Below, in pieces: positions 1-43,968 of a stretch of DNA of 43,968 bases. The notes under the pieces are model-generated. The model was not told where the DNA came from, made no database searches, and saw only the letters and a list, made by a program, of their open reading frames with translations. The translations under genes were made by a program, and so were the position numbers. Each line of letters opens with the position of its first letter. Positions within the stretch are counted from its first letter, which is position 1. Where the stretch lies: NCBI GenBank assembly GCA_044356455.1, contig JBIKWF010000028.1, positions 1-43,968 on the forward strand, written 5' to 3'. This stretch comes from Bdellovibrionota bacterium (GTDB lineage Bacteria; Bdellovibrionota_C; UBA2361; JBGSMV01).

Positions 1-143
1 CCAATGACACAACGCTCCCCAATGTGAGTTCCCGTCAGGATGTGGCAGAAGTGCCAGATCTTTGTGCCGGCACCGATGCTGCTTCCGTCATCGACATAGG
101 AGCTTTCATGGACAAAGCTTGAATCTTGCGGGGAAGCACTCAC
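1..143 (-). CDS. wbpD: Hexapeptide-repeat N-acetyltransferase, WbpD/WlbB-like (5' part only; runs off the window)
   Basis: Not in the ORF track. Hand translation from GTG at 143 gives MSASPQDSSFVHESSYVDDGSSIGAGTKIWHFCHILTGTHIGERCVIG, the typical WbpD N-terminus. It lies directly downstream of wbpB. Confidence 0.8.
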   Translation of the reverse strand, partial: MSASPQDSSFVHESSYVDDGSSIGAGTKIWHFCHILTGTHIGERCVI

Positions 144-150
144 GCGTTTG

Positions 151-1095
151 CTACCTCCCACCTTTAAGGAACGGATGATAATCGCCGGTGAGGCCAAGTG
201 GGGTGGTATTCCGAATGGAACTTACAGCTTCAATCGAGGCGAAGGCGTCCCTAAGCCCGAAGCCTTTCCCCGCGAGTATGTTTTCATATGACTTCGTGTG
301 AAGGTCAGTAAATCCATCCGAAAATTCAACGGATTCACCATTAATCTGAAGCTGTCGATACGTGGTTTTTCCCGCCGACCGAACTGCATCAGGCAGGTCT
401 CTACTATTCACCGAAAGAAACCAGCGCACACGTGCATTCTCAAGCTCAAGATACCCGGCTGCCCGCCGAGGCTCGAGGACATGCACGACATTGTGCTGAA
501 CGCTGCCGAAGACATAGGAGAGCATGTCAAAGAAATGCACCCCTATGTTGGTAGCAACGCCGCCTGATTTGTCTACCGCCCCCTTCCAAGAAACATCATA
601 CCAGCGCCCGCGAGAGGTAATATACGTGAGGTCAATGTCACTCTTTCTCTCGCGTGGTTGAGAAGCAACTTTTTCCTTAAGCGCGATAATGGAGGGGTGA
701 TGCCGCAATTGTAAAATGGTGTGAACCCGCTTCCCCGTCTCACGCTCCATCTCTTCAAGTGGCTCAATGTTGCGCACATTAATGACCACCGGCTTCTCAC
801 AGATAGCATCGCAATTGCTTCTTAGGGCAAAGCGAATATGCGCATCGTGAAGATAGTTGGGAGAACAAATCGAGCAGTATTCAATTCCCGCGCCGCGGCG
901 GCGAAGCTTATCGATGTGACGATCAAATCTCTCGAACTCAGTGAAAAAATCAGCATCGGGGAAATAGCTATCCATGATCCCAACGCAGTCGTGCTTGTCG
1001 ACTGCGGCTACGAGGGTATTGCCGGTTTCTTTAATCGCCTTGAGATGGCGGGGGGCAATAAAACCTGCCGCCCCTATGAGTCCAAAGCTTTTCAC
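151..1095 (-). CDS. wbpB: Gfo/Idh/MocA oxidoreductase, UDP-GlcNAcA 3-dehydrogenase WbpB/WlbA-like
   Basis: FGLIGAAGFIAPRHLKAIK, FFTEFERFDRH, SICSPNYLH, CEKP, YITSRGRWY..SWKG, NIGVHFFDML and EFSDGFTDLHT motifs. Confidence 0.88.
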   Translation of the reverse strand: MKSFGLIGAAGFIAPRHLKAIKETGNTLVAAVDKHDCVGIMDSYFPDADFFTEFERFDRHIDKLRRRGAGIEYCSICSPNYLHDAHIRFALRSNCDAICEKPVVINVRNIEPLEEMERETGKRVHTILQLRHHPSIIALKEKVASQPRERKSDIDLTYITSRGRWYDVSWKGAVDKSGGVATNIGVHFFDMLSYVFGSVQHNVVHVLEPRRAAGYLELENARVRWFLSVNSRDLPDAVRSAGKTTYRQLQINGESVEFSDGFTDLHTKSYENILAGKGFGLRDAFASIEAVSSIRNTTPLGLTGDYHPFLKGGR

Positions 1096-1380
1096 GGTAC
1101 ATTCCTTTGAAGTTCTGCGCCTGCGATCTTCCTCGCCAAGAGTATCGCCTCACCTTGTCCTTCGATATCTCATTTCGATACTGGTTGAGGCTTAACCCGA
1201 GACCTGCTGTTCTTGGCTCACTAACAAATTTAGATGTTGATTTGATGTCCTGCGGAGCCAGTTTTGCAGACTAAAACGCAGTCTCTGCTGCGAATTTTCC
1301 TCATTCATTCCTGCTGCTTCCACAGGGCTTGGGCCCTGTGTCGCTCAGCGCCAATAAAAAGGAGAAAAGGAATCCGAAAC

Positions 1381-2589
1381 TTATTGCCTTGGCTGCCCTA
1401 CCTGCTTCTGCACATACCCACAAATGGTAGAGGCGATACTGAGAGAGGAGGTAGCAGCCGGAGATGGGGCGTTAAGGACATGCACCACCCCCCTATCCTC
1501 AAGAATGAGGAAATCATCCACAAGTTTACCGGAAGCATTTAACGCTTGCGCTCGCACTCCCGCTCCGGCAGGAACAAGGTCCTTCACCGAAACCTCTGGA
1601 ACTAAACGCTGGAGCGAGGCTGCGAATAGGACGGGACTCATCGAGCGCCGAAACTCCGTGAGCCCCATCTTCCAATGCCGAGCAGCAAAACGCCAAAACC
1701 CAGAATAGGTTAGCATTTCGGCAAGCTCCACGGGCCGAATGTCGCGATGTCGATAGCCCTCACGCGCCAGCGCAAGGACGGCATTGGGGCCGCACTCAAC
1801 TCCGCCTCGAATCATCCTGGTGAAGTGAACGCCAAGAAAGGGATATTCAGGATCCGGAACCGGATAAATGAGATTTCGGCAAAGCTTCTGTGCTTCAGGA
1901 CGTAGCTCATAATACTCTCCCCGAAAGGGCACTATGCGCGCGGGCGGAGACGCACCCATAAGTGTCGCCACTCGGTCACTGTAGAGGCCCGCACAATTCA
2001 CCACCAGATCCGCGTCAACCTGACCCGATTTTGTTTCAAGAATCCACCTTGCTCCAGCTCGAGACGCAGAAAGAAGGCCGGAATCTAGGCGAATTTCTCC
2101 TCCACGCTCCCGAATAACTTGGGCGTATGCTTGCCCCACTGCGACGTAGTCTATGATTCCAGCTTCGGGAACATGAATCGCGCGGAGTCCTTGCACGGCT
2201 GGCTCTATCTCACGCATCCGTTCTGGTCCTACGAGCTCACATGCCACGCCATTGGCGACGCCTCGCTCATACACCTTCTGAAGTCTTGGAAGCTCCAACT
2301 CTTCGGTTGCGATTATGAGCTTCCCGCAAATTTCGAAAGGAACATTGCGTTCTTTACAGAACTCTTCGAGCATTTTCTTTCCCTGAAAGCAGTTTTTAGC
2401 CTTCAGGGAACCGGGAGCGTAATAGATTCCCGTGTGCATGACGCCAGAGTTATGGCCTGATTGATGCCGCAGCAGTCCTGATTCTTTTTCGAGGACTATG
2501 ATTCGGTGGTTTGGAAACTGAGAGGTAAGTGTGTACGCGGTCCCTAGTCCCACGATGCCACCACCAATTATTACTATGGCAGAGTTCAT
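1381..2589 (-). CDS. lhgO: L-2-hydroxyglutarate oxidase (FAD-dependent)
   Basis: IIGGGIVG FAD motif, HQSGHNSGVMHTGIYYAPGSLKA, FRGEYY, IYPVPDP..PFLGVHFT, GPNAV, AGVRAQA, NAPSPAATSSL. Confidence 0.92.
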   Translation of the reverse strand: MNSAIVIIGGGIVGLGTAYTLTSQFPNHRIIVLEKESGLLRHQSGHNSGVMHTGIYYAPGSLKAKNCFQGKKMLEEFCKERNVPFEICGKLIIATEELELPRLQKVYERGVANGVACELVGPERMREIEPAVQGLRAIHVPEAGIIDYVAVGQAYAQVIRERGGEIRLDSGLLSASRAGARWILETKSGQVDADLVVNCAGLYSDRVATLMGASPPARIVPFRGEYYELRPEAQKLCRNLIYPVPDPEYPFLGVHFTRMIRGGVECGPNAVLALAREGYRHRDIRPVELAEMLTYSGFWRFAARHWKMGLTEFRRSMSPVLFAASLQRLVPEVSVKDLVPAGAGVRAQALNASGKLVDDFLILEDRGVVHVLNAPSPAATSSLSIASTICGYVQKQVGQPRQ

Positions 2590-2661
2590 AGGTCATTTAC
2601 CGGCGAAAAATTGCGAATAGTCACTTCAAAAAAAGAGCCTCCTTAACACCACTAGAAAAGG

Positions 2662-3612
2662 TTAGGGAAAGCCAGGAATAAATACCCAAGGAGGCCCCAG
2701 CGGCGCCGCAAAAATATACACAATCGTGCCAAGCGCGAGGTACGGCCCAAAGGGCAGTTGATACGTCATGCGCTTGCCCGAGGCGATGATCAGGAGAATG
2801 CCAATCACAGAACCAAGCAGGGAACCAATGAACATCGTATAGAGCGCGCCAGGAAGCCCAAAAAACGCACCGGTCAGCGCAAGAAGTTTCACATCACCAA
2901 GCCCGAGGCCCTCACGTTTGCGAATTCGGTAATAGCCTTCGGCAATGGCGTAAAGCACTCCGCCACCAAAAAGAACGCCTAAACCGGACTCAATAATCCC
3001 CGAAACAAAAGGCCAGCCCAAGAAGGGATAGAATTGGTTTACCAGTGAAAGCGCGAGCCCAATTCCAATTCCAGGAAGTGAGATCACATCCGGAATAATA
3101 TAGTAGTCGATGTCTATAAAACTGATGACGATGAGCATGCAGCAGAACACATATACGCCAGCAGCAGTTACCGTGGGGCCAAACGCGAGCAGCGACAACA
3201 CCGCAAAGAGGGCGGATAAAAGCTCTACCAGCGGGTATCGAAAGGGGATGCGGACCTTACAGAAGGCGCACTTTCCCCCCAACGCGAGCCAGCTAAAAAG
3301 AGGGATGTTATGAAACCAGTTAAGCTGCGCTTTGCACTCGGGACAAAAAGAGCGCGGCGGGTAAGTGAGAGAGAGTTCTTTCGTCGAGTTCGCTTCATCT
3401 TTGTGGAGGTCACCTTCCTGAGAGCCTTCTTCCTTAGAAGCCTCTTGAGTAGAGGACGCCTCAAGATTCGTTGCGCTGGCCTCCTCCTCTTCAGCTTCCC
3501 AATCTGGGGGCCCCTTCGGTCTTCCAAACGGCAAGCGATAAATGCACACCGTTAGAAAACTTCCAATGATAAGTCCAAATACTGCGACACCAATAAGAAG
3601 CAACACACGCAT
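2662..3612 (-). CDS. pilD: Type IV prepilin peptidase/N-methyltransferase (A24) with an acidic insertion
   Basis: GSFLTVCIYRLP, RSFCPEC..NIPLFSW...CAFC (Cys pairs), FIDIDYYIIPD, GLGDVKL, PFGPYL. ATG at 3612 chosen; the ORF track starts at 3618. Confidence 0.92.
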   Translation of the reverse strand: MRVLLLIGVAVFGLIIGSFLTVCIYRLPFGRPKGPPDWEAEEEEASATNLEASSTQEASKEEGSQEGDLHKDEANSTKELSLTYPPRSFCPECKAQLNWFHNIPLFSWLALGGKCAFCKVRIPFRYPLVELLSALFAVLSLLAFGPTVTAAGVYVFCCMLIVISFIDIDYYIIPDVISLPGIGIGLALSLVNQFYPFLGWPFVSGIIESGLGVLFGGGVLYAIAEGYYRIRKREGLGLGDVKLLALTGAFFGLPGALYTMFIGSLLGSVIGILLIIASGKRMTYQLPFGPYLALGTIVYIFAAPLGPPWVFIPGFP

Positions 3613-3802
3613 TACCAAAAAGGAAAGACGTTTCTTCTGACTGCTTCTCTATTCTCGTCCGCATTTCCACGTAACCGGCACGAGAGGAGTGCAACCTCGG
3701 CAGTCATATCTCGAGTAGGTAAGAGCCTGCCCCTCCAGAAAAATCCCACATTACTAGGCTTTTACATAGGCCCGGATTTTCCTAGGCAGCCCCTGAAAAA
3801 CG

Positions 3803-3875
3803 CACCTCTGGGCCCTCTGTGGTGAGATTTTCATCAAGAAATTCACCACAGAGGGCCCGAAGGTAGATAGAGGTG
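3803..3875. repeat. 9-nt-unit palindromic repeat, outward-facing type
   Basis: gggccctctgtggtga (3810-3825) and tcaccacagagggccc (3843-3858) form a perfect 16-bp IR, with outer cacctct/agaggtg. The right arm reads accacagag-ggcccgaag. Confidence 0.75.
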
Positions 3876-3912
3876 TATTAAGAATGAAGGTTTTTCAGAG
3901 ATTCCCTAGCCG

Positions 3913-4641
3913 CTACGCGGATCTACCAGCCTTGGCCCGAAGTTTTTCCATCAAGCCCGAAAACTCCTCTCGGCGAATGATTCCCGCGAACTCATTTCGA
4001 TAGTTCGCGACGAGCCCGATGTTCTCGATAATCACGTCATACACGCGCCAATTACCCTTCACGAATTGAAGCCGGTAATCGATGGGAAAGGTGTCGCCCT
4101 TGTTGGTAACCGTGGTGCGAACAATTGCTTTCGCTACCTCACCCGGGGCGGAGGGCATTTCAACTTTCTCCTTGTCGACACTCACCATATCGCTGGTGAC
4201 GGTCTCAACGCGGGCAAGGTAGGTTGACGCAAGGAGCTCTGAGAACACCGAGACAAACTCCTCCTGCTCAGAAGCTGTCCTCTTTGACCACTCAGGCCCA
4301 AGAGAACGGCGAGCCATTTCATCAAAATCAAAGCGCGGCTTGATAACACTCCTAAGTTTCTCCCGGCGCTGGGCTAGGTAGGCCTCACCCTTGAACTGCT
4401 CAACTGCGGCAATAACGTCATCGAGAGTCGCTCTCACCTCTTTAATCGGCGCAGGAAGGGTCCCTACACTGTCAGCTGCCTGGGCAACCGATCCCGCAGG
4501 GGACTCAGCAAAAGTACCGTGGGGCTGAAGAATCGCCACCAGGCCGATAGAAAGACAGGCACCGAGAAGAGATCTGCCGAAAAGAGACCTACTCGTGCGT
4601 CCTTCAACTACTACTGCGGCTTGCGCACTATTTCTTTCCAT
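3913..4641 (-). CDS. mlaC: MlaC/Ttg2D phospholipid-binding periplasmic protein
   Basis: FDFDEMARRSLG..W, IDYRL, WRVYDVIIENIGLVANYRNEF; last gene of the mla operon. Confidence 0.9.
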   Translation of the reverse strand: MERNSAQAAVVVEGRTSRSLFGRSLLGACLSIGLVAILQPHGTFAESPAGSVAQAADSVGTLPAPIKEVRATLDDVIAAVEQFKGEAYLAQRREKLRSVIKPRFDFDEMARRSLGPEWSKRTASEQEEFVSVFSELLASTYLARVETVTSDMVSVDKEKVEMPSAPGEVAKAIVRTTVTNKGDTFPIDYRLQFVKGNWRVYDVIIENIGLVANYRNEFAGIIRREEFSGLMEKLRAKAGRSA

Positions 4642-5122
4642 CTTCTTTTCCCTGTGGTGCTGATTTCTCAGGATCGCTTTCGAAACTATGGATAATCTTT
4701 CCGATAATATCTTCGATATCTACCGCGGACTCGGTCTCGGTAAGCTTCCCATTTTCAGGAATAAAACGCTCCGAGCCACCGCGCGATATTTTAATGTATT
4801 TATCGCCAATAATCCCTTTTGTCCGAACCGAGGCAATATCATCATCTCGCAACTTGACGCCTTCTTCCAGGCTTAAGGTCACCAGCGCCGCGGGGTCATT
4901 CAAATTTATCGCAGTAACCTGGCCCACCTGCACGCCTGCAATCTCAACCGAAGCTCCCGTTTTCAGGCCAGCGATATTATCGAACTCCGCGAGCACCGAA
5001 TACTGGCGAGGTCCAAAAAGTTTAAGGTCCCCTAATCCAATAGAAAGATACCCGGCTGCCGCAACACCGCAGAGGGTGAAGATGCCGACAAAAAACTCAG
5101 TCGAAAGGGAGCGCCTTGGCAT
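4628..5122 (-). CDS. mlaD: MlaD (MCE domain) lipid asymmetry protein
   Basis: EFFVGIF transmembrane segment, FDNIAGLKTGASVEIAGVQVGQV, TKGIIGDKYI. ATG at 5122 avoids overlap with mlaF. Confidence 0.9.
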   Translation of the reverse strand: MPRRSLSTEFFVGIFTLCGVAAAGYLSIGLGDLKLFGPRQYSVLAEFDNIAGLKTGASVEIAGVQVGQVTAINLNDPAALVTLSLEEGVKLRDDDIASVRTKGIIGDKYIKISRGGSERFIPENGKLTETESAVDIEDIIGKIIHSFESDPEKSAPQGKEDGKK

Positions 5123-5174
5123 AGGAATCCCCTGCGAAGATGCCGTCGACGAAGGCGAGGCTGTGCTTGAAGAA

Positions 5175-5924
5175 TTACTGGATTTTAATTGGTCCATCGA
5201 TCCGTCCATGCAAGAACTGAAAAACTGCTGGGTTTGTCGAACTAAGCAACTCTGCCGGTGCCCCTTCGACTATTATTTTTCCCCCAAGAATCATCGCTAC
5301 TCTATCCGATACTTGAAACACTTCGGGAAGCTCATGGCTTATCACCACTCCCGTAAAACCCCACTTCTCTTTGCTCTCCCGGATGAGGTCATACACCTCT
5401 TGCCCCGTGAGAGGATCAAGCCCCGTATTCGGCTCATCGAACAACAACACCTTGGGCTCTGTCACAAGCGAGCGGGCCATACCAACCCGTTTCCTCGTCG
5501 CCATTGAGATTTGCTGAGGCAAAAGGAAGGCGACACTTTCTAAGCTAAGCGCCTCAAGCATCGCACAAACTCGGCTATGCGCCTCACGCGCCCCCAAAAA
5601 CATCCTCTCACGAAGAGCAAACGCGACATTGTCATACACCGTAAGCGAATCAAAAAGAGCCGCTGACTGAAAAAGAACTCCCAAACAGGCGCGAATCTCG
5701 TTCTTTTCAGCCTCGCTCTTCGCCTTGGTGATACTTCGTCCCCCAATAAGAATATCTCCGCTGTCTGGCTGGAGAATGCCCATAATGAGCTTCAAAAGCA
5801 CCGACTTCCCTACTCCGCTGGGACCAACCACCGCAGTTGTCTTCCCAGGCTCTATCTCAAGATCGATCTCTCGCAGGACTACCTGAGATCCAAAACTTTT
5901 AGAAACGTTCCGCACCGAAATCAT
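5175..5924 (-). CDS. mlaF: MlaF ABC ATPase (atypical signature motif)
   Basis: Walker A GPSGVGKS, LFQSAALFDSLTVYDNVAF, LLFDEPNTGLDP, ISH; signature reads ISMAT. ATG at 5924 follows the mlaE stop. Confidence 0.88.
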   Translation of the reverse strand: MISVRNVSKSFGSQVVLREIDLEIEPGKTTAVVGPSGVGKSVLLKLIMGILQPDSGDILIGGRSITKAKSEAEKNEIRACLGVLFQSAALFDSLTVYDNVAFALRERMFLGAREAHSRVCAMLEALSLESVAFLLPQQISMATRKRVGMARSLVTEPKVLLFDEPNTGLDPLTGQEVYDLIRESKEKWGFTGVVISHELPEVFQVSDRVAMILGGKIIVEGAPAELLSSTNPAVFQFLHGRIDGPIKIQ

Positions 5925-5928
5925 GCTA

Positions 5929-6720
5929 CTAATCCATGAACATTCGAGTGAGGATGCTAGAGAGGAAGTAGTCAATTACAAGAACTGCTACCGATGCAGT
6001 TACCACGGATTGAGTGGTTGCTTTATTCACTCCCACCGCCCCGAATCCGCACGTGTACCCCTTATAACAAGCAACCCAGCCAAAAATAATTCCAAATACA
6101 AATGACTTAATAAGACCCGATGAAACGTCGGTGGTAGTTACGCCAGCAATCATCTGGCTCATGAAGGTGCCTGAGCTCAGTCCTAGGATCCCAACGCCGA
6201 CAAGGTAGCCGCCGAAAATTCCAACTACGATGTTTAGCGAGGCGAGGAGCGGCATCACCAGTACCCCCGCGAGAAACCGGGGCACCATGAGATACCGGAT
6301 GGGATCCACTGCCATGGAGCGTAGCGCATCAATCTGCTCGGTAATGCGCATAATGCCGAGCTCGGCTGTCACCGCAGAACCCGCGCGACCAATAACCATG
6401 AGCGCGGTTAAGACGGGGCCAAGCTCTCTAATTAAGCTAAGCGCGACCGCAGATCCGGTGTAGGCGGTAGCTCCAAACTTGGCGAGCGTATACTCGCCTT
6501 GGACTGCGAGAACGGCTCCGGTAAAGAACCCAATCAAAGCGATCACAAGCGAGGAATTCACACCAATCTGAAGCGCTTGTGTTAAAAAAAGCTGCCAACG
6601 GAACGGGGGCGTCACAAGCGCCTTGAGAATACGCAGAAAGAAAATCCAGGACCGCCCCCAGCCTTCCGCGATATCGATTACCGCCTTCCCGAAACGTTCA
6701 GTAGCAACTACGACACTCAT
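5929..6720 (-). CDS. mlaE: MlaE ABC permease
   Basis: RELGPVLTALMVIGRAGSAVTAELGIMRITEQIDAL..MAVDPIRYL..PR, GVNKATT. Confidence 0.93.
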   Translation of the reverse strand: MSVVVATERFGKAVIDIAEGWGRSWIFFLRILKALVTPPFRWQLFLTQALQIGVNSSLVIALIGFFTGAVLAVQGEYTLAKFGATAYTGSAVALSLIRELGPVLTALMVIGRAGSAVTAELGIMRITEQIDALRSMAVDPIRYLMVPRFLAGVLVMPLLASLNIVVGIFGGYLVGVGILGLSSGTFMSQMIAGVTTTDVSSGLIKSFVFGIIFGWVACYKGYTCGFGAVGVNKATTQSVVTASVAVLVIDYFLSSILTRMFMD

Positions 6721-6952
6721 TTAAATTGAGCCTCTTCCTTTGGCTTCTTTGTTCACGGAAATCATCTCAGAAATCCGCATCCCAAATGTACTCATGTTTA
6801 CGAACACTGCTCCCACGGGCCACGCACCTCTATAGTGGCGTGCTTCCCCCCTTAGTACCATCCACGGAACTTCACGAGGAGGGGGCACTTCACGGGGAAA
6901 GGGAATTGTTTATTAGACCGGCATGGGGCCGGCCTCATGGGTTTAGCCCTAC

Positions 6953-7555
6953 TCAGGCGCCCCGGAAGCCCGTAAAAATTACGTAGAACTCGTTCGAGGT
7001 AGACCGAGTAGAGTCGAGCTCAGAACGCGTGGTTTTATTAAACCTTGGTCTCGCACTTTTGACAAACGCCTCCGCCTCAGCGCTCTTGAAGACCTTGGTG
7101 ACAAGAGCTCCGCCAGGCGCAAGCGTCTTTTCAGCGATGAAATGGGCAAGTTCGGCACAGGCTGTAGAACCGGCGCGGTCTGCCTCCTTTATTCCAGTGA
7201 GCTTAGGGGACATATCGGAGAGCACCGCAGAAAAGCGCCCTCCAGCAAGCTGAAAGGCTTTCTCAATATTTTCGTCGTCCCGTGCATCACCCGTAATAGT
7301 GTGTGTATTTGCAGCGCCTATCGGGTCAATTTCCACTAGATCAATCCCAACAACGCGGCCCTGCTCACCCACGAGTTTTGAAGCCACTTGCAGCCATCCT
7401 CCTGGCCAGGCGCCCAAGTCGAGGACACGGTCTCCAGGACGGATAATTTTGAAGCGCTCGTTTATCTCAAGCAGCTTATAGGCAGCACGAGACCGATATC
7501 CGTCCTCCTTGGCCTTTTTATAGAGGCGATCTTCTCTGTTGTAACTACTTGACAT
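6953..7555 (-). CDS. rlmE: 23S rRNA Um2552 methyltransferase RlmE/FtsJ
   Basis: GYRSRAAYKLLEI, VLDLGAWPGGWLQ, SDMSP, K-D-K-E tetrad, SR/TRSxSxEFY. Confidence 0.93.
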   Translation of the reverse strand: MSSSYNREDRLYKKAKEDGYRSRAAYKLLEINERFKIIRPGDRVLDLGAWPGGWLQVASKLVGEQGRVVGIDLVEIDPIGAANTHTITGDARDDENIEKAFQLAGGRFSAVLSDMSPKLTGIKEADRAGSTACAELAHFIAEKTLAPGGALVTKVFKSAEAEAFVKSARPRFNKTTRSELDSTRSTSNEFYVIFTGFRGA

Positions 7556-7709
7556 CTCGATGTTTCTTTCTATTGCGCCGCTGAATTACACTAGACACTA
7601 GAAAAAGACTTGAAATTCCATTTCGCGTCTGGTATCGAACAATACTAGAAACCAACTGGTCCTAGACGACTAATTCACTCCAACGACTAATTCAGAGGGA
7701 GCAATATAT

Positions 7710-7961
7710 ATGGGCGCTTCACTTTTTCCAGTTCCAGGGATCCTGTCTGTTAGCATCGACGCTCTCCTTGCTCTTACAACTGCTCTCTACCTTTTGAAAC
7801 TCCTTGTTGTCGATCTTATGGGAGTGAAAGGCATCGGGGCTAGGCAGCTTCTGGGAGCTACCATGATGGGAGTCGATGGCTTCGCCCCCGGGTCTGTTCT
7901 GTGCGGGGCTGGCGAAAAAAGGTCGCTGTTGCACCAGAATGTTAGGCGGAAGGCCTGGTAG
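7710..7961 (+). CDS. Small hypothetical membrane protein
   Basis: GAGGGAG Shine-Dalgarno-like sequence upstream of the ATG and one hydrophobic segment; fills the intergenic gap. No recognisable family. Confidence 0.4.
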   Translation: MGASLFPVPGILSVSIDALLALTTALYLLKLLVVDLMGVKGIGARQLLGATMMGVDGFAPGSVLCGAGEKRSLLHQNVRRKAW

Positions 7962-8046
7962 AGCTGCCGGCTTGGTAGTTGAGGCCTTGATAGCTGGCGA
8001 GCTGGGTAGGCGAAACTGTTTTCTGGGGGCACTCTTTTATTGGGCT

Positions 8047-8106
8047 GCGAAGGACACTAAGGAAAGGGAATTCAATACCTTCGTGTCCATCGCGTCCTTC
8101 GCGTTA
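8047..8106. repeat. 9-nt-unit palindromic repeat, inward-facing type
   Basis: gcgaaggacactaagg ... ccttcgtgtccatcgcgtccttcgcgtta; close in sequence to the 10621-10685 copy. Confidence 0.75.
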
Positions 8107-8243
8107 CAACGGACGGTCCCAAATAGCCTCGAACACAGTCTGTAAGAGTAAGTTGCGCCTTATACAACTATGAGTATTCGCTGAGCCATTACTACCAGCA
8201 CCGATTCTCGTGACTTGCCCTTCGCTGACTGCTATTTTCCTTT

Positions 8244-10391
8244 GTGATGTCCAATTCACCTCAATCTCGCCCTTCTTTTCAACCCGACTTGCAGGCTGGG
8301 GCTGACTTGCAAACTGGCGAGACGCCCGATCAATCCCTACCAGCCACTCTTGGAGGGCTTAACCCCAACCAGCAGAAAGCTGTCGCGCATTTTAAAGGAC
8401 CGATTCTTGTCCTTGCAGGCGCAGGCAGCGGCAAGACACGCGTTCTTACCCGCCGTATTGCGCACCTAATCCTCACCCACGGGGTTCGCCCGCAGAATAT
8501 TATTGCGGTTACCTTTACCAATAAAGCTACCGAAGAGATGCGTGCTCGGCTTAGCGCCATGCTGGGTGAAAGAGCAGAGAACCTCTGGGTTGCAACGTTT
8601 CACTCAGCAGCGCTTCGCATTCTAAGACGGAATGCTTCGCATCTTGGCTATCAAAGCGACTTTGTCGTCTACGACGACCAGGATACTAAGGGGGTCCTTA
8701 AGCAGGTTCTCAAGGACTGCAATATAGACGAGAAGAAATACTCAATTCAGGGATTCGCGCGAGCGATCGACCAAGCAAAGAACTCAGTAATTTTGCCCGA
8801 AGACTATCTCAAATGGGCATCGGGATCGGTGAAAAGCCTCGCGCAGGGAAATAGCTGGGGCGACTCACCTCGGGGCGATAATTTCATCGTTAAGCTGCAA
8901 GCCGAAGTATATAGTTTCTATCAAAAGGCCCTCTTGCGAGCCAACGCCATGGACTTTGGCGACCTCGTGATGAATGCGGTCTTGCTCTTCGAAGGCATCC
9001 CAGAGGTGCTCTCCTTTTATCAGCATCACATCCACTTTACCCTCGTCGATGAGTTCCAAGATACGAACGAAGCTCAATATCGATTTATTCGGCTTCTCAC
9101 GAAAGCAAACCGAAATTTGCTTGTGGTCGGAGACGACGACCAATCGATTTACGCCTTTCGGGGCGCGACTATTCGCAACATTCTGGAATTCGAGAAAGAC
9201 TATCCCGATACAAAGGTGGTGACCTTAGACCAGAACTATAGGTCAACAGGAAACATTCTTGAAGCCGCCTACGGAGTTATTCGCCACAACTCCGATCGTA
9301 AGGAGAAGCACCTCTGGACATCCGCACCAAAGGGCGACCTTCTCCGGCTTTTTGTTGGCGCAGACGAAATGGAGGAAGCGCGCTTTGTCGCCCAAGAGGT
9401 TAAGCGCTTTAAGGAGGCTGGTGGAACTCTCGATCAGATCGCCGTTTTTTACCGCACCAATGCGCAGTCACGTGTCCTTGAAGAAGCATTTCTTGCCGCC
9501 AAGATCCCCTATCGGATTTTTGGGGGCCTTAAGTTCTATGACCGCAAAGAAATCAAGGACATTCTGGCCTATCTAAGACTCTTCGTTAATCCCGTCGACG
9601 ATCAAGCCTTTCTTCGCACCATCAACACTCCTCCGCGTGGCATCGGTGCCACGGCAGTTCAATCAATCCAGAGACTCGCCAGCGAGAATCAGATTAGTCT
9701 TCTTGCCGCTGCGAGACTTATTGCTGCCAAGAACAAAAGCGTACGAGCTTACATAGAACTAGTAGACGAGCTTACTGCTCGCTCGAATAGTATTCTTCTT
9801 TCCGCCCTCATTCACGAGGTAGTGAACAAGACTGGCTACGGACCAAAACTAAGAGAGATGCACGACGCGACTGCTGAGTCTCGCATCGAGAACTTACTTG
9901 AGCTTGAAGCAATTGGCAGAGCCGCAGATACCTTGGCGGGCACTCCTGCAGAAACACTGAGAATGTTTCTTGACCGAGTTTCACTCACGTCCTCGGCCGA
10001 TATTCTTAATGAAGACGGCTCCGAGGCGGGACCTGTGAAGACCGTTTCTTTTATGACTCTGCACTTAGCTAAAGGACTTGAGTTCCCTCTCGTCTTTTTA
10101 ACAGGAGTTGAAGAAGGACTTCTTCCCCACTACCGCTCAATCTACGATGAAACACAACTCGAAGAGGAGCGCAGGCTCTGCTACGTAGGAATCACTCGCG
10201 CCATGCAACAGCTCTACCTCACGCGCGCACTTAGTCGCGGCATGTTCGCAAGCGGAGGAGACAGCATGGGAGGTCTCTACCGAGAGCCAAGTAGATTCTT
10301 AAGCGACATTCCACACGCTCTCACCGAACAGAGCGGACTCGAGTACGATCCTTCTGACGATGTTTGGAACCAAGATAGAGACAATTGGTAA
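8244..10391 (+). CDS. pcrA: ATP-dependent DNA helicase PcrA/UvrD
   Basis: LAGAGSGKTRVL, TFTNKA, TFHS, VDEFQDTN, VGDDDQSIYAFRGA, QNYRST, YRTNAQSR, TLHLAKGLEF, EERRLCYVGITRA. Confidence 0.95.
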   Translation: MMSNSPQSRPSFQPDLQAGADLQTGETPDQSLPATLGGLNPNQQKAVAHFKGPILVLAGAGSGKTRVLTRRIAHLILTHGVRPQNIIAVTFTNKATEEMRARLSAMLGERAENLWVATFHSAALRILRRNASHLGYQSDFVVYDDQDTKGVLKQVLKDCNIDEKKYSIQGFARAIDQAKNSVILPEDYLKWASGSVKSLAQGNSWGDSPRGDNFIVKLQAEVYSFYQKALLRANAMDFGDLVMNAVLLFEGIPEVLSFYQHHIHFTLVDEFQDTNEAQYRFIRLLTKANRNLLVVGDDDQSIYAFRGATIRNILEFEKDYPDTKVVTLDQNYRSTGNILEAAYGVIRHNSDRKEKHLWTSAPKGDLLRLFVGADEMEEARFVAQEVKRFKEAGGTLDQIAVFYRTNAQSRVLEEAFLAAKIPYRIFGGLKFYDRKEIKDILAYLRLFVNPVDDQAFLRTINTPPRGIGATAVQSIQRLASENQISLLAAARLIAAKNKSVRAYIELVDELTARSNSILLSALIHEVVNKTGYGPKLREMHDATAESRIENLLELEAIGRAADTLAGTPAETLRMFLDRVSLTSSADILNEDGSEAGPVKTVSFMTLHLAKGLEFPLVFLTGVEEGLLPHYRSIYDETQLEEERRLCYVGITRAMQQLYLTRALSRGMFASGGDSMGGLYREPSRFLSDIPHALTEQSGLEYDPSDDVWNQDRDNW

Positions 10392-10413
10392 AGTGATACC
10401 TGGTAAAGCAGAG

Positions 10414-10583
10414 GTAGGGCGCTGTGTCCTCACAGTGCCGCATCTTCCACAGCGCCGCATCTTACACAGCGCCGCATCATACATAGTGCCGCATCATCTC
10501 CCACCTCGGCACATCCGTGAGCCTTCAGAATTCCGGTGCTGACGCACTCTCATCTTTCGGCGCCCTGGGGACAGGCGCCCTAC
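10414..10583. repeat. GTAG-type REP doublet (REPIN) with expanded interior
   Basis: GTAGGGCGCTGTGTCCTCACAGTGCCG ... CGGCGCCCTGGGGACAGGCGCCCTAC; a related copy is at 18714-18777. Confidence 0.75.
10431..10498 (+). repeat. 17-bp tandem repeat x4 inside the REPIN
   Basis: cacagtgccgcatcttc / cacagcgccgcatctta / cacagcgccgcatcata / catagtgccgcatcatc. Confidence 0.9.
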
Positions 10584-10730
10584 CTAGTCTCGTGATTTAG
10601 AGGTTCTCTGAAAAGCCCAATTAACGCGAAGGACACGAAGGTCGCGAAGGTAACCATTCGAATTCCTTCGTGTCCTTCGCGTTAAAATAGCCTTACAATT
10701 CTTAAGAGAGTTTGCAAATCACCACACTAG
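10584..10730. mobile_element. Putative MITE (family B) with CTAG ends
   Basis: Left ctagtctcgtgattt versus right aaatcaccacactag (15-bp IR, 2 mismatches). No ORF; single copy in the window. Confidence 0.5.
10621..10685. repeat. 9-nt-unit palindromic repeat, inward-facing type
   Basis: ttaacgcgaaggacacgaagg (10621-10641) and ccttcgtgtccttcgcgttaa (10665-10685) form a perfect 21-bp IR. Confidence 0.85.
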
Positions 10731-10745
10731 GGATCCGTTGAAGAA

Positions 10746-11014
10746 CTAGGAGTCTGTCCCGTAAAAAATTCCTACCACTACATGTTGTGGTGGCAACGGG
10801 ACAGCCTACCTAGCCCGTATTGCTCATACGCCCTACAAGGCTCCGAACTCCCTAGAGTGCTGCAAGTAGCCCATTGCGCGGACATCTCCTCGAATAGGGG
10901 CTCAACTCGCCTTTTCATTTCGCATATTTCGGCGCAACCGCAATGCTGCGTGAAAAGGCGGCTACGGATTGTGTCCAAGACGCAGATTAATCTTTCTTCG
11001 GGACACACTCCTAG
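10746..11014. mobile_element. MITE family A, copy 1 (261 bp plus CTAG flanks)
   Basis: CTAG|GAGTCTGTCCCG ... CGGGACACACTC|CTAG; a second copy is at 29332-29600. Confidence 0.85.
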
Positions 11015-11061
11015 CTCAGAGGAAAGTCAATTTAGGGTTTTCAAGGGTGCCCTGAAGAGTT

Positions 11062-12459
11062 TCAAACAGATTGGCATCGCGCAGACTGGAGTAGATAACT
11101 CGATAAGGAGAAGAGCTCCTGCTCCACTGCGGCCAAGAATCTTTCTATACGAGTGGCTTCTGAGACCGTAACCGGAGAAGAAAGGCGATCTACCAATTTT
11201 GGAATTCGAGCAGCATGAAAGGTTCCAATGCTGAGCCGCATTGCATTTCGTGCCCGCTGCCAGCTCGCGAGAAGCTGCTCATTACCTTCAGGGTTGGAGA
11301 GCACGCACTCTGAAGATGAGTGCTCCCACCAAACTGCGATAGTTCCGAACATGTCGGCTAAGCACTTGGCTCTACCTTGGAGCTCAGTCGCAACGGCTTT
11401 AGTTTTCGACTTGGCAGAATAAGTGTCTGCAAACCGCGTCCTTACCTCATCCAATCCTGCGGAGAAGTGGCCGATGCGATCAACAAATGAAAAGGTGAGG
11501 GGAGTTAGTTGTGTCATTTTAATCCTGGAGGCCGCGCTGACTACCTGCTCCAGATCTTCTAAAGGGACCTCCTCCCGCTCAGGTAAGGTTGCTTCCAGGG
11601 GGAAGGAACCTGCCAAAGGCTCAACTTCTTCCTCGATAGCCAGTCCCATCGTAGAAACTTTTCCTCGCGCCGAATCTTGGGCATGGACATCGGGCTCATC
11701 CTCCCTAAGAGATGCCCCAGGCACGGCAATCTCTTGCTTCGAAGCGACCGGTTCATTGCCCACTACTCTCGCTGATAACTCAGGAGCCGAAAGCAACGCA
11801 GCACTAGAATCCGCCAAATCTACTCTTTTTAGGGCAGAGCCTGGCAGCGCTGGCTCCTTGTTGCTGAGAGTCCCAGCTCCGATTTTTAATGTGTCCAGAA
11901 CGCCCGCGTTCAGAACTCCGCCTAAGCTTGAAACCGGAGGAAGTGGAGTAGCCCTCAGACGAGGAGGGGCCTTGAGCGCTACGCCCCTTAAATGGGCTAA
12001 ATCAGGAAAGACCGGTCTATCTGCATCGCTAGGAGCGCCGGCTCTCGCACAAGCTTTTGTGAAACGCACGTACTGCCGCGTTGTTTCTAGATCAAGCAAT
12101 ACAACTCTTTTTGAGCCTCTTTCAAAGTAGGTAAGTTGCTCCGCTCGCAAATCGAAGGAAGAGAAATCAATCGTAGAAAGATTCTCTTCCGACAATCCAG
12201 CCTTCACGAGAAGGCTCTTTAACTTTTCCCTACTTTGCTCAAGTTCAAGTGGAGATATCGGGGAAGAGGGCGGAGCGCCCGAGCGCTCAGTGAGAGAACT
12301 CTCGCTCGCATCGCGAAGAAGTCTCGCTTTAGCTACCTCGGGATTGTTTTTGAGATAGAGTTGCCGAAGAGTTCCGGGCTTTTTCCTCTCGGCAATATCA
12401 AAGGGACTCCCAGGTTGATAGCGACTCGAGGAAGACGAACTTGGCTTGTTGTTCAACAT
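11062..12459 (-). CDS. Hypothetical protein, paralog of 12471..14027; degenerate tyrosine-recombinase-like segment plus helical C-terminal domain
   Basis: 465-aa ORF sharing blocks with its neighbour (RYxPGSPFDI..KPGTL..LYL; GLS..NL..IDFSS; FP.LAHLR; GLAIE; WWE). Confidence 0.8.
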   Translation of the reverse strand: MLNNKPSSSSSSRYQPGSPFDIAERKKPGTLRQLYLKNNPEVAKARLLRDASESSLTERSGAPPSSPISPLELEQSREKLKSLLVKAGLSEENLSTIDFSSFDLRAEQLTYFERGSKRVVLLDLETTRQYVRFTKACARAGAPSDADRPVFPDLAHLRGVALKAPPRLRATPLPPVSSLGGVLNAGVLDTLKIGAGTLSNKEPALPGSALKRVDLADSSAALLSAPELSARVVGNEPVASKQEIAVPGASLREDEPDVHAQDSARGKVSTMGLAIEEEVEPLAGSFPLEATLPEREEVPLEDLEQVVSAASRIKMTQLTPLTFSFVDRIGHFSAGLDEVRTRFADTYSAKSKTKAVATELQGRAKCLADMFGTIAVWWEHSSSECVLSNPEGNEQLLASWQRARNAMRLSIGTFHAARIPKLVDRLSSPVTVSEATRIERFLAAVEQELFSLSSYLLQSARCQSV

Positions 12460-12470
12460 GGGAATACAAC

Positions 12471-14027
12471 TCAGGGATTAACACTAATCTCAAGAGTCAT
12501 TTGAAGCGGAGCGACTAAGTACAGACAAAAGGATTCAAGTTCACGCTCTGCTGCTTCAAGCGACCTGCACACACCTTCTTGTTGAGAAGAAGAAAGGGGC
12601 GCATCGAGCCGCTTTGCCAGATTCCGGAATTTAACGATGTCAAGTATCTGTAGTTTAAGCAATAAATCGCTTCGAGCTTGCCGCCAGCCATCAGCAAGAT
12701 CCTTAGGAGAGCGGCTATCGATGGTAAGACATCCCCCTGACTTATCCTCCCACCACTTCGAAACGGCAGCGAAGCTCTGTGCTAATCCAATAGCCTTCAA
12801 CCGTAGTTCTTGAGAACAGATCCCGTTGCTATCGTGGTTAGGCCCAGGTACCTCAATAGAAGTTCTCATTGCCTCGAAGCGCGAGACAAATTTATTGACT
12901 CTAGCTAAAAAGGAGCTAGAGAGCGCAACCGGCGCTTGATGAGAAAGCTTTTCTAGCTGTTCTAGCGCCTGCGTAAGCTCAGGCGTCACGGTGCCTACCT
13001 CAGTAATTTCCGGTTCAATAGCAAGCCCAGTAGCATAGACCGCAGGAGAAGCTGCTCGAGAAAATGAGCGAGGCCGAGGGGGTGCTCTCCTCTTTTTAGG
13101 TTTTTCAGCTAATGGCGCTGGTTCTGAATTCGCAGTCGCGTCACCCTGCTCACCTATGGGCTCACCTGAGGTACTCGAAATATTTGCGGAGTTAGGTGCC
13201 ATCTCTCGGGATGGGGAAGACGGCTCCTGGTTCGCCGTGGGGCTGGTCTCTTCTACCTGCACAGGGGAATCAGTCTGTGCGATAGTGGCAGTTAAAAATT
13301 CCTGGGCAGCTCGCTCAGATAACCCCGCAGTTTGAAGCTCATCAGTGCTAAATTCCGCTGGAGCGCCTTCTTCAAGAGGGGCGCCAGCAGTAGTGGCCGC
13401 TAAAGGAGAATCTTCAGTAGAGGGTGATTCTCCACTACTTGCCCCGCCTTTAGTGCTTTCATCCGTTTCGGGATCTGGAGTCTGAAAAGAATCACTAGAC
13501 GGATAGAATGAAGAGGCCCTACGCATCGAGGAAGGGGAAACCGCTAACCTTCTGAGGTGTGCGAGAGCGGGGAAAATTAGGCTATCTGCATCCCGGGAAG
13601 CGCCTTCACTTACACATGCCCGATCGAAGATTCTAAAGGATTCGATCAGGCCAGCACTTAGGGGCAGAGACTTCCTCGATCCACCATCGAAATAAGCAAC
13701 TCTACGTTCGCGTATCTTAACCGAGGAGAAATCAATAGATGCGAGATTCGCGTCCGAAAGGCCCTCCCTATTGAGAGCCGTCTTAAAAGTTTCCCTAGCC
13801 ACTTCAAGAGAGGGAGCTATCTGCACAAACTCTTGAAGAGGCAGACGTACCGGGTGATCCCGAGGCTTTTCTATTCGAGGCAGAGTTCCGCCGACAAGTT
13901 GTTGGTTTCTGCGCAAATAAAGTTCGCCAAGGGTGCCCGGCTTACTCTTCTCTACAATATCAAACGGACTTCCAGGTTCGTAGCGATACGGATGCCGTAA
14001 AGACGAATTCTTTTTACTATGCAACAT
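12471..14027 (-). CDS. Hypothetical protein, paralog of 11062..12459
   Basis: 518-aa ORF with the same conserved blocks and a longer S/E/P-rich linker. Confidence 0.8.
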   Translation of the reverse strand: MLHSKKNSSLRHPYRYEPGSPFDIVEKSKPGTLGELYLRRNQQLVGGTLPRIEKPRDHPVRLPLQEFVQIAPSLEVARETFKTALNREGLSDANLASIDFSSVKIRERRVAYFDGGSRKSLPLSAGLIESFRIFDRACVSEGASRDADSLIFPALAHLRRLAVSPSSMRRASSFYPSSDSFQTPDPETDESTKGGASSGESPSTEDSPLAATTAGAPLEEGAPAEFSTDELQTAGLSERAAQEFLTATIAQTDSPVQVEETSPTANQEPSSPSREMAPNSANISSTSGEPIGEQGDATANSEPAPLAEKPKKRRAPPRPRSFSRAASPAVYATGLAIEPEITEVGTVTPELTQALEQLEKLSHQAPVALSSSFLARVNKFVSRFEAMRTSIEVPGPNHDSNGICSQELRLKAIGLAQSFAAVSKWWEDKSGGCLTIDSRSPKDLADGWRQARSDLLLKLQILDIVKFRNLAKRLDAPLSSSQQEGVCRSLEAAERELESFCLYLVAPLQMTLEISVNP

Positions 14028-14184
14028 GGGAAAACTACCCCAGTGATTTCAAGTAGAGGACAGCGAGAGGCTATCCTACTTTCGGCCACTGAAACAAATG
14101 AGCTAACCTATCGAAATCATAGGCCGCCCCGCTCTCCGACCTCTCGCCTTAGCTGCTCGGGCTCGGGGTGCAGGTCAACTCTGT

Positions 14185-16071
14185 ATGTCAGTTTCTCTTT
14201 GCGCTAGTCTCCGCGAGATGTTGTCGACTGGTAGTTCTGGTTTCGGCCCTCTACGATTTCCAACCTCTGAGGATGGAGGCTCTAGCAACGTCCCAAGCGA
14301 GAAGCCGCTCGCTAACTATAATGAGCGCTACAACTCTTACCTTAAATCTCTCGCCCAATGGGCAGAGGCCGCTCGGCTTAATCGCAAATATTCCGATGCA
14401 ATGGACGCAGCCGCCGAGGTTCTGGGCGAACTTGGGTTTTCGTCATCCAAGGAAATTCTTGAAGTACCAGCAGCGGAAGTCTCTGCAAAGATACCTCATT
14501 CTCTTCGCCCTGCTGCCGGTCTCGCTCTCTTTGTTGTTTCAAGACAGTCCTGGACCAGGAGCAAGGAACTAGAGCACGTCCCCGCAGAAGCAGCATCTCT
14601 TCGCGAGCGCACGTACAAACTTCTTGCATTGGCCTGCGAGCTTGATCCCTCGAGCACTGAAAACCAACGCGCATTTCAAAATATAGCTTTTGAGTGCCGC
14701 CGCAGCATTTCGGACTATCAAGGCGCGAGCAGAAATGCCACTTCCAAGACAGCAACTTCCAAGACAGGCGCGGCCGATAAACCGATAGATCTTCTTACCC
14801 AAGGAGCCCTGGACTCTGTAAAGCGCTTTCTTACTGAACGCTTTAAGCTAAGGCTTCAAACCTTTGACTGGATTAGCTCCCACATGTCGGAGGAGGAGAG
14901 GGAGACTCTCAGCTGGGCCCTTGAACAGGCTGCAACGCTTGCGCACGCACGCGCCACTTCTCTGGTGCACCGAGACATTCAAAGATCTGCCAGTTATACC
15001 GGACAGGTGATGGAATACGGTCTGGGATGTTTCCGAAGTTTGGGACTCACCACTGAGCCGCGCAAGTTTAAGGATATTCACCCTCATGCGTTAGCCCGCC
15101 AGGGAGCTGATCAGGCGCGCATCAAGCGAATTATGCGCGTCGCCCGAATACTTTCCACAGCCTACCTAGCGCAGCGTGAGTTCACTGCTAGGGACGCCGC
15201 AGACAACTTAGCCGAACGAGCTGGAGAAGCGGAAGGCTCTGCACCGCAGAGCTCACGCCACATGCCGACAATTCCTGTGCTTGGCGAGAGACCTAGAAAG
15301 CCCGAGAGGCCTAAAACGTCAAGCACTGAGCCTCCCGCAGATACCACTGTGCTATCTCAAAAGCCCACAGTCCCGGCAGCTACCAGAGCGAGCAACGAAC
15401 CGACCCCGAACAATCCTCCTCAAGCCAATTCTCCCCAAGGCGCAGCTACAGAACACGGCGCTGCAAGAACTGGATACGAGGGGCTTCTAGTTCCCCCTGC
15501 GCACTCTCAGCCGCAAGCTGTCTCTGCAGCGCGCTCGCCAGCAACACCTATCGGCAAGAGCCGCTCAGAAATAACGGTTAATCACAAAGATTGGGCAGCT
15601 CTCCGCAAGGACATTGCCGAGTCACAGCCCTTCAACCTTGGAAGCGTTATCCTTAACGCATGCACCACACAATTTACCGTAGGCTCCGGGGGTAAGCTTG
15701 AGTATGCCTTTAAGAAGCATGGTTTATTTTCTCCGATTCCTTTTACCGAGGCCCTCAAGGAGTGCGCGCTAGACCTCGACATACTAAGGCGTGGAGGAGT
15801 GGCTGCGGCGAATCTTTTTATTGAGGAATATGGGGTTCTTTTTAGCGAAATGACCCAGGACCCGATTGCTCTCATACGACTTCAAGTTACCATGAGCTTT
15901 ATCAAGACGCGGAATCTTGTAAGCGATGAAAGGGCCGAGCAATTTCGAGGGCTGGCAACTGAATGTAATAAGGCCATCGTGGCTCTGGAACTGCGCCGCG
16001 ACCACAACACTGCGCAGAAAGTATTTGGTCCAATTGTTAGTGCGGCAATTGATGGAAGGCTGCGATCTTAG
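14185..16071 (+). CDS. Hypothetical protein: helical (possibly TPR-like) N-half, P/T/A-rich linker, helical C-domain
   Basis: 628-aa ORF; ALACELDPSSTENQRAF resembles a TPR end. The start may be the ATG at 14218. Confidence 0.7.
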   Translation: MSVSLCASLREMLSTGSSGFGPLRFPTSEDGGSSNVPSEKPLANYNERYNSYLKSLAQWAEAARLNRKYSDAMDAAAEVLGELGFSSSKEILEVPAAEVSAKIPHSLRPAAGLALFVVSRQSWTRSKELEHVPAEAASLRERTYKLLALACELDPSSTENQRAFQNIAFECRRSISDYQGASRNATSKTATSKTGAADKPIDLLTQGALDSVKRFLTERFKLRLQTFDWISSHMSEEERETLSWALEQAATLAHARATSLVHRDIQRSASYTGQVMEYGLGCFRSLGLTTEPRKFKDIHPHALARQGADQARIKRIMRVARILSTAYLAQREFTARDAADNLAERAGEAEGSAPQSSRHMPTIPVLGERPRKPERPKTSSTEPPADTTVLSQKPTVPAATRASNEPTPNNPPQANSPQGAATEHGAARTGYEGLLVPPAHSQPQAVSAARSPATPIGKSRSEITVNHKDWAALRKDIAESQPFNLGSVILNACTTQFTVGSGGKLEYAFKKHGLFSPIPFTEALKECALDLDILRRGGVAAANLFIEEYGVLFSEMTQDPIALIRLQVTMSFIKTRNLVSDERAEQFRGLATECNKAIVALELRRDHNTAQKVFGPIVSAAIDGRLRS

Positions 16072-16107
16072 ACTGCCGCGGTTTTTTGGTTGAATACTTC
16101 TTAAAAC

Positions 16108-16136
16108 AACCACGAAGAGCATAAAGACCACGAAGG
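16108..16136 (+). repeat. Solo arm of the 9-nt-unit repeat
   Basis: a-accacgaag-agcataaag-accacgaag-g; no clear partner arm. Confidence 0.55.
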
Positions 16137-16224
16137 AGGACTTTTCAGGTTCTCCGAAGGACAAAGTCCTTTAGCAAATATTTGCTCAACTCAAGCCCCA
16201 TCTTGTAGCCTTGCCCCACGCACC

Positions 16225-18717
16225 ATGTCGACACTCGCCTTACCCATCGAAGCAGTACTACCCGAGATTTCCTGTCATCTGCGCGGCTCTTCCCAACTCC
16301 TGCTACACGCAGAACCAGGCGCAGGCAAAACAACCCGCGTGCCCCTTACACTCCTTGAAGAGCCTTGGAGAAACGGTAAGAAGATTTTGATGCTGGAACC
16401 TCGTCGACTCGCGGCTCTAAGCGCCGCCGAATACATGAGCTCCCTGCGAAACGAGAATGCGGGAGCGACTATTGGATATCGTACTCGAGGCGCAACAAAA
16501 GTATCTGCGAGCACCATTCTTGAAGTAGTTACCGAAGGCATCCTCACCAGGCTCCTACTTGAAGACCCTGCTCTTTCTGATTACGCAGCGGTTATCTTCG
16601 ACGAGTTTCACGAAAGGAGTATCCACTCCGATCTTGGGCTCGCTTTTGTACTCGAGTCCCAAGGGTCTCTTCGGCCGGACCTTCGAGTCCTTGTGATGTC
16701 CGCGACTCTTGAAGTTGAAAAGCTAACCCGTCTTCTGCCGCAAGCCCGCCTTATACGCTGCCCAGGTCGCACGTTTCCCGTTGAGCTGCGCTACTCCCCC
16801 CCTACTCCACGCTCGAGTTTCGAAGATAACTTCTCCGACACCGTGGCAAATGCGCTACGAGAGACCACGGGCGATGTCCTCTGCTTTCTGCCCGGAAAGT
16901 CAGAAATTATGCGGGTAAAAGAGCGCCTCGACGGAAGAAGTTTTAGTCCATCTATCGAAGTCTTGCCCCTCGCCGGAGAGCTTGCCCTCAGCGAACAGCG
17001 CCGAGCTCTTGGACCTCTCGAATCAGGGAGACGTAAGGTTTTGCTTGCAACCTCAATTGCCGAAACAAGTCTCACTATCGATGGCATTAAAGTCGTCGTT
17101 GACGGTGGCCTCATGCGCGCACCTCGCATGGATCACGGACGGGGAATGACGGAACTCGCAACTCTGCCCGTCAGTCAGGCTTCTGCCATCCAGCGCATGG
17201 GACGGGCAGGAAGACAGGGACCGGGAATCTGCTACCGCATGTGGAGTGAATTTACTCAGCGCTCGCTTGCGCCTTTTTCCACTCCGGAAATCTTGAATGC
17301 CGACTGCACGGCTCTCCTGTTAGAAGTGGCGGCTTGGGGAGCACGGGATATTTCTGAGTTGTCCCTGATTGACCACCCTCCTCGAGAGGCGATTACTCAA
17401 GCCCAGAGAACTTTGATTGCCCTCGGCGCACTTAGTCCTGAATTCCAGATTACTGCGCATGGGAAGGATCTGGCCTCAATAGCCCTGCACCCTCGGCTTG
17501 GTCACATGGTACTTACCGCAGCAAAGCACGGCTTTGGTGAAATCGCCTGTGACCTTGCAGCACTGCTCGAGGAACGTGATGTTCTCTCCCGCGAGAAAGT
17601 CGATGTTTCTATGAGTGCGCGCTGGCACGCTCTGGACGACTACCGGGCACGCCGGGGGATAGCCGGCCGCAAGGACATTTTGGCACGAGCAGACCAGACC
17701 AGCGCGAGATTAAAGCAGCGCCTCAATCTTAAAGGCCAGGCGGACCATGCGTTTATTGGACAAGCTCTGGCGCTCGCTTTTCCTGAGTGGATAGCGAAAG
17801 GTCGAACTGAAGGGGGATGTAATTATCTCCTTGCAAATGGTTCAGGCGCTGCTCTTCCTCAAGGAAGCTACCTCGCTCGTCATAGATTCCTGGCAATCTG
17901 CGCCCTCGATGGATCAGGACCAAATGCGAGGATTCATCTTGCCGAGCCACTTTCTGAGAGCGAGCTTGAAGACATTGCAGGAACAAACCGCAAGAAACGT
18001 ACTTCTGTGATCTGGGATGAAGCATCGGGCGCAGTCAGAAGCTTCTCTGAGGACTGTCTTGGGGCCCTCGTGCTCCGCAGTAGTCCAGAGCGCGTCACTG
18101 ACGAGTATGCAATTCCGGTACTTCTTGAGAAGATCAAAGCCCTTGGAATCTCAGCTCTACCGTGGAGCAAGGAAGCGCTCAGTCTTAAAGATCGTCTCTT
18201 TTGGGCAAAAGCTAAGGGAGTACTTAGTTTGAATCTCCCGGCATTTGATGACGTGTGGCTCCTTGATAATCTTGAGACATGGCTTGCGCCGTTTCTTTCC
18301 GGCGTTCGGTCTCTTAAAGATCTTGCAAAAGTAGATCTGGAGATGGCACTCAGCAGCCAACTCACAAGAAATGACTTGCGTGATCTTGAAGCTGCGGCCC
18401 CCGCATACCTTGAGCTTCCGACGGGCACAAAGGCCTGGATTAGCTACGGTGAGCATCCCACCATTTCAGTCGCGCTACAGGAACTCTTTGGAAGCACCAA
18501 GACGCCTGCCATTGCGGGAGGTAAAGTCCCGCTCACTATCGAGCTTCTTTCTCCGGCAAAGCGTCCGCTTCAGGTCACCAAGGATCTGATTTCATTTTGG
18601 GACACGACTTACCCAAAGCTACGCTCAGAAATGAGGGCGAAGTATCCGCGCCATGAGTGGCCAGAAAATCCGAGAGAGGCTCCGCCGTCCAGGGGCCGCA
18701 AGCCTCGGAAGAGGTAG
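16225..18717 (+). CDS. hrpB: ATP-dependent RNA helicase HrpB
   Basis: AEPGAGKTTRVP, LEPRRLAA, DEFHERS, MSATL, FLPG, ATSIAETSLTIDGI, QRMGRAGR, and C-terminal LLSPA.RP.QVT.DL..FW...Y...R..MR.KYPRH.WP. Confidence 0.95.
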   Translation: MSTLALPIEAVLPEISCHLRGSSQLLLHAEPGAGKTTRVPLTLLEEPWRNGKKILMLEPRRLAALSAAEYMSSLRNENAGATIGYRTRGATKVSASTILEVVTEGILTRLLLEDPALSDYAAVIFDEFHERSIHSDLGLAFVLESQGSLRPDLRVLVMSATLEVEKLTRLLPQARLIRCPGRTFPVELRYSPPTPRSSFEDNFSDTVANALRETTGDVLCFLPGKSEIMRVKERLDGRSFSPSIEVLPLAGELALSEQRRALGPLESGRRKVLLATSIAETSLTIDGIKVVVDGGLMRAPRMDHGRGMTELATLPVSQASAIQRMGRAGRQGPGICYRMWSEFTQRSLAPFSTPEILNADCTALLLEVAAWGARDISELSLIDHPPREAITQAQRTLIALGALSPEFQITAHGKDLASIALHPRLGHMVLTAAKHGFGEIACDLAALLEERDVLSREKVDVSMSARWHALDDYRARRGIAGRKDILARADQTSARLKQRLNLKGQADHAFIGQALALAFPEWIAKGRTEGGCNYLLANGSGAALPQGSYLARHRFLAICALDGSGPNARIHLAEPLSESELEDIAGTNRKKRTSVIWDEASGAVRSFSEDCLGALVLRSSPERVTDEYAIPVLLEKIKALGISALPWSKEALSLKDRLFWAKAKGVLSLNLPAFDDVWLLDNLETWLAPFLSGVRSLKDLAKVDLEMALSSQLTRNDLRDLEAAAPAYLELPTGTKAWISYGEHPTISVALQELFGSTKTPAIAGGKVPLTIELLSPAKRPLQVTKDLISFWDTTYPKLRSEMRAKYPRHEWPENPREAPPSRGRKPRKR

Positions 18718-18777
18718 GGCGCCGCGTCCTCGCGGTGCCGCATGATCTCTCGGCGCCCCGAGGACAGGGCGCCCTAC
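18714..18777. repeat. GTAG-type REP doublet (REPIN) overlapping the hrpB stop codon
   Basis: GTAGGGCGCCGCGTCCTCGCGGTGCCG...CGGCGCCCCGAGGACAGGGCGCCCTAC. Confidence 0.8.
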
Positions 18778-18947
18778 CAGGGCTTTTCTGGTGAGTCGAA
18801 TGCTTCGACGTTGGACACCCACCAACTAAGTGTAGTGTTACCCTACGAAAACCTCCTTAAGTTCAATAGCTTACGTGCCTAGAACGGGCCCTTTTATACC
18901 CTCTGCCTTAAGTCATATCTCCTCGGAATTCCTTCATATTTCATTCT

Positions 18948-21200
18948 ATGTCCTTCGGATCAGACATGGGAAGATTAGCTCCTCAACGCGAGGCAGCTCA
19001 AAGCACCCCTGCGCGTGAGGAGCTCCTTGTCCCCGCAGCCGAGCCAAAGGCGACCGCTCCTGAACCAGTAAAGCCTCCCACCGCACCCGACCCACTTTCT
19101 CAGCCGCCAGGGATGCAGCTGCAAACACCACCGCCTGCACCGATTCAAACACCGCAAGACCTACAGGCAACAACTCAAAGCAACGCACTCAAAGCCTTAG
19201 CCAAGGATTTTGATAATACCTCTGCCCTTATGGCAGCTGCCGAGCGCAGCGCTACGCAGCGTATTCGGGAAGAAGCAAAAATTCAGGAACTACCAACAAC
19301 AGTTCACATAAGAGTAGAAGAAGTTCGCACTCCTAAAGTAGATATCTCGATGCTCGTAGTCGTAACTACGGAAACCACAAAAGCGAAAGTTGCTGCCTTA
19401 GCGCACGACGCAAAGCATCAAGAAGAGCGCCCCTCCCCTCTTTTCTCACGCCCTTCCGAAAAACCGGAAAAGGATTCTAAAGTTCAGGAGCCGCAAAAAT
19501 CTGCAATTCTTGAACCTAAACCAAACGAGCTAAAGCCTCTGGCAGAGCAGCGTCCGTTTGAGAATCGCGAAAGGCCCCTTGGACTTGTTCAAGAGAAGCC
19601 GCCCCCCGACAAGGCTCTTGAAGCAGTGCGGGATAGTAAGCAGGAAAGAGTCACGAACGTAGACGGCATCAAACGCGTGGGGGAACAAACTCCCCTCGCA
19701 CCTCCGCCGCAGCCTCAACCACTTTCTCCCTCGCTCTCTCCCGCTCCGGCCACTGCAAATTCAGCGCCGCATGTAAGTTCACCGGCCGCTTTATCGCAGC
19801 CTACCTTGAAGATTCCCGAGCGTCAGAGCGAATTACCATCTCAGCCACAATCTAATAAGGTAGCAGCCGAATCTGCTGCTCAGGCAAAGGCGCAGGTCGT
19901 AGAGAAGAGCATGCCTGCTCCCAGCACGCGCATCGAAGTCATTCGAGTCGAATCCCCCGCAGAACATCGGCCAGCGGCGGCAGGAGCGCCTCGACAGAGC
20001 GCCGAGATTTCACCTCGGGCGTCTGAAACCACCACGCGCGTAGTTCTGCGCGCGCCCAGTACTGGGGTAGCGAGCAGTCCAATAGAGGTCGTATACCGAT
20101 TTGTCGCGGCGGTCCGTGAGCGATTTGCTCCATCTCCCGAAATTAACCAGGTACGACATCCAAGTACGCCTCGAAGCGCATCTGCTCCTGATTCCAGAAT
20201 AGTCGTCCATGCAGGCAGTGGGGAGGCAAGAAGTCAGAATACTTTGGGGCCTACCGGCACCACCTTGCCACGCTCAGAGCGCATACTGACGGGGACAGGT
20301 ACAGTTCATGCCCAACCACGATCTCACGTTGAGACCGCTCCAAGGCCCCCTTCTTCACGGGGTGTGACCCCAACCGCCTTAGGACGAGAGGCGCAACCTC
20401 GCCTACAAGATCGCGCTACTCGAGACATTGCTCTCCCCAGAACAGGAGCTGCCACCTCCGTGTCTCGCGCTTCCTCTGAACGAGCAATAAAAGTACAAGC
20501 GTCTCACCAGCATACAGAGCGCAAGCAATCTCAGGCAGAAGCGCGAAGAACTGTTGATATTCTTCGTCAAGAGAAGACTACTATCGCAGGCACCCGAATA
20601 ACGAGAGTCGTCAGAAGTGGGCAGGTGCCTATAAGAGCAGGGTCATTACGAGAGCGTCTTGTTGACAAGCTACGCTTTAGCGATGGCACGCCTGTAGAAA
20701 AAGTGGTGCGCGAAGTCGCTCGCGCGGTGAAAAATCTCTTCCAGCCCCTCGCCGCAGATTCGGAGATTGCTCCAGTCGTAACGAAGGAAAGCGATTTCGA
20801 AGAAACGCCCAAAGAGCACCAAGAAATGATTCTCGAACCCGAACATGAGCGCGAAGAGGGAATGGAAACAGAGCACATGATTCCCCAAAATCTAGAAAAA
20901 GAGCGCTTCCCCAAGCTCGATCCGCTCAAGGATGAACCGATTGCTATCTACACTATTCGTGGAAACGTTTTTGATAATGACTCCGGCAAGCCGCAAGCAG
21001 GCGTGGTAATTCGAAGCGGATTGCTCGGCACCACTACAACAGACGGAAACGGGAATTATAGCTTTGAGAACGTACCAGAAGGCACCTTTTTTATTATCAC
21101 TGCCCATGCGAGAGGAGTGAGGTTTCACCCCGGATTTGCGAGTGGTACCGTGAGTGGTCACACGACTCGTGATTTTCGTGCGATAGTTCTGAGTCACTAA
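18948..21200 (+). CDS. Long P/A/E/S/R-rich protein with a C-terminal carboxypeptidase-regulatory-like (transthyretin-fold) domain
   Basis: 750 aa. C-terminal YTIRGNVFDNDSGKPQAGVVI...TTTDGNGNYSFENVPEG fits that fold; no signal peptide is evident. Confidence 0.7.
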   Translation: MSFGSDMGRLAPQREAAQSTPAREELLVPAAEPKATAPEPVKPPTAPDPLSQPPGMQLQTPPPAPIQTPQDLQATTQSNALKALAKDFDNTSALMAAAERSATQRIREEAKIQELPTTVHIRVEEVRTPKVDISMLVVVTTETTKAKVAALAHDAKHQEERPSPLFSRPSEKPEKDSKVQEPQKSAILEPKPNELKPLAEQRPFENRERPLGLVQEKPPPDKALEAVRDSKQERVTNVDGIKRVGEQTPLAPPPQPQPLSPSLSPAPATANSAPHVSSPAALSQPTLKIPERQSELPSQPQSNKVAAESAAQAKAQVVEKSMPAPSTRIEVIRVESPAEHRPAAAGAPRQSAEISPRASETTTRVVLRAPSTGVASSPIEVVYRFVAAVRERFAPSPEINQVRHPSTPRSASAPDSRIVVHAGSGEARSQNTLGPTGTTLPRSERILTGTGTVHAQPRSHVETAPRPPSSRGVTPTALGREAQPRLQDRATRDIALPRTGAATSVSRASSERAIKVQASHQHTERKQSQAEARRTVDILRQEKTTIAGTRITRVVRSGQVPIRAGSLRERLVDKLRFSDGTPVEKVVREVARAVKNLFQPLAADSEIAPVVTKESDFEETPKEHQEMILEPEHEREEGMETEHMIPQNLEKERFPKLDPLKDEPIAIYTIRGNVFDNDSGKPQAGVVIRSGLLGTTTTDGNGNYSFENVPEGTFFIITAHARGVRFHPGFASGTVSGHTTRDFRAIVLSH

Positions 21201-21351
21201 GCTGCAAGAGGCGCGCCTTGGTCTTACAGCCAGTGCCCGGGGTTTTGTGAGCTATCGCTTATAATGCCCCTACATTGAGTGGAAGACCAAATCTAGACTT
21301 CTGCAACTAAGCTAAGGGACCTCCGAAAAGCACCACTATTCTATTTTCACT

Positions 21352-21424
21352 CTCTGTGAACTCTGTGTCCTCTGTGGTTTTTCAACAATTTAAATCAACC
21401 ACAGAGGGCACAGAGTTCACAGAG
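21352..21424. repeat. 9-nt-unit palindromic repeat, outward-facing type
   Basis: ctctgtgaactctgtgtcctctgtggtt (21352-21379) and aaccacagagggcacagagttcacagag (21397-21424): 28-bp IR with 1 mismatch and an AT-rich spacer. Confidence 0.9.
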
Positions 21425-21433
21425 CTGACTTTT

Positions 21434-22297
21434 TCAGAGATTCGCTAACTTCCTCTCGGGAAACATCCTTTCCGGTCCAAAGTATTCTAGAAATTTACGC
21501 GCCAGCTGCTTTGCTCGCTTTGGATTCTCTTCAAGCTTCACCGAGAACTTCGCTTTACGATAAAGAAGCTCTGTAATTCTCTCTACACGAATTTCGCGGG
21601 CAGAGTTCATCGAAGCATAAAGAGCCTCAAGTTCACGGTTGTGCTTGGGCTCTATAGTAATAGAGAAGACATAGTCCCCAATTACGCTAAGGTAAGTATT
21701 CATGTCGTCAGCAAAGGGACCGCGGGCAAATGAATACCTAATAACTTCCTTGGGCCACGCAGGAACATAGAGCCTGTCAAGATACGTGTTTCCGCCAATA
21801 ATTTTTGAAATGCGCCACGCATTACGCTTAAGCACTCTGTGGAAAGCGAGTTGCTTATCATGGTGAATAAGATGCACCCAAGGGTGAGGCTCCCACTCAT
21901 ACATGAGATCCTGCTTTGTCTGCTTAAAGAGCGCAGTCTTGGTATGCACCCAAAAATTTGAGACTCGGCAGAAATCGGAGCACTTCCAGGTCTTGCGTTT
22001 CACTAAGTCAGGAAGGATTGTGCTCAGGGGCGCTTTTGCTACGTACTGGTCATGAATCACATCCCCTAAGTTCACGAAATCGAGCGCCCACGCCATAGAA
22101 AGACTGTATTCGCGCTTTAGTCGCACCACGACCCCTACGCGCTGCAGTTTGTGAAGCTCTTTAAAGATGGCTTGTGCGGAATATCTTTTGAAGTCTTTCG
22201 CTATGGCCTGGCGAATCTGTTCGGCACTCATTCCCGGGTCATGCGCCAGAACTTTTACAATAAGCTCTTCAAGAGATTCATTCGTTTGCAATAACAT
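21434..22297 (-). CDS. Putative winged-helix transcriptional regulator with an unknown C-terminal domain
   Basis: LIVKVLAHDPGMSAEQIRQAI...YSAQAIFKELHKLQRVGVV..KREYSL is a wHTH pattern. ATG at 22297; the ORF track starts at 22330. Confidence 0.65.
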   Translation of the reverse strand: MLLQTNESLEELIVKVLAHDPGMSAEQIRQAIAKDFKRYSAQAIFKELHKLQRVGVVVRLKREYSLSMAWALDFVNLGDVIHDQYVAKAPLSTILPDLVKRKTWKCSDFCRVSNFWVHTKTALFKQTKQDLMYEWEPHPWVHLIHHDKQLAFHRVLKRNAWRISKIIGGNTYLDRLYVPAWPKEVIRYSFARGPFADDMNTYLSVIGDYVFSITIEPKHNRELEALYASMNSAREIRVERITELLYRKAKFSVKLEENPKRAKQLARKFLEYFGPERMFPERKLANL

Positions 22298-22521
22298 TTG
22301 TGATTCCTCGCTGTGCGCCTTTCCCCGCAATATCTTTCCACGTACGGTATCTCATCTTAGCGGGTTATTTCATCCCCTTACTACTCAACCAGAAGTAGAT
22401 AAATCGACTATTTTGACCTCTTTCTGAGCATGCAGGCTCATTCCCTCTTACACTCCAAATACTTTGTTGGGGTAGAAGGTGTTTCTCATTCAAAAGGTTC
22501 GTTGAACCAGAAAGGTTTTCT

Positions 22522-23031
22522 ATGCGTTCAGTGAAAGAATGGCTCGAGGATGTGCTGAGAGTGGCATCTGGTGTGAGGACTGCACTTTGGGTTGCTCCTG
22601 GTGCCATCCCTCTGGTGAGCTTCTCAGAAGCCACTACAAGCTCCGTCTGGAACCTGCTTCTTGGGTTCTTCTCAGTCCTGGCAATCGTCGCAGGTCTTGT
22701 GATCTCTCTGAGGAGAAATGGACAAGTTCTAAAGGCGGTCAGGCGCGAGCTGAGCACCAATCGCCGCATCTCCTTGGAACAGCTGGAAACGGTGGCCTCT
22801 GAGGCATGTGCACTCTCAAGGATGACGGGACTGTTCACCCTGGGAGTGCTCGCCCTCTCAGCACACGCCACTACCAAATCCTTTGGGAGCGGCACTAGTT
22901 GGCTGGCATTCACGGGAGCAGGCTTGTCCGTCGCAGCGCTCTTTGTCGCCTGGTCACTCTCGGCATGGATCAAGCGGGTCCTTCTTGAGCTTTGCTACGG
23001 CAAAGATTTCGGAGGAGCACACCCTGAGTAG
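22522..23031 (+). CDS. Hypothetical membrane protein (3-4 TM segments)
   Basis: GAAAGG upstream of the ATG and clear hydrophobic stretches. Confidence 0.55.
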   Translation: MRSVKEWLEDVLRVASGVRTALWVAPGAIPLVSFSEATTSSVWNLLLGFFSVLAIVAGLVISLRRNGQVLKAVRRELSTNRRISLEQLETVASEACALSRMTGLFTLGVLALSAHATTKSFGSGTSWLAFTGAGLSVAALFVAWSLSAWIKRVLLELCYGKDFGGAHPE

Positions 23032-23166
23032 GTCTACTAAAGCTGATACTCCAATCGACCCACCAGACTTCGCAGTGCAGTGCGAACGTCTGGCGAGAAA
23101 GGAGGTTTTTTGAAAGGTTGGGGATGAGAAAACACCTTCGCCCCAACCACTTATGGAGAAACAGAT

Positions 23167-23952
23167 ATGAAATTTCCGATGTATATAGTTGATGCTTTCA
23201 CAAGTCAGGTCTTCTCCGGGAATCAGGCCGCGGTCATCCTCCTTAAGGAATGGCTTCCCGACAATGTTTTACAGAAAATCGCGGCCGAGAATAATCTCTC
23301 AGAAACTGCCTTCATAAAGGGCGAAGAGTCAAAGTATGAGATTAGGTGGATGACGCCCACGACTGAAATCGATTTATGCGGTCACGCCACGCTTGCCTCC
23401 GCTCATATCCTCATGCATGAGCTCAGATCCACGGAGGCCCAAATCTCCTTTCAGTCCAAGAGCGGCATGCTTGGGGTAAGCCGAGGAAGCGGGGGGTTGC
23501 TGACTCTCGACTTCCCCTCGCGGCCAGGAGAGAAGCTCTCTGAGGCTCCAGTCGGCTTACTTCGCGGCCTGCGTTCCACGCCCTTGGAAATTTATCGATC
23601 GCGAGATGTAATGGCCGTCTTTGAAACTGAGGATGAAATTCGAGCACTGGCTCCCGACTTTGACGCTTTGAGAGAAGTTGATGCCACTGGAATCATCGCA
23701 ACGGCGCCTGGAAATAAGGTGGACTTTGTTTCACGCTTTTTCGGACCTCGCATTGGTATTCTTGAAGATCCGGTTACCGGAGCCTCTCATTGCACGCTTA
23801 CCCCGTATTGGGCTAAGCGACTAAAGAAGAACACTCTTCACGCTGCTCAGCTTTCTGCTCGAGGAGGTGAACTATTCCTAAATCTTAAAGAAGACCGAGT
23901 TGAGATAAGTGGGCATGCTACTGTCTATCTTCGAGGCGAGATTGAGATCTGA
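23167..23952 (+). CDS. PhzF-family epimerase/isomerase
   Basis: VDAFT...GNQAAV, NLSETAF, EIDLCGHATLA, SRFFGP..GILEDPVTGASH, QLSARGG. Confidence 0.92.
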   Translation: MKFPMYIVDAFTSQVFSGNQAAVILLKEWLPDNVLQKIAAENNLSETAFIKGEESKYEIRWMTPTTEIDLCGHATLASAHILMHELRSTEAQISFQSKSGMLGVSRGSGGLLTLDFPSRPGEKLSEAPVGLLRGLRSTPLEIYRSRDVMAVFETEDEIRALAPDFDALREVDATGIIATAPGNKVDFVSRFFGPRIGILEDPVTGASHCTLTPYWAKRLKKNTLHAAQLSARGGELFLNLKEDRVEISGHATVYLRGEIEI

Positions 23953-24019
23953 GGAATGGGTGAGACATCTCTGCACTACACGAATGAGTCCATTCTTTAG
24001 ATGAGAGAACATTGATTTT

Positions 24020-24949
24020 CTACAAAAGAGCGGCAGCGGCTGCTGCGCCAGGCAGTAACTCGCTTGCGCGAGCAATTGGTAGGACGTTAACGGAAGTATC
24101 CTTACCCGGTGAGAAAAAGAACATATCGAATATGACTGACTGACGCTGCGTATTGACGTGACTCGGATATCCAGGAAGTACCGGCACAAGAGCGGTTAAC
24201 CCATGCTGGGCGAATGCTTCATTTAAAACATGAGGTTCCGCATTCATATCGCCACAGAGCAGACAGGGCACATGGAATTCGCCTCTTTCTCGCAGTGCGC
24301 GTGCAAGCTCGGCGCGCGCGGAGCCCCCTTCTGGGCCTCCTGGTATATGAGTAGTAACAAGAGAAAATAACTTAGTCCCGAAACGAAACTGCGCCTTAAA
24401 GATAAAATTCCCGCGTGTGTACCTAGAAATCTCCAGTCCCTCGCCCGCTAACTCCACACGAGCCTTATTAAAAATGATAAGGCCTTCGTCCCTTTTAGGC
24501 GAGTCAGCCTCAGGAGCCACTCCAAAACTTCGCCCTTCTAAAGTTCCGATGCGCGTAGCAAGAGCTTTCGCAAAGAGAGTGCTGCACTCCTGCAGGCATA
24601 GAACGTCAACGTCCCCAGCAAGCATAAAAAGTACTTCCTTAAGGAGGATTTCATCTCGCTGGGTAAGCCCCTCTGCGCTTGGCACATGCAATTCAGTGAT
24701 AAGGCTTCCCAAAAGTCCCTGAGAATTGGACTCGATGTAGTGCAGGTGCTCAGTATTAAGCATATTCCAGCTGACGCACCTTAGCCGGTCCTCTCCAAAG
24801 TAAAGGTCTGCACCTACGGGAAGATGATCAGAGGGAAAGCGCCACTTGGCGCCAAGCTCGCCGACATTTCTTGATTGAAGCATAGGTAAGTTGAGTTCTT
24901 CCCGCGGGTCACTCTTCAAAGGAGAATCTTTTTGCGAGAATGGGAACAT
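24020..24949 (-). CDS. Endonuclease/exonuclease/phosphatase (EEP) family protein, circularly permuted
   Basis: SWNML, LCLQEC, THIPG, CGDMN and IFDMFF motifs; PSDHLPV sits at the N-terminus. Confidence 0.8.
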   Translation of the reverse strand: MFPFSQKDSPLKSDPREELNLPMLQSRNVGELGAKWRFPSDHLPVGADLYFGEDRLRCVSWNMLNTEHLHYIESNSQGLLGSLITELHVPSAEGLTQRDEILLKEVLFMLAGDVDVLCLQECSTLFAKALATRIGTLEGRSFGVAPEADSPKRDEGLIIFNKARVELAGEGLEISRYTRGNFIFKAQFRFGTKLFSLVTTHIPGGPEGGSARAELARALRERGEFHVPCLLCGDMNAEPHVLNEAFAQHGLTALVPVLPGYPSHVNTQRQSVIFDMFFFSPGKDTSVNVLPIARASELLPGAAAAAALL

Positions 24950-25199
24950 GTAGAAATCATACTGGAAGTCCGGTCCCTACTCCCAAGAAATTCAGCTTAT
25001 ACTTTCAGATCAGGAAACAGCCCATGGCTTGGAATATCTCAAGGATATTCGCATGATATTATAGCAACTTAGCCTCACCACAGGCCACCTTCAATTTTCT
25101 TGTCACTTCTGAGGAAACTTTTTCTCTAAATCCTCGAATACGTGAGGGAGCACAAAAGCAATCACGGCTGAGTCCTATACCTAACCTCATGGAGCAATC

Positions 25200-25694
25200 A
25201 TGGCCACAGATCCAATTCAAGGAGCACGTTACCCTTTTCCACAGCAGAATGACTCAGTCTCCTCCCCTTTGGTGGGACGCTACTGCGCGAACGATAACGT
25301 GATTAATTCGGTCGTTGTCCCAAATTTTGAAGAAGCTCTTCCCGCTCAAGGCAGCATCGGGAGCAAGATCATTAACCATCTTACGAATGCCTACGATCTT
25401 GTAGGAACTATTCAAACGGAACTATGCGACAATGGCCGCATCACTGGGCAATCGGCGCGAGAACTGGCTGGAGTTGCTGCACGCAGCGTTACCTCAGCGG
25501 CAGTAGTTTATGGAACCGGGGCCCTTGTTGCCATCGGCGCAGTAGCAAGCGGGCCCTTGGCGGCTGCAGGCGCACTCGCCGCAGGAGCTACGGCACTCGT
25601 CTTTGGTCCACCAGCCGCAGAGCGCGCAGTGAACTGGGGACTCACACAATTGGGGAATGTCTTTGGTGCGGTTAGACTGCGGGGTGAGAAGTAG
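25200..25694 (+). CDS. Hypothetical protein with a G/A-rich hydrophobic hairpin (glycine-zipper-like)
   Basis: GGAG SD upstream; long GA-rich stretch AVVYGTGALVAIGAVASGPLAAAGALAAGATALVFG. Confidence 0.7.
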   Translation: MATDPIQGARYPFPQQNDSVSSPLVGRYCANDNVINSVVVPNFEEALPAQGSIGSKIINHLTNAYDLVGTIQTELCDNGRITGQSARELAGVAARSVTSAAVVYGTGALVAIGAVASGPLAAAGALAAGATALVFGPPAAERAVNWGLTQLGNVFGAVRLRGEK

Positions 25695-25717
25695 CCGTCG
25701 CAGGCTGTTTCCTTGTA

Positions 25718-25927
25718 TTAACCACCCCGTCCGTTCAGAGCGCCGCCGTTTTTGCTTTTTTGCTCAGCCACCGCGGTCTCTGCCTCTGGAGTCCTAGGCG
25801 CCTGCAATGAGCCAGGTTCTGCCTGCGCAGCTCGGTCCTTGGCTCGCATGGCTTCGATAAGCCTTGCATCTTGCGCTCGAAAGTAGGCGTTTTCCTTTGT
25901 AGTAGCTAAGTCTGCGAAAGTAATCAT
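25718..25927 (-). CDS. Small protein with an IF1-like (ATPase-inhibitor-like) N-terminal helix
   Basis: AGGGGGGG directly upstream of the ATG; F-x7-E-x2-YFRAQ-x4-I-x-A-M-R pattern. Confidence 0.6.
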   Translation of the reverse strand: MITFADLATTKENAYFRAQDARLIEAMRAKDRAAQAEPGSLQAPRTPEAETAVAEQKSKNGGALNGRGG

Positions 25928-26086
25928 CCCCCCCTAGTTCTTGTAAGGCCAAGGTCTGTAGGGAGATATGCCGCGAGTGAACAGAAGCGTAAGAATTCAA
26001 CGTGATAGAGGATTGCTCATTCTAATCGTCCTAAATGAGCTATGCCCGTGATTGCCTAGTAAATGGCCTCGGATTAGGCTCCGCCC

Positions 26087-27178
26087 ATGCGAGCAGTATC
26101 TCCCCTTGAGCAAGAGCGTAGGCGTAACCCTCCAATAGCACTAAGCCATGCGTCAGAGAGTTTCCAGGTTGTGGTACGGCGCACAGGCGACAAATCCTGC
26201 TCCGTCGCCATCGAGTCCGAGGCAAAGCCGCACCCTCTTTTGTATTCAGCGAAGAACGCCCCGCTCTCCATCCTCGAACCTCTTCGCGTCTGCCTTGCTT
26301 CCGACTTCGATCAAGTAAAAGCGACCGAGCGCGAAGACAGTCTCCTTCGCGTAATTGAATGTATCGCAATAGCGAAGCGCAAACCGGTACGTAGCCAGGC
26401 ACAGATAACACACTCAGCCACGCTCTACACCGATCTCTCCCGAGCACTTGAAGACTTCATTGAAAAGAAGGGCGTTCGGGGGATGGCTTCCATGATGACT
26501 CTCACCGAGGTCACTCCGAAAATTATTCAGGTCCACTTCCCCGTGAGGGCTCTGGCCTGCGCGGTTATGCTGCGCTTTCAAGAACACTATGAAAGTCCCT
26601 TTTTCCGCGGAAAGACTTTCACACGAGGGGAATTTCGGGCGTGGTATCCAAGTAATAGTTCCCCCGTGAATGAGTTCTCGTATTACTTTGACTGGTCGGG
26701 GTTCAATTTCCCCGCTAAAACACTTGCAGCTTTCACCTCAGGTGGTTTTCGCTCCTTACATAGCGGAGAACGCGCGCTGCTTGGATTACTCAAGCCTTAC
26801 CAGGCCCGGGGAGATTTCTATGTCATTGGCACCTCTGGCGACAAATCGGTTGCACGAAACCGGGACACTATTGACCATGAGATTCGCCATGGCCTCTTTT
26901 CGACTGACAAGGTCTATCGCCGCGAAAGTCTGCGGATTATTAAAGGAGCAGATCTCTCCCCCATTCGGCGCTTCTTAAAAGATAGCGGCTATCATCCCTC
27001 CGTCTTTCGGGATGAATATCAAGCCTATCTTGGAGGAGATCTTCGTGAGCTCTCTGAGCGAGTAGGAGGCGGATTTGATGCTTCAGTTTATCAAGCAGAG
27101 CACGATGCGCTTTCAAAACTTCAAGAGGAGCGCCTCAAAGCTCAGCGAGGGGGAAGCTCGCGTGAGCAAGAAAGATAA
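26087..27178 (+). CDS. Hypothetical protein with an HExxH (zincin-like) motif
   Basis: RFQEHYESP..RGK, DWSGFNFP, FYVIGT, DHEIRHGLF and downstream DEYQAY. The true start is uncertain (alternative near 26483). Confidence 0.65.
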   Translation: MRAVSPLEQERRRNPPIALSHASESFQVVVRRTGDKSCSVAIESEAKPHPLLYSAKNAPLSILEPLRVCLASDFDQVKATEREDSLLRVIECIAIAKRKPVRSQAQITHSATLYTDLSRALEDFIEKKGVRGMASMMTLTEVTPKIIQVHFPVRALACAVMLRFQEHYESPFFRGKTFTRGEFRAWYPSNSSPVNEFSYYFDWSGFNFPAKTLAAFTSGGFRSLHSGERALLGLLKPYQARGDFYVIGTSGDKSVARNRDTIDHEIRHGLFSTDKVYRRESLRIIKGADLSPIRRFLKDSGYHPSVFRDEYQAYLGGDLRELSERVGGGFDASVYQAEHDALSKLQEERLKAQRGGSSREQER

Positions 27179-27210
27179 CCCTAAAACTCTGCCCTGCTCA
27201 TTGGCACTTC

Positions 27211-27645
27211 CTATTTGATAGGATCAAAGACTTTTTCGAATTCGTATTGCAGGAAATGCTTCGGATTGTGGGTAGCGAAACGAGAAACGCCGCGGTGTGA
27301 AAGCGTGAGGGCCAAACGTGCGTCAAAAATTTCGCGCCGAGCAAAGTTCTTCCTTTTGGCCAGCGCCCAAATCTTATCCATGAGCGCGCCTGGATAATCG
27401 ATGACACGCCAACTCGGATTTGCTCTGAATTGCTCAACAATATTGATGGCCTCAGAACTACTCATCGGATTGGCTACTACAGATGGGGTGCGCAATAAGA
27501 CATAAAGCTCGATTAACACTAATTCACATACTGCAAAAAGTTCGTTGTTCCACTCGGCCTCAATAAATTCCTTTGCAGCCGCATGCTCTTTGCAGTCCGC
27601 GTTTAAGTAGTAGAGCAATATATTTGTGTCGCAACTGGTGAGCAT
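27211..27645 (-). CDS. vapC: VapC-family PIN-domain toxin
   Basis: DTNILLY, VLIELY, IFDARLA, THN: PIN acidic residues. Confidence 0.85.
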   Translation of the reverse strand: MLTSCDTNILLYYLNADCKEHAAAKEFIEAEWNNELFAVCELVLIELYVLLRTPSVVANPMSSSEAINIVEQFRANPSWRVIDYPGALMDKIWALAKRKNFARREIFDARLALTLSHRGVSRFATHNPKHFLQYEFEKVFDPIK

Positions 27646-27885
27646 TTAGTCCTCCGCAAGGTTCGCCATTTCTCGCCAGCTCTCGCTATTGGACCTAAAT
27701 TTTCCAAGCTTGAGAGGCCTGGGAGGAGTCGTCGGAATAACCTCACTCTTGTACTGAGGATACATTATCAAGATTTGCTCAGCGCCGCGGCGCACTGCCT
27801 CCGCGAGCGACCATTCCTTTGCGGAAGCGAGCCTTTTTAAGGCGAGATACAACTCATCCGGAAGCTGCAACTGAGTTTTCTTCAT
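27646..27885 (-). CDS. Ribbon-helix-helix antitoxin (VapB/CopG-like)
   Basis: MKKTQLQLPDELY..LKRLA....SLAEAVRRG is an RHH pattern; it abuts the vapC start. Confidence 0.85.
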   Translation of the reverse strand: MKKTQLQLPDELYLALKRLASAKEWSLAEAVRRGAEQILIMYPQYKSEVIPTTPPRPLKLGKFRSNSESWREMANLAED

Positions 27886-27892
27886 GACATCA

Positions 27893-27921
27893 ATTATATG
27901 TCACCATCAAAATGGTGTCAA
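27893..27921 (-). promoter_or_regulatory. Consensus sigma70 promoter of the vapBC operon, with overlapping operator palindromes
   Basis: Minus strand: TTGACA-17 nt-TATAAT-7 nt-ATG. IRs TGACAT-N7-ATGTCA (27885-27903) and CACCAT-N4-ATGGTG (27902-27917). Confidence 0.85.
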
Positions 27922-28091
27922 AATAGCTAACTTCTTGGAAGCCGACCTCGATTCCCACATTAAGTGTCTAAAATCATTGTGCTTTTGCGACATCCGCGAA
28001 CTGAGGGAAAGCCCTACATACGCTTTCGATCCTGAGATAGAGGGCTACATGGGAAGGCAAGGGACCACGACAGAGTCGTGCGCCCAAAGGC

Positions 28092-28340
28092 TCAGCGAGG
28101 GCGAAGCTCTCTATGAACGGTCTCTGCTCGAACTTCTTTAAAAATCTTCTGAGCAAATTCTAATTTTGCCGGATCTCCCGAGCGCCGCGCTAAACCAAGT
28201 AGGGATACTGCTTCTTTATCAAAATGGTGCGGAAGTTCGTTGCTCAAAGCAGCGACATCAAGCCTATCAAACAGCAAGGCCGTCCTTCCAAAAGCCAAAT
28301 TCACATCCGGGGTCTTGTGTCGTTGATTTGCGGCAAACAT
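28092..28340 (-). CDS. Possible small hypothetical protein
   Basis: Its ATG overlaps the IMPase stop (TGATG coupling); no recognisable motif. Confidence 0.3.
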   Translation of the reverse strand: MFAANQRHKTPDVNLAFGRTALLFDRLDVAALSNELPHHFDKEAVSLLGLARRSGDPAKLEFAQKIFKEVRAETVHRELRPR

Positions 28341-29203
28341 CAGCGCGTTTCCTCATTGTTCTCAAGCAGTTCGCGGGCAAAGGCTACGGCGGAGGCTGAG
28401 CCTGCAAGGACTGTATAATGAACAGCACCACCTTCTGAGCTGAGCCTTCTCACTTCGTGATATTTTCCGCCTGCTTCTTCGATGAGGATTCTAAGACTTG
28501 CGATGTCCCAAAGCCTTACATTCCACTCGAGCGTGAGGTCGAGTTTCCCGAGAGCCACTGCGGTTTGACTGTAGCAAGTGTAGAACATGCGCGTCTGTGG
28601 ATATGCGGAGAGAAACGCAGAAAGCCTTGGAATTTCATTGCCCTTCTTTAAAAATCCATTCGGTGAGCTTACTGCAACTACTTGGTCGACTGCCGGACGT
28701 AAAGAATCCGTTAGGCGCACCCTTTTTCCTTCACAGAAGGTACCGAGACCGTGCGCAGCAAATATGCGCGACTCTGAACCCATGGAAGGATGGTCTATCA
28801 CCCCAACAAGCGGATGCCCACAGTAGTAGAGCGCAAGAATGGAGCCCCACGTTGGAATACCGCGGGTAAGGTCGAGAGTTCCATCGACTGGGTCAGTGAC
28901 AAACTGAAAAGGCGCGTCGGGATTGGTGTGTCCCTGCTCCTCCCCGAGAATTCCTGCTTCCGGGAGGAGCTGAGCAGCAAGCGCGCGAACTGCCTTCTCT
29001 CCCGCAACATCGGCGGCGGTTACAACCGTGCGATCTGACTTTATAGAAGAGCTGTTGCCCTTGGTGAGCTCGGAGTTCACTGCGGCTCGAAGGGCATCTG
29101 CGATGGTAAGTGTTATCGACTTGAGCTCTTCAACGCGAGCGGGAGGCAATTCACTTCTGCGGTCTAAGGCGCCGCGCTGTTCAAGAAGAGGAGGTGGCGT
29201 CAT
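28340..29203 (-). CDS. Inositol monophosphatase family protein (HisN/SuhB-like)
   Basis: VTAAD..GE, ILGEE, DPVDGT, WDIA motifs. Start placed at ATG 29203 (or 29239); the longer ORF runs into the MITE. Confidence 0.85.
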   Translation of the reverse strand: MTPPPLLEQRGALDRRSELPPARVEELKSITLTIADALRAAVNSELTKGNSSSIKSDRTVVTAADVAGEKAVRALAAQLLPEAGILGEEQGHTNPDAPFQFVTDPVDGTLDLTRGIPTWGSILALYYCGHPLVGVIDHPSMGSESRIFAAHGLGTFCEGKRVRLTDSLRPAVDQVVAVSSPNGFLKKGNEIPRLSAFLSAYPQTRMFYTCYSQTAVALGKLDLTLEWNVRLWDIASLRILIEEAGGKYHEVRRLSSEGGAVHYTVLAGSASAVAFARELLENNEETR

Positions 29204-29331
29204 AACGGCTATGAGCAGCGGTGCGACGGCAGGGAGCATCCGCCGGGTCAATTTGTTCTCTTCCGTATTTCTAACTTTGGTATGGTTTCTAAGCAACTTT
29301 TCTACCGATTTGTCGATTAGGGATAGAAGGG

Positions 29332-29600
29332 CTAGGAGTCTGTCCCGTAGAAAGTTCCGACCACTACATGTTGTGGTGGCAACGGGACAGCCCACCTAGC
29401 CCCTATTGCTCATACGCCCTACAAGGCTCCGAACTCCCTAGAGTGCTGCAAGCAGCCCATTGCGCGGACATCTCCTCGAATAGGGGCTCAGCTCGCCTTT
29501 TCATTTCGCATATTTCGGCGCGACCGAACTGCTGTGTGAAAAGGCGGCTACGGATTGTGTCCAAAATGAAGATTTATGTTTCTACGGGACACACTCCTTG
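29332..29600. mobile_element. MITE family A, copy 2
   Basis: CTAG|GAGTCTGTCCCGTAGAAA ... TTTCTACGGGACACACTC|CTTG; 261 bp, collinear with 10750-11010, about 17 substitutions by hand count. Confidence 0.85.
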
Positions 29601-29602
29601 GT

Positions 29603-29626
29603 CGCGGAGACACGGAGACCGCGGAG
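29603..29626 (+). repeat. Left 24-bp inverted repeat of the GxxExxY cassette
   Basis: cgcggagacacggagaccgcggag ends immediately before the ATG at 29627. Confidence 0.9.
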
Positions 29627-30012
29627 ATGGAAATCAACCAGATTACCGAAAAGATTATAGGTGCGGCTATCAAGGTGCACTCACTGCTGGGACCAGGCCT
29701 CTTCGAGCAGGTCTACAAGGCATGCCTATTCCGCGAGCTCCAAAAGCAGAGCATCAAGGTTGCCAAAGAGGTCATGTTCCGGTGCTCTATGACTGCGAAT
29801 TAATAGACCTAGGGTACCGCCTAGACCTGCTAGTAGAGTCAGAGGTAATCGTTGAGTTAAAGGCGATCGAACGTCTTACCAGAGTCCATAGAACCCAGGT
29901 GCTAACTTATCTGAAGTTATCTCAAAAAACTGTTGGACTACTCATAAATTTCAATGCGGTACCGCTTAAGGATGGAATCGTGCGCATCGTTCGAGGTTAC
30001 GCAGGACCTTAA
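29627..30012 (+). pseudogene. GxxExxY protein (PD-(D/E)XK-like), frameshifted
   Basis: Frame 1 gives [45 protein letters not shown]; frame 2 continues PVLY..GYRLDLLVESEVIVELKA..HRTQVLTYLK..GLLINF. One base is missing near 29776-29778. Confidence 0.85.
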
Positions 30013-30014
30013 CC

Positions 30015-30038
30015 CTCCGCGGTCTCCGTGTCTCCGCG
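30015..30038 (-). repeat. Right 24-bp inverted repeat of the GxxExxY cassette
   Basis: ctccgcggtctccgtgtctccgcg is the exact reverse complement of 29603-29626 and starts 2 nt after the stop. Confidence 0.9.
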
Positions 30039-30173
30039 CTAATCCCTTCTTAACCCCATCTATGGAGTTTCCTCGAACATTCAAGTAGGAAGGGAACTTG
30101 GGCCTACCTCATATTAGGTGGCAATGAGGCTCACGGGGGGGGGCATTCTTAACTCCCCTTTTCCTATTGCCCC

Positions 30174-30593
30174 TCAATGCACTACTGCCGGCAAGCGCTC
30201 GGCAGCTTCTGCTCTCTCAAGCTTGCGCTGCGCAGGTGCCCAAGCATCATCATAGGAACTCAGTCCCTCAAGGGCGGCCGTAGCCTCCTTCTTAAGCTTC
30301 TGGATGCTGGCAGAATCCATGCTTTCTGCTGTGTCCACGGAATCGGCAAGAACGACGAGCTTTCCGTCTACAAAATTGCAGAATCCTCCGGCAACTACGA
30401 CAGGCTTTCCTTTCTGCCCGCTTGCCAGTTCATAGGAAAGGACCCCAACGCCAATAGTTCCTGTATAGCGACAGTGATTGGGTAGTAGACCAATTTCCCC
30501 CTGCTCCGATGGCAGGCTCACCGAGGAGACCTGCTCTTCAAATACAAGACCAGCCGGAGTTAGAACCCTTAGGGTGAAATTATCTTGCGCCAT
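30174..30593 (-). CDS. atpC: ATP synthase epsilon subunit
   Basis: LRVLTP, LPSEQGEIGLLPNH, VAGGF, VLAD; follows atpD. Confidence 0.92.
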   Translation of the reverse strand: MAQDNFTLRVLTPAGLVFEEQVSSVSLPSEQGEIGLLPNHCRYTGTIGVGVLSYELASGQKGKPVVVAGGFCNFVDGKLVVLADSVDTAESMDSASIQKLKKEATAALEGLSSYDDAWAPAQRKLERAEAAERLPAVVH

Positions 30594-30640
30594 ACCGTAC
30601 CTTGCCTCTCGGAAGCCACGAATCTCAAACTAAATACATT

Positions 30641-30706
30641 CCTTCGTGGCCTCTGTGGTCTTAGTGGTAAATTCCTGAACCACTAAGACCACTAAGACCA
30701 CCAAGG
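30641..30706. repeat. 9-nt-unit palindromic repeat, outward-facing type, between atpD and atpC
   Basis: ccttcgtggcctctgtggtcttagtggt / accactaag-accactaag-accaccaag-g. Confidence 0.8.
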
Positions 30707-30709
30707 GGG

Positions 30710-32185
<1,476 letters not shown>

Positions 32186-32245
32186 CTAAGGACTGACTTT
32201 TTTCTATGCAGAACTCGTGTTCTGCGCTCAAGCAATTGTCTAATT

Positions 32246-33145
32246 CTACTTAACGGCCTCCGCTCCACCGAGAATATCGAGAAGCTCAGAGGTAATACGG
32301 GCTTGACGAATCTTGTTGTGCTGCAGCTCAAGTTTACGCGACAACTGCTTAGCGTTCTTGGTTGCGGCGTCCATTGAGGTCATGCGTGCCGCCGTTTCAC
32401 TCGCCTTCGCATCGAGGCAAAACTGCCTGATTTTAGCGCTCACGATGCGAGGAAGTAGAGACGAAAATACCGCGGTTGCCGAAGGCTCAAACTTCGTCAC
32501 GCCGCCTGACTCCGAAACGGTGCTGGCTGCGGTCTTTGCGGCGCTCACCGAGAGTGCCGAAAGATTTGCATCGAGAGGCAGGAGCTTCTCAAGTTGCACC
32601 GTCTGAGAAATCGCGGACTTAAACTTAGTATAAATGACCCAGACTTCATCGAAAGCGCCGCTGCGGAACCCAGTTTCAAGTTCACTTGCAATGTCTGCAA
32701 TTGGCCAGGCGTTCGCGTTCTCTGGAAGTTCCTCAAAGGCATTGAGGTACGACATGCCTTTGCGGCGATAATATTCGGCGGGCTTCTTTCCTAGCACCAC
32801 CGAGGAGCGCAGGTCGGAGAACTGCTTTTGGGCGACTTCTACTTTCTTATTGACGTTACTGTTGTAACCACCGCACAACCCGCGCTGGCCACCCACTACG
32901 AGAAGGGCCACGTTTTTAACTTCGGGCCTCACCTCCATTAAGGGGTGCGAGAGCTCTGTGCCTGCTGTTTCCTGCAAAAGCTGAGAAAGCAAAGCTCCAA
33001 GCTCAGTCGTGTACTCACGAGATTTTGTAACGGCCTCCTGCGCTTTTCGAAGTTTCGCCGCAGAGACGAGCTTCATGGCGTAGGTGATTTTCTGCGTATT
33101 CTTTACTGACCGCAGACGCCTTTTAATTTCTTTTAAACCTGCCAT
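32246..33145 (-). CDS. atpG: ATP synthase gamma subunit
   Basis: LKEIKRRLRSVKNTQKITYAMKLVSAAK, RGLCGGYN, ARMTSMDAAT.NA, RQARITSEL. Confidence 0.97.
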   Translation of the reverse strand: MAGLKEIKRRLRSVKNTQKITYAMKLVSAAKLRKAQEAVTKSREYTTELGALLSQLLQETAGTELSHPLMEVRPEVKNVALLVVGGQRGLCGGYNSNVNKKVEVAQKQFSDLRSSVVLGKKPAEYYRRKGMSYLNAFEELPENANAWPIADIASELETGFRSGAFDEVWVIYTKFKSAISQTVQLEKLLPLDANLSALSVSAAKTAASTVSESGGVTKFEPSATAVFSSLLPRIVSAKIRQFCLDAKASETAARMTSMDAATKNAKQLSRKLELQHNKIRQARITSELLDILGGAEAVK

Positions 33146-33239
33146 AGCAGTTCACTCAATCTTTCGTTTCAGGCCTTGCTACTTCTTGCACCGAGAGGGG
33201 GATCCCACCGTGCTCAAAATTGCCCGAGAATCTAAACTC

Positions 33240-33280
33240 TTCGCTTCGCGCCTAACTGATGTCGTTTGGCGCGAAGCGAA
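33240..33280. other. Intergenic stem-loop between atpA and atpG
   Basis: ttcgcttcgcgcc / ggcgcgaagcgaa perfect 13-bp arms with no U-tract; possibly an mRNA stability element. Confidence 0.55.
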
Positions 33281-33290
33281 CTACTTCGCA

Positions 33291-34895
33291 CTAGGCATGA
33301 GCATGGGCGGCTCCGCCCTTTTCACTCTTCTTGGGGGAACCGTTAGTGGCAGCTCCCGCCGCTCCTGCTGAAGCTTTCGCCTTAAGTCCGGCAGAGAACT
33401 CCTGCACGAAATTCGCGAGAATCTTCTTCAGCTCTGCCTCGATATCCTTGGTGAGCTCTTTCTTATTGCGCAGGTCTTCAAGAACCTTGGCATGCGTGCT
33501 GCTCATGTGAGCATGGAACGCAGCTTCAAAAGCTCTAATTTGGTTAGCGGGGACATTGTCAGTTGCGCCCGAGGTTACCGCGTAGAGCGAAAGAACCTGG
33601 AACTCAACTGGCATCGGTTTGTATTGCTCTTGCTTGAGCACTTCAACGAGACGCTCTCCTCTTGCGAGCTGAGCGCGGGTCGCGGCATCAAGGTCGGATC
33701 CAAACTGAGCGAAAGCTTGCTTCTCACGATACTGCGCGAGGTCAAGTCGGAGCGTTCCGGCAACTTTCTTCATCGCCTTCACCTGAGCCGCACCACCTAC
33801 ACGCGATACGGAAAGACCTACGTTAACTGCGGGACGAATACCTGAGTTAAAGAGGTCAGCCTCAAGATAAATCTGACCATCGGTAATGGAGATAACGTTG
33901 GTCGGAATGTACGCTGAAACGTCGCCCTCAAGAGTCTCAATGATGGGCAGCGCCGTGAGAGACCCAGAGCCAAGAGAGTCATTAAGCTTTGCGGCGCGCT
34001 CAAGGAGACGCGAGTGCACGTAGAATACGTCTCCAGGATACGCTTCGCGGCCCGGAGGTCGGCGAAGGAGAAGCGACATGGCTCGGTAAGCAACGGCGTG
34101 CTTTGAAAGGTCATCAAACACAATCAAGGCATGCTTGCCCTTCTCCATGAAGTACTCGCCAATTGCGCATCCCGCATAAGGAGCAAAGAAGGCAAGAGGT
34201 GCTGGCTCAGAGGCAGTCGCCGCAACAACGATAGTGTGGTCCATTGCTCCATGCTCACGGAGCTTCTCAACTACCTGAACTACGGAAGAGCGCTTCTGTC
34301 CGATGGCGACGTAGATACAGATAACGCCATTACCCTTCTGATTAATGATGGTGTCGAGAGCTACGGCGGTTTTGCCGGTCTTCTTGTCGCCGATGATAAG
34401 CTCACGCTGGCCACGGCCTACAGGCGTCATCGAGTCAATGGACTTGATACCAGTCTGCATTGGCTCATGAACTGATTTGCGCTTGATGATACCAGGAGCC
34501 TTAATTTCGAGACGACGAGTAACATTCGACTTGATATCGCCAAGCCCGTCGATCGGGTTACCAAGAGCGTCAACTACGCGGCCAATCAAAGCCTCGCCTA
34601 CGGGGAGCTCTGCGATACGACCCGTTCGCTTTACGGTGTCTCCCTCACGTACGCGAGAGGTCTCGCCCATGAGAACCACACCGACAGAGTCTTCTTCGAG
34701 GTTGAATGCCATGCCCTTAAGGCCATCGCTAAACTCAACGAGCTCACCAGAAGCTACTTTACCGAGACCATAGACCTGACAGATACCGTCTCCGATCGAG
34801 ATAACGCTTCCCGTTTCGCTGAGCTCAGAGCTCGCGGAGAAGCTTGAAATACGGTCCTTAAGAATCCTGCTGATTTCTTCTGCTTTCGTACTCAT
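33291..34895 (-). CDS. atpA: ATP synthase alpha subunit
   Basis: [58 protein letters not shown]. Confidence 0.98.
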
Positions 34896-35006
34896 TGCTA
34901 TTTCTTCCTATTCAAAATCAGTCGGCTCCTCGCTTCAATTGCTGGGAAGCCTTCTCTCAAACAAGTTCACTTCGGGCAGCGAGCGCCCTCGCTACTAGGC
35001 CTAGTC

Positions 35007-35561
35007 TTAGTTGACCGCGCGCCCTACCCTCTCAAGTGCGCCAGAAAGCGAGCCATCAAGCACTCTATCTCCTGACTTCACAATCATTCCGCCAATCAAG
35101 TTCTTATCTTCGTGCCATGCTATTGAAACAAGAGACGCATACTGAGCAGGCACGAGCTTCTGAATATCAGACTGCAGCGTGCGCTTCTCCTCATCAGATA
35201 GCGCAAACGCTGAAGTCACCTCAAGCGAAAGGACTTTCATGAATTGCTCAACAAGCTGAGAGAAAAGAGTAATGGTACTTCCCAGCGCGCCGATTCGATC
35301 ATTCACAAGCATGGTTGCGATAAAATTGGCAAAAACTTGATCTCCGGGTCTCGCGAGGTTGCACAAATCACGGACCATCTCTTCACGCCGGGCGGGAGGA
35401 ATACGGGGGTTCGCAAGGGCGCTGGTAAACTCGGGATACGCCTCAAGGTCTTCTGCAATACGCTTCAAGGCGTTGCGGCGCGGCTCGAAATCTGCGGGCT
35501 GGCAGAGTTCAAATAATGCTCGGGCATACTTCTTTGCTATCTTTCCGTGACTAGCTGCCAT
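35007..35561 (-). CDS. atpH: ATP synthase delta subunit
   Basis: IAKKYARALFE, NPRIP, VTSA, LIGGMIVK.GDRVLDGSL. Confidence 0.93.
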   Translation of the reverse strand: MAASHGKIAKKYARALFELCQPADFEPRRNALKRIAEDLEAYPEFTSALANPRIPPARREEMVRDLCNLARPGDQVFANFIATMLVNDRIGALGSTITLFSQLVEQFMKVLSLEVTSAFALSDEEKRTLQSDIQKLVPAQYASLVSIAWHEDKNLIGGMIVKSGDRVLDGSLSGALERVGRAVN

Positions 35562-35594
35562 GACCTTGGTTCTCTCTCTTAAGAAATTCGCGCG

Positions 35595-36275
35595 TTACTG
35601 TACTAGTTGGGGCATAAACTTAAGCGCCGCGGAACGTACCGAGGCATCATTCTCGCGAGTACTCCCCTTCTCAAGCTTTTCACGTGCCAAAAGGAGCGCC
35701 GCCGCAATAAGCTCCTGCTCAACTTGTTGCTCAACCGATCGCCGCTCGGCGGAGATAGAGTCCGCTGCCTGCTGCGCAATTCTAAGAGCGCGCTGCCGAG
35801 CGTCTTCTCCAATTGCGGCAACTTCGGACTCTGTCTCGGTTCGAATCTCCTTCTGGATCCGAACAATCTCTCCGTCTACTCCGGCAAGCTTCTTCTCTAC
35901 AACTGCGAATTCGGCCTGAGCCGCTTCAAGTGCGCGGGCTCCCGAAAGCACTCGGTCTTCAATTGCAGAGCGGCGGGCGGCATAGCCTTTTACAAGCGGC
36001 TTACGAGCTACCAAGTAAACAAGGAAGCAATAGAGCCCAAAGTTAATCCAGAATTTTCCGAGTCCACTAACGAACTCACCGAAAGGCGGAGGAACCACGG
36101 AGTGTCCGCTGCCATGAGCCGAGCCAGCAGCAAAAACAGTTGATGGAACAAAGAGGAAAATTGCGACGATCAGCAGCGTAGCAATTGCGAGAACGAAATA
36201 TGAGCTGATGAAGAGCTCACCTTGCATACCTTTCGTGTCTTGGAGATTACGTGACATCTGGAATTTTCCTAGCAT
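35595..36275 (-). CDS. atpF: ATP synthase b subunit with an N-terminal signal-like extension
   Basis: WINF..Y..LVYL..KP...Y..RR..IE followed by a coiled coil. The start may be the ATG at 36227. Confidence 0.85.
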   Translation of the reverse strand: MLGKFQMSRNLQDTKGMQGELFISSYFVLAIATLLIVAIFLFVPSTVFAAGSAHGSGHSVVPPPFGEFVSGLGKFWINFGLYCFLVYLVARKPLVKGYAARRSAIEDRVLSGARALEAAQAEFAVVEKKLAGVDGEIVRIQKEIRTETESEVAAIGEDARQRALRIAQQAADSISAERRSVEQQVEQELIAAALLLAREKLEKGSTRENDASVRSAALKFMPQLVQ

Positions 36276-36341
36276 TTCAGTTCAATGATACTATCGCTCT
36301 CTAGCACCGCCCCTGCCTAAAAGTCTCAAGGCTCGCTTTAG

Positions 36342-36803
36342 TTACTGCACCGCAAAAGCGCTCTTTGCCTTATCCGCCATAGCTTGAGCCACACTCTCAG
36401 TCTCACGCAGAGCTTGAGATCGAAGCGTGTGAAGCTGAGTAGCGATTTCAGCACGAGCAGACTTGGTTTGCTCTTGCGCCTTGGCTTCAGCCTCTGCAAC
36501 AACCTTCGCTGCCGCAGCCTTTGCATTTGCAACTGCATCAAACTTTACTCGAAGAGACTTTACGCGCTCTTCGGTTAAACGATTCTCGTATTGCTCCGAC
36601 AGAGTCTTAGCTTTCTCGTGAAGCTCGTGCGCAGCTTCATCCGCTCCAATCGTTGCACGTTCTCGAGCCGCGACGAGCTCCGCGAAAGGAACAATCACGA
36701 GCTTTCCAAAAGTCTTCCAGAACAAAACGAACAACAGGGCGCCCACCACAATCATGGTGACGTCTGCGGGCACTAAGTCGAATTTTTTTAGAATCTCTTC
36801 CAT
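36342..36803 (-). CDS. ATP synthase b' subunit
   Basis: Single N-terminal TM segment, P...V..RE, A/E/K-rich coiled coil; first gene of the atp cluster. Confidence 0.85.
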   Translation of the reverse strand: MEEILKKFDLVPADVTMIVVGALLFVLFWKTFGKLVIVPFAELVAARERATIGADEAAHELHEKAKTLSEQYENRLTEERVKSLRVKFDAVANAKAAAAKVVAEAEAKAQEQTKSARAEIATQLHTLRSQALRETESVAQAMADKAKSAFAVQ

Positions 36804-37053
36804 GACCCTTCTACAAAGAAACGCTTTCCTACTTCTCGTTCCCGCTTCGCACCGCGAAAGTCGACACTACGAAGGTCGACACTGCGAACGGCGGAACATC
36901 GCCTCAAGACACCTTCCCCGACTCAAGTCCTCGCATCTCAAAGCAAGAACCCAAGCTAAACAGGGAACTATATTTTCGAACTCACTAACTGCGGAGCGCG
37001 TCCCTCAGAAACAAAGAGATTGTCCCTGGACCAAACTCCTAGGCGCCACTCTA

Positions 37054-37536
37054 TTAGGCGGCTGCGCCAACTTTATCTCCGCCCGCTGGCCGAGCACCTG
37101 CGCCTTTTGCATCGCCTGGCTTTGCAGCGGCTCCCATCGAAGCTTTACCTTCGAAGATAACGCCCTCTTCAATACTGAGATTTGTGCAGTTGATATTCCC
37201 AATGACGCGCGCGGGGCGCTTTAGGGAGAGCCTCTTTGAGGCAGTAATATCGCCGTTAACGGTCCCCTTCACCAAGATTTCGCCGCCGGAGATTCTTGCA
37301 TTTATTACTGCAGATTCCCCAATCGTGAGACGATCTTGCGCAACCACCTCTCCCTCGACGTAACCGTCAAGCTCTACAGGGCCGCTAAAGGTGAGCGTTC
37401 CAACTACTTTGGATCCCTTGCCTAAAAAGGCTTCAACTTTATCAGTGCCGCCCGCAAGAGCAGAAGGAAGCCCCGAGGCAATACCAGAGGAGCCTGCAGA
37501 TGAACCTGATCCAAACGAGCCAGTTGAAGTTGTCAT
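37054..37536 (-). CDS. Bactofilin (polymer-forming cytoskeletal protein)
   Basis: FLGKGSKVVGTLTFSG.VELDG.VEGEV...LTIGESAVINA.I...G.V.GDI...GNI....LSIEEGVIFEG beta-helix repeats. Confidence 0.92.
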   Translation of the reverse strand: MTTSTGSFGSGSSAGSSGIASGLPSALAGGTDKVEAFLGKGSKVVGTLTFSGPVELDGYVEGEVVAQDRLTIGESAVINARISGGEILVKGTVNGDITASKRLSLKRPARVIGNINCTNLSIEEGVIFEGKASMGAAAKPGDAKGAGARPAGGDKVGAAA

Positions 37537-37707
37537 GAGAGCAATTTCCTCACCACGTTAGTTCGTTCTGGGCAAACTCGCTGCGAACGCATTCCTTAGG
37601 AACACAGTACGCAAGACGCACACTATCCGCGCCCACCCCGTTAAGGCGTGCGAAGACTACTCGGTACGTACCTAAAAATCAAATACTAGAGGGGCTAACT
37701 GCTTACT

Positions 37708-38730
37708 TTAGTTACGACAAAGATGCTCAACGAGGCGGTCGAGCTCAGCCTCAGAAAAGTACTCTATCTCTATTCGCCCGGCGCCTGCTTTGCCGTGCTT
37801 TAGGGAGACCTTAGTCGCCAGGGCCCCGCGCAGCCGATCGACAACTTCGGGGAACGGTGAGTCCTCGCCGGCACCAGCCCCCTTCCCTTTCGCCCGCCTC
37901 CCGCTATCTAAGACTACCACTCGCGAAACAATTGCCTCCAAGTCTCGGACGGAGAGGTCCTCCTTGAGCACTTTTCGGGCTAGGCTGGTTTGGGCAGTTG
38001 GTTCCTTGACCGAGAGAATGGCTTTCGCGTGGCCGGTCGAAAGCTCGCCTTTTCTAACAAGTTCAAGTACTTCGGCTGGAAGCTTAAGAAGCCGGAGAAA
38101 ATTCGCTACGCTCGCCCTATCCTTCCCTACTCTCTCTGCAACTTCCTGCTGGCCCAGATTGAACTCTTGCAGGAGGCGCTGATAAGCAATTGCTTGCTCG
38201 ACAGGATTGAGGTTTTCACGCTGGACGTTCTCAACTATAGAAATCTCAAGTGTCTCCTTATCGGTGAGGTCCTTTACAATAACAGGCACCTCTAAGAGCC
38301 CCGCTCGCTGAGAAGCTCGCCACCTCCTCTCCCCTGCTACTATCTCAAAGGACCCCGAGTTGGCGGTGCTAGGGCGCACAAGGATCGGCTGTAGAACACC
38401 CAAGGTTCGAATTGAATCCGCGAGCTCTGAAAGCTCAGATTCTGAGAAGTCTTGCCTTGGCTGCTTTGGATTGGGGATGAGCTTCCCAACTGAGAGGAAT
38501 GTGACTCCGTGAGCGGAGCCAGGACTACCCGCGCTTGGGCCAGGCTCTACCGCCTCAACCCGCTCTGTTCTACCAGCCAGAACAGCGTTAGGCACGGTGC
38601 TACTACCATGCTCTACTTCGACTGCGCGAGAGAGCGGCACGGGGGCACTTGAAATTAGCGCGCTGAGTCCCCTTCCAAGTACGCTTCGCGGCTGAGTTTT
38701 TTGCTTTTTTTGTTCCATGACGTCATTCAA
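37708..38730 (-). CDS. parB: Chromosome partitioning protein ParB
   Basis: LGRGLSALI, PNPKQPRQDF, GVLQPILVR, AGERRWRA, ENVQRENL and HTH. The start may be the ATG at 38718. Confidence 0.96.
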   Translation of the reverse strand: MNDVMEQKKQKTQPRSVLGRGLSALISSAPVPLSRAVEVEHGSSTVPNAVLAGRTERVEAVEPGPSAGSPGSAHGVTFLSVGKLIPNPKQPRQDFSESELSELADSIRTLGVLQPILVRPSTANSGSFEIVAGERRWRASQRAGLLEVPVIVKDLTDKETLEISIVENVQRENLNPVEQAIAYQRLLQEFNLGQQEVAERVGKDRASVANFLRLLKLPAEVLELVRKGELSTGHAKAILSVKEPTAQTSLARKVLKEDLSVRDLEAIVSRVVVLDSGRRAKGKGAGAGEDSPFPEVVDRLRGALATKVSLKHGKAGAGRIEIEYFSEAELDRLVEHLCRN

Positions 38731-38806
38731 GATGCTATCTCGGTTATTATAAATTTTTGTGGGCAGTTGGCATTCTGCTTACTCTGAGCTCTTTAAAAAT
38801 CTAGAA

Positions 38807-38822
38807 TGTTCCACGTGGAACA
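38807..38822. promoter_or_regulatory. parS centromere site
   Basis: TGTTCCACGTGGAACA, a perfect match to the universal parS consensus, between parA and parB. Confidence 0.95.
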
Positions 38823-38836
38823 TTTTTAAATTATCG

Positions 38837-39670
38837 CTACCCGTTAGAAACAAGCTTATTGGGCGTCTCAGGAGCAGAGCCCGCCGCACGCCCACGAGCC
38901 ATCAAATCAGCAACTCTTGCCACAACTTCATCAGTCAGGGCTGCATACGCCTTGGCCCCAGCAGAGCTGTTATCGTACAGACAAATCGGCTTTGAATGGC
39001 TCGGGCATTCCGAGAGCTTAATGTTCCGCGGAATCTTCGTCTGGAACATTCCAGCCCCAAAGAACTGGCGTGCCTCGTTTTCAACCTGTACCGACAGGTT
39101 CGTGCGAGAGTCGAACATAGTCATGAACACACCAAGGACTCCGAGACCGGGGTTAAAGGTCTGCTTTACGAAATCAATGGTCCTTGAAATCGCGCTGATA
39201 CCTTCAAGCGCGTAGTATTCTGCCTGGAGGGGGATAAGCACTAGTTCCGCAGCCCCAAGTGCATTCAACGTAAGGAGACCGGAAGAGGGGGGACAATCTA
39301 TAATCACATAGTCATAGGACTCTCTAAGGAGGCTAAGCTCAGACTTGAGAATAAGCTCACGCCCCGGAGTCTTACCAAGTTCAATCTCAACCCCGACGAG
39401 ATCCGAGGAGGAGGGGGCAACATCGAGCCCCTTAATGATACTGGGGCGAATAATCTTTGAAAGAGAGGCTCTCCCAAAGAACATATCAAAGAGGTCTTCA
39501 CCGGCCTCTCGAAGCTCAACGCCAAGCCCGCTCGTAGCATTACCCTGAGGGTCGAAATCTACGAGCAAAGTTCGAAGCCCCTTAAGGCCCAGCTCCGCCG
39601 CAATACTTACCGCGCTAGTAGTCTTACCAACGCCGCCTTTCTGATTTGAAATTGCAATTATAGTACTCAC
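38837..39670 (-). CDS. parA: Chromosome partitioning ATPase ParA/Soj
   Basis: NQKGGVGKTT, DPQGNATSGLG, IDCPPS, QAEYYALEG, IPRNIKLSE.PS. Confidence 0.97.
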   Translation of the reverse strand: MSTIIAISNQKGGVGKTTSAVSIAAELGLKGLRTLLVDFDPQGNATSGLGVELREAGEDLFDMFFGRASLSKIIRPSIIKGLDVAPSSSDLVGVEIELGKTPGRELILKSELSLLRESYDYVIIDCPPSSGLLTLNALGAAELVLIPLQAEYYALEGISAISRTIDFVKQTFNPGLGVLGVFMTMFDSRTNLSVQVENEARQFFGAGMFQTKIPRNIKLSECPSHSKPICLYDNSSAGAKAYAALTDEVVARVADLMARGRAAGSAPETPNKLVSNG

Positions 39671-39732
39671 GTCACGAGTGCTATCACGCCTAGAGTCTAG
39701 AGGGGTAGGGGAATAAATGCCGATTTGGAAAA

Positions 39733-39748
39733 TGTTCCACGTGGAACA
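39733..39748. promoter_or_regulatory. parS centromere site
   Basis: TGTTCCACGTGGAACA inside a 26-bp perfect palindrome (39728-39753), upstream of parA. Confidence 0.95.
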
Positions 39749-39801
39749 TTTTCAAGAGGAGGGGGAGGGTGCACGAAGAAGGATTATGAAGGCGGCGCGT
39801 C

Positions 39802-40980
39802 CTATGAAGCATCAACGCGCTTTAGCACTTCTGCTAAAGCTCCAAGAGCACCATCTATTGTAGCCTCTGTATGTGCATGGTTTACAATGAATCGCACCAG
39901 CGCGAGCTCCGAGAGCAGCGTCCTTGTCTGCACAACATCGGCAAGCACCCCACGGGAGAATAGTCCCATAGCAATTTCTCGAGCCTTAGAAATACCTACA
40001 CAGGGAATGCTCACCACAGGGGAGTCAGTAACATCGGAAGAACTGTGAAGCAGCGCGGCAATCCCAGCCCTAAGTCTTTGAGCAAGAGCTGATAGACTGG
40101 CCCTTGCTCCTGGCATAACCTCAACCAAATCCAGGGCTACCGAAGCCGCTGCCGCAACAGCCGGAGTAGGGGAGCACTCAATCCCAATTGCGCGAGAGCG
40201 TTGAAGCACGTAGCTCACAAGCGTCGCGGGACCACACACGATTGCATTCTGGACGCCTAGTAGCGAGCTTAACTCACTGAACTTGCACGCTATTTTACTG
40301 CCTATCAGACTCTGCTCACGATCCGTTCCGCCCGCCCCCCTTGGACCAAGGCAACCAAGGCCAGCACTTTCGTCCACCCATAGCGCCGCACCTGCCTTCG
40401 AACAAAGGTCGGCCATGGGAGCAAGAGCGGTAAGATCCCCCGTAAGAGAAACAAGAGACTCAACAAGCACAATCTTGCGGCGAGCAAGGCGGTGGCGCTC
40501 AAGCTCAGCAGCTAAACTTGATAAACTGCGATGAGAAAACGTTCCAAAGCTCGCGCCCACTAAGAACGCAGCGTCAGCTGCTGGTGCCTGAAGCTGCTCC
40601 TCGGATATCACGACATCTCGCTCTCCGAGCACCGCGGTAAGAGTCGAGAAGACCGCCTGGTTCTTAGAGGAGAAGAGCAGGGCAGACTCAGTGCCAAAGA
40701 ACTTCGCGAAGCGCTCCTCGCACAAAACGTGCGCGGGAACCGATCCTGAGTTCGTGCGAGAAGACGCCGAGCCAACTCCTGAAAGCTCAAGTTCCTCGTG
40801 GGCTACGCGCTTTACTCGCTCATGCGAGCCCAAATTGAAATAATCCCAATTGGTAAAGTCAGACAGAATCCGGCCCCTCAGATCAATCTGACCGGCAAGG
40901 CGCTCGCGTCCCGCGTGAATCTCACGCGGCACAGAGGAAGCAAGCAGCACATCGAGTTCTCGTTTTAGATCCTGCAGCAT
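39802..40980 (-). CDS. Alpha-oxoamine synthase (BioF/KBL/SPT)-fold protein lacking canonical PLP residues
   Basis: DY..L, GVGSASSR, H..CEE.FA.F.G.E.AL.F, ES..S.TGD and G.LG..GAG follow the BioF layout, but DEAH reads DESA and TLSKA reads ELSSL. Confidence 0.75.
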   Translation of the reverse strand: MLQDLKRELDVLLASSVPREIHAGRERLAGQIDLRGRILSDFTNWDYFNLGSHERVKRVAHEELELSGVGSASSRTNSGSVPAHVLCEERFAKFFGTESALLFSSKNQAVFSTLTAVLGERDVVISEEQLQAPAADAAFLVGASFGTFSHRSLSSLAAELERHRLARRKIVLVESLVSLTGDLTALAPMADLCSKAGAALWVDESAGLGCLGPRGAGGTDREQSLIGSKIACKFSELSSLLGVQNAIVCGPATLVSYVLQRSRAIGIECSPTPAVAAAASVALDLVEVMPGARASLSALAQRLRAGIAALLHSSSDVTDSPVVSIPCVGISKAREIAMGLFSRGVLADVVQTRTLLSELALVRFIVNHAHTEATIDGALGALAEVLKRVDAS

Positions 40981-41026
40981 CTCACCTCAAAGGCGGAGGG
41001 CCGATTATAGTAGGAGAGTGAGTCTC

Positions 41027-42146
41027 CTACCCGTTAAGCTCTTCACTCATAAGATATGATTCAATGAATGAATCAATTTCGCCATCAAGAACATTCGCGA
41101 TGCTCGAAGTTTCGTAATCAGTCCTTAAGTCCTTCACCAACTGATAGGGCTGCATCACATAGGAGCGAATCTGACTTCCGAAGTCGATCTTCTTTCGCTC
41201 TCCCTGAATCGATTTCAGCTTACTTTCCTTTTCTTGGCGCTGAATTTCGAACAGTTTCGCGCGCAGTATCTGCATGGCCCGCGAGCGATTCTTGTGCTGC
41301 GAGCGCTCGTTCTGGCAAGCGACTACGATGCCTGACGGAATGTGCGTAATACGAATGGCACTATCCGTCTTATTAACATGCTGACCACCCGCCCCAGACG
41401 AGCGGTAGGTATCAACTTTCAAATCTTTGTCGTCGATGACCACTTCAACATCATCAGCAAGCTCAGGTGTCACCATTATCGAAGCAAACGAAGTATGCCT
41501 GCGCGCGTTAGAATCGAACGGGGAAATACGCACTAAACGATGAACCCCTGTCTCAGACCGCAAGTGACCGTAGGCGAACTCTCCTTGAATACTAAGCACG
41601 GCCCGCTTTATTCCCGCACCTTCTCCCGCTTGATAATCAAGCTCCTCGATGGCAAACCCCTTGCGCTCAGCCCAGCGCAAATACATACGCAGGAGCATCT
41701 CCGCCCAGTCCTGCGCCTCAGTGCCCCCTGAGCCTGCATTTACTTCAAGAATTGCATTAGAGCGGTCGAATTCTCCGCGCATCTTGCGGAGGAACTCTTG
41801 TTTATCGACAAGCGTTTGAAGCTTTGATGTGAGGTTATAGGCTTCCTGAAGAAAGTCTTGGTCGCCTGATTCCCGGCTAATCTCGAGGGCGGCATTCGCC
41901 TCCCCGTGGAGATTCTCTAAAACTTTGAAGCTATCGAGCACGGCCTGATTCTCTGAGCGCTCCTTCATGACCACCTTGGCCTGCTCGGAGTCGTTCCAGA
42001 GATCAGATTGGGAAGTGAGGGCTTCAAGTTCCGCTATGCGACGCTCTTTTGATTCAACGTCAAAGAAACCCCCTCAGGGCGCCAATCCGCTCCTTGAGTT
42101 GAGAGAGTTTACTCCTGCATTCACCGGCGTCGAGAATCTGGACCAT
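41027..42146 (-). CDS. prfB: Peptide chain release factor 2, translated via a programmed +1 frameshift
   Basis: SPF and GGQ motifs. The upstream ORF from ATG 42146 (MVQILDAGEC...LRGFL) ends in CTT TGA C; the +1 frame continues DVESKERRIAELE..DLWND. Confidence 0.97.
42059..42074 (-). promoter_or_regulatory. prfB +1 frameshift cassette
   Basis: AGGGGG-TTT-CTT-TGA-C on the minus strand. Confidence 0.95.
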
Positions 42147-42256
42147 AGAAGCGATATCAATAAAGAAGGACTAACCTTTATAGCATAGACTACGAACGTT
42201 CTTCGAAGCCAGGTGTCTATCCCATACAAAACGCAAATGTTCGTTGAAAAGGAACT

Positions 42257-43462
42257 CTATTTAAGCTCTGGAAAGATTCGTTTTATTGCATCCCGCCAGT
42301 GGAGCAACCACAGATCCCCCTCTTTGCGGTTCTTTTCATCTCTAGAAACGAGCCAGGCTTCTGAGTCCTTAATTTCCTTGCTGACAGCTCGGGCATGCCG
42401 ACCCTGCTGAGAATCGGCGTGTTCTGTAGATTTAATCTCTATGAGGAGCAACTTCTCACCTGGGCGATCAATGATGAGGTCGACCTCTACGTCATCCTTA
42501 GTTCTTAAAAAGAAGAGCTTGAAACGCTTCCTTAAGTAACTGTTCAGGCGATAAATCTCGAGAATTACAAATTGCTCAAAACTCCTTCCGTAGCCGTAGC
42601 TTTGCGGCGTGCAGGGAACATTGAGAACGCCACTCAAAGCACGCTGAACACCTAAATCAAAAATATAAAACCTTGGGCTCTTACTTTGCTGTTGCCTCAC
42701 CGAACGATCGAAGCTTGGAATCATGACGCCAAGAAGAGTGTCTTCGAGAATTTGATAGTAACGTGCCACGGCCTTCTCGCCGACCTGACAGTCGCGAGCA
42801 ATGGAGGCGTAGTTTACCACCTGTCCGCTTGACTGAGCCGCCACTTCAAGAAATCGAGTAAAGGGATCCAATTGGCGAACTACCTGCTCCTCTCTAATTT
42901 CTTCTCGCAGGTAGGTCGCATAATAGCTATCTAAGAGCTCCCGGCGAGTAGCAATGTCCGGCTCAGTGACAATGTAGGGCAGAGTCCCCCAATTGAGCGC
43001 AGCGTCTAGATCAAATTCGTCTCCAATCTCAAACGAAGTGAGCGGATAAAGGCTATTCACTAAGGCGCGGCCGCCTAGGAGGTTTGCCCCGCCACGCTTC
43101 AATTTTCTAGCGCTCGATCCCGTAAGGCCAAAAAAAATCTTGGAATGCCCCTCTTTGCTTTCCAAAATTCTATGCACTTCATTAAGAAGCTGAGGGACTC
43201 TCTGAATCTCATCAATTATGATCCACTGTGGGAATTCAGATTTCTCTGAAAGAAGAGAGCCTGAAAGAAGAGAGATAGCCTGCGAGTACAATAATCCCGG
43301 GGTCTTCTGGTAGGTAACGAAATCTCGGTCTCTTAGAAGATCAATCCAAAGCAGCGCGCTCGATTCAAAAAGTTCCCTCAAGAGGTAGGATTTACCGGTG
43401 CCACGAGCCCCAAACAAGAAAAAACTTCTTGTTTTCAATATGTTGGCGAGTCGCGTATACAT
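42257..43462 (-). CDS. AAA+ ATPase (AAA_14/DUF4143 type) with a C-terminal PD-(D/E)XK-like motif
   Basis: GARGTGKS, IIDEIQRVP, TGSSARKL, LGGRA, KSPRFYIFDLGV, FEQFV, EVDLII...IEIK. Confidence 0.88.
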   Translation of the reverse strand: MYTRLANILKTRSFFLFGARGTGKSYLLRELFESSALLWIDLLRDRDFVTYQKTPGLLYSQAISLLSGSLLSEKSEFPQWIIIDEIQRVPQLLNEVHRILESKEGHSKIFFGLTGSSARKLKRGGANLLGGRALVNSLYPLTSFEIGDEFDLDAALNWGTLPYIVTEPDIATRRELLDSYYATYLREEIREEQVVRQLDPFTRFLEVAAQSSGQVVNYASIARDCQVGEKAVARYYQILEDTLLGVMIPSFDRSVRQQQSKSPRFYIFDLGVQRALSGVLNVPCTPQSYGYGRSFEQFVILEIYRLNSYLRKRFKLFFLRTKDDVEVDLIIDRPGEKLLLIEIKSTEHADSQQGRHARAVSKEIKDSEAWLVSRDEKNRKEGDLWLLHWRDAIKRIFPELK

Positions 43463-43501
43463 ATGTCAGAAATATCCGATATTTCTGACATATGTATACG
43501 C
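43453..43501. promoter_or_regulatory. Perfect 49-bp palindrome over the AAA ATPase start codon
   Basis: gcgtatacatatgtcagaaatatc-c-gatatttctgacatatgtatacgc. The palindrome is certain; a regulatory role is inferred. Confidence 0.6.
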
Positions 43502-43564
43502 ATCATGGGAAGCCGTCAAGCTGCGGAGTGCCTCCGGGACGGGACAGGCTCATCACTATCAAAC

Positions 43565-43968
43565 TCAAGTCTTACTGAACTTTCCTCCCTTAAGGATCCG
43601 TCTTTTGAAAACCGGACTTTGAGCTATTCCAAGAAGGGTAGGGGCTGCTGCGCGGTGTCGCTTGAAAAGTCGTTTTTCTATTCGTCTCATTAGTTGGGCC
43701 TCCTTCGACGAGACGCCTTCATGGTCATACCCGAGCAGATGCAAGGTGCCATGGATAAGAAGCCTCAAAAGCTCTTCTGACTCACTCCAGCGATACCGCT
43801 TGGCCTGAACGACTACGGTATCCAAGGAAATCACCAAATCGCCCAGCGTATGCTCCATGCCTGGCTGGGCGAGCTCAGCTGCACTTAGTCCCTCGAGTGC
43901 AGCAAAGGAAAGTACATCCGTAGGCTTATCCTTTGCTCGATACGATGAATTGAGGGCCTGCATTTCCT
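43565..43968 (-). CDS. ybeY: rRNA maturation endoribonuclease YbeY (5' end outside the window)
   Basis: LN..YR.KDKPTDVLSF, LGDLVIS, HGTLHLLGYDHE. Confidence 0.93.
   Translation of the reverse strand, partial: EMQALNSSYRAKDKPTDVLSFAALEGLSAAELAQPGMEHTLGDLVISLDTVVVQAKRYRWSESEELLRLLIHGTLHLLGYDHEGVSSKEAQLMRRIEKRLFKRHRAAAPTLLGIAQSPVFKRRILKGGKFSKT

Follow-up and report, generated by a model that had tools for sequence, protein, structure and literature searches.

What is a small gene doing when it lies, with almost no base to spare, between two perfect inverted copies of a 24-nt repeat? This question is raised by a locus in the window analyzed here, the 43,968-nt contig C138 of a metagenome assembly (4.7 Mb, 216 contigs, 93% complete) from a lake Bdellovibrionota-like bacterium. 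An earlier note on this DNA had described a GxxExxY nuclease-like gene packaged exactly between the repeats and had suggested that gene and repeats behave as a unit, analogous to the REP sequences and their RAYT enzymes. We characterized the locus, its relatives in the genome, and the flanks of homologous genes in other bacteria.

A nuclease gene between inverted word arrays

A repeat search of the window recovered the two arms as 100% complementary, with 388 nt enclosed. The ATG at 29627 is the base directly 3' of the left arm, and the stop codon TAA (30010-30012) is followed by CC and then by the right arm, in agreement with the exact packaging that had been described (Table 1). At up to 3 mismatches, the window contained no arm site besides these two, and 100 shuffles predicted 0.00 such sites. 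The GGAG tetramers begin at positions 4, 12, and 21 of the arm, so that the recurrence previously reported holds but the strict 9-nt period does not, the spacings being 8 and 9 nt; between the end of the middle GGAG and the ATG lie 9 nt, as had been stated. The arm resolves best into three heptamers, CGCGGAG, CACGGAG, and CGCGGAG, separated by spacers of 1 and 2 nt. The heptamer word can be written CRCRRAG, and the words are spaced 8-9 nt.

Table 1. Features of the window at the nuclease locus and at three gene-less hairpins (positions on the 43,968-nt stretch)
Feature	Position	Strand	Description
5' module of repeated unit	29195..29335	+	opens with AACGGCTATGAGC; 16 genome copies, each adjoining an arm or a nested element
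Promoter-like motif in 5' module	29293..29297 and 29314..29319	+	GCAAC, 16 nt, CGATTA
Nested unrelated MITE-like insertion	29336..29598	+	263 nt; between promoter-like motif and left arm
Left arm	29603..29626	+	CGCGGAG-A-CACGGAG-AC-CGCGGAG, i.e. CGCGGAGACACGGAGACCGCGGAG
GxxExxY (PF13366 / TIGR04256) PD-(D/E)XK nuclease gene	29627..30012	+	1-nt deletion after 29776
Right arm	30015..30038	-	exact reverse complement of left arm
3' tail module	30039..30098	+	CTAATCCCTTCTTAACCCC ... GTAGGAAGGGAAC; internal hairpin; 23 genome copies, each adjoining a right arm
Gene-less hairpin, CGCGAAG words	10625..10681	.	left array, 16-nt loop, right array; ssDNA fold z = -10.1
Gene-less hairpin, CACAGAG words, core of 140-bp element	21352..21424	.	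right array, loop, left array; ssDNA fold z = -10.0
Gene-less hairpin, CACTAAG / CACGAAG words	30642..30705	.	between atpD and atpC; fold z = -6.4

The reading frame opened by the ATG stops at 29801-29803 after 58 residues, and the remainder lies in another frame up to 30012; the frame of the window copy is therefore not intact. Both pieces nevertheless match PF13366, with 51.4 bits (profile positions 1-50) and 78.5 bits (47-117) at a cut-off of 22. A paralogue on contig C216 carries one extra C at the site matching 29776 and has an open frame of 138 aa, which matches end to end both PF13366 (E 1.5e-40, 138.7 bits) and TIGR04256 (E 4.1e-41, 140 bits; cut-off 35 bits), and these profile matches sustain the assignment to the GxxExxY family made in the earlier note. 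In the paralogue the stop is mutated from TAA to AAA, so that reading continues through the right arm. Together, the frameshift and the nested insertion mark the window copy as decaying. A gene contig from metagenome data carries an additional C after 29776 and 30010 T>A, that is, the intact C216-like form, at a depth about 3.4 times that of the unique flanks; since such contigs collapse several copies, they neither confirm nor refute the frameshift of the window copy.

Residues E27 (of the GxxExxY motif), D67, E77, and K79 are invariant in 11 of 11 aligned sequences from the genome and its order. In an AlphaFold model of the protein (pLDDT 88.8) the E...D...E-x-K residues are placed on an alpha-beta core, as in PD-(D/E)XK enzymes. 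The best structural neighbours of the model were Cas4 SSO0001 (4ic1, Z 8.0), the BpuSI nuclease domain (3s1s, 7.8), and Hjc (1gef, 6.6), lambda-exonuclease-type enzymes being also among them (best Foldseek E 3.7e-3). As far as a predicted structure goes, these middling scores fix the PD-(D/E)XK fold but not the substrate. A sequence search of solved structures gave RelE at E 0.13-0.25 only, which was taken as noise. In PMC3424549, the only paper retrieved that lists it, GxxExxY/PDDEXK_3 is presented as a large family of 'function unknown' with 'multiple transfers'.

The conserved surroundings of the arms comprise a 5' module, in which a GC-rich hairpin is followed by TTTGTTCTC and then by the promoter-like motif, and a 3' tail, whose hairpin appears in the RNA fold. 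The genomic neighbours of the whole unit are an inositol-monophosphatase-family gene and atpC. The MITE-like element nested in the window copy has its own inverted repeat (29334-29353 / 29579-29598; 20 nt, 95%), and within it another piece of 140 nt is nested (29401-29540). In the genome, the ends of the element occur about 107-109 times and the middle piece 18 times. The element is missing from the C216 copy, where the 5' module abuts the arm, and contigs in which 29334/29336 is joined to 29600/29603, without the nested element, were present in four metagenome runs.

A modular unit and its gene-less relatives in the genome

A pattern search of the genome allowing up to 3 mismatches yielded 44 arms (32 exact, 6 with one mismatch, and 6 with two), while a reversed control pattern yielded 0. 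Mapping of the modules (16 5' modules, 42 arms, 17 fillers, 3 gene interiors, and 23 tails) revealed a constant order of 5' module (~130 nt), sometimes a nested foreign element, arm, interior, arm, and tail (~58 nt), in which the interior is either the gene or an unrelated non-coding filler of 118 nt. Full arm pairs surround a 118-120-nt filler in eight cases (units of 164-168 bp) and the gene in two; further gene fragments are 3' ends at the contig ends of C18 and C4 and a truncated copy on C180. The total comes to about 20 units with these arms, of which at least 3 contain the gene and 17 the 118-nt filler. Many of the arms sit close to a contig end, a few hundred bases away or less, indicating that the repeat breaks the assembly. 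The ends of the unit are sharp, with AACGGCTATGAGC on the left and GAAGAGAAC on the right, and AAC stands on both sides of each copy, so that a target duplication would be indistinguishable from element sequence.

Local alignment of filler and gene gave scores of 17 and 15, whereas shuffles reach 29; by this comparison the filler is not a deletion product of the gene. Divergence from the consensus is 1.7% in the arms (18 of 1056 positions), 4.3% in the filler, and 3.7% in the tail; for the arms the genome-wide count was used, as a left-arm divergence of 10% proved to be an artefact of ragged contig-end rows. No structured-RNA signal was detected in the filler, with compensatory pairs at 0 of 56 in an alignment of only 4 copies. 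The arms act as a frame with exchangeable content, and the repeated thing is larger than the gene and its arms. The earlier proposal that gene plus arms form the unit was thus too narrow, as the unit also includes the 5' module and the 3' tail and the same arms hold the filler. Gene-less copies far outnumber gene copies.

The promoter-like motif, GCAAC, 16 nt, CGA(T/A)TA, was located 7-18 nt before the left arm at 9 GxxExxY loci in 7 genomes of the order, in these loci downstream of the GC-rich hairpin and TTTGTTCTC; in the window, the nested element sets it 283 nt from the arm. A stricter form, GCAAC-YYY-N13-CGAWTA, occurs 28 times in the genome, among other places upstream of genes that, by our reading of their translations, are recA, a pilin-like gene, an SctJ-like lipoprotein gene, three ORF6N-like genes, a HicA-like gene, and an IS200-like gene. 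A looser form occurs 47 times, compared with 24 for the reversed control. The motif resembles the FliA consensus TTAAG-N16-CCGATA given for Bdellovibrio bacteriovorus in the mapping data of PMC3627812, and by its sequence it may be sigma-28-like. Cassettes and filler units would then be transcribed from about the left arm by a sigma-28-like promoter. A promoter in this position, with the transcript starting at the arm, fits a role in RNA equally.

Arrays of at least 3 words number 550 in the genome, mainly of the words CACAGAG (414), CGCGGAG (58), and CGCGAAG (32). These word classes are those of the three gene lineages of the genome; since CACAGAG is the commonest word everywhere, the agreement taken alone is weak evidence. 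Most arrays form about 150 short hairpins. Compared with the cassette, the CACAGAG hairpins are turned inside-out, the right array coming first, then a loop of 20-29 nt and the left array; they form the core of a 140-bp element, present in 160 complete copies, that has 20-nt terminal inverted repeats of its own. The CGCGAAG hairpins have cassette polarity and a 16-nt loop. No target duplication was evident at the 140-bp elements, 2-nt flank matches (10 of 160) being at chance level. Only 6 of 156 hairpins lie inside ORFs of at least 100 aa, compared with 647 of 780 random positions, and the genes flanking them are convergent in 48, co-directional in 80, and divergent in 15 cases. This is a REP-like distribution. 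An arm pair of gene polarity on C120 that seemed to hold another interior was rejected, as it consists of a small zinc-finger-like host gene between two hairpins.

Coupling of arms and gene in relatives and across phyla

All five GxxExxY loci of the genome have flanking arms. The loci of the window, C216, and C36 share the 24-nt arm. The genes on C1 and C211 are not close copies of the window gene, and their arms differ in sequence while keeping the same build: AAACCACAGAG-CG-CACAGAG-AA-CACAGAGG and its complement on C1 (29 nt, 93%), and TTTAACGCGAAGG-A-CGCGATGGG-CACGAAGG and its complement on C211 (34 nt, 97%). Among 13 full-length loci from this genome and relatives of the same order, flanking inverted repeats exceeded all cross-locus controls at 8, and word arrays were recognizable by eye on at least one side at 3 more.

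For a wider survey, 80 loci were taken, with one genome per species, from Planctomycetota, Bacteroidota, Acidobacteriota, Verrucomicrobiota, Chloroflexota, Cyanobacteria, several proteobacterial classes, and others. An array was strictly defined as at least 2 words C[AG]C[ACG][AG]AG, 1-4 nt apart and pointing towards the gene. Arrays were present on the left at 44 loci, on the right at 44, on both sides at 31, and on either side at 57. More than 300 nt away from the gene, 42 arrays were counted in 171,613 nt, a background of 0.016 per window and strand, which corresponds to about 1 of the 80 loci by chance. The check that the earlier note had proposed, a search for such repeats around GxxExxY genes across genomes, was therefore clearly positive, and the arms of several of the 23 loci scored as having none contain off-pattern words. 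The CRCRRAG-type word is kept across phyla, usually after TTAAC, TCACC, or AAACC.

Mapped onto the protein tree, word type required 29 changes, compared with a shuffled mean of 31.1, and 46-60 of 500 shuffles were as low; unit position 5 alone was matched by 16 of 500 shuffles and was given no weight. As word type does not cluster on the protein tree, cognate specificity is unsupported. A literature search, which reached few subscription journals, retrieved no published description of a pairing of GxxExxY genes with such arms.

Within the order, three-word arrays were present in 12 of 31 genomes (reversed control, 0-2), at counts of 547 in the genome studied here and 208, 81, 79, 40, 37, 16, 15, 8, 8, 4, and 1 in the others. 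The gene scored over the cut-off in 9 of the 31. Arrays occur in 8 of the 9 genomes with the gene and in 4 of the 22 without it (Fisher p 4.8e-4, a value overstated as kin are not independent). The exception, G002, has the gene without arrays, and arrays without a detected gene are found in G012 (37), G015 (8), G018 (4), and G027 (1). The Y1 transposase domain (PF01797) was detected in 28 of the 31 genomes, and such transposases therefore cannot explain the patchy arrays.

Evidence of movement was looked for at the window locus. In the four nearest genomes, AtpC identity is only 37-49%, the atpC and inositol-monophosphatase-family genes are not neighbours, and no arrays lie beside atpC; these genomes are too distant for insertion boundaries to be defined, and the comparison yielded no filled/empty site. 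From metagenome runs of lake water, Logan contigs were compared with positions 28700-30500 (runs X1-X4) and 10000-22000 (X1, X2, X5, and X6). The contigs end at repeats, and their joints correspond to other copies of the unit, with filler in place of the gene, without the nested element, or in tandem tail-to-head as on C36. They contained no empty site, excision, or circle distinguishable from the genome's own tandem units.

Readings of the locus and comparison with known systems

A chance inverted repeat or an assembly artefact has a negligible probability. The assembly is a metagenome assembly of 216 contigs, many of them broken by the repeat, and the frameshift could be an assembly error, given that the collapsed metagenome contigs carry the intact form. 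Against this stand the shuffles, the 44 arm copies in the genome, and the same architecture in independent assemblies from many phyla, and for the repeat itself this reading is refuted.

A further question is whether the arms work as RNA or as DNA. The locus may be an RNA device: a transcript starting from the upstream motif would fold so that the arms form a 24-bp panhandle that occludes the ribosome site, stabilizes the message, or serves as an RNase III site, in the manner of the ORF-bearing intervening sequences of 23S rRNA, and the gene-less hairpins would be terminators or insulators. The arms do pair in the minimum-energy fold of a 541-nt stretch (z = -4.1), as had been suggested together with the idea that pairing in the mRNA hides the ribosome-binding site; GGAG lies inside the arm, 9 nt before the ATG; the promoter-like motif ends shortly before the left arm at the 9 loci mentioned above; and the hairpins are intergenic and favour gene 3' ends. 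The remaining evidence makes this account unlikely. Over 1430 paired columns at 36 gene-flanking loci, arm mismatches comprised 49 G.T, 42 A.C, and 90 others (binomial p 0.53), so that G-U pairs are not favoured. When words were marked on the left arm only, 32 gene-flanking arm pairs had mismatches at 34 of 603 word positions (5.6%) and at 43 of 189 spacer positions (22.8%); spacers are thus often unpaired while words are kept. The 150 short hairpins of the genome gave 229 of 617 for spacers, their word figure being constrained by the search pattern. Conservation of the word across phyla is not needed for a stem, and most of the words found there (such as CACAGAG, CGCAAAG, and CGCCAAG) are not Shine-Dalgarno-like, which speaks against the hiding of a ribosome site. 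Between 28900 and 30700 there were 0 sigma-70-like promoters and 0 intrinsic terminators, no Rfam match at E up to 1 was obtained for 28800-30400, and the few filler copies showed no compensatory pairs. The lack of a G-U bias, combined with complementarity concentrated in the words, favours DNA binding-site arrays over an RNA stem. Word arrays with free spacers look like binding sites, and the GxxExxY protein is the only factor common to all these gene loci.

That protein could also be a passenger. The hairpins would then belong to the host or be independently mobile, moved by another enzyme or by slippage and recombination, and selfish GxxExxY genes would home into them or hitch-hike, with the arms as landing site. 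It agrees with this that the unit reaches beyond the arms and that the same frame holds unrelated filler, that the CACAGAG elements have outer terminal repeats of their own and lack a target duplication, that arrays occur in genomes without a detected gene, and that gene copies decay, the window copy being frameshifted, that on C180 truncated, and several copies in relatives partial or interrupted by stops. We nonetheless consider it improbable, as no alternative enzyme tracks the arrays, Y1 transposases being nearly ubiquitous in the order; as arms accompany the gene at most of the 80 loci while arrays far from it are rare there; and as three gene lineages in one genome each have a different arm word.

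Our preferred reading, held with evenly balanced confidence and drawn from sequence comparison, is that the nuclease binds the word arrays as DNA and that host repair or recombination, prompted by its action, copies them. The window holds a frameshifted copy of a GxxExxY nuclease cassette, with a 7-base word arrayed in inverted orientation in its two arms. The nuclease likely binds these arrays and would cut at or beside them, and host repair or recombination would copy the array-bounded units into new intergenic sites. It would also act in trans on the gene-less copies, as RAYT does on REPINs. That the protein reads the words, and that it works on DNA rather than RNA, is suggested by the retention of the words and the pattern of mismatches, whereas the trans action is proposed by analogy. 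Copies like that of the window are probably decaying members of a selfish or semi-domesticated population. A PD-(D/E)XK nuclease alone cannot join DNA, and every copying step must therefore be borrowed from the host. It could be that the outer conserved modules, or the terminal repeats of the 140-bp elements, are what is mobilized, and not the word arrays.

The sequence-defined DNA partner proposed here for GxxExxY/PDDEXK_3 permits a direct bench test with protein and arm oligonucleotides. Should arrays of a 7-base word prove to be what the nuclease reads, hundreds of unannotated, assembly-breaking intergenic hairpins in many phyla would be explained, and a new enzyme class would join the few systems that populate bacterial genomes with repeats. 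The genome studied here is favourable for such work, as it contains a young family with identical arms, coding and non-coding interiors, and intact and broken genes, along with two older sister families.

Several known systems share parts of this layout. Like insertion sequences and MITEs, the cassette has identical 24-nt inverted ends around a coding (388 nt) or short non-coding (118 nt) interior; in contrast to them, there is no transposase of known class, the filler is not derived from the gene by deletion, the repeated unit extends beyond the arms, and no clear target-site duplication was seen. Intervening sequences of 23S rRNA can carry a PF05635 four-helix-bundle ORF in a long stem. They resemble the unit in having a small ORF in the loop of a long perfect stem and in their patchy occurrence among bacteria, but the unit lies outside rRNA genes, encodes another protein family, and has arms that are word arrays; PF05635 was not found in the 93% complete genome, including as cargo of the same arms. 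Integron cassettes have a single downstream attC site and an integron integrase nearby, whereas here the gene has an arm on either side. With Cas4, RecB, lambda exonuclease, and Hjc the protein shares the core fold and the catalytic E...D...ExK residues, but the matches are middling, and it has no iron-sulfur cluster module, no partner genes, and an unrelated context.

The closest parallel is with REP sequences. REP/REPIN sequences together with RAYT genes (TnpA-REP, HUH Y1) are called 'REPtrons' (PMC3333891, PMC3733652, PMC8266576), and PMC3733652 describes the REP palindrome as carrying a GTAG or CGTC tag. In both systems an enzyme gene lies between inverted repeat copies, gene-less hairpins are in excess, hairpins are intergenic and biased towards 3' ends, and the repeats are spread patchily among related genomes, in step with the gene; the absence of a visible target duplication at the 140-bp elements is a further likeness. 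The differences concern the enzyme, which here is a PD-(D/E)XK protein of about 125 aa (PF13366) and not HUH Y1 (PF01797), and the repeat, which consists of 2-4 heptamer words at 8-10-nt spacing instead of a single palindrome and lacks a GTAG/CGTC tag at the ends of the CGCGGAG/CACGGAG arms. In addition, there are several gene copies per genome, some decayed, and the same word recurs across phyla. The REP/RAYT-like layout with a different enzyme that the earlier note had pointed out is real. On a broader view, which we advance tentatively and with more doubt than the preferred reading itself, GxxExxY nucleases may be the trans partner of pan-bacterial heptamer-array hairpins, a second, HUH-independent system on the REPIN/RAYT scale in which a minimal nuclease would read a 7-base word and drive its copying; in this lake genome, three word families (CACAGAG, CGCGGAG, and CGCGAAG) would each have their own gene lineage, and the system would be linked to a sigma-28-type promoter that also serves recA and pilin genes.

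Nested and word-built elements around the cassette

The ends of the MITE-like element recur in approximately 107-109 copies in the window's own genome (G000), and the window's element itself holds a nested 140-nt piece, of which 18 copies were found, so that three nesting levels lie within a single intergenic region. The 140-bp element with a CACAGAG-word hairpin core occurs in about 160 further places in G000 and shows no target-site duplication. The spacers of its two arms differ consistently, GG/TT in one versus GA/AT in the other. Tandem CGCGAAGGA arrays of 15 units (contig C121, 47970) and 5 units (C168, 32046) in G000 indicate that word arrays can grow in a microsatellite-like manner. 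The ATP synthase operon contains an inserted CACTAAG/CACGAAG hairpin.

Features in the window and elsewhere in G000
Feature	Location	Details
MITE-like element, 263 nt	window 29336-29598	20-nt inverted repeat AGGAGTCTGTCCCGTAGAAA
CACAGAG-word element, 140 bp	window 21300-21470	outer terminal repeats CCTAGGGAACCTCTGAAAAA / TTTTTCAGAGGTTCCCTAGG
CACTAAG/CACGAAG-word hairpin	window 30642-30705	between atpD and atpC
Two small adjacent ORFs	window 27211-27885	144 and 79 aa, minus strand
Filler unit L010	C169:30042-30420	5' module truncated
GCAAC-N16-CGA(T/A)TA	window 29293-29319	upstream of cassette
Same motif, other sites	C133:1522, C112:31218, C7:21287, C39:19016, C127:43645, C196:5909, C79:41407, C150:40451	

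A flanking direct repeat, copy decay and a small ORF pair

L010, a repeated unit with a non-coding interior, is bordered on both sides by direct repeats, about 50 nt long and approximately 85% identical (AATCAGCCCAGCAAGT...GAACGATTTGGG), which could be a long duplication arising from insertion or from recombination. Among relatives of the same order, many GxxExxY copies carry internal stops or are partial (G001:C22, G002:C307, G004:C64, C130, C47), indicating that copy decay is common in the order. By eye, the minus-strand ORF pair resembles a PIN-domain toxin and its short antitoxin.

A promoter-like motif shared with other genes

The bipartite motif GCAAC-N16-CGA(T/A)TA, found upstream of cassettes, also precedes recA, one pilin-like gene and one SctJ-like gene in G000, as well as three ORF6N-like genes, one HicA-like gene and one IS200-like gene, all named by eye from their translations. 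In sequence the motif is sigma-28-like, resembling TTAAG-N16-CCGATA of B. bacteriovorus (PMC3627812).
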